In this document: one piece after another, positions 1-64,000 of the stretch | Layout of the letters: each line of letters opens with the position of its first letter | How positions within the stretch are numbered: position 1 is the first letter of the stretch | Source of the DNA: Candidatus Zixiibacteriota bacterium | GTDB lineage: Bacteria; Zixibacteria; MSB-5A5; GN15; PGXB01 | Direction: 5' to 3' | DNA: 64,000 nt | NCBI GenBank assembly: GCA_026397505.1 | Contig: JAPLUR010000047.1 | Location: 11,040-75,039 of the forward strand | Made by a program: the position numbers and the translations under genes | Notes under the pieces: model-generated | Told to the model about the DNA's origin: nothing | The model's database searches: none | What the model saw: the letters and a program-made list of their open reading frames with translations, nothing else

Positions 1-456
1 GGTGAGCATGACTTCGGTGCCGTCTTTAACCTGGTCGATGTCGGCCGAGAGAGTCAGGGTATCTCCTCTTCGTGCCTCCTTGGCGCTCCATTTCATGTTA
101 GTGACTTTAATCGCCGGGCGAACCGGTATTCGATTGGAATCACCCTTCACCCCATTCTTGGATAGATCGACCTCGAAAAAGACAAAATCATCAAGCTTGA
201 TATCATCGGGGATATCAAATTCACCGATGAATTTATTATTCTTGATTTTATCTTTGATTTTACCCAGGCTTTTCCCGTTGTCGCTCTTGCCGGTGATAGA
301 AATATCGGCTCCCTCGCCGACAAAAGCGGTCAGGACTTCAAAAGGGGCTTTTTCGCCGGCATAGGCGGCGCCGGTCCGCCAGGCGGCCGCAATCAGCGAT
401 GACGTCAATTTCTCTTTATGCTCAGAGTCGGCTGCTTTAGTGAATTTTATCGGCAC
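1..456 (-). CDS. hypothetical protein (5'-partial at window edge; GTG start at 456 preceded by GGAAA RBS-like)
   Basis: Reverse-strand translation VPIKFTKAADSEHKEKL...KVTNMKWSAKEARRGDTLTLSADIDQVKDGTEVMLT has a globular-like composition. The overlapping + ORF (2..364) is low-complexity and Ser/Leu-rich, typical of a shadow frame. Confidence 0.4.
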   Translation of the reverse strand, partial: MPIKFTKAADSEHKEKLTSSLIAAAWRTGAAYAGEKAPFEVLTAFVGEGADISITGKSDNGKSLGKIKDKIKNNKFIGEFDIPDDIKLDDFVFFEVDLSKNGVKGDSNRIPVRPAIKVTNMKWSAKEARRGDTLTLSADIDQVKDGTEVMLT

Positions 457-735
457 GAATATTTCCTTTACTTCAGTTGGGCTTCAAGCGTTCCATGAAA
501 GAATATAGTATTGGGTCATCTGGCAACACCCCGAATCCTGCATGAGCAATAAGTCGACCCATTAATCCCTTACCAGATTCGAATTTGAAATTATCAAAAG
601 AAATATATCAATCCGTTACAGCCCAAGTCAACCATAATTTCCGGTTATTCGGGCGGCCGAATTGGGGATTTATTTCCCCAATATGGGATCGAAAATGATT
701 CCTTTATCCCAGACCGATCTGCTGCCCGAATAAAT

Positions 736-1650
736 TCACTTTTTCTTGTAGTCGGTCGGTACCTCAAATTTAGCGGCATCAATGGTGGCGGCTTCGACTC
801 CCAATACTTCGGTCCCGAACGACATAATGGTGGTCATGCCGTCGGCCGACTTGGGAGCCTGTTTTTTCCCGAACAGGCCGCCGATTTTTCCCATTACCTT
901 GGCTGCCTCCTCGCCCCCCTCACCACTCCCTTCTCCACCAGATTTTTCGACCAGGAATGAAACCTTAATAGGAAATCCGCCAGCCTCTTTGATTTTCTGT
1001 GACATTTCCCCGAAATGGGTCGCATATTTGCCGGTCATCTGGGACATTCCCTGCTGTGCCTGGTATTCATCGATGCCGAGGACTTTGGCATAATTGCGGT
1101 AGAATTCCTCCATCTCCGCCATCCCGGGGACATCCTTGGCCAGCCAGAAATCATAGGTGATTCGGATCTTATCGGTCGAGTCTTTCTTGTTCACGCCAAT
1201 TGCTTTCCCGATCACATTCCGGCAGCCGAAGCCATTGACATCCTTGGTCCCATCCGGGGTCAGAATATTGACCGTCCATTCGTAGGTAGTATCGCTGTAA
1301 TCCTCTTCCCGCCCCCCATACTCTTCCTGAGACTCTTTTGACTGAGCCATCAACTCTTTTAAAGAAGCCAGCGGGGTTTCCTTATAAGTCCTCTTGTCCG
1401 GATTAATGTCCCAGAGCAATTCCTTATCAAGGCGGGTTATCTGGATTTCTTCCTTTCCCTTCCCTTTCGCCTTAACGCGTTCGACACTGCAACGGTCGGC
1501 CTTGAGATATTCGGTTTCGGTGGCCTCAAAAGCCCCGAAACCCATCACGCCGCCAAAAGTTGATTTCTTTTTAATTACGACATCGGCCTGCGCCGTAAAA
1601 ACGCAGCCGGCAAAAAGCAATGCGGCCAGCAACCAGTGGATGTTTTTCAT
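736..1650 (-). CDS. secreted hypothetical protein (signal peptide MKNIHWLLAALLFAGCVFTAQA; possible lipobox FAGC)
   Basis: ORF track 736..1686. Start moved to the second Met (1650), which has a GGAG RBS 5 nt upstream. The N-terminus is hydrophobic and the body is K/E/G-rich. Confidence 0.6.
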   Translation of the reverse strand: MKNIHWLLAALLFAGCVFTAQADVVIKKKSTFGGVMGFGAFEATETEYLKADRCSVERVKAKGKGKEEIQITRLDKELLWDINPDKRTYKETPLASLKELMAQSKESQEEYGGREEDYSDTTYEWTVNILTPDGTKDVNGFGCRNVIGKAIGVNKKDSTDKIRITYDFWLAKDVPGMAEMEEFYRNYAKVLGIDEYQAQQGMSQMTGKYATHFGEMSQKIKEAGGFPIKVSFLVEKSGGEGSGEGGEEAAKVMGKIGGLFGKKQAPKSADGMTTIMSFGTEVLGVEAATIDAAKFEVPTDYKKK

Positions 1651-1912
1651 TACATCTCCTTTCAAATAGCAGGCTTTCAAAATCAAGCATAGATTTTTTT
1701 CAATCTATAATCAAGTTTTTCTTTCAGACCATTCCCGCAGAGAAATATTTTCCCATGACCTCATAAAAAGTACTTGCGATTTATTCAATTAAAGATGTAA
1801 CTTGGATAAGACCTTGTTGGGAATAGGACTTATACGATTTTCTCAGTTTCTATGCACGATCTTTGCGACATAAATAGTCCCGCTTTCCGGGACCACATTC
1901 CTGGAGCCCCAT

Positions 1913-3616
1913 ATGCCTGACAATACCGGAGATTCTTTTCGAGAGACCTCCCAGCCCGAGGGAAGCAATGACCCTCTTGGGATTCTCGGCTGGGTAATCG
2001 GGGGTAAATACAAAATCCGCGCTTATATCGGCGGCGGAGGGTTTGGTGAGGTTTATGAGGGATTCAATGCCAATCTCCCCGAACAGCGTCTGGTCATAAA
2101 ATTCTTTAAGAGAGTACAATCACGGGATAAATTCGCCAAGGAAGCCAAAATTCTCTGCCTTCTGGACCATCCCAATATTCTCCGCGTGATCGATTATCTT
2201 CCAGAGGAAGGGGCTTTGATTGTCCCCTTTATCGATGGCCGTGACGGGGGGAAAACGCTTAAGGAATCAGGCCCCCTGCGGAAGGATCTCTATCTGCGGG
2301 TGGCGCGCACCATGACCGATGCTCTGGCGTATGCCCATGATAAGAAGATTGCGCATCGCGACCTTAAACCGGGGAATATTCTGATCGACAAAAATGAGCA
2401 TATTTTTCTGATCGATTTCGGTATTGCCAAAGAGATGGGCGGCTCGGCGACGAAAACGGCATATGTGGCGCTGACACCTCTCTTCGCGGCACCGGAAAGA
2501 CAACGCGGGGATCAGGACTATAATCCATTTCTGAGCGACATATATGAGATGGGTGTGACTCTGTTCAATTTTGCGACCAACGAGATGCCGTATCGCAATC
2601 CAAGCAATCCCAACTTTCAGGAATGGGGAGGCCCCGCGATAAAAAAGCTCTCGCCGCAATTGCGACGCATTCTCCGCAAAGCAACTCATCCCGACCCGGC
2701 CGAAAGGTACCAGACCGCGGCCCAGATGGCCGAAGAGTTTCGCAGTCTGGAACAGGTCTATGCCCATGCCTCCAAGCCGCGCTATCTGGCCATAGTTGGG
2801 GTGATCTTGCTGATCGCGGTGGCGGCCTTTGTCGCCAAACAGATGTTTACCGGCAGCGGTACGGAGCCGCAGGTTTCCCAGACAACCGCCCAGGAAAAGA
2901 CTAAAGAGGCTCCCAAAATTCCGCCGCCGGAAGAAAAACAGAAACAGGAAATCACGACCCCGGCAAAGAAGACTGAGACGCCTCCCGCGACAACCACCAA
3001 GACAGCGGAGGAGAAAGCCGTTCCGGTTGAAAAGCAGGAGGCGGCCAAAACTGAAACACCACCGGTTCCCCAGCTTCCCTCTCTGCTTGTGCATGTAAAT
3101 CCACAATATAATGTTTCGCTTTTTGTGGACGGCAAGGAACGCAGTCCCGATCGGCGTCTTGAGCTGACCGCAGGAAAACATGAAGTGAAAATTATTCACG
3201 CTGACTTCCCAATCGTGATTGATACTATTGATGTTACCGTTGACCGCAGCGCCGAGTACAATCTGACCGCCCGCTATACCGGAGCCCCCAGCGTCAATTT
3301 CCGCGTCGGCATTTCACCTTCGGAACTGGCCGACAATATCCTGCAGGTGTCCTTCAATGGCAAGAAGTATCAGTACAAAAACGAGGAACTGCCGATTCTG
3401 GACTTCCGCAAAATTGCCGGCACCTGGCAGTTCCGGTTTGATATCTTACCTTCCCGCGGGGGAACCGCGCCTCGAATAGATTCCATAGTCACCTTTCCAT
3501 ACGGCGACGGGCCGCAGGTGCGCTGGAAAGGGACCGGCAGCACAGTAAATTTCGGCGCCGGCGATTGGCGCGACATTGAATCAATAGATATGCTTTTATT
3601 CTGGTCAAATCGTTAA
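1913..3616 (+). CDS. Hanks-type serine/threonine protein kinase with TM segment, Pro/Thr/Lys-rich linker and extracytoplasmic C-terminal (PEGA-like) domain
   Basis: Kinase motifs GGGGFGEVYEG, HRDLKPGNILID, DFGIAKE and APE are present. A hydrophobic helix LAIVGVILLIAVAAFVA follows the catalytic domain. Confidence 0.9.
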   Translation: MPDNTGDSFRETSQPEGSNDPLGILGWVIGGKYKIRAYIGGGGFGEVYEGFNANLPEQRLVIKFFKRVQSRDKFAKEAKILCLLDHPNILRVIDYLPEEGALIVPFIDGRDGGKTLKESGPLRKDLYLRVARTMTDALAYAHDKKIAHRDLKPGNILIDKNEHIFLIDFGIAKEMGGSATKTAYVALTPLFAAPERQRGDQDYNPFLSDIYEMGVTLFNFATNEMPYRNPSNPNFQEWGGPAIKKLSPQLRRILRKATHPDPAERYQTAAQMAEEFRSLEQVYAHASKPRYLAIVGVILLIAVAAFVAKQMFTGSGTEPQVSQTTAQEKTKEAPKIPPPEEKQKQEITTPAKKTETPPATTTKTAEEKAVPVEKQEAAKTETPPVPQLPSLLVHVNPQYNVSLFVDGKERSPDRRLELTAGKHEVKIIHADFPIVIDTIDVTVDRSAEYNLTARYTGAPSVNFRVGISPSELADNILQVSFNGKKYQYKNEELPILDFRKIAGTWQFRFDILPSRGGTAPRIDSIVTFPYGDGPQVRWKGTGSTVNFGAGDWRDIESIDMLLFWSNR

Positions 3617-3640
3617 TTGAATCTTATCTCAGGAGGTTTA

Positions 3641-4327
3641 ATGCAAATCAGGATTCGCTATCTTCGCACGACCGCGTTGATGCTCCTTCTGGCTTACCTT
3701 CAGATGGTGTTTTTCCCCATGTGGGGCTTCGCCCAGACGCCCAATTGCGGCTATGACAGTAAAACGCCAACGCTGGAGCACGCACGCAAGAATTTCAAAG
3801 GCCTCAACTATAGGTGCGCTGAGGCGGAGTTGAATGACCTGCTCGGACTCCCGGAACTGAGCCTGGAAGACAAATCGAATGCGCATATTCTTCTGGCCGC
3901 GGTTTACTACGCCATGCTCAAGGACGACTCGGAAAAGCGCAGTATGGTCATGCAGCAGTTTAAGGCGGCTTTCAAGGCTTACCGCGAGTGGCGGGGTGAG
4001 TTGGATATCAAGTCGCCCGAGTTTGTGGAGATGATGAAAGAGGCCCAGCTTGAGGTAGATACTGAAGCGATTGCAACTCCGCCCACGACCACCGAGCCGG
4101 AAAAGCCGGCCGAGGATACAACCAAAGCCAAGCCGGCGCCGCCTGTTATCGCCGAAACCAAAGCAGCCAAGACCGGCGGTAAAGCGTGGTATAAGCAATG
4201 GTGGGCCATTGGGCTGGGTATCGGTGTAGTTGCCGGGGCCGTTGTTCTTCTCGCAGGAGGCGGCGGCGAAACTACTAAGCCTTTGGACACGCTGCCGACG
4301 TTTCCAAATCCGCCCTCAAAAAGGTGA
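3641..4327 (+). CDS. membrane-anchored hypothetical protein (N-terminal signal/TM, helical domain, PT-rich linker, C-terminal TM)
   Basis: AGGAGG RBS lies 5 nt before the ATG at 3641. The start abuts the kinase stop. C-terminal TM WWAIGLGIGVVAGAVVLLAGGGG. Confidence 0.6.
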   Translation: MQIRIRYLRTTALMLLLAYLQMVFFPMWGFAQTPNCGYDSKTPTLEHARKNFKGLNYRCAEAELNDLLGLPELSLEDKSNAHILLAAVYYAMLKDDSEKRSMVMQQFKAAFKAYREWRGELDIKSPEFVEMMKEAQLEVDTEAIATPPTTTEPEKPAEDTTKAKPAPPVIAETKAAKTGGKAWYKQWWAIGLGIGVVAGAVVLLAGGGGETTKPLDTLPTFPNPPSKR

Positions 4328-4401
4328 TTGGAGAAGGCGAAATGAAATCGGACAGATATCAACGAAATATGCCATATCCCCCAAGGAAAAGGAGTACAAG
4401 A

Positions 4402-5667
4402 ATGAACAGAAAATTCTTTATGGTTTTGGCGGCCATGCTGGCTATCGTGTTTGCTTTGAGTTTTAACGCCGCCGCACAGGTGCCGAATACGATCATGTAT
4501 CAGGGAAGATTAACCGATGCCGCTGGGGCGCCGATTTCCACGGCCACATCGGTTGTGTTTTCAATTTATGCAACCATAGGCGCTGACACCCCGGTCTGGA
4601 CCGAGACCATAGCTGATGTTGCTCCTGATGTTCAAGGGGTGTTTACCGTTGAACTGGGACTTGTGACACCCCTGCCGGCCAATCTTTTTGACGGCACCAA
4701 GAAATATCTGGGCATAAAAGTCGGTGCCGACACCGAAATGAACCCGCGCCAGGTTTTGACCTCCGGGCCGTATTCGCTGAACGCAAATATTGGTGATGGA
4801 ACGGTCACGACCGCTAAGATCGCCAATGGAGCGGTGCTCGACACCAAATTGGGGACCGGTTCGGTGATCGAGTCCAAGATCGCCAACTATGCGGTGACCA
4901 CATTAAAGATACTCGACGGCGCCGTAACGTCGGGGAAGATTGCGGATGGAGCCATAAACAGCGCCAAAATAGCCGACTTGAGTGTTGCCACCATCGACAT
5001 TGCCGACAATGCCATAAATAGTGCCAAAGTGGCTGATGGATCGATCACGACCGCCAAGATTGCGGATGGCACGGTAACCAGCGCCAAAATCGCCGATCTC
5101 AGCATCGGCACAATCGATATTGCAGACAATGCTATAACGGGGGCCAAAGTGGCTAATAGCTCACTCGACCATGGTGATATTGGCGACGAAGCGGGTATTA
5201 GTAGCATTTATGATGGCACCGATAACTCGCTGACAGGTACTGTAGCAGCCGTGGATTCGGTGTCAATCACCTGTCCATCAGGCGGCTACCTTGTGATAGA
5301 AGCAGCGGGGTTTCTCCAAACCTATCATACATTGAACGCCGGCGCGTTTGCACTTCGTGTTTGCCTGTCAACTACTCGGGCATCCATGGATTACACAAAT
5401 TTCGTCTTATATGAAATACCTACTGGTTCTGCGACAGGAACCTATAACGTGCCCTTCACACTATTAATGACAAGCGTTGTTTCGGCAGGTTCTTATAAGT
5501 ACTATCTTAATGCAGATGCTTTTTCAGGTGCGGGATATGTGGCCAGTGGCTCAACCGGTCGGATTCATATCGTGGCGACATATTATCCTTCTGCTTATGG
5601 CAGTGTTGCCAGCACAAATTCACCGGCACCCTTGAAACCAGGAAACTCTGACGGTTCCACCGAGTAA
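4402..5667 (+). CDS. secreted protein with about 11-residue 'xAKIADGAVTS' tandem repeats (fibre/beta-helix-like repeat protein)
   Basis: Signal peptide MNRKFFMVLAAMLAIVFALSFNAAAQ. At least 12 consecutive 11-aa repeats (TAKIANGAVLD/ SKIANYAVTTL/ GKIADGAINSA/ AKIADGTVTSA...). AAGGAG RBS. Overlaps the upstream gene by 4 nt. Confidence 0.75.
   Translation: MNRKFFMVLAAMLAIVFALSFNAAAQVPNTIMYQGRLTDAAGAPISTATSVVFSIYATIGADTPVWTETIADVAPDVQGVFTVELGLVTPLPANLFDGTKKYLGIKVGADTEMNPRQVLTSGPYSLNANIGDGTVTTAKIANGAVLDTKLGTGSVIESKIANYAVTTLKILDGAVTSGKIADGAINSAKIADLSVATIDIADNAINSAKVADGSITTAKIADGTVTSAKIADLSIGTIDIADNAITGAKVANSSLDHGDIGDEAGISSIYDGTDNSLTGTVAAVDSVSITCPSGGYLVIEAAGFLQTYHTLNAGAFALRVCLSTTRASMDYTNFVLYEIPTGSATGTYNVPFTLLMTSVVSAGSYKYYLNADAFSGAGYVASGSTGRIHIVATYYPSAYGSVASTNSPAPLKPGNSDGSTE
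4807..5180 (+). repeat. 33-bp (11-codon) tandem repeats inside CDS 4402..5667, with a 99-bp higher-order repeat
   Basis: Recurrent aaaatcgccgatgg[ca]gc[cg]gt... units. nt 4960-5040 resembles 5080-5160. Confidence 0.8.
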
Positions 5668-5688
5668 CCTGAAAGAAGGGAAGGTCCA

Positions 5689-7578
5689 ATGAAAGTGCCA
5701 AATAAAGCCATGGCGCTGGTGCTCTGCCTGCTCTTTCTTTCCGGCAGTGTATGGGCACAGACTAGCGCCAATTATATATTGCAGGTTGGCGGGCCGGTGG
5801 GTGGTGGCGGCAGTGCCGGCAGCAGCGGGTATAATGTAACCGGCGATGTCCCATTAAGTGCCTCGGGCGGCTCCGGTTCGAGTAATTATACGATTGTGGG
5901 AGGAATTCTCGGCGCCGCATACCGTGGCGCGGCCTCCTTTTCGGCCATGTACACAGGCAGTGATGAGGAAACCGTTAACATTGCCGCTCGGACTTTGAAA
6001 GTAGCTTACAGCGGTGGTACCGGTGCAGTCGCGGGCGTATTTTATTATCGTCTGGGCGGTGATGAGTCTTATTCCAGCGCCGGTATGACAGCAGGTACCG
6101 GGGACACCATGCTTTACATCCTGCCGGCCAACTCTCTTACTATCCGCGGTCTGGAGTACTATTTCGAACTGACGCGCAATTCTATTATGGTGTCGCTCCG
6201 ACATCCAATAGCCCCATATGTCTTTATCACCCGGTTTGATAATACCGTGGGAAAAAGGCCGACCGCTATGCCGAACGCCCAATATCGAATTATCGGGGTT
6301 CCGATCGGCTTTTCAACGCGGCAGTCGGTTGATGATGTTTTCCTCGATGATCTCGGCGCCGCCGACAAGAAACAATGGCGGCTGGCCAACTATGACAATA
6401 CGACCGGGACATATCTGGAGTATCCCGATGCATCTATTGTCACTCCCACCCGGGGATACTGGCTGATTGCCCGGGGCGGTAAGAAATACGGCGCCGCCGG
6501 ATTCTCTATGCGGCCGAATACGTCTCTTCCTATCCCCGGTGGAATCGGCTGCTACGAAGTGGCGGTAGACTCCGGCTGGAACCTTGTGGCCAATCCTTTT
6601 CCATTCAATATCAGTTGGGCAGATGTACGGTTTAAGGATAATGATGTTCTGCAGGATGGCCATCCCGCATCAGTTCTTGATGATTTCGCATACTGGTATT
6701 CGGGAACGGCTTATAGTAATGTCGCCACAATTCCGGCATGGGATGGGTTTTTCGTGAAAATCAACAAACGCAACATCAAAATTCTATTCCCATATCGCGT
6801 AAGCGGTATTACTCTGATTGACAAACTATTTGCGGGCATGCCATCGGCCGGGGGAACCGCCGGGGCATGGGATATCCAGTTGCAGTTGGCTGTCGGGGAT
6901 CGTCTGGATGACTGCAATTTTGCCGGAGTAAGAGGTGATGCCTCAACGGGGCCAGACGTATATGATTATTCCGAACCGCCGCCTGCGCCTGAAGGTCCGA
7001 TGCTTGCCTTCCGCCTCCCGGACGGCGATAAAGGTTTGCACCGTGCTGATTATCGCGCCCCGTTCAGTGACGGCGCGACCTGGGATATTACCATGCTGCC
7101 GATGCCGGGGCGTGTCCTGACCCCCGGCGGACTAGGACAGATTCCGGAAGGTATGGAGGCATGGCTGGTTTTGGACAACGGAGCCAAATATAAATTGACC
7201 GAGGGTGACGCGATAGGCATCCCCGATGGAGTAAAGTCGGGCCGGTTGCTGGTTGGAACGGAGAAATATCTCGACGAAGAGGACTCTATTTTGATTCCTT
7301 ATAATTATGCCCTTTTCCAGAATTTCCCCAATCCGTTCAACCCGTCGACAAGTATCAGATTCGCTCTGCCGAAAAGCGGTAAGGTCAGACTGGAGGTTTT
7401 TAATCTCCTTGGCCAGAAAGTGAAAACTTTGATTGACGGCGAACTCGAGGCCGGGTATCACAGCGTTTTGTGGGATGGTAACGATAGTCACGGCAAAGCG
7501 GCAGCCACCGGCGTATATTTCTATAAGATGACCGCCGGCGCTTTTTCCGAGAATCGCAAGATGCTGCTTCTGAAATAG
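5689..7578 (+). CDS. secreted protein with T9SS (Por) C-terminal sorting domain
   Basis: Signal peptide MKVPNKAMALVLCLLFLSGSVWAQ. C-terminus FQNFPNPFNPSTSIRFALPKSGKVRLEVFNLLGQKV...GVYFYKMTAGAFSENRKMLLLK matches the T9SS type-A CTD consensus. Confidence 0.85.
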   Translation: MKVPNKAMALVLCLLFLSGSVWAQTSANYILQVGGPVGGGGSAGSSGYNVTGDVPLSASGGSGSSNYTIVGGILGAAYRGAASFSAMYTGSDEETVNIAARTLKVAYSGGTGAVAGVFYYRLGGDESYSSAGMTAGTGDTMLYILPANSLTIRGLEYYFELTRNSIMVSLRHPIAPYVFITRFDNTVGKRPTAMPNAQYRIIGVPIGFSTRQSVDDVFLDDLGAADKKQWRLANYDNTTGTYLEYPDASIVTPTRGYWLIARGGKKYGAAGFSMRPNTSLPIPGGIGCYEVAVDSGWNLVANPFPFNISWADVRFKDNDVLQDGHPASVLDDFAYWYSGTAYSNVATIPAWDGFFVKINKRNIKILFPYRVSGITLIDKLFAGMPSAGGTAGAWDIQLQLAVGDRLDDCNFAGVRGDASTGPDVYDYSEPPPAPEGPMLAFRLPDGDKGLHRADYRAPFSDGATWDITMLPMPGRVLTPGGLGQIPEGMEAWLVLDNGAKYKLTEGDAIGIPDGVKSGRLLVGTEKYLDEEDSILIPYNYALFQNFPNPFNPSTSIRFALPKSGKVRLEVFNLLGQKVKTLIDGELEAGYHSVLWDGNDSHGKAAATGVYFYKMTAGAFSENRKMLLLK

Positions 7579-7627
7579 CGATAAACTGTCTCAGGCCCTG
7601 CATGGTCTTAAGGATTCGGATTACTGA

Positions 7628-7660
7628 AGGGATCGATCATCGGATCGGTCCCTTTCTTTA
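7628..7660 (+). terminator. rho-independent terminator candidate after the T9SS cargo gene
   Basis: Stem AGGGATCGATC..GATCGGTCCCT followed by TTCTTTA. Confidence 0.55.
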
Positions 7661-7754
7661 TGGGTAAGTTTACTCTTGAGAAAACAGAATTGCCTTCGTA
7701 TAATAATGTTGATCTGATTTTAAGGAATTTCGCAGATATGCATGGAGCGAATTA

Positions 7755-9068
7755 ATGAAGCCGGATGAGTCTCCCGATCAGGAGCCGGTTTTGACAAAAG
7801 ATGCCGCCACCGTGCGCGCCGCCACGGCGATTCTCGACGGCGAATCCAAAAAAGGATTCTTGCGCCGTCTTCTCCCCTTCATGGGCCCGGCTTTTGTTGC
7901 CAGTGTGGCCTATATGGACCCGGGGAATTTCGCCACCAATATTCAGGGCGGCGCCAGACTCGGATACATGCTTCTCTGGGTGATTGTGGCCAGCAATCTG
8001 ATGGCAATGCTCATTCAGACCCTTTCGGCCAAACTCGGTATTGCCACCGGGCTGAATCTGGCCGAGCACTGCCGCGAGCAGTTTTCCCGTCCGGTCGTCC
8101 TGGGGATGTGGGTTCTGGCCGAGATTGTTGCCATGGCGACCGACCTGGCGGAGTTTCTGGGGGCGGCCCTTGGTTTCCAGCTTCTTTTTGGCATTCCCCT
8201 TTTCTGGGGGGCCATTCTTACGGCCATAGCCACGATGATAATTCTGAGTCTGGAGCGATACGGGTTTCGGCCGCTGGAAGCGGTCATCACCACTCTCGTG
8301 GGAGTTATTGCAATCTGTTATCTGGTTGAGACTATTCTGGCCCGTCCCGATTGGGGCGCTATCGCCTATCATGCGGTTGTTCCGCAATTCAGCGGGACAG
8401 AGAGCATTCTGCTGGCTTCCGGGATTCTCGGCGCAACGGTCATGCCGCATGTCATCTATTTGCATTCAGCGCTGACTCAGGGGCGAATTGTCACGCGCGA
8501 TCCGAAACTTCTGAAGCGTCTGTTTCATTTTGAGGTTGTTGATGTCGTGGTTGCACTGGGCGTGGCCGGACTTATCAATGCCGCCATGCTCATTATGGCT
8601 GCCTCGACTTTCTTCGATGCCGGATTGAGCCATATTGCCAGTATTGAGGAAGCGCACCTGACCCTGAGCCCCCTTGTCGGGAAAGCCTCGGCATGGGTTT
8701 TCGGAATTTCACTTCTCGCCTCGGGATTATCCTCTACGACCGTGGGTACCATGTCCGGGCAGGTGATTATGAAGGGATTTCTCCGCCGTCAGATATCGGT
8801 CTGGATTCGCCGCCTGGTGACGATGGTTCCTCCTCTGGTTGTAATAGCCATTGGTCTGGATCCGACACTCACTCTTGTTGTCAGCCAGGTTGTACTTAGT
8901 TTTGCCATACCGTTTGCTTTGGTGCCGCTCCTGTTATTTACTTCGCGCAAGGAGATAATGGGGGGCTTGGTAAACTACAAGATTACTACGATTTTGACGG
9001 CGGCGGTGGCGGGCTTGATTATTTGTCTTAACCTCTTTCTAATATATCAGACCTTTTTAGGAGGTTGA
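7755..9068 (+). CDS. mntH: Nramp-family divalent metal (Mn2+/Fe2+) transporter
   Basis: Nramp signature AYMDPGNFATNIQGGA. Multi-TM protein of about 437 aa. Confidence 0.9.
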   Translation: MKPDESPDQEPVLTKDAATVRAATAILDGESKKGFLRRLLPFMGPAFVASVAYMDPGNFATNIQGGARLGYMLLWVIVASNLMAMLIQTLSAKLGIATGLNLAEHCREQFSRPVVLGMWVLAEIVAMATDLAEFLGAALGFQLLFGIPLFWGAILTAIATMIILSLERYGFRPLEAVITTLVGVIAICYLVETILARPDWGAIAYHAVVPQFSGTESILLASGILGATVMPHVIYLHSALTQGRIVTRDPKLLKRLFHFEVVDVVVALGVAGLINAAMLIMAASTFFDAGLSHIASIEEAHLTLSPLVGKASAWVFGISLLASGLSSTTVGTMSGQVIMKGFLRRQISVWIRRLVTMVPPLVVIAIGLDPTLTLVVSQVVLSFAIPFALVPLLLFTSRKEIMGGLVNYKITTILTAAVAGLIICLNLFLIYQTFLGG

Positions 9069-9073
9069 TTTGC

Positions 9074-10030
9074 ATGGCCACGAACGAAAACAAATCATAT
9101 CCGGAAGCGAACAACAAGAGCATTAAATATTTGGTGCCGCTGGACGGCTCCGGTATGGCCGAATCGGTCATTCCGGTAGTGGAATCACTGGCCAAATCAT
9201 GCGGAGCCACAGTCATACTGCTGCATGTGATCGAAAAGAAGGCGCCGGCGACAGTCCACGGTGAAAGACATCTCACGGAAGAGGCGGAAGCGGATCGATA
9301 TCTGAATAGCATAAGTGCAATTTTCCGTTTTTCGGGGGTGGCCGTGGAGAATCATGTTCATGCCAATAAAGAGGGTGATGTCGCCGCCAGCATCGTGCAA
9401 CATGCCGAAGAGATGAATCCCGACCTGGTGATCATGTGCACTCATGGTCGGGGCGGCCTGAAAGGATTCCTTTTCGGCAGTATCGCCCAGCAGGCGCTGC
9501 AAAAGGGAACCTGGCCGATACTTTTGGTTCCTCCGTCCGCGGATGGCAAGAGAGCCGCATTCAAGCCGGCCCGGATTCTGGTTCCTCTTGATGGAACACA
9601 TCGTCACGAACCGGCACTGGCGCAGGCTTTCCCAATTGCAAACGCCTACAAGGCGGAGATGCACCTGGTGATGGTTATCCCGACTGCGGCCAGGCTTTCG
9701 GGCGAGGGGAGCGTGCCGGGAAAATTCATGCCCCGGACCATGAAGGTTGTCCTTGATCTGGCCGAGCAGGGTGCGAATGATTATTTGCGGCAGATAGCGG
9801 GCGAGTGCCAAAGTGAAGGAGTAAATATCGTAACCAGTGTCCTTCGCGGAGATGCTGTCCCCAAAGTACTTGATCACGCCGTTGAAATCGCCGCCGATCT
9901 GATTGTCATGGCCAGTCATGGAAAATCCGGTCTGAATGCCTTCCTGTCCGGAAGCACGGCTGCCCGTATTGCGGGAAAAGCGGCTCGTCCTCTGCTTCTG
10001 GTGCGAACCAGTGATACAGAAAAATCCTGA
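9074..10030 (+). CDS. universal stress protein, tandem UspA domains
   Basis: Two USP-like halves (LVPLDGSGMAESV...LVIMCTHGRGGLKGFLFGS and ILVPLDGTHRHE...LIVMASHGKSGLNAFLSGS). The start overlaps the mntH stop. Confidence 0.8.
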   Translation: MATNENKSYPEANNKSIKYLVPLDGSGMAESVIPVVESLAKSCGATVILLHVIEKKAPATVHGERHLTEEAEADRYLNSISAIFRFSGVAVENHVHANKEGDVAASIVQHAEEMNPDLVIMCTHGRGGLKGFLFGSIAQQALQKGTWPILLVPPSADGKRAAFKPARILVPLDGTHRHEPALAQAFPIANAYKAEMHLVMVIPTAARLSGEGSVPGKFMPRTMKVVLDLAEQGANDYLRQIAGECQSEGVNIVTSVLRGDAVPKVLDHAVEIAADLIVMASHGKSGLNAFLSGSTAARIAGKAARPLLLVRTSDTEKS

Positions 10031-10157
10031 GAACACGCATCCGATCTGAAACCAGACAGAAAGCCCTCTGCTGCAAATACTGCCTTGCCCGGAAAGTAAA
10101 AGCGAGTATATTGTTATATTGATGTGCAGCATATTTGGAATATATTTGCTTTGAAAT

Positions 10158-11341
10158 ATGGCCATTCCCAGGGAATCAACCGGTAAATCACTCAGTTGGC
10201 GTTTTATCTTAAGGGCACTGAAGTACCGCAATTACCGTCTCTTTTTCGGCGGCCAGGGGATTTCTCTCATAGGAACATGGATGCAGCGGCTGGCGGTCAG
10301 TTGGCTGATTTACCGCCTCACCGGCTCTCCGTTCCTTCTGGGGATCGCCGGTTTTGCCAGCCAGATACCGACTTTCATTCTGGCCCCGGTGGCCGGAGTG
10401 GTCGCCGATAGATACAACCGGATGCGGATTCTCATCCTGACCCAGACATTGGCGATGTTTCAGGCTCTGATATTGGCGGTCCTGGTTCTTACCAATGCCG
10501 TTGAGGTTTGGCATATTATTGCCTTAAGCCTTGCCCTGGGGGTCATCAATGCCTTTGATATGCCCGCGCGGCAGTCACTGGTGGTGGAGATGATTGAAAA
10601 TCGTGAGGATCTGGGGAACGCCATTGCTCTGAATTCTTCTATGTTCAACGGCGCCCGCCTGATCGGGCCGTCACTGGGCGGGATACTCATTGCGACGGTT
10701 GGCGAAGGGATTTGTTTTCTAATCAATGGACTCAGTTTTATTGCCGTGATCATTGCTCTTCTCTACATGAAGATTAACGCCCATCCTGCAGAGAATAAAG
10801 GGACACGTTTTTTGCAAGGGCTTAAGGAGGGGTTCGTATACGCGTTCGGCTTCCTGCCGATTCGTTCCATACTACTGCTCCTGTCCCTGGTCAGTTTGAT
10901 GGGGATGCAGTATGCGGTGCTGATGCCGATTTTCGCCAAAGATATTCTTCACGGCGGCCCCAACACGCTGGGATGCTGCCGATCGGCTTTGGCCTGATGG
11001 TGCAGATGGCGGCAAGCAATACGGTGTTGCAGACCATTGTCGATGATGACAAGCGCGGCCGTTTGATGAGCATTTACGCCATGGCCTTCATGGGCGTCAC
11101 GCCGCTGGGTAGCCTTCTGGCGGGAAGCATGGCCAGCCATTTCGGCGCCCCGGCCACCCTGATTGTGGGAGGGGCGGTCTGTATTTTGGGGGCGGCGGCT
11201 TTTGCCCGAGAACTGCCGCGTATCAGGAAACAGATTCGCCCGATTTACCAGAGAAAAGGGATTCTCCCTCTGACAATACCAATCAATGAATCGATTGGGG
11301 GGATGCCGGCCCAGCCGGGGCCGGGGGAAAGACCGATATAA
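10158..11341 (+). pseudogene. MFS transporter interrupted by a -1 frameshift near 10970 (two ORFs, 10158..10997 and 10973..11341)
   Basis: The N-terminal ORF ends ...ILHGGPNTLGCCRSALA*. The next frame continues MLPIGFGLMVQMAASNTV..., the expected MFS C-terminal half. The join LG|MLPIGFG needs one extra base in 'ctggga'. Confidence 0.7.
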
Positions 11342-11520
11342 AGCTACACCGGCTATTCCGGCGGGTCTGAGGACCCGCGCGGCACAATAAATGTGCAGCG
11401 GTGGGGGCCAGGCACCGCGGTAAAATGGGTTTGTCTATTAAATTCTTGTCCCTCCAAAAAATATAATCACTTTCTGCTTATTTGTTGCCGGAAAAGGGCT
11501 TGGGTGGTCGGGAGAGGTTT

Positions 11521-11740
11521 GGTAAAATGGGTTTGTTTCTTCGTTTTTTAAAAGTGTCATTTTGCCCCCTCCGGTAGAAAAAATACAAAAATAGGGTGTT
11601 TTGGGAAGTAAGGCCGCTTGGAATTGATCTCTTTTTGTTTTCCGACATATTAATAACCTGAGCATTAGTGGCTCTAATAATGGGGATGGAGGGCAAATCA
11701 CCATCGATTCGATGTGGATTTTGCAGAGGGTGAGGAAAAG
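11521..11740. repeat. bipartite about 220-nt intergenic element, copy 1 (conserved left arm 11521-11566, right arm 11689-11740)
   Basis: Left arm GGTAAAATGGGTTTGTTTCTTCGTTTTTTAAAAG. Right arm GGAGGGCAAATCACCATCGATTCGATGTGGATTTTGCAGAGGGTGAGGAAAAG. A partial extra left arm lies at 11419-11439. Confidence 0.65.
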
Positions 11741-11879
11741 TTCATCCCCAAGCCGTCCGCTCGAAGCGAACGGCCTGGGAATGCCACCCAGCCGTTCACG
11801 ATGTGGCTGCCGTGGGGGAATGCAACCTCGGCGAGTTTCAGGCTGTCAGGAGAGACTCCCACTGCGAGGGAAGGCGCAA

Positions 11880-11910
11880 GTGTCGAAACCGCAAGGGTTT
11901 CGATCTACCC
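11880..11910. repeat. GTCGAAAC-hairpin-GTTTCGA(C/T)CTA element, copy 1
   Basis: tGTCGAAACCgcaagGGTTTCGATCTAcc. Confidence 0.7.
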
Positions 11911-11912
11911 GA

Positions 11913-12116
11913 CTAGCTTTGTTTCGTACGATACCGCCGGCGAATTGTCCGGGTTATCAAAAGGTCAATCAAACCGATTAGCGGACCACAGATCAAGCCG
12001 AGCAGTATCAAAAAGGGCAAACTCAGCTTTTCCATTTGAAAGAAATGATATGGAATAACCAAAGCAAGCCCATATATGATTCCCCTGACCAGGTAGGGCA
12101 AATTACCCTGTAGCAA
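11913..12116 (-). CDS. small hydrophobic (2-TM) protein, hypothetical
   Basis: TTG start preceded by AAAGGAGG, 24 nt after the stop of the upstream lipoprotein gene. Hydrophobic composition. Confidence 0.35.
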   Translation of the reverse strand: MLQGNLPYLVRGIIYGLALVIPYHFFQMEKLSLPFLILLGLICGPLIGLIDLLITRTIRRRYRTKQS

Positions 12117-12139
12117 TCAATCCTCCTTTGTTGACATTG

Positions 12140-12895
12140 TTATCTTAACAATTGATCAGCGGCGCAACCAAGCATAGAGCCGAAGGCACTGCCGCCGCAA
12201 GCTAAGCCCAAACAACCCAAATATCCGGCGGTAGAGGCAATACAAATAATGCTGGATGCACCGCAACCTGTAATGGCACGTGAAAGACTGCACTTTAGCC
12301 ATGATTTCCAACGCCACTTTGCGGCCATAGGATAATTAGGGTATAAGTTCATTGAATAGGTGGGCATATAACCATATAGCCAGAGTTGATAATCACCCAT
12401 GTCCTGCATTTCAAAGCCATCTCTTGCGACGGAAGATAGTAATTGCGACTGGATACACCACCCAATGTCCGGATTGCTGACCTGCGTGACATATGCAGCG
12501 ATAGTGCTGTCGCCCGGCATCTCCATAGCCAAGATCAATATTTCCACCGATATCAATGAATCTCTGTCCGGATATTCTGCTTCACCTTCGACGATGAAAC
12601 TGTACTGATATGCCAGACGGAATCCCTGCTCCTCAAAGAATTTGATCTGAGTATTTGCAGGTTCACTTTGTGCCCCCTGCATAAGCCGGGTCGCACCACC
12701 GTTGTCCCATGTCACCATGGTGCCTCCGCCTCCCGTGCCATCGGCAAACCAGTCCTGACGATTATGTTTCAGCCAATCACTCTGATTCATTTTACGCGTG
12801 CTTTCCATGCCACTCTTGCCACAACTCAGGATCAATGCCACTGCCATTAAGGCAATCATCGATCCAATAAACAACGATCTTCGCCTGCGCATCAT
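12140..12895 (-). CDS. lipoprotein with Cys/Gly-rich hydrophobic C-terminal tail, hypothetical
   Basis: AAGGAGG RBS before ATGATG. Lipobox-like ALILSCG. C-terminus ITGCGASSIICIASTAGYLGCLGLACGGSAFGSMLGCAADQLLR. Confidence 0.6.
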   Translation of the reverse strand: MMRRRRSLFIGSMIALMAVALILSCGKSGMESTRKMNQSDWLKHNRQDWFADGTGGGGTMVTWDNGGATRLMQGAQSEPANTQIKFFEEQGFRLAYQYSFIVEGEAEYPDRDSLISVEILILAMEMPGDSTIAAYVTQVSNPDIGWCIQSQLLSSVARDGFEMQDMGDYQLWLYGYMPTYSMNLYPNYPMAAKWRWKSWLKCSLSRAITGCGASSIICIASTAGYLGCLGLACGGSAFGSMLGCAADQLLR

Positions 12896-13347
12896 GATTT
12901 CCTCCTTCATAATAAATAATGATTAAATCTCTTGGCAATATCTAATTGCCATATTTCATTTTTATATTTTCCCATTCTCTCCTTTCCTATGGCGGGTCAA
13001 GGCAATTGATCGGACAGATGCCCCATCTCTCGATTTGAACACCGCCCGCCTTTCGGCGGGCGGCTTCCCTGTCAACCCGAATGGAGGTGAGTCCTCTTAC
13101 CCTGCTCAGGCCGGAGGCACAGAAATGGTTTTGTTCTTTCAGATGCCGAGAGCAGGCTGGAGCCTTGGCCTTAAGCGCTGAACAGCCCGCCCCGGCTATC
13201 CTCAATGGTCCGCCAAATTGGGCTCATGACAGACCAGCAATGCTCATATCAAAAGCGATGCCAACCGAAAGCAGGCACGTCGATATCGCGATAATATGTT
13301 GAACAATAAAGAATTAGGTTGGTATGTTTGAAGAGAGGGCTATTCCT

Positions 13348-13410
13348 GAGCCAGGATGCCTGCGTAGTCTACGCAGGCATCCTGGCTCGCGCTGCGCAGA
13401 CTACGCATCC
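13348..13410. repeat. palindromic repeat element, copy A (GAGCCAGGATGCCTGCGTAGTCTACGCAGGCATCCTGGCTC + TGCGCAGACTACGCATC)
   Basis: Perfect 19-bp-arm inverted repeat around GTC, followed by a second TGCG.AG.CTACGCA palindrome. Confidence 0.85.
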
Positions 13411-13545
13411 AAGTTATTCCGAGGCTTGATAATGTATTCGCTGCTGGATAATTACAGATATGACACGATGAGCTGCCCCACCGGCACAATTAGAGAAGCC
13501 ATTTGACCAGCGTTAGCCCGACACCAATAAGCACGCCACCAGCCG

Positions 13546-13743
13546 CTACTTTCCTTCGCCCCGTTTCTTCAATCGGCTATCGATTAGTATCGAAACGGTA
13601 AGCGCTATATAAATGGCGAAAATAGCGGCTAAGTCATCGCAGAACCCTCTCCTGATGGCGTGCTTAATAAGGAAAAGAACTGGTATGGCAACTATGACAC
13701 CCAACAAGGTTGAAAGAATGAAACGACCAGTTGCTTTTGCCAT
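13546..13743 (-). CDS. small membrane protein (65 aa, 2 TM), hypothetical
   Basis: Hydrophobic helices. Sits in the AT-rich cassette on the same strand as its neighbours. Confidence 0.4.
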   Translation of the reverse strand: MAKATGRFILSTLLGVIVAIPVLFLIKHAIRRGFCDDLAAIFAIYIALTVSILIDSRLKKRGEGK

Positions 13744-13938
13744 TTTCGCATTGCTCCTTTATCAAATAGGATATCACCAAATATTCGAATATTATTCTGG
13801 AAACATAATAATATTGTACTAGTCAGCCAGCATGCTAAGCGCACATACCACATATGAGATAGCCACAGCGCTTATAAAGTTAGGACCTAAATGGATGCCA
13901 ACCTCCCGCCTTTATGATCAATTTCAGCGTTGTTGAGA

Positions 13939-14190
13939 TCAGTCAATATTACACCAATAAATTGCGCCTAATAATGCACCAGACGCCCAAAATCCAATAG
14001 CTAATAGATACAATTTATAGCCCTCTGGGGAAAACCAATCCTTCATCTTCCAAACGGGCCTGATATATTTCATACGAATACTTCCGAGCGCAAACGGCGG
14101 ACAAGATTCAGTACGACGTCTTAAGGCAGGCACTATAGCAATTATACCTGCAATTTCCAATAGCAGTGATAACACAAGCAATAGAATCAT
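13939..14190 (-). CDS. small 2-TM membrane protein, paralog of 14359..14637
   Basis: Shares the motif IRPVWKMKDWFSPEGYKLY with the neighbour (VQPWKVNEWFTPTGVKLY). AGGAAA lies before the ATG. Confidence 0.55.
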   Translation of the reverse strand: MILLLVLSLLLEIAGIIAIVPALRRRTESCPPFALGSIRMKYIRPVWKMKDWFSPEGYKLYLLAIGFWASGALLGAIYWCNID

Positions 14191-14358
14191 ATATGTTTCC
14201 TGTGCTTAAAGAATCCTACTTTTACTTCATACAAAATATCTATTCATTACCCACATATTCCTTTAATATGGCCGATTCCTTGCATTACGCAATATAATTT
14301 AACAATGGCCTCAATCAAAGATGGCGATAAGTACTACGGAAATTGCACATGCCGTCCC

Positions 14359-14637
14359 TTATTTAAAAGGGAAGTCAAATCCGCCGCTGATGATCAGAAG
14401 CACGACTCCTATCATAATACAGGTGTAGCTTGTAAAGTAGAGTTTAACACCTGTCGGCGTAAACCATTCATTTACTTTCCATGGCTGAACCCAATGAATA
14501 GGGTTATATGACGGCATTGGTGGCGCATTGGCCGCGCGATGTTTCCGGGCCAGAAATCCGAGCACTAATCCCATCACCAGAAATACTGCACACAACAATA
14601 ACAGAAAAGTATTCATACCATATCCTCCACTACTCAT
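14359..14637 (-). CDS. small 2-TM membrane protein, paralog of 13939..14190
   Basis: Same architecture as the neighbour: TM, basic patch, W-x-x-E/D-WF-x-P-x-G-x-KLY, TM. Confidence 0.55.
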   Translation of the reverse strand: MSSGGYGMNTFLLLLCAVFLVMGLVLGFLARKHRAANAPPMPSYNPIHWVQPWKVNEWFTPTGVKLYFTSYTCIMIGVVLLIISGGFDFPFK

Positions 14638-14676
14638 AATTGTTTCTGATGATCATTTGTCTTATCGCCGTCCTTT

Positions 14677-15636
14677 TTACAATATTTTCACTAAAACACA
14701 TACGACCACACCTATTGAACATCCGACACATACTATGTTGGAAAAACCGCCAAATGGGCATTTGAGCACTATACACTCGTAAACCATGTGACAAATGAGT
14801 TCCCATGGGATTTCTGTTTCCGGGTACATGGTTTCGCCATGAGGCATTTCAAGCCTGTGTTCGGTATAAATGCGGGAAGCCAATTCCTTGCTCTTAATCA
14901 AATCAATTACCAGTTGGGCATCAGAGTTATTGTACAGTGAATTTGATGTGTCGTTAAATTGGTTAAATTCCTCAATGGTCCCGATAATTTCAAGGTCTTG
15001 AGCAGCATATTTGGCCAGGTTGCGCTCATTGTAGCGCTCATATGAATATACCTGGTCCCTCAATGATGCAATTCTGCTCACATCATCAGTGGGAAATGCA
15101 AATGCCCTGCGCATGCCGTTTAATGTGTAAGTTTCAGTGAAGAGATGCGGCTCTCTTTTCTGTTCGATAACCAGTTCATCAGATTCGGTTTTCTCCGTCA
15201 CCCAGAAATGCGTGCTGTCGCTGCGATCAAATTCGCACCCTAAGGCCCATTTAAGATGCTCGCGCTCGTCAATCAAGGTGGCACGCCAGCATCGATAGGT
15301 CGTAGGAGTGGCATAAGCCTCAATAATCAATTTGCGATTTTGAGGAGACTGGGTGTTCTCATATGCCATTATATTAAAAGTGGCTTTATTAGCTGCAGTG
15401 TCAATATTATAGGACAATATATCCACTTTTCCGACCGACAAACTGACGGTGAGCAACGGCGGTTTCTCGCAATCAATTTGTTGCTGCTCTCCGATCGCTT
15501 TCATTTGCGTGGCCGAGGTGGCGTTTTTACCACCATCTTTTTCCGTGATCGGCGTTTCATTACAGCCGGTAAGCAATTGCATCATAATGCAAATACTCAA
15601 TGCGGCGATACAAACCATAGTGGATTTGAGCTTCAT
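14677..15636 (-). CDS. lipoprotein with Cys-rich hydrophobic C-terminal tail, hypothetical
   Basis: GGAGG RBS 7 nt before the ATG at 15636. Lipobox LLTGC. C-terminus ICHMVYECIVLKCPFGGFSNIVCVGCSIGVVVCVLVKIL. Confidence 0.6.
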   Translation of the reverse strand: MKLKSTMVCIAALSICIMMQLLTGCNETPITEKDGGKNATSATQMKAIGEQQQIDCEKPPLLTVSLSVGKVDILSYNIDTAANKATFNIMAYENTQSPQNRKLIIEAYATPTTYRCWRATLIDEREHLKWALGCEFDRSDSTHFWVTEKTESDELVIEQKREPHLFTETYTLNGMRRAFAFPTDDVSRIASLRDQVYSYERYNERNLAKYAAQDLEIIGTIEEFNQFNDTSNSLYNNSDAQLVIDLIKSKELASRIYTEHRLEMPHGETMYPETEIPWELICHMVYECIVLKCPFGGFSNIVCVGCSIGVVVCVLVKIL

Positions 15637-15794
15637 GGCAATTCCTCCTTTGTTTAGAGCCATTTCCCGAATTATGCCTAAGCCAAATCCGTACCAAGTT
15701 TGGAAGACTATGCCGCCACATTCATAACTCCAATATTGTCATGATGTTAATTATACAAGTCATAGCATTGACTTTAGAACAGCTAAGTTGCACT

Positions 15795-15843
15795 TGCGTA
15801 GTCTACGCAGGCATCCTGGCTCACAGTGCGTAGTCTACGCATC
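15795..15843. repeat. palindromic repeat element, copy B (TGCGTAGTCTACGCAGGCATCCTGGCTC-N6-TGCGTAGTCTACGCATC), direct repeat of copy A
   Basis: Same 28-mer plus second palindrome, in the same orientation as copy A, about 2.4 kb away. Overlaps the 3' end of the sigma-54 regulator gene. Confidence 0.85.
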
Positions 15844-17985
15844 GGAATCATTGCCGATATCGTATTTTCGCATTTGATAGCGCACCCCACCCTCAGTAAG
15901 GCCCAGCCGGCGGGCCGCCTCGCGCTGATTCCAATCCGATTCCTGAAGTGTCTTAAGCAGTTTCTCCCTGTCAGTCTGATTCCCTTCAGACAAAAACTCA
16001 AGCATCCTGCTTATATCCCCACTGCAGGTCAGGCAGAGACGCCGAACCTCTACCCGCAACTCCCGCACATTCCCCGACCAGGGGCGGGTCTGAAGAATGC
16101 TACAGATTTCCTTAAAAGCATCATGATTCCCATCAGACGTAGGATCAAAGCCGCCTTCGGCAAGAAAATGAGAGATTAGAGCCGGGATGTCGTCGCTGCG
16201 CTCCGACAGCGGCGGAAGTGAAATCGGTATCTCATTCAGACGGTGATAGAGATCGGCCCGAAACCGGCCGCTGCGAATTGCCTCCTCCAGGTTTTGATTG
16301 GTCGCTGCGATCACCCGAATATTCAGTTTGGTCGGCTGCGTGCTCCCCAGCCGACGAACCTCTCTGGTCTCCAAAACCTCCAGAAGTTTCGCCTGAAACT
16401 GCGGCGTCGTATCGGCAATCTCATTCAAATAAAAAGTGCCGCCTTCGGCCGTTTCAAACAAACCCGGCTTATCCTGTGGAGCCCCAGTGAATGCCCCTTT
16501 CCGATACCCAAACAACTCCGATTCAACCATCCCCTCCGGTATCGCCGCCGCATTCACCGAAACGAATTTGCCCGCCCGCCCCGAACAAAAGTGGATATAT
16601 TTGGCCAACTGGTCTTTCCCCGTACCGGTCGGCCCGGTCAACAAAACTGTCATCTCTGAGGCGGCAATATTCTCGGCCAACGCCCGGATTTTCCGAGTCG
16701 TGGGATGTTCCGCCACAAAAACAGGACACGCCCCGCCGGAGGGACGAGGAGCGGGGCGTGCGGGTGTTACCGTCAACACGGCATTAACTTTCTCTATGTA
16801 CGGCCGGATATCTTCCGACTCAAAATATTCTTTCGCCAGATAAAGGAGGGCCGCCTTCTCGCCATTGCCATACAATCCGGAGACAGCCGCCAGGTAGCGG
16901 GTGGCCGCCAGTTCATACCGGCTGCTTATTTGAGCGAAAAGGTCAATTGCTTTTTTGAACCATTCTTTGGCTTTATCTTTTTCCCCTCTTTGAAGGGCAG
17001 TCTGAGCGAACACCCGCCAACAAGCGGCAATTTCGGCCCGCTCGTTGATCTTCTCGGCGACAATTAATGCTTCCTCGGCATATTTCTGGGCCAAATCGTA
17101 CCTCTTCAGGCCGAGATAAGCATCAGCCAGAAGCCGTTTGGTTTGGGAGATAAGGGCCGACTCGGGGGCGATTTTAAGCGAGAGTTCCAGCCCTGATAGA
17201 AGCGCCTTCTCCGCCTCATTGAATTCCCCCGCAAGGATATGTATCCAGCCGAGGAATTCATAATACTGCGCCTTTTCACGCTTTAGATCGCCGGACAATT
17301 GTGTCGTCTCAGCTATGAGCTGCTTTGCTGGCCCAATATCACCAACGTGGGCCATGACTAGGGCACAGCGCAATTTATGACGATAGGTGAAATCTGCTGT
17401 AGGATTGTGCATATGTGCTGCTGTGCAATTGAATAGTGAAAGTGCGCTTTGCAGTTGGCCCGAAATAAAATATACCATAGCAAGATTATGGGTCAGACTT
17501 TTAACTTTTTCCTGGTCATTTGACTGCTGATATAGGTCAATGCATTGCTTGAGAAGATTGATAGAAGCGTCAATTTCGCCGGATAAACCTGCAATAAATG
17601 CTAAACGATTTAGTGAGGCTGCAGCGCCTCCGACATCATCGCATCGTTTATAGCTTCCGTACGATTCGAGAAAACATTCGCGCGCTTCGGCATGATTTCC
17701 CATCGCGACGTAGACCCTGCCGAGCAGGAATTTGGCTTTGGCGTATCTATCGGTCCGAATACTATACCTGTAATGCCGGATGGCGCTATTGATGATGGGG
17801 AGAAGATCATAATCGCCAAGTTGAAGACCTATCTCGGTCTTCAAAATGCAATAATGGGCATAGTCGTCAGGCAACATTGACTTAGCATTGAACTTGGTCA
17901 ATTCTAAAGAAGCTGCTCCGAAATTCCTGTCTTTCAGGAATTGCTCAATTGCGGAGAATAGAGATATGTATGTCTCTTGTTTCAT
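15835..17985 (-). CDS. sigma-54-dependent transcriptional activator (bacterial enhancer-binding protein) with N-terminal TPR repeats and C-terminal Fis-type HTH; no receiver domain
   Basis: AAA+ sigma54-interaction domain (GPTGTGKDQLAKYIH, GAFTGA, GGTFYLNEIAD, RFRADLYHRLN). HTH REAARRLGLTEGGVRYQMRKY. TPR-like N-terminal half. Confidence 0.85.
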   Translation of the reverse strand: MKQETYISLFSAIEQFLKDRNFGAASLELTKFNAKSMLPDDYAHYCILKTEIGLQLGDYDLLPIINSAIRHYRYSIRTDRYAKAKFLLGRVYVAMGNHAEARECFLESYGSYKRCDDVGGAAASLNRLAFIAGLSGEIDASINLLKQCIDLYQQSNDQEKVKSLTHNLAMVYFISGQLQSALSLFNCTAAHMHNPTADFTYRHKLRCALVMAHVGDIGPAKQLIAETTQLSGDLKREKAQYYEFLGWIHILAGEFNEAEKALLSGLELSLKIAPESALISQTKRLLADAYLGLKRYDLAQKYAEEALIVAEKINERAEIAACWRVFAQTALQRGEKDKAKEWFKKAIDLFAQISSRYELAATRYLAAVSGLYGNGEKAALLYLAKEYFESEDIRPYIEKVNAVLTVTPARPAPRPSGGACPVFVAEHPTTRKIRALAENIAASEMTVLLTGPTGTGKDQLAKYIHFCSGRAGKFVSVNAAAIPEGMVESELFGYRKGAFTGAPQDKPGLFETAEGGTFYLNEIADTTPQFQAKLLEVLETREVRRLGSTQPTKLNIRVIAATNQNLEEAIRSGRFRADLYHRLNEIPISLPPLSERSDDIPALISHFLAEGGFDPTSDGNHDAFKEICSILQTRPWSGNVRELRVEVRRLCLTCSGDISRMLEFLSEGNQTDREKLLKTLQESDWNQREAARRLGLTEGGVRYQMRKYDIGNDSDA

Positions 17986-18286
17986 TTCCCGGCGTAATTA
18001 CCTTCCAGTAGGAAGGAAAAATAAAGGTTTGATTCGTTATGGCCCTGATAATGTTGATGATTGTATGGCCTTCGTCGCCATTATTTCCGTTATAAATATT
18101 GGGCGCTATTCTGCAAGGAGAAGTGGAGTGAGACAGCAAAACATCTTCCCACGGATAATCCCACAAAATCGGATTGTTAATGGGCTGCACATTTCTTATT
18201 CTATTGCCGCCATCAGCTAGAACAGGTGGGGAAAACAAAATCCATATCACCGCCCCCAGCAGCAAAGCAAACATTATCTTTTTCAT
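17945..18286 (-). CDS. small secreted protein (113 aa), paralog of 18332..18712
   Basis: Signal peptide MKKIMFALLLGAVIWILFSPPVLADGGNRIRNV is about 90% identical to the neighbour's N-terminus. The 5' leader is also conserved. Confidence 0.6.
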   Translation of the reverse strand: MKKIMFALLLGAVIWILFSPPVLADGGNRIRNVQPINNPILWDYPWEDVLLSHSTSPCRIAPNIYNGNNGDEGHTIINIIRAITNQTFIFPSYWKVITPGNETRDIHISILRN

Positions 18287-18331
18287 AACTTTCGCCTCTT
18301 CCTAAAGGTTTATTAAGGCCACTAAACCTCA

Positions 18332-18712
18332 TCACCGGCGGCCCAAATCGCCGGCATTTATATCTGTGTCGAAACTCCCGACCAAGGGGTCGGGACAGGC
18401 GCAGGGGTTTCGACCTATCTTAATCAACGAAAAATCAAATCTTATAGAGAAATATATATAAAGCATATTGCCTATAATGTTTCTCGGGGGAGTAGTCACG
18501 CGGTCCTGCGTAGCAATCCTTATGTTTGACAACGCGATGTCAGATAGTGATGGTGACGCACCATCCAATTCCTGCCACGGGTGTTCTTCAAGAGTAGGAT
18601 CATGGATTGATATCACATTTCTTATTCTATTACCCCCATCAGCAAGAATGGGTGGGGAAAACAACATCCATATCACAGTCCCCAGCAGTAATGCAAACAT
18701 TATCTTTTTCAT
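18332..18712 (-). CDS. small secreted protein, diverged paralog of 17945..18286
   Basis: Start set at MKKIMFALLLGTVIWMLFSPPILADGGNRIRNV, with a GAGGTG RBS. The ORF track's longer start (18748) lacks an RBS. Confidence 0.6.
   Translation of the reverse strand: MKKIMFALLLGTVIWMLFSPPILADGGNRIRNVISIHDPTLEEHPWQELDGASPSLSDIALSNIRIATQDRVTTPPRNIIGNMLYIYFSIRFDFSLIKIGRNPCACPDPLVGSFDTDINAGDLGRR
18366..18428. repeat. GTCGAAAC...GTTTCGACCTA element, copy 2 (in the 5' leader of small secreted protein gene A)
   Basis: tGTCGAAACtcccgaccaaggggtcgggacaggcgcaggGGTTTCGACCTAt with an inner hairpin TCCCGACC/GGTCGGGA. Confidence 0.7.
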
Positions 18713-18790
18713 AATCATCACCTCATTCAAAAGGTTTATCTTGGCCACTAAACCTCATCACCGGCAATCCAATCCACCGGCATTTATTCT

Positions 18791-18828
18791 CTGTCGAAAC
18801 CGCCTACCGCCAGCGGGGTTCGACCTAT
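18791..18828. repeat. GTCGAAAC...GGTTCGACCTA element, copy 3 (in the 5' leader of small secreted protein gene B)
   Basis: tGTCGAAACCgcctaccgccagcGGGGTTCGACCTAtt. Confidence 0.7.
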
Positions 18829-19034
18829 TGCGCTTCAACATCGCGGGAGGGCCGGGCCAAAAATGCTGAGTCTGAAAACCAGTGTCGCTGATTGCAGGGT
18901 AAGGTTGTTGCCACCGGCATTCTCCCATTCGGATTTCTTAGCCTATCTCTATAACTAAGATGATTTTTATTAAGAATTTGTCAAGCAAAAAATCACCTTA
19001 AGTGCCTGTCCAGCTTAAAATATAGCCTTTACCC

Positions 19035-19051
19035 CTGTCAGAACCTGACAG
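19035..19051. promoter_or_regulatory. candidate operator palindrome CTGTCAG-N4-TGACAG upstream of the aconitase-family/MFS/PrpD operon
   Basis: Perfect 7(6)-bp inverted repeat about 115 nt upstream of the ATG at 19165. Confidence 0.35.
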
Positions 19052-19164
19052 TTGAACTTGGAATTAATCGGCTTTTAAAATCGCGCTTTACTTTTGGGCG
19101 GGTTCCGGCGTATCTTGGGGCGGAGTATTAAAGCAAATAGCCTTTTAAACCAAAGGTGTCAAAT

Positions 19165-21141
19165 ATGAGACCACAGAATTTAATTGAAAAAATAGCGCAA
19201 CGTTTCGCGGTCGGCCTCGACCAGGGACATCCGGTGCAGACAGGCGATTATCTTTCCATCCGCCCGGCCTATTGCATGACCCATGACAACACCGGTGCGG
19301 TTATCCCCAAATTCGAATCGATTGGAGCGACCAGAATTGCCGACCCGCGCCAGTTGGTTTTCGCGCTCGACCACAATGTGCAGGATACGAGTGAAGAGAA
19401 TCTGAAAAAATACGCCAAGATTGAAGCGTTCGCCAAGGAACACGGCATAGATTTTTATCCCGCCGGCCGAGGGATTGGACATCAGATAATATGCGAAGAG
19501 GGTTACGCCTGGCCGGGGACACTGGTGGTTGCCTCCGACAGCCATTCCAACATGTACGGCGGGCTGGGATGTCTCGGAACGCCGATCGTTCGCACCGATG
19601 CCGCCTCTATCTGGGCCACTCGGCGTACCTGGTGGCAGGTTCCGCCGGTAGCTAAAGTGGAATTGATCGGACAGCTTCCGGTGGGGGTGACCGGAAAAGA
19701 TGTCATTATCACCCTGTGCGGTCTCTATCATAACGATGAGGTCTTGAATCATGCTCTCGAATTCACCGGTGATGGGTTGGCTTACCTTTCCGTAGAACAG
19801 CGTCTTACGATTGCCAATATGACGACCGAGTGGGGCGCACTCGCGGGTGTCTTCCCTATCGATGAAGTTACATACGATTATCTCAACAAGCGGGTCGAAT
19901 ATGTCGCCAAGCGAGGACCGGCCGGGGTAGTATCGGATGAGGACGGCGATGGCGCGCATCCGCGGCTCAACGCCCCCCGGATTGCGGCTCTTCGGCGCGA
20001 TCATACGAAGGCCGATCCCGGAGCTTTTTACGCCAAAGAGCTGACTCTGGATTTATCCATGGTACAGCCTTTTGTCGCGGGACCCAACACCGTCAAAGTG
20101 ATAACGGCGGTCAGCGATATTCGGAAAAAGAATGTTAAGATAAACAAGGCCTATCTAGTTTCCTGTGTCAACAGCCGCACCGAGGATATTTCCGAGGCGG
20201 CGGCCATGGTGCGGGGCAAAAAAGTGGCCGAAGGGGTGGAGTTCTACATTTCGGCCGCCTCGAGTGAAGTTCAGGCGGAAGCCGAGAAGCGGGGCGATTG
20301 GCAGGCGCTCATTAAAGCGGGCGCCATTCCACTTCCCTCCGGTTGCGGCCCCTGTATAGGTTTAGGGAAAGGGATTTTGCAGGATAACGAAGTTGGCATC
20401 TCGGCCACCAACCGCAATTTCAAGGGGCGGATGGGTTCCAGCAGCGCCCAGGCTTATCTGGCCTCTCCGGCGGTGGTCGCCGCCTCGGCCATAGCAGGCA
20501 AAATCGACTTTCCGGGCGATTATCGTTCCAAATTTCCCAAAGGTCAAATACGCAGCGCCCGAAGAGCGGCCGCCGGAACCAGCGAAGTGCAGATAATTGA
20601 AGGATTCCAGGAGACAATCGAAGGGGAACTCATTTTCTGTCATCAGGACAATCTCAATACCGACGGTATTTTCCCCGGCAAGTATACTTATATGGATGAT
20701 TTTACGCCCGAGCAGCAGGCCTCGGTGGTAATGGAAAACTACGACCCGGAATTCGGGAAAATGGTGGAGAAAGGGGATATCCTGGTCGGCGGATTCAATT
20801 TCGGAACCGGCAGTTCCCGCGAACAAGCCGCCACGGCACTGAAATATCGCGGCCTGAGTCTGGTGCTGGCCGGCTCTTTCTCTGAGACTTTCAAACGCAA
20901 TGCACTCAATAACGGGTATCTGGTAATTGAGGCGCCGGAACTGATCGACGACCTGAAAGAGCGACTGGGAACCAAGAGCCTGACAGTCCGCACCGGCATC
21001 GAAGCCATGGTTGATTTCCGCCACTCAGTGGTTCAGGCCGACGGTAAGAGATACCGCATAAGCCCGATGGGAGGGGCCGCTCAGGAACTGGTTATAGCCG
21101 GCGGGCTGGAAAACTGGGTCAGGGCAAAACTCGAACGATAA
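19165..21141 (+). CDS. aconitase-superfamily hydro-lyase, fused large+small subunit (3-isopropylmalate dehydratase/homoaconitase-like)
   Basis: Motifs GIGHQIICEEG, ASDSHSNMYGGLG, SCVNSRTEDI, GCGPCIGLG, NRNFKGRMG. A C-terminal LeuD-like swivel domain follows. Confidence 0.8.
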   Translation: MRPQNLIEKIAQRFAVGLDQGHPVQTGDYLSIRPAYCMTHDNTGAVIPKFESIGATRIADPRQLVFALDHNVQDTSEENLKKYAKIEAFAKEHGIDFYPAGRGIGHQIICEEGYAWPGTLVVASDSHSNMYGGLGCLGTPIVRTDAASIWATRRTWWQVPPVAKVELIGQLPVGVTGKDVIITLCGLYHNDEVLNHALEFTGDGLAYLSVEQRLTIANMTTEWGALAGVFPIDEVTYDYLNKRVEYVAKRGPAGVVSDEDGDGAHPRLNAPRIAALRRDHTKADPGAFYAKELTLDLSMVQPFVAGPNTVKVITAVSDIRKKNVKINKAYLVSCVNSRTEDISEAAAMVRGKKVAEGVEFYISAASSEVQAEAEKRGDWQALIKAGAIPLPSGCGPCIGLGKGILQDNEVGISATNRNFKGRMGSSSAQAYLASPAVVAASAIAGKIDFPGDYRSKFPKGQIRSARRAAAGTSEVQIIEGFQETIEGELIFCHQDNLNTDGIFPGKYTYMDDFTPEQQASVVMENYDPEFGKMVEKGDILVGGFNFGTGSSREQAATALKYRGLSLVLAGSFSETFKRNALNNGYLVIEAPELIDDLKERLGTKSLTVRTGIEAMVDFRHSVVQADGKRYRISPMGGAAQELVIAGGLENWVRAKLER

Positions 21142-21147
21142 GCGGCG

Positions 21148-22497
21148 TTGAGCGACGTGCAACAGGAAGAGATTGGCTTGCAACCCGACCGGCCACCGGC
21201 CGAGATTCCGACCAAACTTCTAAACAAGAATTTTCTGATTCTCTGGCAGGGGCAATTTATCAGCCAGATGGGTAATCAGGTTCATGCGGTGGCAATGATG
21301 TTTTGGATCAAGCATGCCACCGGCTCGGCCACATTGATGGGAGCATTGCTGATGCTTGCCAGCCTTCCGGGCGTGCTGTTGGGGCCGCTGGGGGGTACTT
21401 TCGCCGACCGGCATTCACGACGTAAGATAATTATTTTCAGCGACCTCTTTGCCGGAGTGGCGGTTCTCTCGCTGGCCATACTGCTGTTTTACCTCCCCAC
21501 CAGAACCGAATTGATCATTATCTGGCTGAGTTCCGTATCCGTCATTTTGAGCGTAATAACGGCAGCTTTTGGCCCGGCTATCGGAGCCTCCATTCCCGAT
21601 CTCGTTCCAAGAGATAAGATCGCCGCGGCCAATTCCTGGCGGCAGTCATCATATCAACTCTCATCATTCTTCGGTCAGGGGGCAGGAGGCATTCTATTCA
21701 GAGTCCTCGGAGCGCCGGTGCTGTTTCTTTTCGATGGTTTAAGTTATCTGCTCTCGGCGACCTGCTGTCTTTTCGTAAATATTCCGCAGACATTCCCCGA
21801 AAAGGCGACCGGTTTCAGGGAAGTCATCCGGGCCTTCAAGAGCGACACTATCGAGGGAATGCACTATGTCTGGAAACGGAAAGGGATGCGCGATCTGTTC
21901 TTTGCGGCGACTTTGATAAATTTCTTCTTTTCTCCGTTCGCCACTCTTCTCCCCTTTTATGTCGAGGATAACCTCAAAGCGACTTCGGACTGGTTCGGTT
22001 ACATGCTGGCCACACTCGGTGTCGGCGCTCTTCTCGGATACTTTTTCGCCGGCTCGGTAAAACCCTCGGGACGGGGCCGAACTATAATATTTGTCAGTTG
22101 CCTGATTGGCATTGCCGCTGCCTTTATCGCTTTCGGAATAAACACCGGCACCTATACGGCGCTGTTGTTGATGTTCATATTCGGGTTTCTGAGCGGTACG
22201 GTTAATATTTATGTGGCCACTATCCTTCAATCAACGACGCCAAGTGAAATCCGCGGCCGGGTTTTTGGCCTGCTCGGTGCTATTTCGGGCGGTCTAATGC
22301 CGATTGGCATGGGTCTGGCCGGGGTGATAGCCGACCTGACAGGCAAGAATATCCCACTCATATTTTCCATTTGCGGTATCATATCGCTGCTTGTAACGAT
22401 TTTCCTTGCTACTCTAAGGGATTTTCGTGAGTTTGTGGCCTTCGAGCCCGGCAAGGACGACCAATCCGGAAGTACAATAGCACCTGATTCCGTATGA
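21148..22497 (+). CDS. MFS transporter
   Basis: 12-TM-like hydrophobic profile with MFS loop motifs. TTG start 7 nt after the upstream stop. Confidence 0.7.
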   Translation: MSDVQQEEIGLQPDRPPAEIPTKLLNKNFLILWQGQFISQMGNQVHAVAMMFWIKHATGSATLMGALLMLASLPGVLLGPLGGTFADRHSRRKIIIFSDLFAGVAVLSLAILLFYLPTRTELIIIWLSSVSVILSVITAAFGPAIGASIPDLVPRDKIAAANSWRQSSYQLSSFFGQGAGGILFRVLGAPVLFLFDGLSYLLSATCCLFVNIPQTFPEKATGFREVIRAFKSDTIEGMHYVWKRKGMRDLFFAATLINFFFSPFATLLPFYVEDNLKATSDWFGYMLATLGVGALLGYFFAGSVKPSGRGRTIIFVSCLIGIAAAFIAFGINTGTYTALLLMFIFGFLSGTVNIYVATILQSTTPSEIRGRVFGLLGAISGGLMPIGMGLAGVIADLTGKNIPLIFSICGIISLLVTIFLATLRDFREFVAFEPGKDDQSGSTIAPDSV

Positions 22498-22546
22498 CGA
22501 TTAGAGAATATTTATGTATAGAACATACAATCAGAGAGGAATTATT

Positions 22547-23914
22547 ATGGAGCACTCAATATCACGGCAAATAGCCGAATTCGCGGTCGATTTGCGATAC
22601 GATGATCTGCCCGAGAAAGTGGTGCACGAAGTCAAACGGTACCTCTATGATTCTATCGGATGCGCCTACGGCGGTTACCATACCAAAGATGTAAATATCC
22701 TGCGCGATATTTATCTGGGTATGGGCGGAAGCGGAGAAGCGACCTTGATAGGATTTGGCGACCGGATCCCGGCGGTCAACGCCACGCTGGTAAATTCGCT
22801 CATGATACGCGCCCTCGATTTCAACGACATTTATTGGAAAGAGGATCCTTCGCATCCCTCCGATATCATTCCGGCGGCTCTATCCACGGGCGAGATGATG
22901 GATGTGTCGATGAAAGATGTCATCACCGCTATTGTCCTGGCGTACGAATTCGAACAGCGTCTCTGTGAATTTGCCGTTCCGGGCGTTCGTGAGCGCAAAT
23001 GGCATCATGCCACCTTGACCCAATTTGTTTCCCCGATCGTAGCCGGAAAAATACTGGGCCTTACGGTTGACCAGATGGTGCATGCCATCGGCATCAACGG
23101 CGCCCATAACCATACGATCGGCTGCCCCACCGCCGGGCAGTTGACCATGATGAAAAATACGGTCGACCCGATGGCGGTGCAATCCGGTGTCTTTGCCGCC
23201 CTTATGGCAAAAAAGGGATATACCGGGACAGAGAAGGTTTTCGAGGGCAAAGAAGGGCTGATGGATGTTTTTGGCCCCCAATGGGCGATAGAGAAACTCA
23301 CGGGGGGACTCGGGGAGAAATATAAAATTCTCGAATGCAGTATGAAAGCATTTCCGACCGAGGCGCTGACCCATACCCATATCACGGCGACTCTGAAAGT
23401 GGTCATAGGGCACAATATCAGTTACGATCAGATTGAACGGGTTACCGTGACCACGATCGCCCGCGCCTGCGACATTCTTTTCGACCAACACAAATATCGC
23501 CCCCGGTCGCGCGAAACGGCCGACCACTCTCTGCCTTATTGTATCGCCGCCGCCCTGGTCGACCATCAGGTCACCACGCAGTCGTTCTCCGAGGAAAAAC
23601 TTCAGGATAAGCGGATATGGGAAGTAATCGACAGAATCAAGGGAGAGGCCTCGATGGAGTTCGAAAAGATGTTCCCGGCCAAGCAACCCTCAAAGGTGGT
23701 GGTTAGGACCAAGGACGGCCGTGAATTTTCGGAATATCTTGAATATCCCAAAGGGGACCCGCGGGAGCCGATGACCACGGAGGATCTCGAGGCAAAATTT
23801 GACGCCCTTTCTTCAAAGCTCCTTTCTCCGGAGCGCCGAAAGGAAATTCGGGAAGTGATTTTTGCATGCGAGAAAATGAAGACGCGGGATTTCATGCATC
23901 ACCTGACAGTATGA
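22547..23914 (+). CDS. MmgE/PrpD-family protein (2-methylcitrate dehydratase / cis-aconitate decarboxylase family)
   Basis: N-terminus MEHSISRQIAEFAVDLRYDDLPEKVVHEVKRYLYDSIGCAYGG is typical of the PrpD family. Length about 455 aa. Confidence 0.8.
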   Translation: MEHSISRQIAEFAVDLRYDDLPEKVVHEVKRYLYDSIGCAYGGYHTKDVNILRDIYLGMGGSGEATLIGFGDRIPAVNATLVNSLMIRALDFNDIYWKEDPSHPSDIIPAALSTGEMMDVSMKDVITAIVLAYEFEQRLCEFAVPGVRERKWHHATLTQFVSPIVAGKILGLTVDQMVHAIGINGAHNHTIGCPTAGQLTMMKNTVDPMAVQSGVFAALMAKKGYTGTEKVFEGKEGLMDVFGPQWAIEKLTGGLGEKYKILECSMKAFPTEALTHTHITATLKVVIGHNISYDQIERVTVTTIARACDILFDQHKYRPRSRETADHSLPYCIAAALVDHQVTTQSFSEEKLQDKRIWEVIDRIKGEASMEFEKMFPAKQPSKVVVRTKDGREFSEYLEYPKGDPREPMTTEDLEAKFDALSSKLLSPERRKEIREVIFACEKMKTRDFMHHLTV

Positions 23915-23991
23915 TTTATCGAAAAATAAGAAGGCGGTCCATAAATGGGCCGCCTTTCACATCCGGATGATATTTATCGCCGCAGGTCAGA

Positions 23992-26622
23992 TCACAGGAT
24001 TAATACCAATTTCCCGATCTGATTGCCAAATTCCGATTCGACCACATAGTAATATATGCCGGAAACGGCCGCCTGTGTATTGCGGGTGATCAGGTCCCAT
24101 TCATCGTGCATACTTCTGGGGGAATCTTTCGGCATATCATGATCGATCTCTCTGACCAGATCGCCGTCAATAGAGAAAATCCTGATTTTGCACTTATGCG
24201 GCAGATTTGTAAAATGAATACGGCGCACACGGTCGTCAGCCATTTCCTCCTGGCCTCGTCCCTCAAAGCCTCCGCCTGCCTCTTCACGATAGTTGGCATC
24301 GATACGATACGGGTTGGGATAGACGACCACCTCGAGGCCCTTCGATTCAACCAGGCTGCTCTGATACTGGGCATATTCGGCCACCATATTCGCCGAATAC
24401 TGGCTTTCAAGTGATTCCAGACCGCTGCCGGGAGAGCCGTAATCAAAAGCGGTTACCGTAACATAGTATAACTGCGACGGCAGCAGGTGTTTAATTGAAT
24501 ATTCATATTCATAATATTTGAATTTCCCGTCTTCGGTCAGTTCTTCCGGATGATAAACTCTGGTCGAGTCGAAATTCAGAATGGTCGGAGGATGCTCATC
24601 AGGATAAACCTTATGAATCAGAGTGGTGTCGTGCAAATTGGAGACATTCCAGTCCTTCTTAATGAAATAGAAAAACGAATCGCGCCACTCGAAAAGATTG
24701 TCGCGGTCAAAGCGCAGCGGGTCGAAATATTCGCCATACAGGGTTCTCAGAGAATCCAGCGAAAAAGGGATATCTTTCAATTCGAAAAATCGCCGAAGCG
24801 GATTCCAGATATATTTCTGATAATCGTCAACGTCGCAGGAGGCCACCATGACAAAGTCGGAGGATTTTGGTGAGAGCGATCGGTAAACCCGATATCCCTC
24901 GAAATCAACCACCCCGCTGAACACATCTCTTTCTGTCTCCGAACGCAAACCGTTCCAGCGGATGCGCATCTCCCCCTCATTATAACTGTTGATACTTGGG
25001 TAGACTTTCAGAACCGGCGCCGGAGGCGGAGAGGCGCCGCGAAAATCGGGGACACCATCCCCCTCATAGAAATTGGTATCGGCCCGCAGATAGACGATGG
25101 TTGTTTCAATGACCGGCGAATCCCCGGTAGTATCGATCCGGAGCATCGAGTCTAAAACGCAAATACGATATTTACCCTTATAGCCGTCGCCGTCGGTATC
25201 ATACCCCGGATTGTCATATATCCATGAGGCCCAAAGAGAATTGCGGCCGAGGTCCTCGAAATTCATGTAGTTATAATAGACTTCCGGAAAACTGGGGTTG
25301 AAGAGATTTCTGAACGCATTGCAGTCAGTATAGAGATTTTCGCCGGCGATATAGGCGAGGCTCATCGGAAGAATTTCGCCGGGGGCGATATCGAAGGGGC
25401 CCCAGGAGAGAAGATAACGAGTATCATATCCATCGGCAAAATCGGCCGCTTCTTCCGATGGCGGCAGCCAGCCTTCCGCGGTATTATCCTTGGCACTGAA
25501 TAACTGGTCATAATCAAATTCGACATGCCTCATAACATAATATTTGTTGCGGTCACCTTCCGGAGTCCCCAGAAACCCGCCGAAATCACGGAATGGATCC
25601 TCCGGAGTGCCGGCCAATCGGGGACCGAAATCGCTGGCGGCATCACCGTTGGAAATCCACCAGTTGAACGAATATTCGAGAGAATCGGAAGGGGTCCGGA
25701 TCACCCGCGAACCGGTCAAGGAGGTCAGCGAATTGTTCTCCGAGAAAGGACAGGGGTCACCATTGTCCTGCTTGCCGTCATTATCGGCGATCCAGGCAAC
25801 ATTGATGGTGTCGATAAAACCACATCCAAAAGGAGAAGGAGTAGCCCGCCGGAAACCGCATATATCATCGGCATACCCCGTGGCTCCGCCTGGCGAGTTA
25901 GTAACATCGGCATCAACATATACCCCCATACATACTTTTTTCAGCGGCTTGCGTCCGATATTTTTTATGGAATAGTCAAAAAGGACAAAATCCTCGGCAT
26001 AGGAATAACTCCACGCATATGATCTCTGGGTAACTTCGATATTAAGGGGAATATGCGGGCGGTTGTCATAAGGATCCATCTCGACCAGACTCGGCCGGGT
26101 CACGGTATCAGTATATATGGCGATATAATCCTGTTCCGAGACAGCCAGAGAATCGTCCGGATCCGCAATAGAATGATATTCAACCCTTCCTTTCGGCCAG
26201 GGATCGGGCCAGAGTTCCTTGGTGAAATGCCAGCCATCGGCTCCAACCGTGACCAGTGTATCACGGTCAACGATGGCACCTATCCAGAAAGCGCCCGCAA
26301 AGAGATAATTCAGACGCCCGGGGTAAGGATAGATACAAGAGGGCGCCGGGCCGCCGGTCAGCGGGTCGGCCACTCCCGAAATGAAACCTGTTCCAAAATG
26401 CCCCTGATTGGAGACGGTCAGACCAATCTTGCCGATATTGTGCACCCCCACACTGACATACGGCTCATCGGCGGAAATCTTGCCGACAACAGGTAACGGA
26501 GAACTTTCGGGAAGAATCGTTCGCGCCGAGGTCATCCAAGGTGATAACCCCCAGATAAAGACCAGTGCAATCAATAGAAATCGCCAGCTATTATATTTTC
26601 TCATAAAATTCTTCCCAACCAT
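23992..26622 (-). CDS. large secreted protein with T9SS C-terminal sorting domain (insertion-containing CTD)
   Basis: N-terminal signal/TM. C-terminus VVVYPNPYRID...IHFTNLPHKCKIRIFSIDGDLVREIDHD...SGIYYYVVESEFGNQIGKLVLIL follows the T9SS CTD pattern. Confidence 0.7.
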   Translation of the reverse strand: MVGKNFMRKYNSWRFLLIALVFIWGLSPWMTSARTILPESSPLPVVGKISADEPYVSVGVHNIGKIGLTVSNQGHFGTGFISGVADPLTGGPAPSCIYPYPGRLNYLFAGAFWIGAIVDRDTLVTVGADGWHFTKELWPDPWPKGRVEYHSIADPDDSLAVSEQDYIAIYTDTVTRPSLVEMDPYDNRPHIPLNIEVTQRSYAWSYSYAEDFVLFDYSIKNIGRKPLKKVCMGVYVDADVTNSPGGATGYADDICGFRRATPSPFGCGFIDTINVAWIADNDGKQDNGDPCPFSENNSLTSLTGSRVIRTPSDSLEYSFNWWISNGDAASDFGPRLAGTPEDPFRDFGGFLGTPEGDRNKYYVMRHVEFDYDQLFSAKDNTAEGWLPPSEEAADFADGYDTRYLLSWGPFDIAPGEILPMSLAYIAGENLYTDCNAFRNLFNPSFPEVYYNYMNFEDLGRNSLWASWIYDNPGYDTDGDGYKGKYRICVLDSMLRIDTTGDSPVIETTIVYLRADTNFYEGDGVPDFRGASPPPAPVLKVYPSINSYNEGEMRIRWNGLRSETERDVFSGVVDFEGYRVYRSLSPKSSDFVMVASCDVDDYQKYIWNPLRRFFELKDIPFSLDSLRTLYGEYFDPLRFDRDNLFEWRDSFFYFIKKDWNVSNLHDTTLIHKVYPDEHPPTILNFDSTRVYHPEELTEDGKFKYYEYEYSIKHLLPSQLYYVTVTAFDYGSPGSGLESLESQYSANMVAEYAQYQSSLVESKGLEVVVYPNPYRIDANYREEAGGGFEGRGQEEMADDRVRRIHFTNLPHKCKIRIFSIDGDLVREIDHDMPKDSPRSMHDEWDLITRNTQAAVSGIYYYVVESEFGNQIGKLVLIL

Positions 26623-26856
26623 ATATAATTTGCCTGTAAATCAATCCAATGAACTTTCATTCCTCTATCGGATAAGACGACTTTGAAGGGAAATTTAACT
26701 AATTGAGGCTTATTTTGCAAGACCGAACAATAACCGGAGGCCGAAAAAACGGCCGGGGCATTGGAGAAGACGGCTCAGCCCCTTTGCAGAATCCGGGAGG
26801 AAAGGGCAAAAGAAAGGCAGGCTGATAAGGCCTGCCCGGAAATTGGAAAGTATATT

Positions 26857-29211
26857 CTATTTTTTGAATCGATAGTAGACGACCATCGCCATCCCAAGGA
26901 AAATGACGAATGTCCCCAGCCAGAGGAGGTTAATGCCCGGTTTGATGGAAACATCCAGTATCAGCTGATCCGGCGGAGAAGATTCGGCCAGACCCGGAAT
27001 GGAAAGGGTCACAGATCCCTCACTGGCGTTAACCCGCTCGAGTATTATATCATAATTCTGCCCGCTGAAAAGCTTGACCGGCTCCGGGATCATATTCGGT
27101 CCTCCCTGTTCAGCCGCCAGTGGATTGGAAACCAAACGCGGTGTGACCGTCTCTCTGGTGCCTTTATAATCGACCTCCAGAGTCGCTCCCACCGACATCC
27201 CGCCCGAGGTGGCATGGGCGCTCATATCATAATCAACAAATCTGATTATGAAATCCCCCGCGGGGGCCGATTCCCCTTTCCGTAATTGGAGGGCGCCGGC
27301 CTGAGGCATTTCCTGAATATCCTGCGGCGAAAGATATAAATCGTAAAAGAGGCCTTTGCGGATATAGGGCTTTTTCATCATCCCTTCCATCCGTTTGGTA
27401 TAGAAGAATTGAGGCCGGGCATCAATTTTGGTTCCTTTGTCTTCAAGAGTCAGCAGAATTTCATTGTTCGTCTCCTGTATGGAACCGGCCGTACCGTGAT
27501 AGGTGATGCCGTATTTAAAAGCCGACTGCTTTCCTTCCCGGGGAATTGTGATCTGCTCGCTGGAAGAAAAGGCCGAGGAAGCGAGAATCCCAACCAGCAT
27601 CAATCCGAACCCAAAATGGCAGAGGTGCCCGCCGACCAGTTCCATTCGGCGCGGAATATACTGGATAATGATAGCGACATGGGAACCGGCGGCGGCTATT
27701 GCCGCACCGATAAAAATCAGATATTCGACCGATCTTACCCCCAGAACCAATGCGATAATGATTCCCACCATTCCTACCGCTAAAGCCTGTGAAATCTGTC
27801 TGATTAAAGGCCACCCCTGCATGTAAAGAATTATCACGCCCAGATAAATGAAAGCAGTGATTCCTACAGTGAAGCTTAATGCTTTGAGAACGTAAAGCGC
27901 CGCAGCCACGATCAAAGCGATTCCAAAAGCAAAAATTGCTTTCGACTTGATATTCTCAATTTTAAATCCGGGTCCGGCCAAGAATGGGCTGAGGGTCAAA
28001 AAGAGACTGACGATAATGGCCAGAGGGAACGCAAAAGCGTTATATGTGGCGACATCGGCGGCCGCCGGTGACGAGGTAAGATATCTGGTGATCAAAGGAA
28101 GCGATGACCAGAAAAGCACGACCGCACCTATTATCAAAAAGAGCACCATCCCGACAAAGAGCATGAAATCACGGGAAAAAATATTATAGTTGAGCGGGGC
28201 GCCAACCTTATCGGGATTCCTCGAAATTAGGAATATGGCCAAAGTCAGGGCAAGAAAGGCCAGAAGAAAACCGACCAGCATGCCATTGATACCGAGGTCG
28301 ACCAAGGAATGGACCGAAAAATCGGCCAGCACGCCGGAACGAGTTAGAAAAGTGCCATAAATCACCAGGAAAAAAATAGAAGCGGTCAGCAGAAGATTGG
28401 CGCGCCGAAGCGCTCCGGAACGGCGCTCGATAAGAAGGCCATGAATCAGGGCAATAGAAATCACCCAGGGGACGAAAGAAGTATTTTCCACCGGGTCCCA
28501 GGCCCAGTAACCGCCCCAGCCAAGTGTCTTATAGGCCCAATAGCCGCCCAAGACATTGGCGACTATCAGGGCAAGAGAGGTACTCGCGACATAAGGAAGT
28601 GTGATTTTGAGCCACTGCGAGAAATCGCGTTTGACCAGTGCGGCCAGGGCAATAGCAAAGGGAATCCCGGCCATGGCAAAGGCAAGGAACATGACCGGCG
28701 GGTGAATCACCATCCAGGGGTCTTGAAGGAGCGGATTGAGCCCGGCCCCTTCAGTAGCGGCAAATTCGAGCGGCCGGAATGGCGATAGACCGAAAACCAG
28801 GATACACAAGAGAAATAAATGCACCAGGGAATGGAAAAACATCCCCCAGGTGGAATATCTTCCGGTTCGAGAAAGAATGAAAAATCCGAAAAGGGTGCTC
28901 AGGAATAACCAGAGCAGATAGGTTCCCTCCTGCCCGCCCCAGAACGCCGAAAGGAGATAGAAAAATGGGAGGTCGGAGGAAGAGTATTCAAAAACGTACT
29001 TTATGGCGAAATTGTGCGTGAAAAAAAGGTAATACAGATATCCCAAAGCAACGGTCGCGAAGGTCATCTGAAGAGCATAAGCTTTGGTTCCAAGATCGGA
29101 GAGGTTTCTTTTACCCAGGGCGGTCAACAGAAACGCGACTCCGGAAAGGAGGGTCATGGCAAAGGCCAAGACGAGCGCAAAATCACCCAACTGTCCCGGT
29201 GCCATTATCAA
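26857..29211 (-). CDS. ccmF: cytochrome c-type biogenesis heme lyase CcmF
   Basis: WWD motif WGGYWAWDPVEN. Polytopic protein of about 784 aa. Sits in the ccm operon. Confidence 0.85.
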   Translation of the reverse strand: MIMAPGQLGDFALVLAFAMTLLSGVAFLLTALGKRNLSDLGTKAYALQMTFATVALGYLYYLFFTHNFAIKYVFEYSSSDLPFFYLLSAFWGGQEGTYLLWLFLSTLFGFFILSRTGRYSTWGMFFHSLVHLFLLCILVFGLSPFRPLEFAATEGAGLNPLLQDPWMVIHPPVMFLAFAMAGIPFAIALAALVKRDFSQWLKITLPYVASTSLALIVANVLGGYWAYKTLGWGGYWAWDPVENTSFVPWVISIALIHGLLIERRSGALRRANLLLTASIFFLVIYGTFLTRSGVLADFSVHSLVDLGINGMLVGFLLAFLALTLAIFLISRNPDKVGAPLNYNIFSRDFMLFVGMVLFLIIGAVVLFWSSLPLITRYLTSSPAAADVATYNAFAFPLAIIVSLFLTLSPFLAGPGFKIENIKSKAIFAFGIALIVAAALYVLKALSFTVGITAFIYLGVIILYMQGWPLIRQISQALAVGMVGIIIALVLGVRSVEYLIFIGAAIAAAGSHVAIIIQYIPRRMELVGGHLCHFGFGLMLVGILASSAFSSSEQITIPREGKQSAFKYGITYHGTAGSIQETNNEILLTLEDKGTKIDARPQFFYTKRMEGMMKKPYIRKGLFYDLYLSPQDIQEMPQAGALQLRKGESAPAGDFIIRFVDYDMSAHATSGGMSVGATLEVDYKGTRETVTPRLVSNPLAAEQGGPNMIPEPVKLFSGQNYDIILERVNASEGSVTLSIPGLAESSPPDQLILDVSIKPGINLLWLGTFVIFLGMAMVVYYRFKK

Positions 29212-29615
29212 CCTGCCGATCCCATCGAGTCTTTATTGAGACCCTGATACTTGGAAGGGCACTTGACCAGCAATTTATCGGCGATAAATCCCTCGGAACT
29301 CTGTTTCCCCCGCACCACTACCTGAGTCGCCTGTTCGAAATTACCCGGCACCACTCCTTTATAAATAACTTTCATTCTTTCGGAGGTTGAGGCATTTCCG
29401 GCGGCGGAATCATATATGGTGAAAATCAGCCGGCGGTTCTCGGCATCAAACTCAACATCATTGAAATCGATATTTCCCACCACCTGAACCGTCTTCCCCA
29501 TTTTCTTGGCCTCGGCTATTGAGACATATTGCACCGTCGTTTTTAAGAAGGCGGAGGCGCCCCAGAGGACAAAAATCACGATGACTGCGGCTCCGATAAT
29601 ATACTTAGCCTTCAT
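29208..29615 (-). CDS. ccmE: cytochrome c maturation heme chaperone CcmE, Cys variant (CxxxY instead of HxxxY)
   Basis: N-terminal TM then OB-fold. LVKCPSKY aligns to E. coli LAKHDENY, the heme-binding His130/Tyr134 region. Confidence 0.8.
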   Translation of the reverse strand: MKAKYIIGAAVIVIFVLWGASAFLKTTVQYVSIAEAKKMGKTVQVVGNIDFNDVEFDAENRRLIFTIYDSAAGNASTSERMKVIYKGVVPGNFEQATQVVVRGKQSSEGFIADKLLVKCPSKYQGLNKDSMGSAG

Positions 29616-29721
29616 TTTTGCTCCCCAGTTTCTTCACTTTTTTATCCAGGGATAAAAGATAAAGGAATATTCCGACCCAAATGACCAGGGTTACAACCAT
29701 GACGACATAGTTGGGATTCAT
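29605..29721 (-). CDS. ccmD: heme exporter protein D (CcmD), 38 aa single-TM; not in ORF track (<60 aa)
   Basis: Translation MNPNYVVMVVTLVIWVGIFLYLLSLDKKVKKLGSKNEG*. GGAGG RBS. The stop overlaps the ccmE ATG and the gene sits between ccmC and ccmE. Confidence 0.7.
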   Translation of the reverse strand: MNPNYVVMVVTLVIWVGIFLYLLSLDKKVKKLGSKNEG

Positions 29722-29722
29722 T

Positions 29723-30415
29723 TTAAATATCCTCCAAGAGATTTTCTTCGGCAGCCTTAAAGACCTTCAAAGACAAATTATATATCCATAGAAAGAGAGC
29801 CGTAAAGGTCGCCAGCGAAGTGAAAAATATGATGCTGACCATCGGGCCCATCGTGAGTTTGCCGGTTTTATCAACGACCGAATCGGACGGGTGCTGGGAA
29901 AAAGTCGGGTAAACTCGGGGCAGAATGAAGATAAGGAAAATCGCCGAAACGGCAAAAATTATCGACAGCACCGCGGAAAGAGTGGCGCGGTTATCCGGGT
30001 CGGGCAGCGCCGAGCGGAGAGCAAAGTAAGCGCCATAGATTATCAGAAGGATAAAAATGGAAACCTCGCGGATCTCCGACCAGTTCCAGAATTCACCCCA
30101 GGTCGTCTTGGCGAATATCGAACCGGTAATAGCGGCCAGAATCGCAAAGATAAGCCCGAGACGGTTGGCTGTGACCGCTTTCAGATCGAATTTCTTATTT
30201 TTCGTCTGCAGGAAGCGGATTGAGAAGAACATCGATATCAGAAAAGCAAGCGAGGCAACCCATGACTGCGGAACATGAAAGTAGAATATCCGGTAGGCAT
30301 CGGCCGGGCCCAAGGAATTAGCCGGGTCCATTGGTGACGGGGTAGCGAAGGCCATTATAATAACCCCCGACATCGCCAGAAATATCAATATTTTCCACCA
30401 CATATACTTCATCAA
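29723..30415 (-). CDS. ccmC: heme exporter protein C (CcmC)
   Basis: About 230-aa polytopic protein with the Trp-rich motif WGEFWNWSEIRE. Operon position fits. Confidence 0.8.
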   Translation of the reverse strand: MMKYMWWKILIFLAMSGVIIMAFATPSPMDPANSLGPADAYRIFYFHVPQSWVASLAFLISMFFSIRFLQTKNKKFDLKAVTANRLGLIFAILAAITGSIFAKTTWGEFWNWSEIREVSIFILLIIYGAYFALRSALPDPDNRATLSAVLSIIFAVSAIFLIFILPRVYPTFSQHPSDSVVDKTGKLTMGPMVSIIFFTSLATFTALFLWIYNLSLKVFKAAEENLLEDI

Positions 30416-30489
30416 ACCGTTTTACGTCCTAAGAGTTCGCCAATCTAATAAAAATAATGGTAAATCCTAATCTTTTTTATCATCTTTCA

Positions 30490-31194
30490 TCATTGCCGCC
30501 AGACAAAATCGAACAATAGAAGCGACAGCGTAATCATCACAACATCATAAGTAATAATAAGTTGCATCGGCGGCCAGACCTCTTTATAACCGCCTCCGAG
30601 GAAGGCCACTTTTGTGATTTCTATCACAGCCACCAGAAGCGGCATCAACACTGGGAACGACAACACCGTGAAAAGCGCCCCTTTCACGGTTGCCTTGGAA
30701 ACAATGGCGGCAATGATAGTGGTTGCTCCCGAAAGTCCGATTATCCCCAGAATCACCCCGGTCAGGAAAATCCCCCAATTGGCGGGCGAGGTTTTCAGCA
30801 GCACTATAAAAAGAGGGATAATCAAAACGGCCAGAATGCTCAAAAGGATTAAATTGAAAAAGAGTTTGCCGAAAAATATTACGGCCCCTTCGGAGGAAAG
30901 TTTAAGAATCATGGCTGTCCCCGATTCTTCCTCCTTGATAAAAACCTGCGCCAGACCCGACATGGCGGCAAAGAAGAGTATTATCCAGAAAAGGGCCGCC
31001 ATGATCTCTTTGGAGGGTTCCAATGCACCCACCGCGAAAGATATGACGGTCAACGTCACCAGCGCAAACATCAAAATCGCATTCAGGGCGTACCGGGTAC
31101 GGAACTCGGAAACGATATCTTTGCGGGTGACCGCGATAACTTTAGCCACCCAGCTGACAGAGTTTCTCGGCAAGCGAATACTCCTCCTTTTCAT
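30490..31194 (-). CDS. ccmB: heme exporter ABC permease CcmB
   Basis: About 220-aa 6-TM protein immediately downstream of, and overlapping, ccmA. Confidence 0.75.
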   Translation of the reverse strand: MKRRSIRLPRNSVSWVAKVIAVTRKDIVSEFRTRYALNAILMFALVTLTVISFAVGALEPSKEIMAALFWIILFFAAMSGLAQVFIKEEESGTAMILKLSSEGAVIFFGKLFFNLILLSILAVLIIPLFIVLLKTSPANWGIFLTGVILGIIGLSGATTIIAAIVSKATVKGALFTVLSFPVLMPLLVAVIEITKVAFLGGGYKEVWPPMQLIITYDVVMITLSLLLFDFVWRQ

Positions 31195-31704
31195 TGGTGG
31201 CGATAATAATCAACGACTTTGTGCGGCGTGATTCTATAAGGTCAGAGATCATTTTCTTTCCGGCCTCATCGAGGTTGGAGGTCGGCTCATCGATCATCAG
31301 GATGGCCGGATCTTTAAGCAGGGCCACGGCGTACTTGAGACGCTGCATCATGCCTGAGGAATAGGCCGCCACAAAGTCCTCTCCCCGTCCCTTGAGGCCG
31401 ACCTGAGCCAGAACCTTATCAATCTCCTCATTGGTGACAAGATCGCCGTTGACACGGGCGAAGAAGTCAAGATTTTCGCGGGCGGTCAGAGAGCCATATA
31501 GTTTTTCCCCTCGTCCGAGAAAACCACTCTTCCTTTTGTAGGGAATGCAAAACCGATGAGCAGTTTCAGCAGGGTCGATTTGCCGGAGCCGTTCGGGCCG
31601 ACAATAGCAATCGACTCCCCCTGTTTAAGAGCGAAAGAGATATTTTCGAACACTTTCCTGGAGCCGAACCGCTTGGCCAGATTTTCTACTTCAAGTTTAA
31701 TCAT
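31142..31704 (-). CDS. ccmA: heme exporter ABC ATPase CcmA, interrupted by +1 frameshift in an A5 homopolymer (+ strand T5 at about 31500)
   Basis: N-terminal piece carries Walker A GPNGSGKSTLLK (31486..31704). The C-terminal piece ...LTARENLDFFARVNG...YSSGMMQRLKYAVALLKDPAILMIDEPTSNLD carries the ABC signature and Walker B. The frames rejoin if one A is added. Confidence 0.75.
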
Positions 31705-31858
31705 ATTAAGGCTAACAACGACTTACACCAATAAATGTTCCCCAATGCCGATGTCAAGTAAAGAAAGAGAACGGGTATTAGTTCCGATTGGTGATCATGT
31801 CGATTGTCAACTGAAAAAGGCTTGCCGAAAGGAATAAGAGTCAATTAACTTGGCACGC

Positions 31859-32500
31859 ATGATGAAAAGCCTTTTGACTATTCTCGCCGCTGCTCTACTT
31901 CTGACAACAGGAGAGCTTATTGCGCTTCAAGCACCAGAGGAAAAGGATACTACTCCCGATGTTTTGAAAACCGCGCATGAACTGGCGGGGACAACTTACG
32001 CCGGATATAGGTACGGCTCGAATATGAGCAAAAAACAGATTGACTGCACCCAATTCATGCAGAAGGTGCTGGAAAGGATATTGGAGAGAGATTTATCCGA
32101 GGCTGAAGCTGAAGCGGTTAATATATCCGGGATTCCGAGCAGATCGGCGGCGCTGGATTCATTTGTCGAGCATAATGACGCCCGGACAAAAGGAGTGGTT
32201 TATGCTTTGACTGAGGTAATGAAATTGGGCGAGGAGATCAAACCGGACGATGTTCGCCACGGCGATTTGATACAGTACTGGATAAAGAGCAGGGACGGTC
32301 ATTATAAGGGACATGCGGCGATTATCGAAAGCTGCTATGTCAGGGATGGAAATCCGGTGGCGCGATTGTTCGGTTCACACAAGACCCTTGGCCGGATTGG
32401 AATTGCCGTGGACAAGAGCGGCCGGGTGCTGGAATTAAATTTGATCGGTGAGCGGAGAAGAATCTATATTGTTCGTCTTCTCCGCACTAAACCCGAGTAA
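31859..32500 (+). CDS. secreted hypothetical protein
   Basis: Signal peptide MMKSLLTILAAALLLTTGELIALQA. Globular composition with conserved Cys and His. Confidence 0.55.
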   Translation: MMKSLLTILAAALLLTTGELIALQAPEEKDTTPDVLKTAHELAGTTYAGYRYGSNMSKKQIDCTQFMQKVLERILERDLSEAEAEAVNISGIPSRSAALDSFVEHNDARTKGVVYALTEVMKLGEEIKPDDVRHGDLIQYWIKSRDGHYKGHAAIIESCYVRDGNPVARLFGSHKTLGRIGIAVDKSGRVLELNLIGERRRIYIVRLLRTKPE

Positions 32501-32586
32501 ATCTTTTCATTTGCGTAGAGACAGCGTCCTGTTGTTCGTTATAGAGAAAGATTGTTCTGTCTGCGCCGGATACAGTAGATTTGCTA

Positions 32587-33168
32587 TTAGAAACTACCCC
32601 ACCGCATGCGATGACTTCCCGCACCCGTGACAATATTATATCCGTTCGCGTCACCCCACTGCTTGCCACCCTCATACAGTTGCGCGGAGCCGGAATTAAG
32701 GAAATCCTCGGCCATCTGTTTGTCACCATGGTGCAGAAGGATAGCATTCAGTTTCGTCTCGGTTCCTATGATACCCAGTTTTGCTCCGAGATAGAGAACA
32801 CGTAATCTTATTTCCTGGTCCATAATCTGGCGACCCAGTGTTTCAACTACCAGACTATCGCCGATATTTTTCAGAATGTCGTAGATTTGGCGGGCTCTTG
32901 ATGTATCGATCCAACTGGCCTCGACATCCAGGCAGGAGGCGCCCGAAACAACCAGGCAATTCAGGACGCTGTCTCTGCTGACAGCTTTATTCGAACGTCC
33001 CAGTAGTCGGGAAATAGCTTTCAGGGCAGGTTCCTGAAGCCGGCCGCACTCGCTTATCAGAGAATTTTGCATGATGCCGATAAGTTGCTCATCAGTCTCC
33101 TGATTGCAGGCCGCGAAGATAAGGGTTAAAGCAAATATTGTTGATAAACATCGATACATGAGATACAT
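32587..33168 (-). CDS. lipoprotein, hypothetical
   Basis: GGAG RBS 6 nt before the ATG at 33168. Signal plus lipobox LIFAAC. Confidence 0.55.
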   Translation of the reverse strand: MYLMYRCLSTIFALTLIFAACNQETDEQLIGIMQNSLISECGRLQEPALKAISRLLGRSNKAVSRDSVLNCLVVSGASCLDVEASWIDTSRARQIYDILKNIGDSLVVETLGRQIMDQEIRLRVLYLGAKLGIIGTETKLNAILLHHGDKQMAEDFLNSGSAQLYEGGKQWGDANGYNIVTGAGSHRMRWGSF

Positions 33169-33364
33169 CCGGGACTCCTTTCTCGGGGCGTTCATGACTG
33201 CAAATCAAAAATACAACATATGATATATTGGCGGCCATAGAAAAATGCGAGAGGACAGAACGATGTTGTCCTGTCCCTACGGAACACGCACAGACAATTT
33301 AATGTGGAAACGGATGCTCCAAGGACTTTAGGGAAACAATTTCTCTGCAAAAGCATTGGGGTTT

Positions 33365-33751
33365 CTAAAAAGAAAAGCGGAGGCCGAATTGATTGACCGG
33401 CTTATTCTCAAACGTCGAGATGACCCGCTGGTAATTAATCGACAGACTTGAGACAACCGGCTTGACGACGCCCAGCTCCATATAATAATCATACTTCTTG
33501 TATGACATATTCCAGTTGAAATCGGCGCTGAACTCAAAATCAAATTTGGTCAGAATCTTAAGTGTATTTATCGAGACGACCTGGAGGGTCTTGCCGCGAT
33601 TGCGGCCGGAATCATCGACATTTTGATAAAGGGATACATTATTGTTCACAGGATAAAATCCGACCACCTTGCTGTCAAATGCCGGAAGAGAGAAGATACT
33701 TGTTGATAATGAAAGCACTATGAACACCAGAAAAAAGGCCGCCTTACTCAT
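33365..33751 (-). CDS. small secreted/outer-membrane-like protein ending in Phe
   Basis: Signal peptide MSKAAFFLVFIVLSLSTSIFS. Amphipathic beta-like composition with a C-terminal F. Confidence 0.5.
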   Translation of the reverse strand: MSKAAFFLVFIVLSLSTSIFSLPAFDSKVVGFYPVNNNVSLYQNVDDSGRNRGKTLQVVSINTLKILTKFDFEFSADFNWNMSYKKYDYYMELGVVKPVVSSLSINYQRVISTFENKPVNQFGLRFSF

Positions 33752-33819
33752 CAGTTGCTCCTTTTATGACTTACCCGGAAATCCCCACAGAACGTGGGGA
33801 TCGAATACCAATCTGGAAT

Positions 33820-35514
33820 CTATTTATTTTCGATAAATTCTCTTACGTAATAAACCGAAGTGAGTTTTTCGCCGGTCGCCCGCTGAATCATATCGTTCCA
33901 GGGATAGCGCGCGCCTGCAAGAAAGATGTTGTCCACCAGAAATTTCCCGATTCGAGGATCGCCGGCATAGGATTCATCAAAGGGGTCAGGTGAATTCAGT
34001 ACCTTATGGCCGATCGTTTCGGCCAGCTGGGAGGCGAGCAGTTCGCCCATCAGGTAGTCGTGATAATAGACCGGATAAAGTGCGATATGGATTTTGGAGG
34101 CCCAATCGGGCTCATCACGCCCCGCCGGGCAGGTCAACCCCTGATATTTCTGCACCAGGTCCCACCAGAGCTTATTCAGATTCTGGTCGGGATTTTCATA
34201 GAGGGCGCGCTCGAACAGCACCATCACCAGAGTCCAGCGGCAGAAAACCAACTGTTCCAGACGATGCATCCGTACAATATCGCCGGCTACTCTGTCGACC
34301 TCGGCTGCCGGCACTCCGACCACCTGTTTCAGCCACCGCGGATTGGCGGGCAATCGGCCAAAGAAATTGGCCATTGCTTCGGTGGTGAGGCTGTGGGCGG
34401 CACCGCGCAAAAGCCACGGCCCCTGATGATCGCCGTAATAATCGTATACGGCGTGCCCCAATTCGTGGAGAAGAGTGCCGGTCCAGGAATAATCGGGGCG
34501 GACATTGCAGATGATACGAACATCACCGGAGCGGTCGATGTCATAGCTGACGGCGTGCTGGTACTTACCGGGGCGTTCGTACAGATCGCTGTGCGCCAGG
34601 ATACTGTCCACCGGGAGACCGATTCCGGCAAAGTAGCTGCGGACGATGGCTATGGGGTCTCTGCCTTGATAGAAGGCATCAATATTCACGTTGTATATCG
34701 CGGGAGCTTCCTGGAAAAACCGGTTTTGGTAGTGCCAGGGCTGCAATTGACTCTTGGGCACGTTGTATAGAGCGGCCAGCACGGAATCGATCTGACCTTT
34801 GAAAATCACAAACGGTGCGCGGGTTAGGGTGTCGAGCTGGTCAAATAGGGCGGCGATTTCGGCCGGGTCCTGCTCGCTGAGCGTAATCTGCATCTCGTAA
34901 TAATTCTTGAAGCCCAATTTTTGCGCCGCCCGGTTGCGAAGTTTGACCAATTCCAGCAGCTCCGCGGCTACTTCACGGCCGACCAGCTTGCTGGCTTTCC
35001 AGGTCTCCTCGAGTTCGGCCGAATTGGTTGAGTGCCTGAGAATGGAGTCGACCTCATTATCGCTTAAGGTTTGTGCGCCGACTTTGACGCGGAAGGTGTT
35101 GAATTTCTGCTCGATGGCAGTCCCGCGGTTGACCAGTTCCTCAAGGGTTTTTGTATCGATCTGACTTCCGAGATAAGAGAGGTACAGAATGTCTAACTGG
35201 CGTTTGAGAAGCGGGTCGGTGATCTGCCCTGATTCCCGGAAGGCCTTGATTCTGGCAAAGGCGGCGGTGTCGGAATAAATCTTGCCGAGGGTGATTTGTA
35301 TCTGCGCCGATTTTTCGTAGTCGGCGGCGTTACCCGAGATTGAGGCATTATATGAGGAAAGGCTGCTTTCGCGGCTGAGCGGGATTACTTTGGTCTCATA
35401 GTCCTTCAGGAAAGAGCGGAAATCCTGCTCGGTGATTTGTGAATCTGTGGCCGGGGTCAGGGCGGCAAAGCCGAATAGAATTGTTATTATGGCCAATAGC
35501 GCTGTTATCCTCAT
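33820..35514 (-). CDS. secreted zinc metallopeptidase (HEXXH; M2/M3/M32-like oligopeptidase or carboxypeptidase)
   Basis: Signal peptide. HELGH motif in LLHELGHAVYDYY. GGAGG RBS before the ATG at 35514. Confidence 0.7.
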   Translation of the reverse strand: MRITALLAIITILFGFAALTPATDSQITEQDFRSFLKDYETKVIPLSRESSLSSYNASISGNAADYEKSAQIQITLGKIYSDTAAFARIKAFRESGQITDPLLKRQLDILYLSYLGSQIDTKTLEELVNRGTAIEQKFNTFRVKVGAQTLSDNEVDSILRHSTNSAELEETWKASKLVGREVAAELLELVKLRNRAAQKLGFKNYYEMQITLSEQDPAEIAALFDQLDTLTRAPFVIFKGQIDSVLAALYNVPKSQLQPWHYQNRFFQEAPAIYNVNIDAFYQGRDPIAIVRSYFAGIGLPVDSILAHSDLYERPGKYQHAVSYDIDRSGDVRIICNVRPDYSWTGTLLHELGHAVYDYYGDHQGPWLLRGAAHSLTTEAMANFFGRLPANPRWLKQVVGVPAAEVDRVAGDIVRMHRLEQLVFCRWTLVMVLFERALYENPDQNLNKLWWDLVQKYQGLTCPAGRDEPDWASKIHIALYPVYYHDYLMGELLASQLAETIGHKVLNSPDPFDESYAGDPRIGKFLVDNIFLAGARYPWNDMIQRATGEKLTSVYYVREFIENK

Positions 35515-35801
35515 ATCTCCTCCAATAATCAAAGGTGCAGGCGGTCAAAACCTTTTTGGAACAACAGGGTGGAATGTAAGGGATAAATTTGGGTTTGGCA
35601 AGGGGGGGCGGATTGGGGTTATGCCGCAGGGTCACGCCGGACAGGGCAAGCGGTATAAGAGCCGGCGGAACAAAGAAATACAGTTGACTTTGAAAGGGCG
35701 GCGGCCCTATCTTAAGCACATGTCCATTTTTTTAGGGGAAGATCAGATCACTCAAGACAAAGAGATAAGTTGTCTTTGCTAAACAAGGAGGTTTGAAGAC
35801 C

Positions 35802-36608
35802 ATGACACAGAGCAAAAGCATCGTTCTGCTGTTACTTTCGGTATCGTTATTGGCGCTGGCCGGCTGCGGAACCCAGGTTCCCTCGGGACATCGCGCCGTT
35901 TTCTACAGCACTTTTGGATCCGGCACGGAGTTCGGACGGATCTATGGCGAAGGCTTCACTTTCCACCTGCCGTGGAACAAGATGTTCGTATACCGCACTC
36001 AGATTCAGGAGCAGAAGGAAGACCTTACGGTTCTGTCGTCCGACGGCGCTTCGATCAAAATGGAAGTCTCGATTCTCTATTACCCGGAACCGACAAAGCT
36101 CGATTCGCTTCAGGTTACGGTGGGAGAAGGCTACTACTCGGATATCGTAGCGCCCAATATCAGAGGTATCGCCAGGGCTGTCGCCGGTCGCTACAAGCCC
36201 GAGGAGATCTATTCCACGAAGCGCGAACAGGTGGCCAGGGAGATTATTGACGAACTGAAGGCATCGGTGGCCAAGAAGTGGATTGTCATCGAAAATGTAC
36301 TGATTCGCAACGTGCAGATACCGGAAAAGATTTCCGATGCGATCAATTTCAAGCTGACCGCCGATCAGGAGACTCAGCGGATGCAGTTTACCATCGAGAA
36401 GGAGCGACTCGAGGCTGACCGCAAGCGGATCGAAGCACAGGGTATTGCCGACTTTCAGAAAATTGTCTCGGCCGGGCTGACATCGTCGTATCTGAAGTGG
36501 AAGGGAATCGAGGCCACCGAGCATCTGGCGACCTCGACCAACTCGAAGATCGTGATAGTCGGCAACTCGTCCAATTCCATGCCGGTAATTCTGAGCGCCG
36601 ACAAGTGA
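35802..36608 (+). CDS. SPFH/band-7 (prohibitin-like) family lipoprotein
   Basis: Lipobox LLALAGC. The SPFH domain pattern runs through ...EQKEDLTVLSSDGASIKMEVSILYY. Confidence 0.75.
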   Translation: MTQSKSIVLLLLSVSLLALAGCGTQVPSGHRAVFYSTFGSGTEFGRIYGEGFTFHLPWNKMFVYRTQIQEQKEDLTVLSSDGASIKMEVSILYYPEPTKLDSLQVTVGEGYYSDIVAPNIRGIARAVAGRYKPEEIYSTKREQVAREIIDELKASVAKKWIVIENVLIRNVQIPEKISDAINFKLTADQETQRMQFTIEKERLEADRKRIEAQGIADFQKIVSAGLTSSYLKWKGIEATEHLATSTNSKIVIVGNSSNSMPVILSADK

Positions 36609-36620
36609 GCTAGCCCGGAA

Positions 36621-36677
36621 ATGTCGAAACCCGCGCTCATTCCGCATTCTGCGGAATTCGGGGGAATTTCGACCTAC
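36621..36677. repeat. GTCGAAAC...TTTCGACCTA element, copy 4 (after the SPFH gene)
   Basis: aTGTCGAAACCcgcgctcATTCCGCattcTGCGGAATtcgggggaaTTTCGACCTAca with an inner ATTCCGC/GCGGAAT hairpin. Confidence 0.7.
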
Positions 36678-36720
36678 ACCTGTATGTGCGACAATGAGAT
36701 AGGCGATATTCGCTCTATGG

Positions 36721-36938
36721 CGTAAATTGGGTTCGTTTCTTCGATTTTTAAAATATCACGGTGGCATGTTTGCGCCAAAGGCCAAGAATGAACAATTTCT
36801 GTGCATTATGATGAGCTGTGACAATCTCCTTTTGGCGATCAGACTATTTATGGCCGGGGAATTATTATTCATATATAAGGGGTAGGGCGTAAATCACCAT
36901 CGAAGTTGTAGTGATTTTGCTTGGGTGACGGTGAAAGG
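36721..36938. repeat. bipartite about 220-nt intergenic element, copy 2 (left arm 36721-36776, right arm 36880-36938)
   Basis: Left arm CGTAAATTGGGTTCGTTTCTTCGATTTTTAAAAT. Right arm GGGTAGGGCGTAAATCACCATCGAAGTTGTAGTGATTTTGCTTGGGTGACGGTGAAAGG. The middle is unrelated to copy 1. Confidence 0.65.
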
Positions 36939-37120
36939 CGATGCTCAAAAATGAGACCCGCTTTAATCCTAATTATGCCCTTGACAATTAAGACGGGGTC
37001 TACAACGGCTGTTAGAAAAATGTTAGAAAGAATATTTGTGACCTGTGGATTTCGCGGGATATATTATGAGTTTTGTAAGGCAGGCTATTGAAGCCTGCCT
37101 TGCCCTATTTCTGTAGTTGC

Positions 37121-39316
37121 CTATTTTAGAAGCAGCATTTTGCGGGTCTCAGAAAATTCACCCGCTACAATTCTATAAAGATAGATGCCTGTTGAGACCG
37201 ACTGACCGTCCTTGCTTCGACCGTTCCAAACAACTTGATAAGTACCGGGCGAAAACTCATGGTCAACCAATCTGGCTATTTCGGCACCCAGCAGGTTATA
37301 AACTGCAACGGTGACATGAGATCTTTGGGGAACAGCGAATCCAATTGTTGTGGCCGGGTTGAACGGATTTGGATGGTTCTGAAACAGTGCGAAATCCTCA
37401 GGCAATTTGCCGGTGTATATATCAGATATGTCTGTGTAGGTGTTCGGGCCCGACCAGCCACTGGGGCCACAAGCGTTGAAGGATCTAACACGCCACCACA
37501 AATCGCCGCCTGGCACAGTGAGTTGTACGCTGCAAGAGCTGATAGTTGTGTCCTTCCACAAGTGCAGAAAGCTTGAAGCACTAGTATCTATCTGGAGACT
37601 GTAACCAGAGGCTTGTGAGACACACTGCCAGATGAACGATAAGACGACAGGACCGTGTGCGCCACTGCTTGGAATCATGCTTCCGGGATTCGGATTTGCC
37701 GGAATCGTGATGATCGTCACGCAAATCTGGTTGCTGAGGTTGCTTGCCCCACAGCTGTTTTTCGCCAGAACATAGTAGCAGTAAGATCCCCCTGAGGCCT
37801 TAGTATAGCATCGCTGCGTTACGTTACCAATGTCCGTCCAGCCGCCACCATTCTCCTGAATCTCGTAACTGGTCGCACCCGCAACCGCACCCCACGATAT
37901 ACAATACTGAACATTCGTACACCCGGACGCAGGCCCCGTAATGAACGGTGGCAGAGGAACAGGATCCACCGTCACGCAATGCTGGTTACTGGAATTACTT
38001 TGTCCACAGCTGTTTTTCGCCCGAACATAGTAGCAATAAGATCCCCCTGAGGCCTTAGTATAGCATCGCTGCGTTACGTTACCAATGTCCGTCCAGCCTC
38101 CACCATTCTCCTGAATCTCGTAACTGGTCGCACCCGCAACCGCACCCCACGATATACAATACTGAACATTCGTACACCCGGACGCAGGCCCCGTGATGAC
38201 CGGCGGAATAGGAGGGGGCAAGGGGGAACAACATGACTGCGACGATTTGCTGGAATTGTAGTAACAGCCGTATTGAGCATCAACCTGATAGCAGTGCGAC
38301 CCGCCGGAGTAGTCATTGTATGGCGGACTGAATGTACCTAAGGTTCCGCCGTCCCGGTAGAGGGTATAGCCAGTCGCTCCGGTGACCGTATTCCAATTAA
38401 TGCTCACATAACCACATTGCGGAGTACAACTGACTATGGGAACATCTTTTGTATATTCCGCAACATACGTGGCTCCCTGACTCGCAGAGATATCGATCCA
38501 CTGGTCCATGGTAAGGAGGTTACAGACATCCCACCAACCTAGAAACGTCCTTCCCAAGGCGGGGTTTGAAGCTGCTATCCTGACCGATGCACCTTGGCTA
38601 TAGCGAAAAGTGGCAGGTGTGTAACCGCCGGATTTTCCATCAGCGTCGGATGGAGTTACGAAGACGTACACGCCATTCTCTGGTACACTGATTACACTAA
38701 AAGTAACATTTTGGGGAGGAGTAGTCACCACAACCAATGTCTCTGGGAATGATGACGATTGCCTTGATCTCAACTCGGCGATGCCCGTGGTATATTCGGT
38801 TATCGGTCTAATCTCGAAGCCATTGTTGCTTTGGCTACCAGTTACCCAGTTCTTGATGTCATAGAAGTTTGGCGCGTCGACTTGTATGTCGCTCCATCCC
38901 GGTAAAAGCGTTGACTGGCCGAGTACTACGGAAGCGCTAGGCTGATTATTCCAGGTTATGGTATATTCGTCCCACGCAGCCGAGACCAAGAGAATATAGG
39001 ATGACTGGTTGGGATTCGACCCTGCATTGTAAATCTTCAATCTGGCATCTGTTATATATGGTGCTTCTCCTGAAGGAATTACTGACAGATCGAATTTTAA
39101 GAACGATCGCAGCCGACCATTATTGACATCGTAGCCCACAAGAAGGGCGATACCACCACCATCATTGGTATTGGGGTATTTGATGGAAACATCGGCGTCA
39201 GCGACCGACAAAAGCCTGTAAGTTGTCGCGTGCACCTGCATTGTCAATCCAGGCAAAAACAGGAAACTTACAAGAACCAAGAGACCAATTTTGGTCGAAC
39301 GTGAACAACATTGCAT
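37121..39316 (-). CDS. secreted FN3-like repeat protein with T9SS C-terminal sorting domain
   Basis: GGAG RBS before the ATG at 39316. Signal peptide. Two near-identical 85-aa repeats. C-terminus FQNHPNPFNPATTIGFAVP...GIYLYRIVAGEFSETRKMLLLK. Confidence 0.8.
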   Translation of the reverse strand: MQCCSRSTKIGLLVLVSFLFLPGLTMQVHATTYRLLSVADADVSIKYPNTNDGGGIALLVGYDVNNGRLRSFLKFDLSVIPSGEAPYITDARLKIYNAGSNPNQSSYILLVSAAWDEYTITWNNQPSASVVLGQSTLLPGWSDIQVDAPNFYDIKNWVTGSQSNNGFEIRPITEYTTGIAELRSRQSSSFPETLVVVTTPPQNVTFSVISVPENGVYVFVTPSDADGKSGGYTPATFRYSQGASVRIAASNPALGRTFLGWWDVCNLLTMDQWIDISASQGATYVAEYTKDVPIVSCTPQCGYVSINWNTVTGATGYTLYRDGGTLGTFSPPYNDYSGGSHCYQVDAQYGCYYNSSKSSQSCCSPLPPPIPPVITGPASGCTNVQYCISWGAVAGATSYEIQENGGGWTDIGNVTQRCYTKASGGSYCYYVRAKNSCGQSNSSNQHCVTVDPVPLPPFITGPASGCTNVQYCISWGAVAGATSYEIQENGGGWTDIGNVTQRCYTKASGGSYCYYVLAKNSCGASNLSNQICVTIITIPANPNPGSMIPSSGAHGPVVLSFIWQCVSQASGYSLQIDTSASSFLHLWKDTTISSCSVQLTVPGGDLWWRVRSFNACGPSGWSGPNTYTDISDIYTGKLPEDFALFQNHPNPFNPATTIGFAVPQRSHVTVAVYNLLGAEIARLVDHEFSPGTYQVVWNGRSKDGQSVSTGIYLYRIVAGEFSETRKMLLLK
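37750..38195 (-). repeat. near-identical about 255-bp tandem duplication inside T9SS cargo gene (two 85-aa FN3-like modules)
   Basis: About 190-nt blocks from 37750 and from 38003 are identical except a handful of substitutions. Confidence 0.85.
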
Positions 39317-39660
39317 TTGACTCTCCTTTCCAACGTGCTCCAAACCATGACACGTTACCTTATGCCAATGACATTCCGATATTAGGTTCGTAGACGCCAT
39401 ATATACCGTTCAGCATTGGGCTATTCTGTTAACAGATTGTGAGATGTTATCTACAAGTCAGGCTTAAAGACCCCGAGATCGGAAACGGATTCATCTTGCA
39501 GTTTCATCCCGGTTCGTTTAAACATATCCTCTGAACTGTCTAAGTTAGGCCGCGCTTTGCCTAATGTCAAGCGCTTTTCGATATAATTCTCTCCTTATCC
39601 TGAGTGTTTCTGTCTTGATTCGCTCCCGTTGCTCCAGGATTTAGGTTGATCAGTATGAAT

Positions 39661-39716
39661 CGTCGAAACCCCCGCTCATTCCGCCTGCGGCGGAATTCGG
39701 AGGGCATTTCGGACCG
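39661..39716. repeat. GTCGAAAC...TTTCGGACC element, copy 5 (between the T9SS cargo gene start and prfB)
   Basis: cGTCGAAACCcccgctcATTCCGCctgcgGCGGAATtcggagggcaTTTCGGACC. Same inner hairpin as copy 4. Confidence 0.65.
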
Positions 39717-39870
39717 CCCCTGAAATAAACCAAATTTAGTCCTCGATTGTTGGCGCCCGGTGGATTTTTCTCATAATTTGGATATTTCTTGGAGAAAATT
39801 TAATCATTTTAACATTTGACTTTTGGGGGGAAAGGGGTATATATTACATATCTTATTGAAGGATTTGAGA

Positions 39871-40978
39871 ATGATAAACGACGTAAAAGAGACCATATCT
39901 GATTTAAAGACACGACTTTCCAAACTAGGGAGGTTTCTTTGACCTGGAAGGACGTCGTGAAAAAATTAACAAATTGGAACAGCTGACATCCGCCCAGGAT
40001 TTTTGGAGCGATAATCAAAAGGCTCAGGCGATCCTGAAGGAAATATCCGAGCACAAAAAATGGATGGAGAGGGTCGGGCGCTATAATGCGGAATTATCCG
40101 ACCTCGATGAGCTGTTTTCGCTTACCAACGGCGATGAAAACTCGCCCGATGTGGTGGAAATAAAGCATTCGCTCGACCAGATGGTCGGCGAAATGGAGAA
40201 GCTGGAATTGACCACGCTTCTTTCCGGCCCGGATGACGCCCGCAACGCCATTTTGACGATCCATCCCGGCGCCGGCGGCACCGAATCGCAGGACTGGGCC
40301 GATATGCTGTTCCGGATGTATAACCGCTGGTGTGAAATGAAAGGGTTTAAGGTCTCACTGCTGGATTATCTTTCGGGAGAAGAGGCGGGGCTCAAATCGG
40401 CCACGATCGAAATCACCGGCGAATATGCGTTCGGGTATCTCAAAGCGGAATCGGGGGTGCATCGGCTGGTGCGCATCTCCCCTTTTGACGCCAACAGCCG
40501 GCGGCACACCTCGTTTGTTTCGGTCTATGTTTATCCCGAGGTGGAGGATACGGTCGCGATTGAAATCAAGGATGATGATATCCGGCTGGATACCTATCGT
40601 TCCTCGGGCGCGGGGGGACAGCATGTCAACAAGACCTCCTCGGCGGTGCGGATCACCCATTTCCCGACCGGCATTGTCGTTCAGTGCCAGAACGAGCGCA
40701 GCCAGCTAAAAAACCGCGAGGTGGCGTTTCGTATCCTGCGGTCGCGGCTGTATCAGATGCAGCTTGAGGAGAAGAAGAAAAAGCGGGCGGAGGTGGAAAA
40801 AACCAAAAAGAAAATTGAATGGGGCAGCCAGATACGGAGTTATGTGTTCCATCCCTACAACATGGTGAAAGACCATCGCACCGATGTGGAGACCTCGAAC
40901 GTGCAGGCGGTGATGGATGGGAATATCGATATGTTTATCGAGGCGTTTCTGGCCAATCCCGATTTGAATGAGACATAA
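39871..40978 (+). CDS. prfB: peptide chain release factor 2 with programmed +1 ribosomal frameshift (frame 0 is 39871..39939; +1 frame from 39941)
   Basis: Upstream MINDVKETISDLKTRLSKLGRFL then CTT TGA C, preceded by the SD-like AGGGAGG. Downstream frame SPFDANSRRHTSF, GGQHVNKT (GGQ motif). Confidence 0.9.
39925..39943 (+). promoter_or_regulatory. prfB: prfB +1 frameshift site (internal SD AGGGAGG + CUU UGA C)
   Basis: Sequence ctagggaggtttctttgac matches the canonical RF2 autoregulatory frameshift cassette. Confidence 0.85.
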
Positions 40979-41017
40979 AATAATAATATTCATCATTGAG
41001 TGAACAGGAGTTGTTAG

Positions 41018-42034
41018 ATGTTGTCTGAAATTGGAGGGGGCAAGAATATTCTTGATATAATCAAGGAAAAGGCGCGGGCCAAGAGCAGAAGGGTGGTGCT
41101 TCCGGAGGGGACCGAGCCGCGGGTGGTAAAAGCGGCCAAAGCGATTGTGGAACAGAAAATCGCGGGGGTGACCCTTCTGGGTAACAAAGATGAGATCGCC
41201 CGGCTGGCCAAAGCCGAAGGGTTGAATCTCGAACTGGTGCGGGTGATCGACCCGAAAAATTCGGAGCTTCTCCCCTCTTTTGCCGCCGAGTTTTATGAAC
41301 TTCGCAAGGCCAAAGGGATAAGCGAGAGAGAAGCCGAAGAGACGATGAAGAATTACCTGTTTTTCGGCGCCATGATGGTGCGCCGCGACATGGCCGACGG
41401 CTCGGTGGCCGGTTCGATCAACACTACCGGCGATGTTCTTCGCGCGGGTATTCAGGTGATTGGTCTGGCGCCGGGGATAAAGACGGTCTCGGGGGCGTTC
41501 ATGATGACGGTGCCGAAATATCGTGACACGATAAATAAAATATTCATGTATGCCGATTCGGCGGTAGTGCCGAATCCCGACCCGGAGCAGCTGGCCTCAA
41601 TCGCGGTTTCGACGGCACAGACGATGAAGAATCTGGTCGGCGAGGAGCCGAAAGTGGCGCTGTTGTCGTTTTCGACCAAGGGTTCGGCGAAGCATGAGGA
41701 TGTCGATAAAGTTCTGGCGGCATTGGAAATTCTGAAAAGGAACTATCCCGATTTGAAAGTGGACGGCGAGTTTCAGGTTGATGCCGCCATCGTGCCGGAG
41801 GTGGCCAAATCGAAGGCCCCCGGTTCGGTTATTGCCGGTGATGCCAATGTTCTTATTTTCCCGGATCTCGATGCCGGCAATATTGCCTACAAGCTAACAC
41901 AGCGGCTGGCCAATGCCATGGCCACCGGGCCGATCATTCAGGGTCTGGCCAAACCATCCAACGACCTGTCCCGCGGTTGTACGGCACAGGATATTGTCGA
42001 TGTGACCGCTATTGCGATGCTAATGAAAGGATGA
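41018..42034 (+). CDS. pta: phosphate acetyltransferase (phosphate acetyl/butyryltransferase family)
   Basis: About 338 aa with Pta-like N-terminus ...RRVVLPEGTEPRVVKAA... and a conserved C-terminal region. Confidence 0.7.
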   Translation: MLSEIGGGKNILDIIKEKARAKSRRVVLPEGTEPRVVKAAKAIVEQKIAGVTLLGNKDEIARLAKAEGLNLELVRVIDPKNSELLPSFAAEFYELRKAKGISEREAEETMKNYLFFGAMMVRRDMADGSVAGSINTTGDVLRAGIQVIGLAPGIKTVSGAFMMTVPKYRDTINKIFMYADSAVVPNPDPEQLASIAVSTAQTMKNLVGEEPKVALLSFSTKGSAKHEDVDKVLAALEILKRNYPDLKVDGEFQVDAAIVPEVAKSKAPGSVIAGDANVLIFPDLDAGNIAYKLTQRLANAMATGPIIQGLAKPSNDLSRGCTAQDIVDVTAIAMLMKG

Positions 42035-42038
42035 TCCT

Positions 42039-43256
42039 ATGACCATCAGTAAACTTGCGCGTGAAATCAAAGAATCGCCGACTTTAAAAATGAATGAAGC
42101 GGCGGGAAAACTTCGGGACCGCGGCGAACCGGTGATTCATCTCGGGGCCGGGGAGCCGAAAAGCAAGGTGCCTCTCGATGCCATCCTGAGCGCCGCCGCC
42201 AAACTGACCACCGCCGATATCCGTTATACCCCGACCGAGGGGATTTCCTCTCTTACGAAAGCAGTGGTACGGTACACCGAGGAAAACTACGGAAAAGCGG
42301 TCACCACCAAGAATGTTATTATCTCCAATGGCGCCAAGCATGCCATTTACAATCTCATGGTGACTCTGCTGGACCCGCAGGACGAGGTGATAATTCTCGC
42401 TCCGTACTGGGTCAGCTACCCGGAAATTGTCAAGATGTGCTATGGTATTCCGGTGGTTGTCAATCCCGAGGACGGCCGATTCTTTCCCTCGATAGACGAT
42501 ATTATCGAGTCGACCAGTTCCTATACCAAGGCGATAATTGTCAACAGTCCCAATAATCCCTCGGGCGCCATTTATCCTGCGGAGCTGATCGCCCAGATTG
42601 TCGAGTTCTGCGAGAAAAAGGGCATTTACCTGATCATGGATGATATCTATCACAAGCTGGTTTTTGACAAGAAGACCGCTGTCTCATGCTATAAATTTGC
42701 CAAAGACCAGACCGATTCCTCCAAACTGATTGTGGTCAACGGCGTGTCCAAGATGTATGCCATGACGGGGTTCCGGATCGGCTGGACGGTGGCCAACACC
42801 AAGATAATCGGAGCCATGATAAATGTTCAGGCGCAGAATATGTCCTGCCCCTCGGTGGTGCTTCAGGAGGCGGCCGCCGGCGCTCTCAACGTGGTACAGA
42901 GCAGTGTTGAAAGCCTGCGTCTCACACTCGAAAACCACCGTAATGTGATGCTCAACGAACTGCGGGCTTTCACCGGCATCAGGACTATCCCGCCCGACGG
43001 TACTTTCTATTGTCTTCCGGATTTCCGGGCGTATAGCAAAGACTCAGTGGCGCTTTCGAAGATGCTGTTGGAGAAGGCGCTGGTGGTAACGGTTCCGGGC
43101 AAAGAGTTCGGTATGGAGGGTCACCTTCGCCTGAGCTATTGCGGCAGCATGAAGGAGATAACCCAGGGCATCGCCCGTATCAAATGGGCGCTCGACCCCG
43201 ATTCACCCAATGAGATTTTCATTGGCGACAGAAAATACAGGAGAAACTGGAAATGA
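42039..43256 (+). CDS. PLP-dependent class I/II aminotransferase (aspartate/aromatic aminotransferase-like)
   Basis: Motif VNGVSKMYAMTGFRIGW contains the Lys-PLP site. About 405 aa. Confidence 0.8.
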   Translation: MTISKLAREIKESPTLKMNEAAGKLRDRGEPVIHLGAGEPKSKVPLDAILSAAAKLTTADIRYTPTEGISSLTKAVVRYTEENYGKAVTTKNVIISNGAKHAIYNLMVTLLDPQDEVIILAPYWVSYPEIVKMCYGIPVVVNPEDGRFFPSIDDIIESTSSYTKAIIVNSPNNPSGAIYPAELIAQIVEFCEKKGIYLIMDDIYHKLVFDKKTAVSCYKFAKDQTDSSKLIVVNGVSKMYAMTGFRIGWTVANTKIIGAMINVQAQNMSCPSVVLQEAAAGALNVVQSSVESLRLTLENHRNVMLNELRAFTGIRTIPPDGTFYCLPDFRAYSKDSVALSKMLLEKALVVTVPGKEFGMEGHLRLSYCGSMKEITQGIARIKWALDPDSPNEIFIGDRKYRRNWK

Positions 43257-44911
43257 GTCACTACATACTTGATATAAAGTCTCCGGCGCTGTCTCAGGCC
43301 AAAGACCTCAAGAGTGATTTCGGCCTGGAAAACCTCGGCTTTCGAAATCTGAATAATGTCTACTGGAATCTTCCCACCGAAGCTCTTTATGAAGAAGCGA
43401 TATTCCGGGGCGAGGGGAAAATTTCATTGATGGGGCCGTTCATTGTCAACACCGGGAAACATACGGCTCGCGCCGCCAACGACAAATTTATAGTGCGGGA
43501 GCCTAACAGCGAGGGGAATATCTGGTGGGGACAGTACAACCGTCCTTTCAACTTCGACAAATTCAACGGCGTCTTTCAGCGCCTGCAGGGGTACATGCAG
43601 GGGCGCGACCTCTTTGTGCAGGACTGCTACGGCGGCGCCGACCCGAACTATCGTCTGCCGGTGCGGATTATCACCGAACTGGCCTGGCATTCGCATTTCG
43701 CGCGGAATATGTTCATTCAGCCGGCCACCAATGATGAGCTGAAGAGGTTTGTACCGGAATTTACCGTGATATCGGTGCCATCATTCCAAGGGTTGCCTGA
43801 AATCGACGGCACCCTCTCCCCCACTTTTATTCTCCTCAGTTTCGACCAGAAAATCTGCATTATCGGTGGTTCCGGTTACGGCGGCGAAATCAAGAAATCG
43901 GTTTTTACCCTTCTAAACTACCTGCTGCCGCTGGATGGAATTATGACCATGCACTGCTCGGCCAATATGGGAAAAGACGGCGAAACGGCGCTCTTCTTCG
44001 GCCTTTCCGGAACCGGCAAGACCACTCTCTCGGCGGACCCGAATCGGCAGTTGATCGGTGATGACGAGCATGGCTGGAGCGATGAAGGGGTATTCAATTT
44101 TGAGAACGGCTGTTACGCCAAGGTAATCGAGCTTTCGCCGACGGCGGAACCGCAGATTTATGCCTGCACCCGGAAATTCGGGACAATTCTGGAAAATGTG
44201 ATTTTCGACCCGGTGACAAGGCTTCTCGACCTGGATGACGACACCCGCACCGAAAACACAAGGGCTTCGTATCCCCTGAGTTTTATCGACAATGCGGTTC
44301 CGAGCAAAATGGGGGGACACCCCAAGAATATCCTGATGCTCACCTGCGATGCCTCGGGCGTGATGCCGCCGATCGCCAGGCTGACGCCGGATCAGGCGAT
44401 GTACCATTTCATTTCCGGATATACCGCCAAGGTGGCGGGCACCGAAATCGGTCTGGGAAAGGAGCCGGAAATAACTTTCAGCGCCTGTTTCGGCGCGCCA
44501 TTCATGGTGCACCACCCTTACTATTATGCCGAGATGCTTAAGAACAAGATTCTCAAACACGAAGTGAATTGCTGGCTGGTGAATACCGGCTGGACCGGTG
44601 GGCCATATGGAATCGGCAAGCGGATGAGTATCCACCATACCCGGGCGCTTCTGAATGCCGCACTGGACGGCAAGCTTCTGAATGTGGAATTCTATACCGA
44701 TCCGATTTTTGGTTTCCAGGTTCCCAAGAGTTGCGAGGGAGTGCCGGAAAAGGTGCTTAATCCGATCAACACCTGGGATGACCGCGCCTCATACAAGGAT
44801 AAATATCTCCAGTTGGGGGCGCTGTTTATCGAGAATTTCAAGAAGTTCCGTGATGGCTGCCCGCCCGAGATTGTCGAGGCCGGCCCAAAGAAGAAGGATT
44901 TTCCGATTTAA
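43253..44911 (+). CDS. pckA: phosphoenolpyruvate carboxykinase (ATP)
   Basis: Kinase-1a motif FFGLSGTGKTTLS. Length about 552 aa. Confidence 0.9.
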   Translation: MSHYILDIKSPALSQAKDLKSDFGLENLGFRNLNNVYWNLPTEALYEEAIFRGEGKISLMGPFIVNTGKHTARAANDKFIVREPNSEGNIWWGQYNRPFNFDKFNGVFQRLQGYMQGRDLFVQDCYGGADPNYRLPVRIITELAWHSHFARNMFIQPATNDELKRFVPEFTVISVPSFQGLPEIDGTLSPTFILLSFDQKICIIGGSGYGGEIKKSVFTLLNYLLPLDGIMTMHCSANMGKDGETALFFGLSGTGKTTLSADPNRQLIGDDEHGWSDEGVFNFENGCYAKVIELSPTAEPQIYACTRKFGTILENVIFDPVTRLLDLDDDTRTENTRASYPLSFIDNAVPSKMGGHPKNILMLTCDASGVMPPIARLTPDQAMYHFISGYTAKVAGTEIGLGKEPEITFSACFGAPFMVHHPYYYAEMLKNKILKHEVNCWLVNTGWTGGPYGIGKRMSIHHTRALLNAALDGKLLNVEFYTDPIFGFQVPKSCEGVPEKVLNPINTWDDRASYKDKYLQLGALFIENFKKFRDGCPPEIVEAGPKKKDFPI

Positions 44912-44984
44912 GGGCACTTATAGCCGGATTTTGCGGTGAACTTTCGCCGTCAAAATCTGTTAAACGGAGATGATATAAAGATAT

Positions 44985-45015
44985 TAGACCACCCCGCGGG
45001 GTGGTCTAATATTTG
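44985..45015 (+). terminator. hairpin terminator candidate after pckA
   Basis: Perfect stem TAGACCACCCCGCGGGGTGGTCTA followed by ATATTTGG. Confidence 0.5.
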
Positions 45016-45097
45016 GTCAAAGGTCGCAGGAATTGATTTGGGTGCGACCGATATTAAGTGAATGACTGAGTAATAATAGTCCAAGGAGTCGAGTGAT

Positions 45098-45385
45098 ATG
45101 CCGACTTACCAGTATAAATGCTCCAAGTGCGAATATGAATTTGAAGAGTTTCAGAAGATGACCGACCCGCCTGTGGAAAGCTGCCCCAAATGCATGGGCA
45201 AAACCCGCCGGATGGTTACCGGCGGCGCGGGATTTCTTTTTAGAGGCTCGGGATTCTATATCACCGATCATCGTTCCGATGCATACAAGGAATCGAGAAA
45301 AAAAGAGGGTGGCGAAATAATTACGGTTAAGCCGACCGAAACTAAGAAAGAAAAGACCGAAGCAGGCCCCAAGAGTGGCGACTGA
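45098..45385 (+). CDS. FmdB-family zinc-ribbon protein
   Basis: MPTYQYKCSKCEYEFE...CPKCMG, with a CxxC...CxxC arrangement. Confidence 0.75.
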   Translation: MPTYQYKCSKCEYEFEEFQKMTDPPVESCPKCMGKTRRMVTGGAGFLFRGSGFYITDHRSDAYKESRKKEGGEIITVKPTETKKEKTEAGPKSGD

Positions 45386-46742
45386 GAGTCACAGTCGGTT
45401 TTTTTCTTCTCTCAAAGAGAAGTATCATCAAAAAGTAATTCTTGATACCGATACCCTTCCGGATTATTTCCGAGACGCCTCGGAAATAAGGGTCAGGCCG
45501 CCGGCCATATTCTTCGCCGAAAATGAAAGCGATGTCATTGAGATCACCGATCTTTGTCGCGAAGAGGGAATCCCGATTGTTTTCCGCGGCGCCGGAACCG
45601 GATACACCGGCGGGGCGGTGCCGGTGCCGGATGGGTTGCTTTTGTCACTGGAACATCTCAAAAAACTTGAAATTGATGCGGGAAGAAAGATGGCTTTCTG
45701 CGGCCCGGGAGTTATTACGATTGATTTGATGAAAGAGGCGGAAAGGCATTCCCTGTTTTATCCCCCCGATCCGGCCAGCTATGATGAATCGTCGCTGGGC
45801 GGCAATGTGGCCGAATGCGCCGGAGGCCTCCACTGCAAAAAATACGGGGTCACGAAGGATTATATCATCGGCCTGAGAGGCGTGACCGTGGAAGGTGAAA
45901 TCCTTAAGACCGGGGTGTACTCGGATGGGGAGCTATTTGACCTGGCCGTCATCCTGACCGGCTCCGAGGGACTTCTGGCGGCAATCACCGAAATCGCGGT
46001 CCGGTTGATAGACCTTCCCCCCAAAGGGACCACTATCCTGGCTGCCTTTGATAATCCCGAGAACTCGGCCCGGGCGGTCAGCGAGATAACCCGCTGCGGC
46101 ATTGTTCCGGCGGTTATGGAGTATATGGATGGCGATGCAATCGCCTGCTCTAACCAGTATGAGAAGGCGATAGAAATCGATAATGCGGCCGCCCTGCTTC
46201 TTTTCGAGACGGCCGGGCATGAAGACCAGCTTCAGACGGAGCGGATCATCCATATCTGCCGGATTTTCAAGGCGATTTATCTGAAAAGCGAAGGCGATCC
46301 AGAACAGGCGGAAAATCTCTGGAAAATCAGGCGGAATCTCTCGAAGGCGGTCAAGGCGTCGGCGGTCAGGAAAATTTCCGAGGATGTCTGTGTGCCTCCC
46401 TCGCGGCTTCCCGAACTGGTCGCTTTTGTGGCCCGCCTAAACGAGGAATATCCGGTCAGGATAAACTCTTACGGCCATGCCGGCGACGGCAATCTACATG
46501 TCAATTTTCTGGCGGCGACAGAGGGGGGCAAAGAAGATGAATATATAGACCAGGGGATCAGAAGGCTTTTTGCGACAACCCTTGAACTTGGCGGGACTCT
46601 GACCGGCGAACATGGAATCGGCCTGACAAAAAAGGAGTTTCTCTATCTTGAATTCAGTCGGGCCACAATCGCCTTCATGAGGGGGGTCAAAGAGGTTTTC
46701 GATCCGCAATATATGCTCAACCCCGGCAAGATGTTTTGCTAA
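45375..46742 (+). CDS. FAD-linked oxidase (GlcD-like glycolate/D-lactate dehydrogenase family)
   Basis: FAD-binding PCMH-type N-terminal domain. The HAGDGNLH motif appears in the C-terminal domain. Confidence 0.8.
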   Translation: MATESHSRFFSSLKEKYHQKVILDTDTLPDYFRDASEIRVRPPAIFFAENESDVIEITDLCREEGIPIVFRGAGTGYTGGAVPVPDGLLLSLEHLKKLEIDAGRKMAFCGPGVITIDLMKEAERHSLFYPPDPASYDESSLGGNVAECAGGLHCKKYGVTKDYIIGLRGVTVEGEILKTGVYSDGELFDLAVILTGSEGLLAAITEIAVRLIDLPPKGTTILAAFDNPENSARAVSEITRCGIVPAVMEYMDGDAIACSNQYEKAIEIDNAAALLLFETAGHEDQLQTERIIHICRIFKAIYLKSEGDPEQAENLWKIRRNLSKAVKASAVRKISEDVCVPPSRLPELVAFVARLNEEYPVRINSYGHAGDGNLHVNFLAATEGGKEDEYIDQGIRRLFATTLELGGTLTGEHGIGLTKKEFLYLEFSRATIAFMRGVKEVFDPQYMLNPGKMFC

Positions 46743-46991
46743 AAGGAGAGCCGCCCTGTCGAGGCAGGGGCAGGCTTCATACACCGGAACAATCAAAGAT
46801 CTTCGCATCAGGCTGCCCAATCTCCGATTTTGGTGGAATTGAGTCCAAATTTTTCAAATTTAGAAATTGTTCTGTTGACAAGCAGGATGGGATAAGTTAA
46901 TATATCATAATCTAATATATGTGAAAGAATTCACAAGGCTGGGATTGACATTAAGAAACATTAATAATCAACATTTACAGGAGTAAAAAAG

Positions 46992-48284
46992 ATGGCCACA
47001 TTACAGAAAAGGTTGTCCGAAATCATTCCTGGACTCAAGGAGGAGATAAAGAATCTCACCAAGAATCATGGTGAGATCAAAATCTCCGAGGTAAACATCG
47101 GGCAGGCCTATGGCGGCATGCGCGGTGTCAAGGGAATGATCTGCGACACATCGGTTGTAAACGCCGATACCGGTCTGGTGATTCGGGGCTTCCCGATCAA
47201 GGATTTGACCGAGAAACTGCCGGAAGAGATTTTCTATCTTCTCTGCACGGGGGAGCTTCCCGACAAGACCGCTCTGAAAGCGCTTCAGAAAGACCTCTCG
47301 GAAAGGGCCAAGGTTCCCAAATATGTTTGGGATGTACTAACGGCCATGCCGAAAGATTCCCACCCGATGGTGATGCTCGATACGGCCATTCTGGTCATGG
47401 AGAAGGAATCGGAATTCCGGAAGATGTACGATGCCGGAATGACCAAGGATGAGTACTGGAAACCGATGCTGGAGGATTCGCTCAATATTCTGGCCCGGAT
47501 GCCGGTAATCGCCGCGGGGATTTACCGCATGCGGTTTAACAAGGGGAACAAGATCGGCCCCAAGAAAGATCTCGACTGGGGCGCCAACTACGCCCATATG
47601 CTCGGCATTAAAGATAAATCGGGCACTTTCGCCAAATTGATTCAGCTCTATCTGACGCTGCACAGCGATCATGAGGGCGGCAATGTCAGCGCCTTCTCCT
47701 GCCATACGGTCGGCTCGGCGCTTTCCGATGCCTACTATGCCGTATCCGCAGGGCTGAACGGTCTGGCGGGTCCTCTTCATGGTCTGGCCAATCAGGAATG
47801 CCTCGCCTGGATTCTGGAAGTAATCAAGAAATTCAAGGGTGTTCCCTCCGATGAGGACTTGTATAAATTCGCGTGGGAGACGCTCAAGTCCGGGCAGGTG
47901 ATTCCCGGTTACGGCCATGCCGTGCTTCGCGTGACCGACCCGCGTTTCACCGCCTTCTTGGAATTCGGCAAGAAATATATCCCGGATGATCCGGTGTACC
48001 AGCTGGTGGCCAAGGTCTTTGATGTAGTACCGAAGGTCCTGGCCGAGCAGGGCAAGGTCAAAGATCCGTGGCCGAATGTTGATGCCGGCTCCGGCGCTTT
48101 GCTCTATCACTACGGATTGACCGAGTTCCCGTACTACACCGTTTTGTTTGCGGTGTCGCGTGCCATGGGAATGTTGTCGCAGTTGGTTTACAACCGCGCC
48201 ATCGGGACGGCCCTTACGCGTCCCAAATCGGTCAGTACCGCATGGATCAAGAAGCAGATTCCGGCGGTTCCGCCGCCGCAGTAA
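46992..48284 (+). CDS. gltA: citrate synthase
   Basis: Motif GYGHAVLRVTDPR and the CS family pattern throughout. About 430 aa. Confidence 0.9.
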   Translation: MATLQKRLSEIIPGLKEEIKNLTKNHGEIKISEVNIGQAYGGMRGVKGMICDTSVVNADTGLVIRGFPIKDLTEKLPEEIFYLLCTGELPDKTALKALQKDLSERAKVPKYVWDVLTAMPKDSHPMVMLDTAILVMEKESEFRKMYDAGMTKDEYWKPMLEDSLNILARMPVIAAGIYRMRFNKGNKIGPKKDLDWGANYAHMLGIKDKSGTFAKLIQLYLTLHSDHEGGNVSAFSCHTVGSALSDAYYAVSAGLNGLAGPLHGLANQECLAWILEVIKKFKGVPSDEDLYKFAWETLKSGQVIPGYGHAVLRVTDPRFTAFLEFGKKYIPDDPVYQLVAKVFDVVPKVLAEQGKVKDPWPNVDAGSGALLYHYGLTEFPYYTVLFAVSRAMGMLSQLVYNRAIGTALTRPKSVSTAWIKKQIPAVPPPQ

Positions 48285-48300
48285 TCGGCAACATTATCAA

Positions 48301-48327
48301 GACGGCGGCTTCGGCCGCCGTTTTTTT
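48301..48327 (+). terminator. rho-independent terminator after gltA
   Basis: Stem GACGGCGGC-TTCG-GCCGCCGT followed by TTTTTTT. Confidence 0.75.
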
Positions 48328-50365
48328 ATGCGGCGGGAAATATGATTCTGAATTCGGCGCCCCCCCCGGGCGGCGTGAGCAATTCCATTTTCCCCTGAAA
48401 TTCCTCGACAATCTGATGCACGATCGAAAGGCCCAGACCGGTACCTTTGTCCTTGGTCGTGAAATAGGGGCTGAATATTTTCTTTCTTATCTCCTCGGGA
48501 ATTCCCGGGCCGGTATCTTTAACCAGAAGAACTACCTGCTCATGGTCGCGGAATAACCTGACCAGGACATTTCCGCCTTTTTCCCCGCAGGCCTCGAGGC
48601 TGTTGCGAACGAGGTTAATGACCAGTTGTTTGAGGCGGTCTTCATTTCCACGGATGGAAAGGCCCGATTCGATCCGCGATTCAAGTTTGACTCTGTCGGT
48701 CTCAATTCCAAGGCCAAGAAAGCGCACCGCTTCCTCGGTAACATGACCGGCATCAAATTGATTCCGGGCAGATGACTGTCCGCGCGCCATCGCCAGGAAG
48801 CGGGAAACGATTTCATTCAGGCGATTGGCCTCCGATTTAATTTGGCGGGTGAAGGATTGAAAATCCTCGGGATTTTCTTTTGGCTTGAATTCGGCCATCA
48901 GACGCTGGGCGGCGATGGAAATGGCATTGAGCGGATTCCTGATTTCATGCGCCACGCCGGCGGCCAGGTCTCCCAATTCGGTGAGACGCTCCTTGCGGCG
49001 GGCGGTTTCCTCAAGTTCCTTGATGCCGGTGTAATCGTACACCACAGCCACCGCTCCGGCCTCTTTGTTTTCGTAGTCATAAAGGCGGGCGATGTTAATC
49101 AGAAGGTGCTTCTTGCCGGATGGCAGTTCCAGGGTTGACTCCACCTCACCGGGACCATGATGACCCGAAAGGATTCGGTCAAAAGGAATGACTGTCCGGA
49201 AAGCCAGGTTTTGCCAGAGCTGTCCGACAATTTCCGTTTCCCGGGCGGCGAAAATATTCAGAAACTGGCGATTGGCCATCTCGATAGTACCATCTTTGCC
49301 GATCGTGACCAGCCCGGCATTAATACTATCAAATACTTTTTCCGAAAGCGACTTAACTCTCTTAAAGGAGCGGTCAAGTTTGATACGCTTCTGTTTTCCG
49401 GACAAATAGAGCATTGCCAGGACAAGAACGGCAAAAATGACAGCGCTCAAGGCAATCATCTGGCGGTCAAAACCGGCCATAATGCTGTAATATTTTTCGA
49501 GGGAAATTCCCAGGCGGAACAGACCCCGGGGATATTCGACCGAGGAAAACGGTTTGACCAATTCCAGAACCCGCATTTCGTTGTAGAGATATTCACGGGA
49601 GAGCACGGTATCCGATTCCAGCGCCGAGGCAAGGAACGGGTCTTTCTCGATTTTCAGCATTGGGCCTATTTTGCGGGAGGAGAAGATGATGCCCTGTTCG
49701 GTTTGAAAGAGGATGTACTCAATACCGACCTCACGGGCGATATTCTGCACCAGGTAGCCGATGCCGATATCTCTCTTGGCGGAGGAATAGAACAGCGCAT
49801 CGGAGACAAAGGCAAAGACAAATTTTTCATCGGCGCTTTTCTGCAGGAAAAGCAGCGAGGCATTTCCCGGCGATCCGCTTTCGATGGTTTGGAAGCGGCT
49901 GCCGGAGACCGAATCGTTGAGGAGCGAGTCAATCAGAGGCATTAGCAACTCGCGAATTTCCTCCAGATTGATAAACAGCCCGCGCGCTCCGGCGGCGACA
50001 GGCGTTAAGCTGGTATCGAAAATAAAAATGGCATCGATGCCGAATTCGGAGGAGAAATCGGCCATCTCGGCGGAGGAATAGCGCAGGTCGCGGCGGCTAT
50101 CGAGAAACCCGACCAGGTCGGAGAATTTCTCCTGCACAAAGAGATCGAACAGGGAATTGGCCTTGATGGCGTTATCGGCCGAGAGGGTCATGCTTTCGAT
50201 CAGGGCGGTTCCCTGCTGGCGTATCAATTCCAGGCTGTCGCTGCGGCTCTTCTGTATGCCCAGGTAGGTAAGGACAAATAACAGGAGTCCCAGGATGACG
50301 GCGATGGGCAGGGCAAGTCGCGCCCGGGGGCCAAATAATGTACCGCCAAGTTCGGAATCAGGCAT
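48326..50365 (-). CDS. sensor histidine kinase (TM, PAS, HisKA, HATPase)
   Basis: H-box LAAGVAHEIRNPLNAI. G-boxes DTGPGI and GTGLGLSIV. Confidence 0.85.
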   Translation of the reverse strand: MPDSELGGTLFGPRARLALPIAVILGLLLFVLTYLGIQKSRSDSLELIRQQGTALIESMTLSADNAIKANSLFDLFVQEKFSDLVGFLDSRRDLRYSSAEMADFSSEFGIDAIFIFDTSLTPVAAGARGLFINLEEIRELLMPLIDSLLNDSVSGSRFQTIESGSPGNASLLFLQKSADEKFVFAFVSDALFYSSAKRDIGIGYLVQNIAREVGIEYILFQTEQGIIFSSRKIGPMLKIEKDPFLASALESDTVLSREYLYNEMRVLELVKPFSSVEYPRGLFRLGISLEKYYSIMAGFDRQMIALSAVIFAVLVLAMLYLSGKQKRIKLDRSFKRVKSLSEKVFDSINAGLVTIGKDGTIEMANRQFLNIFAARETEIVGQLWQNLAFRTVIPFDRILSGHHGPGEVESTLELPSGKKHLLINIARLYDYENKEAGAVAVVYDYTGIKELEETARRKERLTELGDLAAGVAHEIRNPLNAISIAAQRLMAEFKPKENPEDFQSFTRQIKSEANRLNEIVSRFLAMARGQSSARNQFDAGHVTEEAVRFLGLGIETDRVKLESRIESGLSIRGNEDRLKQLVINLVRNSLEACGEKGGNVLVRLFRDHEQVVLLVKDTGPGIPEEIRKKIFSPYFTTKDKGTGLGLSIVHQIVEEFQGKMELLTPPGGGAEFRIIFPAA

Positions 50366-50404
50366 GAAATCAAGTTAGAGTTTTAGAAAAGCGAGGTCAA
50401 TGAT

Positions 50405-52354
50405 TTATTTTGACGCGTCCGACGGCACTTTTTGCGTTTCCCCGGCGCGCCTTTCCTGCCCGGAGGCGATTTCTCTTTTCACCGGCAGGTTGATCACGAA
50501 GATAGCCCGGGATTCATCGCCGGTGTGATAAGCGATTTCACCCTTGTGGATGTCGGCCACATTTTTGCAGGTGATCAATCCGAGGCCGTTGCATCCCCTC
50601 TTGGTGCTGAAGCGGGTGACAAACATTTTGGGGATATTTTCCTCATTGATTCCGGGGCCGCTGTCGGTGACCTTCAGAATTACATTTTGACCGGATTCAT
50701 CAGGAGCGGTTGAAATTATTATCCAGCGGGTTCCCTCGAACGTGGTCATAGCTTCGGCGGCGTTGTAGAGGAGGTTGACCAGCAATAGCTGAATCTGGCT
50801 GGCATCGATTTCCACCAGCGGCAGATTTTCGGAAAGATTGGTGCCAATCAAAATGTCATCGAATTTGTTCTGCGGTTTGACAAAGGCGATCAGGTTTTCA
50901 ATCAGCTGGTTGAGATCTTCTTTGCGGAATTCGCTGTTTTCGTCGCTGAACTGGGTGAGGCCGTCGGTGAATTTGGATATCTTCGTAACAGTATCTTTCA
51001 TCACATTGATTTTCTGTTCGCACTTAGCCGTGTCGTTTTTGGCCATGAACATGGGCAGGAGTTCCAGATTCCCCTGCAAAATGGCCAGATAATTATTTAT
51101 TTCATGGGCGATATCGCGGGCCATTTTGCCGCGCGAGGCGATACGGTCGAGCCTGAGAATCATATTCTGGTAGTTTTCGCTCTCGGAAATATCTTTGATA
51201 AAATAGAGCATGGCGATCGGCTTACACCCTTCGGGCCCCAGGGTGGTATGAACAAGCAGGGCGGGAAACCGGCTGCCGTCGCGCCGCCGGCAGATAATTT
51301 CCTGGGTCTCAAGATTCTCGGTTTCCGTGGCATTGAGCCGGTCGTGGGTGTTGGGCAGGGCAAACAGGTTGCCAATTTTCCTCCCCAGCAGGTCGCTTTG
51401 ATTATAGCCGAAACCGCGCGCCGCCTGCTGATTATAGATGATAACCTGATCATCAAGATCGGTCACAATAATGGCATCGGGAGAATAATCGACCAGCGCG
51501 GTCAATATTGACTCGGATTCGATAAGGGATTTGTTGGCTTTCACGAGTTCGTGATTGGCGATCGACAGTTTGCGTTGCTTTTCGGACAGGCTCTGGGACA
51601 TCTGATTGAAGGCCCGGGCCAGCCGCTGAATATCTTTATCACCCTCGTCTTCGGACACATAATGCTCATGACCGTCGGCGGTTCGTTCCAGCGCTTCAAT
51701 GAGGTTGGCCAGCGGCCGCTTGACACCCCGGAACATCAGATTGATGATTAGAAGAGAAATAAGAGCCGAAAACAGGAAGAGCAGAAAGAGCACTTCCGCC
51801 TGATTCCCTTTGGCGTCGCCCTCCATATCATTTGATGCGGTCAGATATATGGCATAGTCATTTCGGGCATTGGTGGGCCGCATGATAAAGCCCAGATGAC
51901 TTCCATCGCCGGAAAGAACAGTCGGGCTCCCGGCGCCTGCATAAATGAATCCATTCCGGAGGCTGGAATCGGGAGCAGTGGAGAACTCCAAAGGATGAGA
52001 ATCAAACCCGGTGCGATCGGACAAATGGAACAGGCTGTCCCGCCCGGTTCTGGGATTATGATAGATGACATTGACGGCATCAACCCAGCTGTTTTCCCGA
52101 ACAAGCCGCTCCGCTTCACTTTTCATTTTCGAATTATTGAAGGGACTGGCAGTGGAATCAGCCTCGATCAGGTCAAAGAGGGTCTGGGATGCCACTTCGG
52201 CTTGCTGTCGTTGCCGGTAATAGTGCTGGGTCGGCGTATCGCTGCTACCGGAATCAAACAGCACCAGCGCCAGGGCGGCGAATATGAAGAGAACCTGGAT
52301 TATAATGAGATGTGAAATTCGTATAAATAAACCGGGAGTTTTAAAGCCAAGCAT
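50405..52354 (-). CDS. sensor histidine kinase (TM, PAS, HisKA, HATPase)
   Basis: H-box MARDIAHEINNYLAIL. ATPase motifs NLLYNAAEA, DSGPGI, GNGLGLITC. Confidence 0.85.
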   Translation of the reverse strand: MLGFKTPGLFIRISHLIIIQVLFIFAALALVLFDSGSSDTPTQHYYRQRQQAEVASQTLFDLIEADSTASPFNNSKMKSEAERLVRENSWVDAVNVIYHNPRTGRDSLFHLSDRTGFDSHPLEFSTAPDSSLRNGFIYAGAGSPTVLSGDGSHLGFIMRPTNARNDYAIYLTASNDMEGDAKGNQAEVLFLLFLFSALISLLIINLMFRGVKRPLANLIEALERTADGHEHYVSEDEGDKDIQRLARAFNQMSQSLSEKQRKLSIANHELVKANKSLIESESILTALVDYSPDAIIVTDLDDQVIIYNQQAARGFGYNQSDLLGRKIGNLFALPNTHDRLNATETENLETQEIICRRRDGSRFPALLVHTTLGPEGCKPIAMLYFIKDISESENYQNMILRLDRIASRGKMARDIAHEINNYLAILQGNLELLPMFMAKNDTAKCEQKINVMKDTVTKISKFTDGLTQFSDENSEFRKEDLNQLIENLIAFVKPQNKFDDILIGTNLSENLPLVEIDASQIQLLLVNLLYNAAEAMTTFEGTRWIIISTAPDESGQNVILKVTDSGPGINEENIPKMFVTRFSTKRGCNGLGLITCKNVADIHKGEIAYHTGDESRAIFVINLPVKREIASGQERRAGETQKVPSDASK

Positions 52355-52848
52355 TTTCTCACCCTAATACTGTTTCCGCCAACATTATCACCATTATCGG
52401 CAGAAAAGCTGATTCAGATTAGGGATTAGAAGGGGATAAAAAAATAGGGAGTGGTGGAGGGGGGATGCCCGACTCTAACGTCAGGTGGCTGGTAGGCCAG
52501 CACACACCACTCCCTAAATCTCTAACAACTCAGGGAGGAAAATTGTTCGTTTCTTGCTTAGCAAAAAAGCAACTATCGTGCCGGATGGAACATAAGCAGT
52601 TAAAGAAGGACCAATAAACACTACATTCCTATCCACTTTCAAGGCAACATATTCAGTGCTGCCTGCAAGGATATGAATCAAGCAAAGAGGCTTTGCCCCG
52701 GAATAGATGCGCAAACGGCTTCATAATAGACGCAACTTCAGGCAGTTAAGACGGTTAGAGGAATGCGCAGAAATTGCCCCGGCAGCGGCAGATTCAAATC
52801 TTGCATGAGGACAGTTTGAACCCTCTGCAAAGGGGAAATTGGGAAGTT

Positions 52849-53778
52849 TCAACTCTCCATTTCTTCGATGTACTTTTCGGCCGCCACCGCCGCAGTCGTG
52901 CCGTCACCCACGGCATTGGTGATCTGCCTGACCATTTGGCTGCGCACATCGCCGCAGGCGAATATGCCCTTGATAGAGGTTTCCATACGCTCATTGGTAA
53001 TAATATACCCGCCCTTATCCTTATTGAGCGGCTCGCGGGTCAGATTGGAATTGGGCACAAATCCGACAAATATAAATATGGCGCCGACCTCCAGAGTTGA
53101 CTGCCGGCCGATTTTGACGTTGCGCAGCGACAGATTTCGGACGCGGTTGTCGCCGTTGATGGAATCGATGACGGTATCGAGGATAAATTCGATTTTGGGA
53201 TTATTGTGCGCCCGCTGCTGGATGATTTTCTGGGCCCGCAGCTCATTACGGCGATGAATGATGTAGACTTTGCTCCCGAATTTAGTGAGGAACAACCCTT
53301 CTTCCACCGCGGCGTCTCCCCCGCCGGCGACAGCAATCACCTGGTTCTTAAAAAAGGCGCCATCGCAGATGGCACAGTAAGAAACGCCCTTTCCGGCAAA
53401 ATCTTTCTCGCCGGGGACATTAAGATGATTGGGCGATCCACCGGTTGAGATAATGACCGCTTTGGCGCGATAAATATCACCCGAGGCCGTCACGACTATC
53501 CGATCATTCCCATCGCTGTATATCTCGGTGACTTCATCCGAGGCGATCTCGAGCCCGAAATGCTTGGCGTGCTCGGTCATCTTCATGGCCAATTCCGGGC
53601 CGGCTATCAAATGAAAACCGGGGTAATCCTCGACTTCTTCTGTATTGGCAATCTGCCCTCCGGGAAGGTATTTTTCGATTAGCACGGTTTTTCGATTGGC
53701 CCGGGCCGCATATAATCCGGCCGTAAGCCCCCCGGGACCACCGCCTACGATAACGATATCATACTTTTTTTCGGTCAT
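52849..53778 (-). CDS. trxB: thioredoxin-disulfide reductase
   Basis: FAD site IVIVGGGPGGLTAG and redox-active CAICDG. Confidence 0.9.
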   Translation of the reverse strand: MTEKKYDIVIVGGGPGGLTAGLYAARANRKTVLIEKYLPGGQIANTEEVEDYPGFHLIAGPELAMKMTEHAKHFGLEIASDEVTEIYSDGNDRIVVTASGDIYRAKAVIISTGGSPNHLNVPGEKDFAGKGVSYCAICDGAFFKNQVIAVAGGGDAAVEEGLFLTKFGSKVYIIHRRNELRAQKIIQQRAHNNPKIEFILDTVIDSINGDNRVRNLSLRNVKIGRQSTLEVGAIFIFVGFVPNSNLTREPLNKDKGGYIITNERMETSIKGIFACGDVRSQMVRQITNAVGDGTTAAVAAEKYIEEMES

Positions 53779-53782
53779 TTTA

Positions 53783-54667
53783 TCACCTCAGATATTCTTT
53801 CAAAGCATCTTCAAGTCGCGTCAGTTTTATGTCAAAAATCTTTTGCGCTTCGATGTTGCTGCAAATATTTCCCGTTTTCAGCATTTTCAACTGGTCGCGG
53901 GTCAGCGGGGCGGGCTTGAGGACGGCCTCAAGCAGGGTCGCCGCAAATTTCATAAACCACATCGGTATATAAAGGTTCAGTCTTTTTTTGTTCAACACTT
54001 TTTTTATGATGGCTATCAATTGAGGGTACTCGAGCTGCTCGGGCCCGCCAATCTCAATTATCCGGTTGGCCGCTTTCTCGTTGGTGAGAGTATCTTTCAG
54101 CATCAGAGTGAGGTCACCGATATAGAGCGGTTGAAGCAGAGCACGGCCATTTCCCACAATGGGAACCAGCGGAGATAATTTCACCATCCGGGCCAGCATA
54201 TTGATAAATTTGTCCGCCGGTCCGAAAACCACCGAGGGTCGAAAAATGGTGTAAGGTATCCCGGAATTTCTGATTATCTCTTCGGCTGCCCATTTGGATT
54301 GAAAGTACCGGGTATCGGTCGAAGCGGAAGTCCCCAATGCGGAGAGGTATATTATTTTCTTGACGCCATTGGGCCGGCAGGCTGCAATCAGATTCTTCGT
54401 TCCCCCGATAACGGTCTTTTCGAAGGTGAGCGTTTTTGTTTCGGCGATGATGCCGACCAGATGATAAACGACCTCTATGCCGTTGAGAGCGCTTTTCAGA
54501 GATTCAACATCATGCAGATCACCGGCGACATATTCAACCATCCCCTTCGCCCCTTGTTTTATACTCCTGCGACGGCTGATGACGAAAACGGTATGACCAC
54601 TCTCCGCAAGAGCCCCAACGAGATTGTGCCCGATGAATCCGGTCCCTCCCGCAACGGCAATTCTCAA
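53783..54667 (-). CDS. NAD(P)-binding epimerase/dehydratase-family (NmrA/NDUFA9-like SDR) protein
   Basis: Rossmann motif IAVAGGTGFIGHNLVGAL. Confidence 0.7.
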   Translation of the reverse strand: MRIAVAGGTGFIGHNLVGALAESGHTVFVISRRRSIKQGAKGMVEYVAGDLHDVESLKSALNGIEVVYHLVGIIAETKTLTFEKTVIGGTKNLIAACRPNGVKKIIYLSALGTSASTDTRYFQSKWAAEEIIRNSGIPYTIFRPSVVFGPADKFINMLARMVKLSPLVPIVGNGRALLQPLYIGDLTLMLKDTLTNEKAANRIIEIGGPEQLEYPQLIAIIKKVLNKKRLNLYIPMWFMKFAATLLEAVLKPAPLTRDQLKMLKTGNICSNIEAQKIFDIKLTRLEDALKEYLR

Positions 54668-55212
54668 AAATCGACCCCTTTCTGGGCCAGAATCCCTTTC
54701 TGATAGGGATGTTTTATCTCCTTCATTTCGGTCACCAGATCAGCTTTATCGATCAGCCATTTGATAGCACTTCGCCCGGTGATGACCAGATGGAGGTTCT
54801 CCGGCTTGGCAGCAATGATGTTTTCCAGTTCCTCCCGGCTTATCAGGCCGAGATTAACCGCCACGTTCAATTCATCGAGAATGATCAGTTGATATTTCTG
54901 CGCGGATATTTTTTCCAGAGCCATTTCGTATGCTTTGCGGGCGGCGGCGCGGTGTTCCTCGAAACTCTTCTTATCATCGATTATGCCGACAAATCCCTCA
55001 CCCATGACATTCAGTTCCACATTGGGCGCCAGTTTTTTTATTCCATCCAGCTCGCCATATTTCCAGCTTCCCTTGATGAACTGGATAATACAGACCTGCC
55101 AGTCGTAGCCGATCGCACGCACAGTCATCCCGAGCGCCGCCGTGGTTTTCCCTTTGCCGTCCCCGGTATAGACAATCAGCAATCCTTTTTCCTGTCTTGT
55201 ATTTTCGCTCAT
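54664..55212 (-). CDS. cobO: cob(I)yrinic acid a,c-diamide adenosyltransferase (CobO/BtuR family)
   Basis: P-loop GDGKGKTTAALGM and IIQFIKG. About 180 aa. Confidence 0.8.
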   Translation of the reverse strand: MSENTRQEKGLLIVYTGDGKGKTTAALGMTVRAIGYDWQVCIIQFIKGSWKYGELDGIKKLAPNVELNVMGEGFVGIIDDKKSFEEHRAAARKAYEMALEKISAQKYQLIILDELNVAVNLGLISREELENIIAAKPENLHLVITGRSAIKWLIDKADLVTEMKEIKHPYQKGILAQKGVDF

Positions 55213-55245
55213 GATAATCTTCCCGTCAAAATGTTCCGTTTAAAA

Positions 55246-57933
55246 TTACTCTTTCCCGAGTCGGTTGGCAAGTATTTCTATCGGATGAACAACGGTGAAA
55301 CGGTCGCCCATTTCGGCCCTGATCTTCATCTGGCAGGCGGGACAGGAAGTCATCAGGTAATCGGCCTCAATCTGTCCATACTCTTCTTTCTTTTGGGCAA
55401 ACATCAGTTTTGATTCCCGGAAATGAACAAAGCCGAACGACCCGGCCTGAGCGCAACAGCGATCGGCATGAAGGGGACGGATGATAGGGATATTATTTAA
55501 TTTCCGCAAAAGCTTCTCCGGTTCATTATGGAGCCCGGCGGCGCGTAGATGACAGGGGTTATGATAAGTTACGGTCGTCATTTTTTCGGAGGTGAAAATT
55601 GAAAAATCGATTTCCTGCCGATTCAGGTACTGGCTGATATCAAAGCATTTCCCGGTTAGTTTTTCGGCCTCTTGCCGGTATGGATCGTCTTCGGAGAAAA
55701 GCTTCTCATATTCTTTCAGACGCAGGAGGCAGGAGGCGCAGCCGGTGATGACGGCTTCAAAGGGCTTGAGGCGGTCAATATTGTAACGGGCCTTTTCCAG
55801 AAGATTCTCACGATGGCCGTAGACTTCATAGGGCAACCCACAGCATTTCTGTTCGGGCATGGAAATATCTATTCCCAACCGGTCAAACACCTTAAAAATC
55901 GCCTCGCCCACCGATGACTCCAGGAGATTGTCGGCGCAGCCATGAAACAGGGCCACGGTACCTTCAGAGGCAATCCTTTCAGAAAATCGTTTACGAAGCG
56001 ATTTGGCAGCAATGGCCGGAAACCGGGCGGTGCGGTCGAGACCAAAGGCCGGGCCTCCCAGCAGGCCGACGGCGGCTCTGCCCAAACCGCTCCGGACGAG
56101 CGGCTCCGCAATTTTAGCCAGCCGAAGCGAAAGGCCAAGGAGTGATTCACGGTCGGCAAAGGCAACAGCCGCTTTCGAAAGAAGGGCTGGTTTCTCGCTG
56201 CGGTATTTTATGATTTCGGCGGCAATATCGACGCCGGCCGGGCAGACAATAGTGCAGTTTTTGCAGTTGAGACAGTACGCCAGGTGCTGATTGATAATAC
56301 CGCGGTTGTCTCCTGACTGGTTGATGATTCTCAGCCAGCCGCGCGGGGAGAAATCCTCGCGGCGGAATATGTCATAGGCGGGGCAGTACCCGTTGCACTT
56401 TCCGCAGGCGGCGCAGTACGACTTGATCTTTTCATAATCGATCTGCGCGGTGAAGGGAGTATCGCTTAAGACAACGCCCGGCGCCAAAATATGATCCGGG
56501 TCGAGGGTTTCTTTTAACTTGAGAAATATCCGATATATTTCCTCGCCGTAGACCTTCTTAACCAGAGCCGCCCGCAATCTTCCATCGGCATGCTCGGCGG
56601 TAGTGGAACCGCCCATAGAAATTACCCTGTCGTAAACCTCATTGTAAATCCTGACGGCCAGTTCAAAATCATTTTTGTCATTTAAGTCAAACAATGGCCG
56701 GACATGCAGATTACCATCGCCGATATGGCCAAAAATGCCATAAGTGAGATGATGCGCATCAAAGAGAGAGGTGGCAAACTCGATAAAAGCCGGAACCTGA
56801 TCCGGCGGGAGCGAAATATCCTCGATCAACGCCAGAGGGCGCTTCTTGGGATGATGCCGGTAAAGGGTTGGGACAATAGCTTTTCTGGCCCTCCACAAGG
56901 CGGCGGTCGATTCGGAATCCGAGGCGAATTCGGCCGGAGCAACCAGATTCAGGCGCGCAGTCAGAGCGTCAAATTTCGCTTTCCTGGCATTGATGTCATC
57001 ATCAAACTCTACCAGTAACAGGGCCGCCGCCGATCCGGGAATACCGAATTTATCTCTCCCGATGAGATTAAGAGTGGAGCCATCAACTATTTCCAGACCG
57101 GATGGCCCGATGGCAAGAATATCCGGCACGGCACGCCCGGCTTCAATCAGAGAGCCGAAGTAAAGCCGGGAGGTAAGAATTTCCGAGGGCAACGGCAGCA
57201 ACCGAAGCCGGGTCGATAAAAAGAGTCCAAGGGTTCCCTCCGAGCCGACCAAAAGTGCGGGAAGGTTGAATACTCCGCGCTCAAGGTCGGTTATGACCTG
57301 ACGCAGGTTGTAACCGGAGGAATTTTTTTTGAGGGCCGGCCATTTTTCCGCGATCAATCGCTTATTCTCCTGTAGAATCTGGAGAATGATTTCGAATTCA
57401 GGATCGGTCTGCAGGAAGGTCTTAAGTTCCATCGAGCCAAGTGGCAGTTTTTTCAGGGTTGCGCGTTTCCCCGATGGCTTGACAATTTCTAATTCCTCGA
57501 CAAAATCCGAGGTCAGACCATATTTAACGGAGCGGGGGCCGGAGGAATTATTTGCCAGCATACCGCCGATCTGGCATGAATCGCCCGAGGAAGGATCGGG
57601 CGGGAAAAAAAGGCCAAATTTCTTCAAGGCCAGATTGAGTTCGTCATAGATTATTCCCACCTGGGTGAGAACGGTCTTACTGGCAATGTCAATATCCAGA
57701 ATTGATCGGAAATTACTGAAGTCTGCAATCACGCCGGTGCCGACCGCCCCCCCGGCCAGGCCTGTCCCGCCACCCCGGGCGGTGACAGAAATCTGCTTCT
57801 GCGCAGCCAGTTTAACAGCTTCGACAACATCTTCAGCGGATTGAATAAGCCTGACAGTCTCCGGCATTGCGGCATAAATTGAGGCATCGGAGGCGTAAGC
57901 GACGAGCGATGTTTTACTTTTCAAGCGGGTCAT
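55246..57933 (-). CDS. FAD-linked oxidase fused to 4Fe-4S ferredoxin and CCG (GlcF-like) domains (YdiJ/Dld-like 2-hydroxyacid dehydrogenase)
   Basis: N-terminal FAD domain, central CAACGKCNGYCP...CLNCKNCTIVCP, C-terminal CCG motifs (KCCGLPY, CCAQAGSFG). Confidence 0.8.
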   Translation of the reverse strand: MTRLKSKTSLVAYASDASIYAAMPETVRLIQSAEDVVEAVKLAAQKQISVTARGGGTGLAGGAVGTGVIADFSNFRSILDIDIASKTVLTQVGIIYDELNLALKKFGLFFPPDPSSGDSCQIGGMLANNSSGPRSVKYGLTSDFVEELEIVKPSGKRATLKKLPLGSMELKTFLQTDPEFEIILQILQENKRLIAEKWPALKKNSSGYNLRQVITDLERGVFNLPALLVGSEGTLGLFLSTRLRLLPLPSEILTSRLYFGSLIEAGRAVPDILAIGPSGLEIVDGSTLNLIGRDKFGIPGSAAALLLVEFDDDINARKAKFDALTARLNLVAPAEFASDSESTAALWRARKAIVPTLYRHHPKKRPLALIEDISLPPDQVPAFIEFATSLFDAHHLTYGIFGHIGDGNLHVRPLFDLNDKNDFELAVRIYNEVYDRVISMGGSTTAEHADGRLRAALVKKVYGEEIYRIFLKLKETLDPDHILAPGVVLSDTPFTAQIDYEKIKSYCAACGKCNGYCPAYDIFRREDFSPRGWLRIINQSGDNRGIINQHLAYCLNCKNCTIVCPAGVDIAAEIIKYRSEKPALLSKAAVAFADRESLLGLSLRLAKIAEPLVRSGLGRAAVGLLGGPAFGLDRTARFPAIAAKSLRKRFSERIASEGTVALFHGCADNLLESSVGEAIFKVFDRLGIDISMPEQKCCGLPYEVYGHRENLLEKARYNIDRLKPFEAVITGCASCLLRLKEYEKLFSEDDPYRQEAEKLTGKCFDISQYLNRQEIDFSIFTSEKMTTVTYHNPCHLRAAGLHNEPEKLLRKLNNIPIIRPLHADRCCAQAGSFGFVHFRESKLMFAQKKEEYGQIEADYLMTSCPACQMKIRAEMGDRFTVVHPIEILANRLGKE

Positions 57934-58228
57934 TCCGAGTTGTGCCTGCTGTAAGTTACAGTCATCAGAATAGTTCCATTATTATACGACTAATGCGGTG
58001 TTCTTTTCACTAATATAATATACTTATTTTGGGGCGGCGGTCAAATCCTTATGAAATTCAAGGGAATAACTGATATGAAAAGTGCTTAAATTGTGAAAAA
58101 AGTAACAATATTTTATTGACAATATTGTTCTTTTTGTCTATAATTTAAATAGAGACAGATAACATCATAATTGGGCGGTTTTGCTTTTATTTGAGCAGGC
58201 AGAGCTGTCACAATCTGAGGTGTTTGGT

Positions 58229-58651
58229 ATGCAGTTCACAAGAGCGGAAGAATACGGGATTATGGGTGTCATGTATCTGGCCGAACAGGACAGGAGCCGG
58301 GTTGTTCCCTTGTCGGAGATTGCTGATGCTCAGGAAGTCCCGGAAAAGTTTCTCGCCAAAATATTCCAGAATCTCACCAAGTCGGGATTGGTCAGATCGC
58401 ATCGGGGAGTGAAAGGCGGATTCACTCTGGGCAAGACACCCGATGGGATTTCGATGCGGGAGGTCGTTGAAACCATTCAGGGCCCTTATCAACTGATCAA
58501 ATGCCTGCATGACAAGGAGTGTTGCGAGAAATACCGGTGCTGTCCCATAAGGGTAGTGCTGGAAGAGGCTGAAAGACAACTGCTGGATGTATTCAATAAA
58601 TACACGGTGGATGATCTTCTGAAATGGAAAAAGAAAGCCGCCAAGGCTTGA
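58229..58651 (+). CDS. Rrf2-family (IscR-like) transcriptional regulator
   Basis: MQFTRAEEYGIMGVMYLAE wHTH. Cys cluster CCEKYRCC. GAGGTG RBS before the ATG at 58229. Confidence 0.8.
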   Translation: MQFTRAEEYGIMGVMYLAEQDRSRVVPLSEIADAQEVPEKFLAKIFQNLTKSGLVRSHRGVKGGFTLGKTPDGISMREVVETIQGPYQLIKCLHDKECCEKYRCCPIRVVLEEAERQLLDVFNKYTVDDLLKWKKKAAKA

Positions 58652-58743
58652 TGCATTAAGGTTTTCTCTCCAAAAAAGAGTTGGCCTGTAGGCAACGAAT
58701 GCGTATATTATTAGGTTTTTGTTCCTAAGTTTTAGGAGAGAAA

Positions 58744-59298
58744 GTGCCTGTAAAATCGGATCGGTGGATAAAGGAAATGTCACTCAAGAAGGGAATGATT
58801 CGTCCTTTTACCGCCAAGCAAATAAAGAGCGGCATCAGCTACGGACTGTCCTCTTACGGCTACGATATCCGGGTGGCCGACGAATTCAAGATTTTCACCA
58901 ATGTCAATTCATCGATAATTGATCCCAAGGATTTTTCGACCGATTCATTTGTTGATGTCAAAGCCAAATCGGTGCTGATTCCACCCAACTCTTTTGCGCT
59001 GGCGCGGTCGGTGGAATATTTCAAAATCCCGAGGGAAGTTATCACCATCTGTCTGGGCAAATCGACCTACGCCCGATGCGGCATTATCGTTAATGTCACG
59101 CCCTTTGAGCCGGAGTGGGAAGGATTCGCCACTCTGGAAATATCCAACACCACTCCCCTACCGGCCAAGATTTACGCCAATGAAGGAATCGCACAGATAA
59201 TTTTTCTGGGGGCGGATGAGCTCTGCATGGTCTCTTATGCCGACAGAAAAGGCAAATACCAGGGGCAGAAGCATATTACTCTGCCGAAGACAATCTAA
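58744..59298 (+). CDS. dcd: dCTP deaminase
   Basis: About 184 aa with Dcd-family motifs ([17 protein letters not shown]..., E..SNT). GTG start with AGGAGAG RBS. Confidence 0.8.
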
Positions 59299-59351
59299 GG
59301 GGCATTAAATTCAAGGAAATCATAACAATTATCAACTGGAGATAGATTTTC

Positions 59352-62300
59352 ATGTCAACCAAACCAGAAGAAAAAGCGACGAGGAGGGCCGGTGATTCCA
59401 TGACCAAAACGAGAAGAATGGTCACGATTGACGGGAATACCGCGGCCGCCTATGTAGCTCATGCCTTGAGTGAAGTAATCGCCATATATCCTATCACACC
59501 TTCATCCAATATGGGTGAAATCGCCGACGCCAAATCGGCGGACGGCGAGACCAACATCTGGGGGACAATTCCCAATGTGGTCGAAATGCAGTCGGAAGGG
59601 GGCGCCTCCGGCGCGGTTCATGGAGCCGCCACGGCCGGGGCGCTGACCACCACCTTCACCGCTTCGCAGGGACTCCTGTTGATGATTCCCAATATGTTCA
59701 AGATTTCGGGCGAAATGACGCCGACGGTGTTTCATGTATCGGCCCGTTCGGTGGCCACTCACGCCCTCTCTATTTTCGGCGACCACTCCGATGTCATGGC
59801 GACTCGTTCGACCGGTTTCGGCCTTATTGCCTCAGGATCGGTGCAGGAAGTGATGGATCTGGCGCTAATCACTCACGCCGCGTCGTTGGAGAGCCGGGTG
59901 CCGTTTGTTCATTTCTTCGATGGGTTCCGTACCTCGCATGAGGAGCAGAAAGTTGAGCAGTTTGATTTTGAGGATATCCGCGCCATGATCAGTGAAGAGG
60001 CAATTGCGGCGCACCGCGCCCGTTCCCTCAGCCCCGACCATCCGACGCTGAAGGGATCTTCACAGAACCCGGATGTTTTTTTCCAGGCGCGAGAGACGGT
60101 CAATAAATATTATTTGAAGGCTCCCGAGATTATCCAGCAAGTAATGGACCGGTTCGCGAAAGTTGTCGGGCGTCAGTACCGGCTGTTTGATTATTTCGGC
60201 GCCCCGGATGCCGACCGGATTGTAATTATGATGGCCTCGGGCGCGGAAACGATGCATGAGACGATTGATTATCTCAACGCCCATGGCGAAAAAGTGGGGT
60301 TGATAAAAATCCGGTTGTATCGTCCTTTCTCCATCGAAGCGCTGCTTAAAGCGATTCCCAAAACGGTCAAAAAGATCGCCGTGCTTGACCGCACCAAAGA
60401 GCCGGGTGCGGTGGGCGAACCGCTCTATGTCGACATACAATCGGTTGTCGGCGAGGGGATGAAAAACGGGCTGGCCCCGTTCAGTGAATATCCGCTGATT
60501 GTCGGCGGGCGGTATGGTTTAAGCTCCAAGGAGTTCACTCCGGCCATGGCCAGGGCGGTTCTGGATAATATCAAAATCGGCCAGCCGAAGAATCATTTTA
60601 CGGTCGGTATTGTCGATGATGTCACCTATACCAGTCTTGAGGTTGACAATTCTTTCAGTGTCGAAGGGGATGATGTTTTCCGCGGGCTGTTTTACGGCCT
60701 GGGCGCGGACGGCACGGTCGGCGCCAACAAAAATTCCATCAAGATTATCGGTGAAAACACGAACAACTATGCTCAGGGTTATTTTGTTTACGACTCCAAG
60801 AAAGCCGGCGCGGTCACGGTATCGCACCTGCGTTTCGGCAAGAAAATTATCCGCAGCCCCTATCTGATCGATTCGGCCAAGTTCGTGGCCTGCCACAATT
60901 TCTCTTTCCTCGAACGGTATGATATGCTTTCGCCGCTCGTTAAGGGAGGCACTTTCCTGCTTACCTGCCCCTACGGCCCCGAGGAAGTATGGGACAAGCT
61001 GCCCATGGAAGTGCAGAAACAGATAATCGACAAAAAAGCCAGGTTCTATGTGATTGATGCGATCAAACTGGGCAAAGAGCTCGGCCTGGGGGCGCGAATC
61101 AACATGATCATGCAGACCGCTTTCTTTTCCATCAGCGGCATTCTGCCCAAGGATGAAGCGATCATGGCTATCAAGGATGCTCTGAAAAAGACCTATGGCC
61201 ACAAAGGCGACAAAGTGGTGCAGATGAATTATGCCTCGGTCGATGCCGCGGTCAGCAATATTCACCAGGTGCAGTATCCCGACCGGGTCACCAGCAAGAT
61301 CAAGATGCCGCCGCTGGTTCCCGAAAACGCTCCCGAATTTGTCCGGTACGTAACGGCGACAATTATCTCGGGCAAAGGCGATACGCTTCCGGTTTCGGCG
61401 ATGCCCGATGACGGGACATTCATGACCGGCACGACACAGTATGAGAAGAGAAATATTGCGGTCGAAATTCCGGTCTGGGATGAACAGCTCTGCATTCAGT
61501 GCGGTATCTGTTCCATTGTTTGCCCGCATGCCTCAATCAGAATGAAAATTTATGATTCCAAGCTGCTGGCGAAGGCGCCGGAGACTTTCAAGGCGGTCGA
61601 TGCCAAAACCAAACAGTATGAAGGGCTGAAATATACGCTTCAGGTGGCACCAGAGGATTGCACCGGCTGCGAGGTCTGTGTCAACGCCTGCCCGGTTTAC
61701 GGCAAGGACGACAAGGGGAACAAGACCGACCACAAGGCGATCAACATGGCGGTGCAGCTTCCCCTGCGCGAGAAGGAAGCCAAGAACTGGGAATTTTTCC
61801 TTTCGCTGCCGGAGACCGACCCTTCGCTTTTCAATCCCGAGACGGTCAAAGGAAGTCAACTGGTCAGGCCGTTATTCGAATTTTCGGGCGCCTGCGCCGG
61901 GTGCGGCGAGACGCCATATATCAAGCTGGTCAGCCAGTTGTTCGGTGATCGGGCTTTGATCGGAAACGCCACCGGCTGCTCATCGATTTATGGCGGAAAT
62001 CTTCCCACGACACCATATACCAAGCGTGCCGACGGGCGCGGGCCGGCCTGGTCCAACTCCCTTTTTGAGGACAATGCCGAATTCGGATTCGGGATGCGTC
62101 TGGCGGTCGACAAGATGAAAGAGCATGCTTTGGAATTGACCGCCAAGCTCTGCCCCGAGGAGTACGAGGCAATCAAGAACGCCGACCAGTCGATTCAGGC
62201 CGGGATTGAACTTCAGAGAGAGCGGATCGTGAAGCTGAAAATGAAACTGCAGAAAATGCGCGGCGAAGAAGCCAAGAAGCTTTTGACCATTGCCGATTAT

Positions 62301-62975
62301 CTGGTGAGAAAATCGGTCTGGGCTTTCGGCGGTGACGGCTGGGCGTATGATATCGGGTTCGGCGGACTCGATCATGTGCTGGCCTCGGGAAGAGATGTCA
62401 ATGTCCTGGTGCTCGATACCGAGGTTTATTCCAACACCGGCGGACAGATGTCCAAATCATCGCCGATGGGAGCGGTCGCCAAGTTTGCGGCCGCCGGCAA
62501 GCCGATTCCCAAGAAGGATTTGGGAATGATCATGATGGCTTACGGGAGTGTTTATGTCGCGCAGATTGCCATCGGAGCGAGCCAGAATCAGACGGTTAAG
62601 GCGATAGTGGAGGCCGAGCGGTATAACGGACCCTCCATCATCATCGCTTACAGCCATTGTATTGCACATGGCATAGACATGTCGCACGGTCTGGATGAAC
62701 ATAAGAAGGCGGTTGATTCCGGTCACTGGATTCTCTATCGTTTCAACCCGGAGCTGATTGCGCAGGGGAAGAACCCTCTTCAACTGGACAGCAAGCCGCC
62801 GTCGATAAGTTATGCCGACTATGCCTATGGCGAGGTTCGTTTCCGGACTCTTAAAGCCAGCATGCCGGAGCGTTCCGACAAATTGATTCGGATGGCTCAG
62901 GAGGATGCGGTGAGGAGATATAATCTCTACAAGCAGATGGCCGCCATGGATTATAGTTTTATGATCAAGAAATAG
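59352..62975 (+). CDS. nifJ: pyruvate:ferredoxin (flavodoxin) oxidoreductase, single-polypeptide PFOR
   Basis: About 1207 aa. Two 4Fe-4S motifs CIQCGICSIVCP and CTGCEVCVNACP. TPP-binding region GDGWAYDIGFGGLDH. Confidence 0.9.
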   Translation: MSTKPEEKATRRAGDSMTKTRRMVTIDGNTAAAYVAHALSEVIAIYPITPSSNMGEIADAKSADGETNIWGTIPNVVEMQSEGGASGAVHGAATAGALTTTFTASQGLLLMIPNMFKISGEMTPTVFHVSARSVATHALSIFGDHSDVMATRSTGFGLIASGSVQEVMDLALITHAASLESRVPFVHFFDGFRTSHEEQKVEQFDFEDIRAMISEEAIAAHRARSLSPDHPTLKGSSQNPDVFFQARETVNKYYLKAPEIIQQVMDRFAKVVGRQYRLFDYFGAPDADRIVIMMASGAETMHETIDYLNAHGEKVGLIKIRLYRPFSIEALLKAIPKTVKKIAVLDRTKEPGAVGEPLYVDIQSVVGEGMKNGLAPFSEYPLIVGGRYGLSSKEFTPAMARAVLDNIKIGQPKNHFTVGIVDDVTYTSLEVDNSFSVEGDDVFRGLFYGLGADGTVGANKNSIKIIGENTNNYAQGYFVYDSKKAGAVTVSHLRFGKKIIRSPYLIDSAKFVACHNFSFLERYDMLSPLVKGGTFLLTCPYGPEEVWDKLPMEVQKQIIDKKARFYVIDAIKLGKELGLGARINMIMQTAFFSISGILPKDEAIMAIKDALKKTYGHKGDKVVQMNYASVDAAVSNIHQVQYPDRVTSKIKMPPLVPENAPEFVRYVTATIISGKGDTLPVSAMPDDGTFMTGTTQYEKRNIAVEIPVWDEQLCIQCGICSIVCPHASIRMKIYDSKLLAKAPETFKAVDAKTKQYEGLKYTLQVAPEDCTGCEVCVNACPVYGKDDKGNKTDHKAINMAVQLPLREKEAKNWEFFLSLPETDPSLFNPETVKGSQLVRPLFEFSGACAGCGETPYIKLVSQLFGDRALIGNATGCSSIYGGNLPTTPYTKRADGRGPAWSNSLFEDNAEFGFGMRLAVDKMKEHALELTAKLCPEEYEAIKNADQSIQAGIELQRERIVKLKMKLQKMRGEEAKKLLTIADYLVRKSVWAFGGDGWAYDIGFGGLDHVLASGRDVNVLVLDTEVYSNTGGQMSKSSPMGAVAKFAAAGKPIPKKDLGMIMMAYGSVYVAQIAIGASQNQTVKAIVEAERYNGPSIIIAYSHCIAHGIDMSHGLDEHKKAVDSGHWILYRFNPELIAQGKNPLQLDSKPPSISYADYAYGEVRFRTLKASMPERSDKLIRMAQEDAVRRYNLYKQMAAMDYSFMIKK

Positions 62976-62999
62976 TCCGAGGCGGCCGGCTAAATCAAG

Positions 63000-63030
63000 G
63001 GCAGGATGGTTGTTCCTGCCCTTTTCTATT
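63000..63030 (+). terminator. rho-independent terminator after PFOR gene
   Basis: Stem GGCAGGA-TGGTTGT-TCCTGCC followed by CTTTTCTATTT. Confidence 0.65.
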
Positions 63031-63031
63031 T

Positions 63032-63255
63032 GCTGTTGCGTCAGGTCCTAGATTCCGCCTTAGCGGAAGCGAGACCTGACGCCTCCGTAGGATATTCTAT
63101 GTTGCTGTTGCGTCAGGTCCTAGATTCCGCGCCAGCGGAAGCGAGACCTGACGCGACAGAGGTGGGGCAAGAAAATATTGACTAACAGGGAAATATTCGC
63201 TGTTGCGTCAGGTCCTAGATTTCGCGCCAGCGGAAGCGAGACCTGACGCAACAGA
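63032..63255. repeat. array of three 52-nt hairpin repeats (GCTGTTGCGTCAGGTCCTAGATTCCGCGCCAGCGGAAGCGAGACCTGACGC) with irregular 18-44 nt spacers
   Basis: Copies at 63032-63082, 63104-63154 and 63199-63255. Each has a 10-15 bp outer stem and an inner TTCCGC/GCGGAA hairpin. Confidence 0.8.
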
Positions 63256-63326
63256 GAATCGCATCAAAATTAAATTGACTATTCGGTCAATTTTGATGAT
63301 ACTGTTGACCTTAGGGTAAGAGCAAA

Positions 63327-64000
63327 ATGAATTCGCTTGAATACTATTATCATCAAATCAGAATCTGGCTGATCTTACATAAATATAAAGTGACTGCCGG
63401 GATCATTTTGGCGGTTATCAGCATATTAATAAGCTCTTTTGGGTGGTTGTGTCCACGACCGGCGGAGTTGTCAAAGCAAGATCAGGAAAAGATTGATCAA
63501 ATTCCGCAATTGGAGCAGCGCACTGCCGAAATCGCCGAATCCGTGAAGAAACTGGAGAATGCGCTTGGCCAAAAGCCTTATTTGGATGGCCTTACCCAGT
63601 CGCCGCCACCGGTCTTCAATCCTTTCAAGAAAGGGCTTGATTTGATGGCTCAATCCAAATGGGATGAGGCCATTGTCGAGTTTAAGATATCAATGAAAGA
63701 GGCCAAAGGAAGCCAGCTCGTCGCCCTGTACAATCTCATCGGAATATGTTACGACACCCCCGGCAAACTCGATTCCGCGCTCTCATCTTACAATAAATCC
63801 CTGGAGCTGGCGCGGCAATTTGCAGACAGAATGGGGGAAGCGAATGCTCTGGGGAACATCGGGAATATCTATTATGCTAAGGGGGACTTAGATGCGGCGC
63901 TGAAATATCAGCAAGAGGCTTTAAAAATAGATAGGGAGATAGGTTATAAGCAGGGTGAAGCGTCGGACTTGGGGAACATCGGACTGATCTATAAGGCTAA
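63327..64000 (+). CDS. TPR-repeat protein with N-terminal TM anchor (3'-partial, continues beyond window)
   Basis: The open frame has no stop before the window end. TPR-like repeats ANALGNIGNIYYAKGDLDAALKYQQEAL and EASDLGNIGLIYKA. Confidence 0.65.
   Translation, partial: MNSLEYYYHQIRIWLILHKYKVTAGIILAVISILISSFGWLCPRPAELSKQDQEKIDQIPQLEQRTAEIAESVKKLENALGQKPYLDGLTQSPPPVFNPFKKGLDLMAQSKWDEAIVEFKISMKEAKGSQLVALYNLIGICYDTPGKLDSALSSYNKSLELARQFADRMGEANALGNIGNIYYAKGDLDAALKYQQEALKIDREIGYKQGEASDLGNIGLIYKA

What the first reader, a model, noticed from the sequence alone, without database searches (positions are those of the whole stretch)
12116..15850. AT-rich cassette of Cys-tailed lipoproteins and paralogous small 2-TM proteins, bracketed by palindromic direct repeats
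The cassette lies between the frameshifted MFS gene and the sigma-54 activator. It carries (a) two lipoproteins (12140..12895, 14677..15636), each ending in a Cys/Gly-rich hydrophobic tail of a type used as C-terminal sorting tags (MYXO-CTERM or GlyGly-CTERM-like), (b) three small membrane proteins, two of them clear paralogs sharing the motif W-x-x-[DE]-WF-x-P-x-G-x-KLY, and (c) a small 2-TM ORF with a strong RBS. The segment 13.4-15.8 kb is visibly AT-richer than its flanks. It is delimited by two about 48-bp palindromic direct repeats (13348-13410, 15795-15843). None of the proteins matches a family I can name. This is the best candidate in the window for an undescribed, horizontally acquired membrane-surface system, possibly regulated by the adjacent TPR-sigma54 activator.
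Basis: partly seen in the sequence, partly recalled or inferred. Interest (0 to 1): 0.7.

Follow-up and report, generated by a model that had tools for sequence, protein, structure and literature searches.

The report
Sigma-54 enhancer sites driving Cys-hairpin lipoproteins
The two "bracketing" repeats are most likely paired docking sites for the neighbouring sigma-54 activator, each placed in front of a promoter that drives a lipoprotein with a cysteine-rich helical hairpin tail plus small membrane partner proteins; this gene module is conserved in Zixibacteria and Ignavibacteria, has not been described, and may be a toxin-immunity system.

Summary
The reading of the repeats is wrong.

**Repeats.** Each repeat is a pair of 15-bp palindromes (TGCGTAG-N-CTACGCA) 32 bp apart. 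Their centres lie 106-107 and 138-139 bp upstream of a sigma-54 -24/-12 element. Eight promoters in six genomes show the same geometry next to homologous TPR-AAA+-HTH activators. I read them as enhancer sites of two tandem transcription units, not cassette borders.

**Cargo.**
- Unit B (lipoB, sm92, sm83, sm65) is the most AT-rich 2.4 kb of the window. The only close relative carries different genes there.
- Unit A (a 330-nt conserved leader, lipoA, sm67) is conserved in that relative.
- lipoA belongs to a family of about 66 clusters. Its 58-residue tail (WxWxxWxKC, six Cys, Gly/Ala-rich) is modelled as a helical hairpin.
- lipoB belongs to a second family.
- Each family has its own type of 2-TM partner. 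Orphan tails and partner-gene arrays occur.

**Databases.** Pfam, NCBIfam, PADLOC, PHROGs, Rfam and PDB give nothing. The tails do not match known sorting tags.

**Function.** Most likely a bacteriocin-like toxin-immunity system. This is inferred only.

The parts
11743..11783 (-). Terminator-like hairpin (19 pairs) downstream of sm67; probable end of transcription unit A
11913..12116 (-). sm67: a 67-aa 2-TM protein (TTG start, AAGGAGGA RBS). It is the cognate partner type of lipoA-family lipoproteins: TM, short acidic loop, TM, basic C-terminus.
   Evidence: The gene is conserved in L038 (5187-5396). Analogous 57-80 aa 2-TM genes follow lipoA homologs in L007, L039, L040, L165 and L166.
12140..12895 (-). 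lipoA: a 251-aa lipoprotein (NT002_03785). It has a lipobox, a disordered linker, an alpha+beta domain (residues ~58-180) and a C-terminal Cys6 hairpin.
   Evidence: AF2 model with mean pLDDT 84.
12143..12328 (-). Region encoding the lipoA tail domain (residues ~190-251). It carries WxWxxWxKC, then six conserved Cys in Gly/Ala-rich sequence, and is modelled as two antiparallel helices (196-219 and 225-250).
12933..12951 (.). Inverted repeat TGGCAAT-ATCTA-ATTGCCA just upstream of the lipoA RBS, identical in L038. It overlaps a sigma-70-like hexamer pair.
13040..13247 (-). Highly conserved, GC-rich, structured leader or ncRNA between promoter A and lipoA. It shows far fewer differences from L038 than the coding DNA does (77-80% identity).
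   Evidence: The - strand folds at -99.7 kcal/mol with z = -3.9, against z = -2.0 for the + strand. There is no Rfam match. One compensatory and two pair-compatible changes occur in the first stem.
13248..13263 (-). Sigma-54-type promoter A: TGGCATCGCTTTTGAT (GG at -24; TTGA instead of TTGC at -12).
   Evidence: conserved in L038. It has the same distance to its palindromes as promoter B. TTGT at -12 is seen in the lipoA-type promoters of L007 and L040.
13347..13410 (.). Repeat copy A, read as enhancer A. It holds two palindromes, at 13361-13375 and 13393-13407, 32 bp apart. Their centres lie 105.5 and 137.5 bp upstream of the -24 GG of promoter A.
13546..13743 (-). sm65: a 65-aa predicted 2-TM protein, the last gene of unit B
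13939..14190 (-). sm83: an 83-aa 2-TM protein of the sm83/92 family. The conserved loop motif is NP..W.P.WK..[DE].F.P.G..L.
14359..14637 (-). sm92: a 92-aa 2-TM protein, paralog of sm83
14677..15636 (-). lipoB: a 319-aa lipoprotein (NT002_03800) with a six-Cys hydrophobic tail. It is unrelated to the lipoA family. It is homologous over its full length to the lipoprotein that follows a paralogous activator in the Ignavibacteriaceae locus L005.
15681..15696 (-). Sigma-54-type promoter B: TGGTACGGATTTGGCT, 45 nt upstream of the lipoB ATG at 15636
15795..15843 (.). Repeat copy B, read as enhancer B. It holds two palindromes, at 15795-15809 and 15827-15841. Their centres lie 106.5 and 138.5 bp upstream of the -24 GG of promoter B. 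It overlaps the stop codon of the activator gene.
15835..17985 (-). TPR-AAA+(sigma-54 interaction)-HTH_8 enhancer-binding protein, 716 aa (NCBI aa)
17945..18286 (-). sec113: a small protein with a signal peptide, directly upstream of the activator. The only family-wide conserved element is the motif D/H-P-W-[EDG]-[ED].
18332..18748 (-). sec138: a tandem paralog of sec113. It is 71% identical through the PW motif and unrelated after it.

Best explanation
The region is a sigma-54 regulon unit, not a repeat-bounded mobile cassette.

**Regulation.** The adjacent gene encodes a TPR-AAA+-HTH enhancer-binding protein. I propose that it binds the two repeats. Each repeat is a tandem pair of 15-bp palindromes three helical turns apart. 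Each pair sits about 106 and 138 bp upstream of the -24 GG of a sigma-54 promoter.

- Promoter B (15681-15696) would drive lipoB-sm92-sm83-sm65.
- Promoter A (13248-13263) would drive a roughly 330-nt structured leader, then lipoA-sm67, ending at the hairpin at 11743-11783.

**Cargo.** Each unit encodes a lipid-anchored protein whose C-terminus is a Cys-rich, Gly/Ala-rich helical hairpin. For the lipoA family, six invariant Cys are placed in register for three inter-helix disulfides, preceded by a Trp-rich interfacial motif. Each lipoprotein gene is followed by family-specific small 2-TM inner-membrane proteins.

**Proposed function (inferred, not shown).** The lipoproteins are cell-envelope-anchored, membrane-active bacteriocin-like toxins. 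The small 2-TM proteins are their cognate immunity proteins. The module is switched on by the activator in response to a signal read by its TPR domain.

**Variability.** Unit B is a strain-variable slot. It is AT-rich and is swapped in the closest relative. Unit A is the conserved core.
For: **Regulatory part**
- The activator has Sigma54_activat (E=4e-60), TPR and HTH_8 domains.
- The palindromes occur only at these two sites in 64 kb.
- Palindrome centres lie 105.5-107.5 and 137.5-139.5 bp upstream of the -24 GG in WIN_A, WIN_B, L038_A, L038_B, L002, L005, L029 and L163. Shifted variants occur in L001 and L007.
- Sigma-54 motif hits scoring at least 10 of 12 were found just downstream of the activator in 8 loci. 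Background was 0.031 per kb per strand, so I estimate fewer than one hit by chance in the roughly 12 kb of intergenic DNA scanned.
- Both repeat copies and both promoters are conserved in L038.
- L164 also carries a second enhancer copy after its first unit.

**Cargo**
- The lipoA family has 66 representatives at E<=1e-3 among 1.84 billion proteins.
- The tail occurs on at least two different N-terminal domains and as short ORFs.
- 26 of 29 tails that carry the WxWxxWxxC motif have exactly six Cys; 12 of 29 carry GxxxGxxxG.
- The AF2 model has pLDDT 84 and shows the tail as a helical hairpin.
- Every family contig with enough upstream DNA except L042 and L167 shows the activator, or its C-terminal end, directly upstream: WIN, L038, L007, L040, L041, L163, L164 and L166.
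- A 2-TM partner gene follows in WIN, L038, L007, L039, L040, L165 and L166.
- lipoB is homologous to the L005 lipoprotein (E=5e-18), which is likewise followed by sm83/92 homologs.

**Toxin-immunity indicators**
- An orphan tail plus a truncated sm67 lies downstream in L038, and an orphan tail in L041.
- Extra or orphan partner genes occur in L038, L009 and L035. L166 has an array of three sm83/92-type genes.
- Unit B is replaced between close relatives.
- Paralogous activators sit next to a radical-SAM gene (shown for L012; inferred for L029), Cys-rich peptide ORFs and CPBP/Rce1-like genes in L012 and L029. A CPBP gene follows the lipoA pair in L007.
Against: - No experiment exists and nothing is homologous to a known toxin or immunity protein.
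- In polymorphic toxins the C-terminal tip is the variable part. Here the lipoA tail is the most conserved part and the N-terminal domain varies.
- A lipobox argues for retention on the producer cell, and no export or delivery machinery lies nearby.
- Promoter A has GA rather than the canonical GC at -12. A sigma-70-like promoter also sits close to lipoA.
- The link between this activator and these palindromes rests on position and comparison between genomes, not on binding data.
- Only one close relative was available for the swap comparison.
Confidence: 0.5

Rival explanations
1. Envelope-structural or envelope-stress module. The lipoproteins would insert their hairpins into the cell's own membrane, in the manner of SlyB or Pcp, or form a lipid-anchor-to-TM tether. 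The small 2-TM proteins would be structural or regulatory partners, as PspB, PspC and PspG are in the sigma-54-dependent psp regulon. No killing is involved.
For: - The genes have sigma-54 and enhancer-binding-protein control, as in psp.
- The lipobox suggests retention on the producer cell.
- The hairpin is borderline hydrophobic: the best 19-residue Kyte-Doolittle window averages 1.71.
- The lipoA tail is conserved across the family rather than hypervariable.
- No delivery machinery was seen nearby.
Against: - No Pfam hit to the glycine-zipper lipoprotein or Psp families.
- Orphan tails, truncated partner genes and arrays of partner paralogs are not expected of housekeeping envelope proteins.
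- Unit B is swapped between close relatives and has atypical composition.
- Six invariant Cys would be unusual inside TM helices.
Confidence: 0.25
2. One reading: a horizontally acquired cassette whose ends are the two 48-bp direct repeats, for example through site-specific or repeat-mediated insertion.
For: - Segment 13411-15794 has the lowest GC of the window.
- lipoB has no close homolog among 5.8 billion proteins.
- The segment is replaced in L038, and the right-hand break in homology coincides with repeat B.
Against: - The repeats are retained in L038 around different cargo.
- They have a fixed geometry relative to sigma-54 promoters at this locus and in unrelated genomes.
- The left-hand break is at 13541, not at repeat A.
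- No integrase or transposase was found.
- The replaced DNA brings its own sigma-54 promoter.
- The lipoB + sm83/92 module also occurs next to a homologous activator and enhancer in Ignavibacteriaceae. It is therefore part of the system, not foreign to it.
Confidence: 0.08
3. The Cys/Gly-rich tails are C-terminal sorting signals of a new type. An unlinked sortase-like enzyme would recognise and cleave them and attach the proteins to the surface.
For: - The tail sits at the C-terminus.
- A conserved signature (WxWxxWxKC) is followed by hydrophobic sequence and a terminal basic residue.
- The tail is found on several different N-terminal domains.
Against: - No match to any NCBIfam or Pfam sorting-domain model at E<=10.
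- The domain is 58 residues with two helices and six invariant Cys, and is modelled with high confidence. Known sorting signals are about 25-35 residues with one TM helix.
- The proteins already carry an N-terminal lipid anchor.
- The gene that co-occurs with them is a 2-TM miniprotein, not a protease.
- Stand-alone tail ORFs exist.
Confidence: 0.1
4. Phage-derived lysis cassette: a unimolecular spanin-like lipoprotein (N-terminal lipid anchor plus C-terminal TM) together with small holins.
For: The architecture (lipobox plus hydrophobic C-terminus) resembles a u-spanin. Very weak holin Pfam hits exist for sm65 and sm92 (E=0.05-0.1).
Against: - No PHROGs hit for any of the window cassette proteins.
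- No endolysin or phage genes nearby.
- The genes are under dedicated sigma-54 activator control, conserved across phyla.
- The lipoproteins are twice the size of known u-spanins.
Confidence: 0.03

Closest known systems
NtrC-type enhancer-binding-protein and sigma-54 promoter architecture (for example glnAp2, or pspA with PspF)
   Same: An AAA+ activator with a C-terminal Fis-type HTH. Two dyad-symmetric upstream sites about three helical turns apart, roughly 100-140 bp upstream of a -24 GG / -12 GC promoter. Basis for the comparison: established knowledge of these systems.
   Different: The sensor is a roughly 400-residue TPR array, not a receiver, GAF, PAS or V4R domain. The activator gene is always preceded by a small secreted protein with a DPW[EDG][ED] motif. 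The half-site is TGCGTA. Promoter A and some family promoters carry TTGA or TTGT at -12.
Cdz contact-dependent bacteriocin system of Caulobacter (CdzC/D + CdzI; PMC5380434)
   Same: Small-residue-rich, glycine-zipper-type proteins that stay on the producer's envelope. A small multi-TM inner-membrane immunity protein is encoded beside them. Expression is conditional (for the Cdz facts; for this locus).
   Different: The Cdz proteins are 84-86 aa, exported by a dedicated type I system, and lack a lipobox. The proteins here are 250-320 aa Sec/lipoprotein substrates with a globular domain and a six-Cys hairpin. There is no T1SS gene, no sequence similarity, and toxicity has not been shown.
Polymorphic toxin loci with orphan toxin-tip and immunity modules (CDI, Rhs)
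   Same: A truncated tail plus a partial partner gene lies downstream of the full gene in L038, and an orphan tail in L041. Extra partner genes occur, and the loci differ between strains.
   Different: In the lipoA family the tail is the conserved element and the N-terminal domain varies. There is no delivery domain (TPS, PAAR, LXG).
MYXO-CTERM and GlyGly-CTERM sorting domains
   Same: C-terminal position, with Cys and Gly and hydrophobic residues.
   Different: No HMM match. The tail is twice as long, has two helices and six invariant Cys, and has no partner sortase.
RRNPP-type peptide quorum sensing (Rap/Rgg/NprR/PlcR/PrgX)
   Same: A cytoplasmic TPR-containing transcription factor is encoded next to a small secreted pro-protein whose only conserved part is a short motif. 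The cargo in sister loci looks like bacteriocin or RiPP clusters.
   Different: The output domain is a sigma-54 AAA+ ATPase rather than an XRE-type HTH or a phosphatase. The organisms are FCB-group bacteria, not Firmicutes. Import and binding of the peptide are entirely untested.

Membership tests
Enhancer-binding-protein-dependent sigma-54 promoter with upstream enhancer | Activator with a sigma-54-interaction AAA+ domain and a DNA-binding HTH, encoded in cis | tested here: met
   PF00158 E=3.8e-60 and HTH_8 E=1e-7.
Enhancer-binding-protein-dependent sigma-54 promoter with upstream enhancer | -24 GG / -12 GC promoter element in front of the regulated gene | tested here: met
   Promoter B is TGGTACGGATTTGGCT, 45 nt upstream of the lipoB ATG. 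Eight loci show hits downstream of the activator, against an estimated fewer than one by chance. Promoter A meets GG but has GA at -12, so it is only partly met.
Enhancer-binding-protein-dependent sigma-54 promoter with upstream enhancer | Dyad-symmetric activator sites about 80-150 bp upstream, conserved in position | tested here: met
   Palindrome centres at 105.5-107.5 and 137.5-139.5 bp upstream in 8 promoters of 6 genomes.
Enhancer-binding-protein-dependent sigma-54 promoter with upstream enhancer | Physical binding of the activator and rpoN-dependent transcription | not testable with these tools
   Needs EMSA or footprinting and transcription-start mapping.
MYXO-CTERM / GlyGly-CTERM (and other NCBIfam C-terminal sorting domains) | Match to the family HMM | tested here: not met
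   No NCBIfam or Pfam hit for five tails at E<=10, nor for the whole proteins.
MYXO-CTERM / GlyGly-CTERM (and other NCBIfam C-terminal sorting domains) | Signature motif, then a single TM helix, then a basic cluster, about 25-35 residues in all | tested here: not met
   The lipoA tail is 58 residues, with two helices (196-219 and 225-250), six Cys and one terminal basic residue.
MYXO-CTERM / GlyGly-CTERM (and other NCBIfam C-terminal sorting domains) | Cognate processing enzyme (rhombosortase, exosortase or the like) in the genome or neighbourhood | tested here: inconclusive
   None among the ten flanking genes scanned. The rest of the genome is not available.
Bacterial lipoprotein | Signal peptide ending in a lipobox [LVI][ASTVI][GAS]C | tested here: met
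   lipoA has ...LILSC and lipoB has ...LLTGC. 19 of 24 full-length family members have a lipobox by regular expression.
Bacteriocin-like or polymorphic toxin with immunity protein | Toxin gene immediately followed by a small cognate protective gene | tested here: met
   As an arrangement only. lipoA-type genes are followed by sm67-type genes in 7 loci, and lipoB-type by sm83/92-type in 2 loci.
Bacteriocin-like or polymorphic toxin with immunity protein | Orphan or displaced toxin-tip and immunity modules, and strain-level replacement | tested here: met
   L038 5788-6063, L041 9117-9362, and the swap of unit B.
Bacteriocin-like or polymorphic toxin with immunity protein | Homology to a known toxin or immunity family, or demonstrated toxicity | tested here: not met
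Bacteriocin-like or polymorphic toxin with immunity protein | Dedicated export or delivery machinery (T1SS with C39 peptidase, TPS, T6SS and so on) | tested here: not met
   Neighbours are aconitase, MFS, PrpD, Nramp, Usp and a kinase.
Glycine-zipper 2TM lipoproteins (SlyB/Pcp, PF05433/PF13488) | HMM match, with the hairpin directly after the lipid anchor | tested here: not met
   No Pfam hit. The hairpin is at the C-terminus, after a globular domain.
Repeat-bounded mobile cassette (integron-like or MITE-like) | Recombinase or transposase present, with the repeats forming both junctions of the variable DNA | tested here: not met
   No such gene. The left junction is at 13541, 130 bp from repeat A.

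The most novel reading that the evidence does not exclude
Zixibacteria and Ignavibacteria may use a family of TPR-sensor sigma-54 activators as receptors for a secreted peptide cut from the co-encoded DPW[EDG][ED]-motif pro-protein. This would be an RRNPP-like quorum-sensing logic wired to sigma-54. Its output would be arsenals of antagonistic cargo: lipid-anchored, disulfide-stapled glycine-zipper hairpin toxins with cognate 2-TM immunity proteins, and, in sister loci, radical-SAM-modified Cys-rich peptides. The long conserved leader in front of lipoA-type genes would add a second, RNA-level checkpoint.
Probability: 0.15. Interest if true: 0.85.

Novelty: new variant of a known kind. Interest (0 to 1): 0.58.

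Why it matters
- It turns an apparent "repeat-bounded island" into a readable circuit: activator, two enhancers, two sigma-54 promoters and two cargo units.
- It defines two protein families absent from Pfam and NCBIfam, the Cys6 hairpin lipoproteins and their miniprotein partners, in phyla with few or no cultured members.
- It gives a predicted DNA recognition sequence and promoter geometry for a large activator family (at least 240 members at E<=1e-100). Regulons in Zixibacteria and Ignavibacteria MAGs could be predicted from sequence.
- If the cargo is a toxin-immunity system, this would be a new lipid-anchored class of membrane-active antagonism proteins.
- If the PW-motif protein is the activator's ligand, this would be peptide signalling through a sigma-54 activator.

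Tried and rejected
- **Metagenome scan for the extended palindrome.** Zero hits. Even L038's own sample is apparently not in that collection.
- **Metagenome scan with a back-translated W/Cys spacing pattern of the tail.** 120 stretches were returned. None of the 120 loci held passes the tail HMM, so all are chance matches.
- **AF2 with three sequences.** Useless (pLDDT 38). Superseded by the 56-sequence run.
- **Rfam at gathering and E-value thresholds.** Nothing real. The miRNA "hits" are just the palindrome.
- **Joint alignment and RNAalifold of eight leaders.** No common structure. The leaders are too divergent for MAFFT.
- **PHROGs and PADLOC.** No phage or defence relationship.
- **Literature searches on Zixibacteria with sigma-54, and on TPR activators with bacteriocins.** Nothing relevant.
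- **lipoA and lipoB as paralogs.** Rejected.
- **Repeats as REP-like genome-wide elements.** Rejected for this window: they occur at only two sites in 64 kb.

Full report
**1. What is in the sequence**

All genes of the region lie on the - strand. In the direction of transcription they are:
- sec138 (18332-18748) and sec113 (17945-18286), two paralogous small proteins with signal peptides;
- a 716-aa activator (15835-17985) with TPR repeats, a sigma-54-interaction AAA+ domain and a Fis-type HTH;
- repeat copy B (15795-15843);
- lipoB (14677-15636), sm92 (14359-14637), sm83 (13939-14190) and sm65 (13546-13743);
- repeat copy A (13347-13410);
- a 330-nt non-coding stretch;
- lipoA (12140-12895) and sm67 (11913-12116);
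- a strong terminator-like hairpin (11743-11783).

The window comes from a candidate division Zixibacteria MAG; lipoA is NT002_03785 and lipoB is NT002_03800.

- Both lipoproteins have lipoboxes and six-Cys hydrophobic tails.
- sm83 and sm92 are paralogs (E=7e-9).
- sm67 has an AAGGAGGA ribosome-binding site.
- Segment 13411-15794 has GC 0.424, the lowest of all 617 sliding 2.4-kb windows.
- The core palindrome of the repeat occurs only at these two places in 64 kb, against 0.02 expected.
- None of the cassette proteins hits Pfam, NCBIfam, PHROGs or PADLOC.

**2. The repeats are enhancers, not cassette ends**

Each repeat contains two copies of TGCGTAG-N-CTACGCA, 32 bp apart.

Downstream of copy B, 45 nt before the lipoB ATG, lies TTGGTACGGATTTGGCT. 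This is a sigma-54 -24/-12 element. Downstream of copy A lies TTGGCATCGCTTTTGAT (13248-13263).

The palindrome centres are 106.5 and 138.5 bp upstream of the -24 GG at B, and 105.5 and 137.5 bp at A.

A genome scan with the activator returned 37 loci from Zixibacteria and Ignavibacteria MAGs, 36-57% identical (best segment), often several per genome. A protein search showed at least 240 relatives at E<=1e-100.

Eight loci have a strong sigma-54 motif just downstream of the activator gene. Background was 0.031 per kb per strand, so I estimate fewer than one such hit by chance.

L038 (both sites), L002, L005, L029 and L163 each have two palindromes of the same or a related half-site (TGCGTA or TCGTA). 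Their centres lie at 105.5-108 and 137.5-139.5 bp, the same geometry. L001 and L007 show shifted variants. L164 also has a second enhancer copy after its first cargo unit.

This is the classic layout of an enhancer-binding protein with a sigma-54 promoter. The two repeats therefore mark two tandem promoters controlled by one activator.

**3. Comparison with the only close relative**

L038 is a 9.2-kb JGI contig whose activator is 78% identical.
- It aligns with the window from sec113 through repeat B (77%).
- It aligns again from 13541 through repeat A, the leader, lipoA and sm67 (80%).
- Between these, L038 has unrelated DNA encoding a 252-aa lipoprotein and an 84-aa TM protein.
- That lipoprotein is a distant lipoA-family member (hhalign probability 96.8%, E=2.4e-10).

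So unit B is a variable slot, while both enhancers are kept. The right-hand break is at the end of repeat B. The left-hand break is about 130 bp from repeat A, so the repeats do not form both junctions.

Downstream of its lipoA + sm67 pair, L038 also carries:
- an extra sm67-like gene;
- an orphan lipoA tail (MMGCVASSIVCIASTAGYLGC...) fused to nothing;
- a truncated sm67;
- a lone sm83/92-type gene.

**4. The cargo families**

*lipoA family.* A profile of lipoA searched against 1.84 billion representatives found 66 proteins at E<=1e-3. They share a C-terminal domain of about 58 residues:
- WxWxxWxKC, followed by six Cys with spacings of 8, 6, 9, 4 and 10 residues;
- 17% Ala, 16% Gly and 10.5% Cys;
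- GxxxGxxxG in 12 of 29 motif-bearing tails.

The domain sits on at least two different N-terminal domains and also occurs as 74-122 aa ORFs.

With a 56-sequence alignment AF2 gives mean pLDDT 84. The model has a disordered linker, an alpha+beta domain (residues 58-180, pLDDT mostly above 90) and a helical hairpin (196-219 and 225-250).

The Cys positions are 202, 211 and 218 on one helix and 228, 233 and 244 on the other. They are in register for three inter-helix disulfides; this is my inference from the sequence positions, because the coordinates could not be inspected.

*lipoB.* It has no close homolog and is unrelated to the lipoA family. It aligns over its full length (23% identity, E=5e-18) with the lipoprotein of the Ignavibacteriaceae locus L005. 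That protein also follows an activator, two TGCGTA palindromes and a sigma-54 promoter, has a four-Cys hairpin-like tail, and is followed by sm83/92 homologs.

*Partner proteins.*
- lipoA-type genes are followed by 57-80 aa 2-TM proteins of one design (TM, acidic loop, TM, basic tail) in WIN, L038, L007, L039, L040, L165 and L166.
- lipoB-type genes are followed by sm83/92-type proteins.
- sm83/92-type genes also occur without a lipoB gene: in L038, L009 and L035, and as an array of three in L166.

*Genomic context.* Every lipoA-family contig with enough upstream sequence has the activator directly upstream, usually with its small secreted partner. These are WIN, L038, L007, L040, L041, L163, L164 and L166. 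The exceptions are:
- L042, which has a sigma-54-type promoter but an opposite-strand gene upstream;
- L167, a contig with a weak Rep_1 hit, which may be a mobile element.

**5. What the tails are not**

No sorting-signal or bacteriocin HMM matches the tails, even at E<=10. Their length, two-helix model and six invariant Cys do not fit the MYXO-CTERM or GlyGly-CTERM architecture. The flanking genes are housekeeping: aconitase, MFS, PrpD, Nramp, Usp and a kinase.

**6. Mechanism**

*Shown by sequence and comparison.* There are two sigma-54 promoter units, each with a tandem enhancer, next to their probable activator. The gene pairs are cognate and conserved across two phyla. Unit B is a variable slot.

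*Inferred.* I propose that the lipoproteins are envelope-anchored, membrane-active proteins and that the 2-TM miniproteins neutralise them, as in a bacteriocin-immunity system. The indications are:
- orphan tails and truncated partner genes;
- arrays of partner genes;
- replacement of unit B between close relatives;
- a CPBP/Rce1-like gene after the pair in L007;
- sister activators controlling clusters of a radical-SAM gene, Cys-rich peptide ORFs and a CPBP gene in L012 and L029.

The closest functional analogue is the Cdz system of Caulobacter. There, surface-retained glycine-zipper proteins are paired with a small inner-membrane immunity protein (PMC5380434).

Against this reading:
- there is no homology to any toxin;
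- the tail is the conserved part, not the variable part;
- the proteins are lipid-anchored to the producer;
- there is no delivery machinery.

A structural or envelope-stress role therefore remains a serious rival.

**7. Things noticed around it**

- Every activator of the family for which upstream sequence was available is preceded by a small secreted protein. Its only conserved element is D/H-P-W-[EDG]-[ED]. In five loci the protein ends right after this motif. The window and L166 both have two tandem paralogs that are near-identical up to the motif and unrelated after it. This suggests a peptide ligand for the TPR domain.
- The leader in front of lipoA (13040-13247) is far better conserved against L038 than the coding DNA is. 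It folds with z = -3.9 on the - strand and has no Rfam match.
- Leaders of 238-470 nt occur in 8 of 9 lipoA-type loci. Conservation is seen only within subgroups.

**8. Verdict**

It is wrong on the role of the repeats and on the sorting-tag idea.

The regulatory layout belongs to a known kind. The sensor arrangement and the cargo families are new. Confidence is about 0.85 for the regulatory reading and about 0.35-0.4 for toxin-immunity.

Noticed in passing
window 17945-18748 (-); also L001-L032, L041, L164 and L166, upstream of each activator: Small secreted proteins directly upstream of, and often overlapping, every TPR-sigma54 activator gene for which upstream sequence was available. They share only a signal peptide and the motif D/H-P-W-[EDG]-[ED]. 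In five loci the protein ends right after the motif. The window and L166 each have two tandem paralogs that are near-identical up to the motif and unrelated after it. This may be a peptide ligand or pro-peptide for the TPR sensor.
   Followed up: partly
window 13040-13247 (-); L038 4052-4268: The non-coding stretch between promoter A and lipoA is far better conserved than the coding DNA (77-80% identity). It is GC-rich and folds with z = -3.9 on the - strand. It has no Rfam family. One compensatory and two compatible changes occur in its first stem. It could be a cis-regulatory leader or a sigma-54-dependent sRNA.
   Followed up: partly
L007 12357-12679, L165 341-829, L041 7671-8003, L164 3725-3999: Long leaders (238-470 nt) precede 8 of 9 lipoA-type genes. 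L007 and L165 share a hairpin with the identical loop GACCTGATGCCGTC on different, fully paired stems. L041 and L164 share CTCTCAAC...GGGTTC...CCCGGC blocks. No common alignment was obtainable.
   Followed up: partly
window 12933-12951: Inverted repeat TGGCAAT-ATCTA-ATTGCCA just upstream of the lipoA RBS, identical in L038. It overlaps a sigma-70-like promoter match (TTGCCA-18-TATTAT). It may be an operator or an RBS-proximal RNA hairpin.
   Followed up: no
L038 5570-6063 and 6372-6641; L041 9117-9362: Orphan modules: an extra sm67-like gene, a start-less lipoA tail closer to the window's allele than to L038's own, a truncated sm67, and a lone sm83/92-type gene. L041 has a second, stand-alone tail ORF after its lipoprotein.
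   Followed up: yes
L012 6771-12156; L029 1416-4174: In L012 a paralogous activator is followed by a sigma-54 promoter, a radical-SAM enzyme (Pfam hit), several 46-60 aa Cys-rich peptides beginning M-x-W-[IV]-[VI]-x-P, and a CPBP/Rce1-like membrane protease. This looks like a RiPP cluster under the same regulator family. L029 has the same layout; its 456-aa first gene was not scanned and is only presumed to be a radical-SAM enzyme.
   Followed up: partly
L167 1283-2206 and 4520-5650: One tail-bearing lipoprotein (P0161) lies on a 16-kb contig without an activator but with a weak Rep_1 / REP_ORF2-G2P hit and many unknown small genes. It may be a plasmid-borne or phage-borne copy.
   Followed up: no
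window 11419-11439 and 11521-11541: Direct repeat GGTAAAATGGGTTTGT (90% identical, 102 bp apart) in the non-coding gap between the MFS gene remnant and the terminator of unit A. Unexplained.
   Followed up: no
window 10158-11341 (+): The MFS transporter is split into two overlapping ORFs in different frames (10158-10997 and 10973-11341).
   Followed up: no
window 52568-52583 (-): The best sigma-54 consensus match of the window (CGGCACGATAGTTGCT, one mismatch), about 215 nt upstream of the ORF 50405-52354 (-). It is a further candidate sigma-54 promoter, with no TGCGTAG palindromes nearby.
   Followed up: no

Follow-up and report, generated by a model that had tools for sequence, protein, structure and literature searches.

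Organization of the locus

The window, the whole stretch of 64,000 nucleotides analysed here, carries two small genes, pB and pA, followed by the gene for a large regulator, RegA, and by two putative target genes, all on the reverse strand, as are the further features given below. The gene pA (18286..17945) encodes a 113-aa protein in which a signal peptide and an acidic PW motif (DYPWED) are followed by a variable region, and the tail of which overlaps the start of RegA by 41 nt. The open reading frame of pB (18712..18332) has 126 codons, of which codons 1–97 correspond to a B-type small protein and codons 98–126 are read-through into the duplicated leader of pA; these last 29 residues are not conserved coding sequence, and the B-type small protein is 109 aa long in single-copy relatives. 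RegA (15835..17985) is a protein of 716 aa with about 10 TPR hairpins in aa 1–415, a sigma-54 AAA+ domain with the GAFTGA motif, and a Fis-type HTH.

A direct repeat (18144–18361 versus 18570–18787) of 218 nt, 78% identical and at a spacing of 426 nt, spans the leader, the RBS and 49 codons of the two small genes. Of the first 49 residues of the encoded proteins, 35 are shared (BLASTP E 4e-25); beyond these 49, no similarity is detectable in any frame. Their N-termini have the features of a predicted Sec/SPI signal peptide (MKK, about 15 hydrophobic residues, then PP(I/V)LA followed by DGG). Sequence comparison therefore bears out the preliminary description of this DNA, which reported two small proteins with a near-identical signal peptide and a common N-terminal part, followed by a strongly diverged remainder; the signal peptides are canonical. 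In the structure prediction that it recommended, the AF2 model of pA has no confident fold (pLDDT 47) apart from a confident helix at residues 2–18.

Selection on the small genes

Both pA and pB are genuine genes under purifying selection. The dN/dS ratios of the small genes are 0.13–0.19 overall (for pB, 0.13 against the sister strain L003 and 0.19 against the related locus L001), 0.07–0.09 in the N-terminal part and 0.33–0.37 in the variable part. Homologs of the small proteins occur in four other assemblies and two distant representatives. No match to pA or pB was found in Pfam, NCBIfam or PDB, and none to pA among NCBI-sourced proteins.

The preliminary description regarded the two genes as tandem diverged paralogs. 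A simple local duplication does not fit: the dS between pA and pB over the shared 49 codons is 0.85, equal to between-species values, so that the two are not recent duplicates, and the sister strain L003 has pB only.

Pairing of small gene and regulator in Zixibacteria

A signal-peptide ORF lies directly upstream of the regulator gene at 33 of 35 related Zixibacteria loci when searched by regular expression and at 35 of 35 when inspected by eye, compared with 8 of 86 control ORFs. When the acidic-W motif is required as well, the counts are 32 of 35 and 2 of 86. In most cases 4–71 nt of the small ORF overlap the start of the regulator gene, which suggests translational coupling. The small proteins range in length from about 68 to 135 aa and are nearly unrecognisable in sequence between clades, yet the gene pair and its overlap persist at about 35 of 35 loci. 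The pair of pA and RegA recurs in L004 (99.3% nucleotide identity) and, in diverged form, in L046; by synteny, pA is the probable cognate partner of RegA. At some loci (L006, L036 and L043) the small protein ends right after the W motif and has no variable part, so that the conserved motif, rather than the variable part, could be the functional core.

A variable block across both genes

Between close relatives, the C-terminal two-thirds of the small protein and the first ~232 residues of the regulator form one contiguous variable block. In RegA it covers the hypervariable N-terminal TPR sensor block (aa 1–232, 17289..17985), which is contiguous with the variable part of pA. Identity within the block is 16–32% in the small-protein part and 28–50% in the sensor part, which is saturated, and the flanks are 63–93% and 80–93% identical. 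RegA and the regulator of L001 share 30% of residues in aa 1–244, 94% in aa 245–415 and 83% in the AAA+ domain, and blastn places the breakpoints of the block at 18424 and 17288, the latter against L001. The proportion of synonymous differences reaches 0.74–0.89 in the block (saturated), and dS in the rest of the regulator gene is 0.49–0.75.

The divergence falls into discrete types. Close locus pairs are bimodal in the identities of the small-protein C-terminal part and the sensor N-terminal part, with either both conserved (85/73 and 84/92) or both saturated (16–32 / 28–50), at equal flank identity and in three independent clades. The partial Mantel correlation between the C-terminal part and the sensor N-terminal part, given the rest of the regulator, is 0.38, a value reached in 0 of 2000 permutations, and the converse correlation between the C-terminal part and the rest, given the sensor N-terminal part, is 0.03. 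The types are concordant: an A-like small protein accompanies an A-like sensor in L046, B is matched by B at L001 and L003, and L002 has a third type. Paralogous modules of different types also occur within one MAG (L029/L031 and L008/L009). The locus shares with pherotype-type cassettes a contiguous hypervariable block over the putative signal precursor and the sensor, conserved flanks and discrete old types. The genes pA and pB represent two ancient versions of the gene that opens a regulatory unit of three parts, present throughout Zixibacteria.

The preliminary description had noted rapid divergence of the mature region of a secreted protein. The divergence extends beyond that protein and runs unbroken into the first ~232 codons of a TPR/sigma-54 activator, which points to a ligand/sensor cassette rather than to a toxin/immunity pair.

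Cassette replacement and the orphan pB

The sister strain L003 matches the window from 18981 to 18429 at 91.7% identity and then runs on into a B-type tail and regulator, so that behind the same upstream DNA it has pB only, with a different regulator sensor. By this comparison, pB in the window is an orphan copy without a cognate regulator sensor, and the pB tail and B-type sensor of a B-type locus have been replaced by a leader, pA and an A-type sensor. The replacement may have come about through a recombination event that used the conserved regulator body as its anchor and made an illegitimate join on the left; alternatively, it could have originated in a deletion between two tandem modules. 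Even in the most conservative reading the locus is a clean natural example of a cassette replacement creating an orphan gene.

RegA and its sensor

RegA matches PF00158 (E 3.8e-60), TPR_12 (E 3.8e-27), TPR_MalT, AAA_lid_14 and HTH_8 in Pfam and has no NCBIfam equivalog at cut-off. At least 173 regulators belong to the family, nearly all of them from Zixibacteria, and the N-terminal TPRs are its least conserved part (entropy 2.32 vs 1.38). In the AF2 model of aa 1–420 (pLDDT 93) the sensor consists of 21 helices forming about 10 hairpins. The predicted structure has its closest relatives among peptide-binding or ligand-sensing TPR superhelices, LGN/Pins by E-value. The best superposition is with MalT domain III (1hz4; TM 0.66/0.74, rmsd 4.7), and in Foldseek a phage Rap with its pheromone ranks 47th (TM 0.54). 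A PDB sequence search retrieved LGN/Pins, IFIT and similar proteins and no RRNPP receptor.

Predicted output of the module

Two TGCGTAGACTACGCA palindromes 32 nt apart (15827–15841 and 15795–15809, span 15795..15841) form a putative enhancer (UAS) for RegA. Palindromes of this motif class are present in many related loci, in tandem copies with a spacing of 31–32 nt. They are followed by P1, a sigma-54-type promoter TGGTACGGATTTGGCT (GG-N10-GC; 15681..15696), 45 nt upstream of an ATG at 15636, and by the first target gene (14677..15663), for a 328-aa lipoprotein with an LTGC lipobox and a Cys-rich hydrophobic C-terminal tail, which has no Pfam or NCBIfam match. A second palindrome pair, again 32 nt apart (13393–13407, imperfect, and 13361–13375, perfect; span 13361..13407), lies about 100 nt upstream of P2, a sigma-54-like promoter TGGCATCGCTTTTGAT (13248..13263). 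The second target gene (12140..12910) encodes a 256-aa lipoprotein, 80% identical in L046, with a Cys/Gly-rich C-terminal tail; the first target cassette of L046, by contrast, has no homology to that of the window. Small membrane proteins are encoded after the lipoprotein genes.

Across the family, sigma-54 sites are enriched downstream of the regulator, with 19 of 32 loci at or above the 95th percentile of shuffled sequences and offsets clustering at about 135–260 nt; the -12 element is often TTG[TA], not TTGC. As predicted from these motifs, a -24/-12 promoter with upstream enhancer sites appears to be present both in the window and in the family. Upstream of the small gene there is no such enrichment, and no sigma-54 autoinduction loop was found. 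A Pfam scan of the large ORFs of the window found no rpoN.

Comparison with known systems

The system that comes closest in layout is RRNPP(A) of Bacillota and their phages (Rap-Phr, NprR-NprX, PlcR-PapR, AimR-AimP). In both, the gene for a small Sec-exported pre-protein adjoins that for a cytoplasmic TPR receptor, with an overlap here as in rap-phr; the receptor, in our case presumptively, controls transcription of adjoining genes; and several paralogous or allelic specificity types coexist with orphan signal genes. Judged by the signature criteria of PMC10075063, the module agrees or nearly agrees with four of five. The propeptides carry a Sec/SPI signal as predicted from sequence features, with its n-h-c pattern recurring at 33–35 of 35 loci; RegA contains TPRs by Pfam (TPR_12, TPR_MalT) and by the AF2 model; and adjacency is conserved family-wide, with an overlap of 41 nt between pA and RegA. 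The propeptide range of 10–100 aa is marginally exceeded by pA (113 aa) and pB (126 aa, or 109 aa in single-copy relatives), and the receptor range of 250–500 aa is exceeded by RegA, whose TPR part alone comprises ~415 aa. No homology of RegA to RRNPP receptors was found by the PDB sequence search, or by Foldseek beyond the phage Rap at rank 47. Unlike RRNPP receptors, whose output is an N-terminal HTH or a phosphatase activity, RegA acts through a sigma-54 AAA+ activator; the pre-protein of the module has 100–135 aa and its gene lies upstream of that of the receptor; and the host belongs to a diderm candidate phylum, in which processing and import of the protein are putative.

Pherotype cassettes such as those of Staphylococcus (agrBDCA) and Bacillus (comQXPA) have a hypervariable block over the signal precursor and the sensor part of the receptor, between conserved flanks. 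The module resembles them in this single block and in deeply diverged types shared across close relatives. The agr and com receptors are membrane histidine kinases sensing the outside of the cell, whereas the receptor here is a soluble TPR domain fused to an activator. With bacterial enhancer-binding proteins (bEBPs) of the NtrC/NifA/PspF class, RegA shares the sigma-54 AAA+ domain with GAFTGA (PF00158, AAA_lid_14) and the C-terminal Fis-type HTH (HTH_8), and the locus shares tandem palindromic enhancers about 100–130 nt upstream of a -24/-12 promoter; RegA differs in its regulatory domain, a ~415-aa TPR superhelix, and the bEBP literature that we searched makes no mention of TPR sensor domains. 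MalT and other STAND-type TPR (SUPR) sensors likewise place a TPR superhelix as ligand or antagonist sensor over an ATPase-driven activator. In MalT, however, the sensor is C-terminal to a STAND NOD ATPase, the HTH is of LuxR type and acts with sigma-70, and a small exported partner is not known.

A candidate ligand/sensor module and its alternatives

Comparison of the related loci documents a conserved module, small genes under purifying selection, a recurring predicted enhancer/promoter architecture and deeply diverged block types. The explanation that we favour, and that we judge evenly poised between right and wrong, is that pA and pB represent two specificity types of one gene, the first in a module that has three parts and is conserved in Zixibacteria. 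Its first part would be a pre-protein of 70–135 aa that combines a Sec signal peptide with the acidic motif [DE][DE]x[PG]W[DEG] and a C-terminal part that varies. The second would be the overlapping gene of a cytoplasmic regulator whose sensor, a TPR superhelix at the N-terminus, is fused to a sigma-54 AAA+ activator and an HTH. The third would be a pair of CGTA..TACG palindromes with a sigma-54 promoter, located immediately behind the regulator gene and driving genes for lipoproteins and small membrane proteins. We infer a cognate pair of exported protein and TPR sensor that would be RRNPP-like in logic and not a member of RRNPP. The variable TPR sensor may have as its cognate ligand the variable portion of the exported protein, either whole or as a cleaved peptide; binding of this ligand would switch the AAA+ activator on or off, and each type would be a private signalling channel, by analogy with RRNPP and the agr/com pherotypes. 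Several observations count against such a ligand. Within a type the variable part is under purifying, not positive, selection; the small proteins are longer than typical pheromone precursors; and an extracytoplasmic ligand would have two membranes to pass before it met the sensor in the cytoplasm, while the window showed no gene for an importer. The lack of a confident AF2 fold for pA and of a sigma-54 autoinduction loop on the small gene is likewise unfavourable.

Since the co-varying segments are physically adjacent, linkage and recombination alone could produce their correlation. The small protein would then be a co-transcribed first operon product, for example a periplasmic or surface protein, that does not interact with RegA; the TPR domain would sense something else, and the block would be a hotspot of recombination or low constraint spanning both genes. 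The family-wide low conservation of the N-terminal TPRs and the non-homologous first target cassettes, which make the whole locus plastic, are in keeping with this. We nevertheless consider it unlikely, given that pairing and overlap are kept in nearly all loci over deep divergence, that the types are discrete and not clock-like at equal flank divergence, and that paralogous modules of one MAG carry different types.

The partners might also meet before export. An un-exported precursor would hold or activate its cognate TPR sensor until Sec export removed it, and the module would report secretion status or couple expression to export (compare FlgM/sigma-28, or the anti-activator pairs PspA/PspF and FleN/FleQ). 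Re-import across two membranes would be unnecessary, the gene overlap would give stoichiometric co-production through translational coupling, the avoidance of cross-talk among paralogous modules would explain the co-diversification, and a mature region predicted to be unstructured would suit a ligand of the TPR groove. The canonical cleavable signal peptides, however, suggest efficient export, and no Sec substrate is known to us that serves as the anti-activator of a bEBP. This mechanism seems to us quite improbable.

The leaders offer another possible point of control. Leader A (18287..18420) contains a REP-like palindrome (18368–18414), hairpin 2 (18334–18355), the invariant hairpin 3 (18307–18328) and an RBS. 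Leader B (18713..18835) contains a degenerate REP-like palindrome (18793–18824), a weakened hairpin 2 (18760–18781), the invariant hairpin 3 (18733–18754) and the RBS GAGGTGAT. Strong Shine-Dalgarno (SD) sequences precede both small ORFs, and the window contains exactly two copies of the 22-nt block CCGGTGATGAGGTTTAGTGGCC, where 0 would be expected. The preliminary description listed a palindrome, a CCGG-stem hairpin, a GGTTTA..TAAACC hairpin and an RBS as duplicated leader elements. The two hairpins (hairpins 2 and 3, respectively) and the RBS are indeed found in both copies, but the palindrome, perfect in copy A (GTCGAAAC..GTTTCGAC) and one base short in copy B (GTCGAAC), does not belong specifically to the leaders: the GTCGAAAC palindrome is a dispersed REP-like element. 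That the leaders are structured is likewise true in part. Hairpins 2 and 3 can pair in 5 of 5 available sequences; compensatory changes are absent among these five (0 pairs, with helix 3 invariant), Rfam gives no match at the gathering threshold or at E≤1, and the folding z-scores against shuffled sequence (-2.15 for A, -0.43 for B, -0.23 for L001) are clearly better for A only.

Part of the leader is under constraint, as about 28 nt (GATGAGGTTTAGTGGCC...ATAAACCTTT) are invariant in the five sequences despite a dS of 0.6–0.85 at adjoining synonymous sites. Hairpin 3, overlapping an anti-SD stretch, could thus be the key cis-acting RNA switch or protein operator for translation or transcription of the small gene, with the duplication mattering because it doubles the control element. 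Consistent with this are three one-sided changes in hairpin 2, each keeping its pairing through G-U, which is meaningful only at the RNA level; an ACCUU beside hairpin 3 that is able to pair with the SD; and CCTCAC..GTGAGG complements in 13 of 37 leaders of other clades. The anti-SD enrichment, however, is weak (0.22 vs 0.11), and the insignificant folding of B and L001, the lack of compensatory changes and the negative Rfam search also speak against it. Such control would be an add-on to the module and offers no alternative account of the two proteins; we give it a slim chance of being the key to the locus.

The preliminary description compared the small proteins to toxins, bacteriocins or an effector/immunity family. 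A signal peptide with a hypervariable mature region would fit fast-diversifying secreted proteins of this kind, and the downstream genes, for lipoproteins whose hydrophobic tails are rich in Cys/Gly and then for small membrane proteins, are loosely like bacteriocin/immunity sets. This reading is nonetheless very unlikely. No immunity-like gene adjoins, the invariable neighbour being a transcription factor with a co-varying sensor; the small gene lies upstream of the sigma-54 circuit and not under sigma-54 control; Pfam, NCBIfam and PDB contain no match; and the dN/dS, which the preliminary description advised computing for the mature region, is 0.33–0.37 in the variable part within a type, indicating purifying selection with no arms-race signal.

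Spurious ORFs in a degenerate duplicated region are scarcely credible: the read-through tail of pB, the lack of NCBI-sourced matches to pA and its low AF2 confidence could be read that way, but the conservation on which the preliminary description made the matter depend, alongside expression, refutes it, with dN/dS of 0.07–0.37, homologs in other assemblies, an equivalent ORF at about 35 related loci and strong SD sites on both genes.

Implications

The reception of exported peptides by cytoplasmic TPR proteins is considered a hallmark of Gram-positive Bacillota and of their phages (PMC10075063, PMC9765709). The comparisons above reveal, in an uncultivated diderm phylum, a conserved multi-copy module that combines a small protein, predicted to be exported, with a TPR-sigma-54 activator in discrete, exchangeable types. 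Because signal gene, regulator, enhancer and promoter are defined to the base, the module is directly testable in a heterologous host. Our wider proposal is tentative and, on balance, doubtful: Zixibacteria may possess an undescribed class of signalling module, for cell-cell or self signalling, in which a Sec-exported protein or peptide would be the type-specific ligand of a TPR-sigma-54 regulator, and pherotype-like cassettes would be exchanged between strains and paralogs.

If the ligand-sensor relation is true, peptide-type signalling would extend to a new lineage and a new transcriptional output, as the first case of RRNPP-like peptide/TPR signalling beyond Bacillota and the first with a sigma-54 output. 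The strain represented by the window would make two signals, pA and the orphan pB, and sense only one of them. Lipoproteins with Cys-rich tails behind defined enhancers and promoters would be the predicted members of the regulon, and a function would be assigned to at least about 35 small proteins now called hypothetical and to a 170-member family of regulators.

Two small exported proteins and their relatives

All genes under discussion lie on the minus strand. The preliminary description had the two small signal-peptide ORFs, here called pB (18712..18332, 126 aa; NCBI locus tag NT002_03815) and pA (18286..17945, 113 aa), as a repeated pair sharing an N-terminal part and then diverging. This is borne out by a direct repeat of 218 nt (18144–18361 and 18570–18787; 78% identical, 426 nt apart) and by 35 common residues among the first 49 (E 4e-25). 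Beyond residue 49 the two proteins show no recognizable similarity in any reading frame, and tblastn found no frameshifted homology between the diverged parts. The conserved part ends with the sequences DYPWED and EHPWQE, which represent the acidic W motif of the family. Both proposed ORFs are present, with the correction that in its final 29 codons pB reads through into leader A, the region upstream of pA.

A set of 5.8 billion clustered proteins contains only five relatives of pA and pB, and word-indexed searches that used pA or a profile of five sequences as query returned just these five members of the same clade. When 1.8 billion representatives were scanned in full with an HMM, only two further, distant proteins emerged, P0127 and P0128 (E about 5e-6), which have the same signal peptide and the motif RIKN..DP.L..HPW.D. 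A protein-profile scan of metagenome contigs yielded no relatives of the small protein, neither pA nor pB matched Pfam or NCBIfam, and a profile search of the PDB gave nothing meaningful. The AF2 model of pA (pLDDT 47) is confident only in the signal-peptide helix, leaving the mature protein without a confident structure.

Codon comparisons with the DNA of related loci gave dN/dS values for the pB type of 0.13 against L003, a sister strain, and 0.19 against the related locus L001, with 0.07–0.09 in the conserved N-terminal part and 0.33–0.37 in the variable part. Thus, pA and pB are real genes under purifying selection, and the concern that the ORFs might not be conserved elsewhere is answered by the existence of relatives and by the low dN/dS. 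Over the 49 shared codons, dS between pA and pB is 0.85, similar to the 0.82 between the window and L001; the pair is therefore not the product of a recent tandem duplication.

No NCBI-sourced protein entry matches pA, and only a Logan-derived 109-aa version does. The downstream regulator, RegA, is 688 aa long at NCBI, while the conserved N-termini of its homologues support a 716-aa start overlapping pA. Hence the deposited annotation probably misses both pA and the gene overlap. Elsewhere in the window, two overlapping plus-strand ORFs (10158–10997, 279 aa; 10973–11341, 122 aa) read as halves of one MFS transporter resembling the MFS_3-type gene at 21148–22497, and could reflect a frameshift or an assembly error.

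The regulator and its conservation with the small gene

RegA (17985..15835, 716 aa; start overlapping pA by 41 nt) consists of TPR repeats, including a MalT-like TPR match, a sigma-54 AAA+ domain (E 3.8e-60, with GAFTGA) and a Fis-type HTH, and it matches no NCBIfam equivalog at its cut-off. An AF2 model of residues 1–420 (pLDDT 93) contains about 10 helical hairpins. The PDB sequence matches are the TPR domains of LGN/Pins, which bind extended peptides, and LGN/Pins also gave the best Foldseek E-values with the sensor model. The best Foldseek superposition was on MalT domain III (1hz4, TM 0.66/0.74), with a pheromone-bound phage Rap at rank 47 (TM 0.54/0.60). The N-terminal region is accordingly modelled as a ligand-sensing TPR superhelix; homology to RRNPP receptors was not found by PDB sequence search or Foldseek.

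At least 173 proteins belong to the regulator family, nearly all of them carrying a Zixibacteria label, and searching genomes with the conserved TPR block located 41 loci, with two to three copies in several MAGs. The relatives have the same order of small gene and overlapping regulator as the window, yet a single small gene each. Where the upstream region is present, a signal-peptide-like ORF of 80–135 aa on the same strand directly upstream of the regulator is near-universal (33 of 35 loci by regular expression and the remaining two by eye, compared with 8 of 86 other ORFs), usually overlapping the regulator start by 4–71 nt. The acidic motif [DE][DE]x[PG]W[DEG], about 20–30 residues past the predicted cleavage site, occurs in 32 of the 35 loci compared with 2 of 86 control ORFs. 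The combination of a conserved export part and a divergent remainder recurs independently in other clades (for example L008/L009, L028/L029/L031, L016/L020/L030 and L023/L024). In L006, L036, L042 and L043 the small proteins are only 68–90 aa long and stop a few residues past the acidic W motif (..DPDFPWDNPDR, ..GDENPWGDPGH), lacking the variable C-terminal part, so in some lineages the motif itself may be the functional core.

An old variable block and replacement of a cassette

RegA, the L001 regulator and P0007 (the regulator of locus L046) are nearly identical in one part and highly diverged in another. RegA and the L001 regulator share 30% identity over aa 1–244, 94% over aa 245–415 and 83% in the AAA+ domain; the corresponding values are 60%, 94% and 83% for RegA and P0007, and 30%, 91% and 90% for the L001 regulator and P0007. 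Even the most distant family members retain about 30% identity in the first segment, which means that the N-terminal sensors of near-identical regulators have diverged to the limit seen in the family. In DNA comparisons, L001 aligns to 18765–18424 and to 17288–16145, with nothing alignable between. The variable block is contiguous: it starts near codon 50 of the small gene and ends near codon 232 of the regulator. Inside it synonymous sites are saturated (proportion of differences 0.74–0.89), compared with a dS of 0.49–0.75 in the rest of the gene; the block is consequently much older than its flanks and not merely under weaker constraint.

The sister strain L003 is 91.7% identical to 18981–18429, covering upstream DNA, leader and pB codons 1–97. 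Past the equivalent of 18429 comes a B-type tail (..FDFSLTANSLDFRNAYQR) that overlaps a regulator of the B type (MHINVKQ..), and L001 is arranged likewise. In the window, a 1.1-kb segment containing leader A, pA and an A-type sensor takes the place of the B-type tail and sensor; its left end falls exactly at a palindrome (ATAGGTCGAAAC, about 18420), and the conserved regulator resumes near 17288. Judged from these alignments, pB is the orphan of the replaced cassette. Pairs of the pA/RegA type occur elsewhere in L004 (99.3% nucleotide identity) and, in a diverged form, in L046. The replacement could have arisen by recombination that used the conserved regulator body as its anchor and joined illegitimately on the left, or by deletion between two formerly tandem modules.

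To compare the segments we divided the proteins of 29 loci into the N- and C-terminal parts of the small protein (SN, SC), regulator aa 1–240 (RN) and the remaining regulator sequence (RC). Pairs with RC identity of at least 80% split into two groups, with SN at 63–93% throughout. Both SC and RN are conserved in one group (85/73% in L014–L019, 84/92% in L033–L044) and both are saturated in the other (SC 16–32%, RN 28–50%); the window and L046 form one intermediate pair (SC 26%, RN 60%). The partial Mantel correlation of SC with RN given RC is 0.38, a value reached in 0 of 2000 permutations, compared with 0.03 for SC with RC given RN; SN tracks RC instead (0.44). Physical linkage is an alternative cause of the SC–RN correlation. 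That the types are discrete and not clock-like, and that paralogs in one MAG differ in type, argues that the variable block defines specificity types.

Putative output of the regulator

As a test of autoinduction we scored −24/−12 promoters upstream of the small genes and found no enrichment (mean score 10.7 versus 10.5 in shuffled sequences). Downstream of the regulator stop codon, sigma-54 sites reach the 95th percentile of shuffles in 19 of 32 loci, with offsets clustering at 135–260 nt, and several are perfect (e.g., TGGCACAACGGTTGCA in L009). Many loci have two CGTA-N3-5-TACG palindromes, 31–32 nt apart, between stop codon and promoter, and these TGCGTA..TACGCA pairs are enhancer candidates for the regulator. 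The window contains two such units, assigned putatively from motifs. In the first, palindromes at 15827–15841 and 15795–15809 (TGCGTAGACTACGCA) accompany a sigma-54-type promoter at 15696..15681 (TGGTACGGATTTGGCT), which is 45 nt upstream of the start codon (ATG) for a 328-aa lipoprotein; in the second, palindromes at 13393–13407 and 13361–13375 and a sigma-54-like promoter at 13263..13248 (TGGCATCGCTTTTGAT) precede a 256-aa lipoprotein. Sigma-70 and terminator scans of the locus performed no better than shuffles.

Among sites downstream of regulators (13248–13263 in the window; L006, L010, L013, L026, L028, L035, L036), the best sigma-54-type sites in the phylum often have TTG[TA]W, not TTGCW, at −12 (e.g., TGGCACGAAGGTTGTA). 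Several loci have an untranslated stretch of 200–400 nt between promoter and next gene; the one following 13248–13263 spans roughly 340 nt and includes a GC-rich hairpin near 13030–13062.

The presumed regulon (14677–15663, 14359–14637, 13939–14190 and 12140–12910) comprises two lipoproteins and two paralogous small membrane proteins, none matching Pfam or NCBIfam. Both lipoproteins have Cys/Gly-rich hydrophobic C-terminal tails (e.g., ..CGASSIICIASTAGYLGCLGLACGGSAFGSMLGCAA..), with the small membrane proteins alongside; such tails might serve as a novel sorting signal or represent bacteriocin-like domains. A similar tail was seen in L041. L046 has a non-homologous lipoprotein and membrane protein in place of the window's first target cassette; its second cassette shares 80% identity with that of the window. 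A weak similarity (tblastn E 0.62) of pA residues 6–47 (the NNPILWDYPWED region) to 14476–14607 (NPIHWVQPWKVNEW), which belongs to the 92-aa membrane protein of the target cassette, is probably due to chance.

Structured leaders of the small genes

The palindrome, CCGG-stem hairpin (hairpin 2), GGTTTA..TAAACC hairpin (hairpin 3) and Shine-Dalgarno site noted earlier are found, in this order, in both leaders, which also share an identical 22-nt block with 0 occurrences expected by chance. The palindrome, perfect in copy A and one base short in copy B, belongs to a dispersed family (tagGTCGAAAC, a variable C/G-rich centre, GTTTCGACcta) located at 18368–18414 and 18793–18824 in the window and at unrelated intergenic sites in six further loci from several Zixibacteria MAGs (L014:2578–2600, L019:110–132, L024:3543–3565 and 6357–6379, L025:605–646, L027:1057–1088, L031:498–520). 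By these features the GTCGAAAC palindrome reads as a REP-like element, and one copy coincides precisely with the left boundary of the inserted pA cassette. A role as regulator binding site was discarded on three grounds: the differing arm spacing between copies, the absence from the L001 leader and the unrelated intergenic occurrences.

Hairpins 2 and 3 can pair in all five leader sequences. Hairpin 2 has three one-sided changes, each to G-U, and no compensatory change occurs in either hairpin among the five. Hairpin 3 with its flanks (about 28 nt) is invariant, with dS at 0.6–0.85 next door. In folding comparisons with shuffles only leader A was better, and no Rfam family matched, whether at the gathering threshold or with E ≤ 1. 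Scanning metagenome contigs with the invariant leader 17-mer gave 18 matches, all by chance, so the metagenome scans added no leaders for a covariation test. Conservation points clearly to constraint on the hairpin 3 region, for which an RNA hairpin, an anti-SD switch and a protein operator are candidate roles.

In the leaders of L005, L007, L008, L009, L010, L016, L020, L028–L031, L033, L038 and L044, a CCTCAC-like box located 30–60 nt before the start codon of the small gene can pair with its unusual Shine-Dalgarno sequence, GTGAGG, which suggests SD sequestration. The box was seen in 13 of 37 leaders. As a family-wide feature such sequestration was considered and set aside, the enrichment being only weak (exact complements of at least 6 nt in 22% of leaders versus 11% of shuffles).

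Interpretation

The comparisons across loci establish the small genes as real, the three-part module of small exported protein gene, TPR–sigma-54 regulator, and palindromes and sigma-54 promoter with target genes as conserved, and its putative enhancer and promoter architecture as recurrent. They likewise establish an old, discrete and contiguous variable block and the cassette replacement that orphaned pB. We propose that the exported protein, either whole or as a fragment, would serve as a type-specific ligand of the TPR sensor and would gate the AAA+ activator. A direct cognate interaction between small protein and sensor, by whatever route, seems to us about an even bet, and an extracellular signalling loop a more doubtful proposition. 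Alternatively, the small exported protein could be co-transcribed with the regulator and have no interaction with it, or could form part of an intracellular precursor or anti-activator switch. The toxin view taken of pA and pB in the preliminary description suits the downstream lipoprotein cassettes better than the small proteins.

The module works similarly to RRNPP systems and to the agr/com pherotype cassettes, but is a member of neither; it departs from two of the five RRNPP criteria, clearly in receptor size and marginally in propeptide size. Our literature search found no paper on sigma-54 regulation in Zixibacteria, and none of the papers on bacterial enhancer-binding proteins that it found mentions TPR sensors. 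The interest of the system lies in a conserved pairing and a pherotype-like cassette in a diderm candidate phylum, with every part of the module defined well enough for direct testing.

What the first reader, a model, noticed from the sequence alone, without database searches (positions are those of the whole stretch)
63032..63255. Three tandem 52-nt double-hairpin repeats between the PFOR gene terminator and a TPR gene
The repeats lie immediately after a canonical terminator (63000-63030). Each has a 10-15 bp GC-rich outer stem (GCGTCAGGTC/GACCTGACGC) enclosing a TTCCGC-NNNN-GCGGAA inner hairpin. Spacers are 18-44 nt. A further AT-rich imperfect palindrome follows at 63257-63295. The inner hairpin motif is shared with GTCGAAAC-family copies 4 and 5, which suggests a common binding protein. 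This could be a BIME/REP-like cluster, an attenuator, or a recombination hotspot.
Basis: seen in the sequence. Interest (0 to 1): 0.5.

Follow-up and report, generated by a model that had tools for sequence, protein, structure and literature searches.

The report
Three REP transposon-relic hairpins
The three repeated hairpins after the PFOR gene are REP elements, small non-coding palindromes that a dedicated tyrosine transposase (RAYT) copies around the genome; this is a known kind of element, but this REP family is undescribed in the sources I searched and occurs across Zixibacteria, LCP-89, Calditrichota and Ignavibacteria.

Summary
Three direct copies of a 58-nt unit (86-97% identical) lie at 63032-63256, between the PFOR terminator and a TPR gene. 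Each copy is one two-part hairpin, not two hairpins.

A scan of 185,579 species genomes found the same hairpin in many MAGs labelled Zixibacteria, LCP-89, Calditrichaeota and Ignavibacteria. It occurs several times per genome and mostly between genes, in either orientation relative to them.

The family consensus is strand-asymmetric: NNGTCAGGTC-ACA-[variable, covarying inner hairpin]-CAR-GACCTGACNN-AAC. The window copies carry this on the minus strand.

In six related loci a 160-aa gene lies between two of these hairpins in inverted orientation. The two products scanned score above the curated cut-off of NCBIfam "REP-associated tyrosine transposase". The one searched against PDB matched only E. 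coli TnpA-REP.

The repeats are therefore REPs, arranged here as a head-to-tail BIME-like cluster. They are atypical in having a GTT/AAC tag instead of GTAG and a two-part stem.

The attenuator option and the idea of a binding protein shared with the GTCGAAAC repeats are not.

No RAYT gene lies in the window, so activity in this genome is inferred. This is a new member of a known kind, of modest interest.

The parts
63030..63090 (-). REP copy 1. Hairpin core 63038-63082. Minus strand reads GCGTCAGGTC-TCGC-TTCCGC-TAAG-GCGGAA-TCTAG-GACCTGACGC-AAC. It starts about 10 nt after the PFOR terminator stem.
   Evidence: Covariance model R1 scores 52.1 bits on the minus strand. Repeat family D1. DNA fold -18 kcal/mol, z = -5.0.
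63102..63162 (-). REP copy 2. Hairpin core 63110-63154; the outer stem extends to 15 bp with one mismatch (63105-63119 / 63145-63159).
   Evidence: R1 scores 50.2 bits on the minus strand. (-19.6 kcal/mol, z = -6.1).
63195..63259 (-). REP copy 3. Hairpin core 63205-63249. It has a 20-bp outer stem with GTT on one side and AAC on the other ('double foot'), and one mismatch in the inner stem (TTTCGC/GCGGAA).
   Evidence: R1 scores 47.7 bits on the minus strand and 35.8 bits on the plus strand. Inverted repeat I1, 20 nt, 95% complementary. (-22.3 kcal/mol).
62997..63033 (+). Context: intrinsic terminator of the PFOR gene (10-bp stem, then TTCTATTTGC). It lies immediately upstream of REP copy 1.
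   Evidence: Terminator scan; fold.
59352..62975 (+). Context: pyruvate:ferredoxin/flavodoxin oxidoreductase gene (1207 aa).
   Evidence: Pfam POR_N, POR, EKR, PFOR_II, TPP_enzyme_C and Fer4 domains.
63327..64000 (+). Context: start of a TPR-repeat protein gene that runs off the window. A promoter-like site lies at 63275-63303.
   Evidence: Pfam TPR_12, TPR_1 and TPR_2; frame check; promoter scan.

Best explanation
The three units are REP elements (repetitive extragenic palindromes). These are non-autonomous single-strand DNA hairpins that belong to a REP/RAYT system found in FCB-group bacteria.

Each unit has four parts:
- a conserved outer stem (NNGTCAGGTC/GACCTGACNN);
- a small conserved internal loop (ACA/CAR in most genomes, TCGC/TCTAG in the window subtype);
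- a free-to-vary inner hairpin;
- an unpaired AAC at the 3' foot, which reads GTT at the 5' foot of the other strand.

In relatives, a single 160-aa HUH/Y1 tyrosine transposase gene (RAYT) sits between two such hairpins in inverted orientation, with the GTT/AAC tags pointing outward. This is the REPtron layout.

By analogy with E. coli TnpA-REP, the RAYT would bind the folded hairpin on one DNA strand. It would read the internal loop and the tag, then cut and rejoin beside it, which spreads copies into intergenic DNA.

The window holds a head-to-tail cluster of three such copies. They lie in the gap between the PFOR terminator and the promoter-like site upstream of the TPR gene.

Shown here: the hairpin and its covariation, dispersal in related genomes, and the REP-RAYT adjacency.

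Inferred: catalysis at the tag, presence of a cognate RAYT in this organism, and any side effect on mRNA 3' ends.
For: 1. The repeats are real and not chance.

Of the 126 exact hits counted (123 in those loci plus the 3 window copies), 86 carry AAC at the 3' side or GTT at the 5' side. Nearly all the tagged loci are MAGs labelled Zixibacteria, LCP-89, Calditrichaeota or Ignavibacteria or are unclassified; exceptions are three Nocardioides loci and one Desulfobacteraceae-labelled MAG. Some genomes have many copies: CAVTJJ01 at least 12 loci, NJBN01 at least 12 loci.

3. Covariance model R1 finds 125 members in 87 sources (86 loci plus the window). About 40 of these are diverged copies that the pattern could not have selected. 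The diverged copies show compensatory changes in the outer stem, for example GTGTCAGG/CCTGACAC, CCGTC/GACGG, CAGTTC/GAACTG and GTCGGGTC/GACCCGAC.

4. Pair counts on the 125-member alignment: 91.7% of cells paired, 11 of 16 pairs changed on both sides, and 0 of 500 shuffles reach the observed score.

5. Members are mostly intergenic, with no fixed orientation relative to neighbours: 40 between co-directional genes, 15 convergent, 9 divergent. They form direct clusters (9) and tight inverted doublets (6).

6. RAYT genes lie in L068, L091, L019, L047, L061 and L122. Each is bracketed within 4-48 nt by the hairpins, inverted upstream and canonical downstream, wherever the sequence is available.

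7. The two RAYT proteins tested hit NCBIfam NF047646 'REP-associated tyrosine transposase' at 101.6 and 96.1 bits (cut-off 80) and Pfam Y1_Tnp. The only PDB match is 4ER8, E. coli TnpA-REP. The HUH and YIHxNP motifs are invariant in the alignment.

8. L122 carries a RAYT next to a REP of the window's own TCGC/TCTAG subtype.

9. The window's proteins are closest to Zixibacteria and LCP-89 loci among those held: 68.7% identity in one case, 64.6% with conserved gene order in another.

10. The units are 86-97% identical while the spacers between them do not align, which fits inserted elements.
Against: No RAYT gene lies in the 64-kb window, and the rest of this genome is not available. Mobilisation in this organism is therefore inferred.

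Only one locus with three copies occurs in 64 kb.

The canonical REP hallmark, an unpaired 5' GT[AG]G, is absent. The tag is GTT/AAC.

Head-to-tail arrays are reported as rare for GTAG and CGTC REP families (PMC3733652).

Seed sequences were chosen with an exact outer stem and oriented by AAC. Conservation figures for those positions are therefore inflated. The independent support comes from the diverged copies.

MAG taxonomic labels come from record titles and were not checked.
Confidence: 0.88

Rival explanations
1. The hairpins are primarily functional RNA. They would be 3'-UTR stabilisers, back-up terminators or an attenuator acting on PFOR read-through or on the TPR gene.
For: The plus-strand transcript would fold very stably: -152 kcal/mol for 321 nt, z = -11. 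The covariation fits an RNA as well as a DNA hairpin. About a quarter of family members (32 of 125) have an A-rich 5' flank, which is a T-rich tail on the other strand and so terminator-like. REPs in E. coli are reported to stabilise mRNA (background in PMC6006769).
Against: Family members lie in both orientations relative to flanking genes. The window copies have no T tract and follow a complete intrinsic terminator. No Rfam family matches. The RAYT bracketing points to a DNA-level element. An RNA role could only be secondary.
Confidence: 0.06
2. The repeats are a local array of binding sites (operators) for a regulator of the TPR gene, or for a protein shared with the GTCGAAAC repeats through the TTCCGC/GCGGAA inner hairpin.
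For: The exact TTCCGC-N(3-9)-GCGGAA motif occurs four times in the window against 0.08 expected. The array lies upstream of the TPR gene.
Against: The four occurrences belong to only two independent repeat lineages. The inner hairpin is the least conserved part of the family. The same element occurs next to unrelated genes in dozens of genomes. The promoter-like site lies downstream of the array.
Confidence: 0.03
3. The repeats are a degenerate CRISPR-like mini-array, integron attC sites, or a MITE with terminal inverted repeats moved by a DDE transposase.
For: Repeat-spacer appearance; GTT and AAC triplets at the feet resemble attC core sites; the stems are inverted repeats.
Against: The unit is 58 nt, the spacers are 14 and 37 nt, and the family is mostly singletons. 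In attC the order is RYYYAAC...GTTRRRY; here it is GTT...AAC, and usually only one tag is present. The only recurrent neighbouring gene noticed and then searched for across the loci is a Y1 tyrosine transposase. There is one hit in 2.9 million viral contigs.
Confidence: 0.02

Closest known systems
REP/RAYT systems (REPtrons), e.g. E. coli REP/BIME with TnpA-REP (PDB 4ER8)
   Same: Short imperfect palindromes, many dispersed intergenic copies, and clusters. A single small HUH/Y1 transposase gene is bracketed by inverted copies. The RAYT here scores above the curated cut-off of the NCBIfam REP-associated tyrosine transposase model and matches 4ER8.
   Different: The tag is GTT/AAC rather than an unpaired 5' GTAG. 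The hairpin is two-part (10-bp outer stem, internal loop, 5-8-bp variable inner stem) and 43-51 nt long. The window cluster is head-to-tail rather than alternating.
TnpA-REP subclass 2.6 (Bertels group 5) of Quentin et al. 2018 (PMC6006769), mostly in Bacteroidetes, flanked by 'atypical secondary structures' without GT[AG]G
   Same: The Y motif YIH[QN]NP is present in four of the six RAYTs (against the table). The host lineage is FCB-group. The flanking hairpins lack GT[AG]G and have further copies in the genome.
   Different: The HUH motif is (S/T)H(L/I)H rather than NH[LIV]H. Proteins are 160 aa against a mean of 179. The CAGGTC/GACCTG hairpin is not among the REPs listed in that paper's supplement. 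Subclass membership was not tested by phylogeny.
REPINs (REP doublets forming hairpins; Bertels and Rainey 2011, PMC3116915)
   Same: Relatives contain tight inverted doublets with the same polarity as the two hairpins around the RAYT gene (6 cases). Copy 3 in the window has a tag on both feet, like a collapsed doublet.
   Different: The window's three copies are in direct orientation, so they are not a REPIN.
CGTC-tagged REP superfamily (Di Nocera et al. 2013, PMC3733652)
   Same: CGTC occurs at the 5' end of the element (GCGTCAGGTC).
   Different: In that superfamily CGTC is unpaired, stems are 8-9 bp, loops 4-5 nt, the tail is CCA, and no transposase is associated. Here CGTC is base-paired and covaries, and a RAYT is associated.

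Membership tests
REP (repetitive extragenic palindrome) | Short imperfect palindrome that folds into a stem-loop | tested here: met
   Covariation across 125 members: 91.7% paired, 0 of 500 shuffles reach the score.
REP (repetitive extragenic palindrome) | Many dispersed, mostly extragenic copies per genome | tested here: inconclusive
   Met in related MAGs: 125 members in 87 sources, up to 4 per 8-kb locus, and at least 12 loci from single genomes. For the window's own genome only 64 kb is available, with one locus of three copies.
REP/RAYT system (REPtron) | RAYT gene flanked by the REPs in inverted orientation | tested here: inconclusive
   Met in six related loci: L068, L091, L019, L047, L061 and L122. 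No RAYT lies in the window, and the rest of this genome is unavailable.
Canonical (GTAG-tagged) REP | Unpaired 5' GT[AG]G tetranucleotide at the foot of the hairpin | tested here: not met
   The conserved unpaired tag is AAC at the 3' foot, which is GTT at the 5' foot on the other strand; 122-124 of 125 members have it.
BIME / REPIN | Neighbouring REPs in alternating (inverted) orientation | tested here: not met
   All three window copies have the same orientation. Inverted doublets do exist in relatives.
CGTC-tagged REP superfamily | Unpaired CGTC tag, 8-9 bp stem, 4-5 nt loop, CCA tail, no transposase | tested here: not met
   CGTC is paired and covaries. The stem is two-part, the tail is AAC, and a RAYT is associated.
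Intrinsic terminator | GC-rich hairpin followed by a T/U run | tested here: not met
   The scan flags only 62997-63023 in the intergenic region; the three hairpins lack a T run.
CRISPR array | Regularly spaced 23-47-nt repeats with unique spacers of similar length, usually with cas genes | tested here: not met
   58-nt units with 14- and 37-nt gaps. The family is mostly singletons. cas genes were not searched for systematically.
Integron attC site | 5' RYYYAAC ... GTTRRRY 3' core sites at the feet of the hairpin | tested here: not met
   The order is reversed (GTT at the 5' side, AAC at the 3' side) and usually only one tag is present.
Any Rfam RNA family | Score at or above the family's gathering threshold | tested here: not met
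   No matches at gathering threshold in the whole window. Only far sub-threshold microRNA-type hits in 62900-63400.

The most novel reading that the evidence does not exclude
This is an old REP-RAYT partnership spanning several FCB phyla. Its DNA recognition core (CAGGTC-ACA...CAR-GACCTG plus AAC) has stayed almost unchanged while the RAYT proteins have diverged to 43-54% identity. REPs are usually described as specific to a species or genus. A core frozen across Zixibacteria, LCP-89, Calditrichota and Ignavibacteria would point either to very long vertical co-inheritance or to a host function for the hairpin-RAYT pair.
Probability: 0.3. Interest if true: 0.5.

Novelty: new member of a known kind. 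Interest (0 to 1): 0.3.

Why it matters
The finding explains a conspicuous repeat as an ordinary class of genomic element, so it needs no special regulatory story for PFOR or the TPR gene.

It has modest wider value. It documents a non-GTAG REP family, with its RAYT, in poorly studied uncultured phyla. The clear consensus and covariance model could be used to annotate these MAGs.

REPs also tend to break short-read assemblies. Here the one Logan contig found for this organism is only 3.3 kb.

If the cross-phylum conservation holds up, the family would be a useful case for studying how long REP-RAYT pairs persist.

Tried and rejected
- **Rfam:** the gathering-threshold search of the whole window gave no hits. 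The E-value search of 62900-63400 gave only weak microRNA-like matches typical of any long hairpin.
- **Literature:** a full-text search for GCGTCAGGTC returned only primer sequences. A search combining REP with Ignavibacteria, Zixibacteria or Calditrichaeota found only an unrelated 18-nt Caldithrix palindrome.
- **Published REP catalogue:** the supplement of Quentin et al. 2018 does not list this hairpin.
- **Source contig:** exact look-ups of PFOR and of an 895-aa protein failed. A third protein gave only a 3.3-kb Logan contig from SRR20698647, so the window could not be extended.
- **Metagenome scan for the window's TCGC/TCTAG subtype:** six contigs were found. None has the window's exact inner stem, but one has a RAYT.
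- **Viral contigs:** one hit only, so the family is not phage-borne.
- **L040:** an ORF bracketed by REP doublets is a weak, below-cut-off DinB_2 match, not a RAYT.
- **Considered and rejected:** attC, CRISPR, terminator, attenuator and operator readings; see the rival explanations and membership tests.
- **First TPR Pfam call:** it failed because the start coordinate was off by one. This was corrected.

Full report
**1. The observation**

The region 63032-63256 holds three direct copies of a 58-nt unit, at 63032-63089, 63104-63161 and 63199-63256. They are 86%, 100% and 97% identical to the reference copy. The 45-nt core occurs three times in the window with at most 3 mismatches, while 100 shuffles gave none.

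Each unit is one two-part hairpin:
- outer stem GCGTCAGGTC/GACCTGACGC, extended to 15-20 bp in copies 2 and 3;
- internal loop CTAGA/GCGA;
- inner stem TTCCGC/GCGGAA with a 4-nt loop.

This is shown. Copy 3 has one inner-stem mismatch.

PFOR occupies 59352-62975 and a TPR gene starts at 63327. An intrinsic terminator lies at 62997-63023 with a T-rich tail, and a promoter-like site at 63275-63303. An AT-rich palindrome lies at 63262-63298.

The sequence between and around the units does not align. The array is therefore not a plain segmental tandem duplication.

**2. The same hairpin elsewhere**

I counted 126 exact hits: 123 in those loci plus the 3 window copies. Of these, 86 have AAC immediately 3' of the hairpin or GTT immediately 5' of it. 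Nearly all the tagged loci are MAGs labelled Zixibacteria, LCP-89, Calditrichaeota, Ignavibacteria/-ales, GN15 or unclassified "bacterium"; the exceptions are three Nocardioides loci and one Desulfobacteraceae-labelled MAG. Single genomes contribute many loci: CAVTJJ01 and NJBN01 give at least 12 each.

The 40 untagged hits are mostly from high-GC Actinomycetota and Proteobacteria. They look like chance palindromes or other elements.

Once oriented, the family consensus is strand-asymmetric: GCGTCAGGTC-ACA-[variable inner hairpin]-CAR-GACCTGACGC-AAC. The window copies carry this orientation on the minus strand, with a TCGC/TCTAG internal loop. That subtype also appears in L047, L104 and L112, and in six metagenome contigs.

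**3. The structure is selected**

A covariance model built from 83 sequences (R1) finds only the three copies in the window, at 48-52 bits on the minus strand. Across the loci held it finds 125 members in 87 sources, meaning 86 loci plus the window. About 40 of these are diverged copies that the exact pattern could not have picked.

The diverged copies show compensatory changes in the outer stem: GTGTCAGG/CCTGACAC, CCGTC/GACGG, CAGTTC/GAACTG and GTCGGGTC/GACCCGAC. They keep CAGGTC-ACA...CAR-GACCTG and the AAC.

On the 125-member alignment, 91.7% of cells are paired and 11 of 16 pairs change on both sides. No shuffle out of 500 reaches the observed covariation score, and slid registers collapse to 23-41% paired. 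All six inner-stem pairs vary on both sides.

One caveat applies. The seeds were chosen with an exact outer stem and oriented by AAC, so conservation of those positions is overstated. The diverged copies are the independent evidence.

**4. Behaviour in genomes**

Members are mostly intergenic. The 15 "inside ORF" cases mostly overlap short ORFs of about 100-170 aa, likely spurious; three lie in ORFs of 390-468 aa.

Members have no fixed orientation relative to neighbouring genes: 40 lie between co-directional genes (24 antisense, 16 sense), 15 between convergent genes and 9 between divergent genes. This argues against a cis-regulatory RNA as the primary identity.

Pairs within 300 nt are direct in 9 cases (two of these pairs are in the window), tight inverted doublets with their 5' ends facing in 6 cases, and the opposite inverted type in 1 case.

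A looser pattern found only one hit in 2.9 million viral contigs.

**5. The associated gene**

Between two inverted hairpins in L068 and L091 lies a 160-aa ORF. Both products hit NCBIfam NF047646 "REP-associated tyrosine transposase", an equivalog model, at 101.6 and 96.1 bits against a cut-off of 80. Both also hit Pfam Y1_Tnp above its cut-off. The only PDB match is 4ER8, E. coli TnpA-REP.

tblastn finds further copies in L019, L047, L061 (cut by the locus edge) and the metagenome contig L122.

The layout is the same wherever both flanks are held (four loci; L061 and L122 show one flank each). On the coding strand it reads GTT-[inverted hairpin], then the RAYT gene, then [canonical hairpin]-AAC, with gaps of 4-48 nt. 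This is the REPtron arrangement described for RAYTs (PMC6006769).

By my rough estimate, six RAYT genes in about 0.7 Mb of DNA selected only for the hairpin is far more than one gene per genome would give, and every one abuts the hairpin.

The six proteins are 43-54% identical. H60 and H62 (the HUH motif), W98, RYDR and Y119 in YIHxNP are invariant.

**6. Conclusion on identity and mechanism**

The three units are REP elements of a RAYT-associated family. In the window they form a head-to-tail, BIME-like cluster next to the PFOR terminator.

The proposed mechanism rests on E. coli TnpA-REP, which binds the folded REP, reads the tag at its foot, and cleaves and rejoins single-stranded DNA (PMC6006769 background; PMC3479197 abstract). 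By analogy, the FCB RAYT would recognise the outer stem, the conserved internal loop and the GTT/AAC tag on one strand. This step is inferred and was not tested.

The window contains no RAYT and the rest of the genome is unavailable.

The window comes from an FCB-group organism. One protein is 68.7% identical to a Zixibacteria locus. Three adjacent genes match an LCP-89 locus in the same order, at 51-65% identity.

A secondary effect on mRNA 3' ends is possible. There is no evidence for it here: the copies lack T runs and follow a complete terminator.

**7. Comparison with known families**

The family fails the canonical REP criterion of an unpaired 5' GT[AG]G.

It is also not a CGTC-tagged REP in the sense of Di Nocera et al. 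In that superfamily CGTC is unpaired, stems are 8-9 bp, the tail is CCA and no transposase is associated. Here CGTC is paired and covaries, and a RAYT is present.

The closest published description is TnpA-REP subclass 2.6. It is found mostly in Bacteroidetes, has the Y motif YIH[QN]NP, and is flanked by atypical structures without GT[AG]G. Four of the six RAYTs here fit that Y motif, but their HUH motif differs ((S/T)H(L/I)H). The CAGGTC hairpin is not in that paper's REP table. I did not test subclass membership by phylogeny.

No paper in the library mentions the sequence.

**8.

The TTCCGC...GCGGAA stem is shared with two GTCGAAAC-family copies, at 36640 and 39679. However, those four occurrences represent only two independent repeat lineages. 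The inner hairpin is also the free-to-vary part of this family. A shared binding protein is therefore not supported.

The GTCGAAAC repeats look like a second REP family. They have stems GTCGAAAC...GTTTCGAC followed by CTA(C), which on the other strand reads (G/A)TAG-GTCGAAAC, a canonical tag.

**9. Verdict**

This is a real feature and a correct first guess among the three offered, now explained. It is a new member of a known kind.

The only unusual aspect is that the hairpin core is the same in MAGs labelled as four or five different phyla, while the RAYTs have diverged to about 50% identity. That rests on record titles and six RAYT sequences, so I rate it as a possibility rather than a finding.

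Noticed in passing
window 11882-11910, 18368-18414, 18793-18830, 36618-36680, 39657-39720: The 'GTCGAAAC family' looks like a second REP family. It has an outer stem GTCGAAAC...GTTTCGAC followed by CTA(C), which on the other strand reads (G/A)TAG-GTCGAAAC, a canonical GT[AG]G-type tag. Two copies share the TTCCGC/GCGGAA inner stem with the REPs studied here. The 8-mer matches at 41606 and 43839 look like chance.
   Followed up: partly
window 63262-63298: An AT-rich imperfect palindrome, CATCAAAATT...AATTTTGATG with inner TTGAC/GTCAA, overlaps the -35 hexamer of the promoter-like site at 63275-63303 upstream of the TPR gene. It could be an operator. It is not repeated elsewhere in the window.
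   Followed up: no
window 13347-13418 and 15795-15852: Two copies of a 58-nt palindrome-rich repeat (TGCGTAGTCTACGCAGGCATCCTGGCTC...) with 29-nt arms 97% complementary. They bracket about 2.4 kb that contains a 328-aa ORF (14677-15663). They could be the terminal repeats of an inserted element.
   Followed up: no
window 37715-38213; 18144-18787; 4927-5162: Longer direct repeats: 244 nt twice at 93% identity (inside the 759-aa ORF 37121-39400), 218 nt twice at 78% (next to the GTCGAAAC copies at 18.4-18.8 kb), and 116-120 nt twice at 76-78% in a coding region.
   Followed up: no
L015, L049, L058, L059, L079, L096, L106 (Nocardioides and other Actinomycetota): A different conserved palindrome has the same 10-bp outer stem and often the AAC: GCGTCAGGTC-GGCCGCTCCCCCGC...GAGCGCGCC-GACCTGACGC-AACCCGTCCAGG. 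It recurs in several Nocardioides MAGs, and in two loci it lies inside crude ORF calls. Its relation to the FCB family is unknown.
   Followed up: no
L040 2924-4025: A 256-aa ORF (3127-3897) with a weak, below-cut-off DinB_2 match is bracketed on both sides by inverted REP doublets, at 2924(-)/2987(+) and 3905(-)/3968(+).
   Followed up: partly
L124 (Ga0073934_10288239, 1056 nt): Identical REP copies with identical flanks lie at both ends of this short metagenome contig (22-61 and 927-966). This could be a circular or tandem assembly artefact, or a 905-nt unit bounded by REPs.
   Followed up: no
window 18144-18800 versus L102 4752-4810: The 661-aa gene at 19156-21141 has a 68.7% identical homologue in Zixibacteria locus L102. 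In L102 a REP of the family studied here lies about 760 nt upstream of that gene. In the window the corresponding upstream region carries GTCGAAAC-type repeats instead.
   Followed up: no
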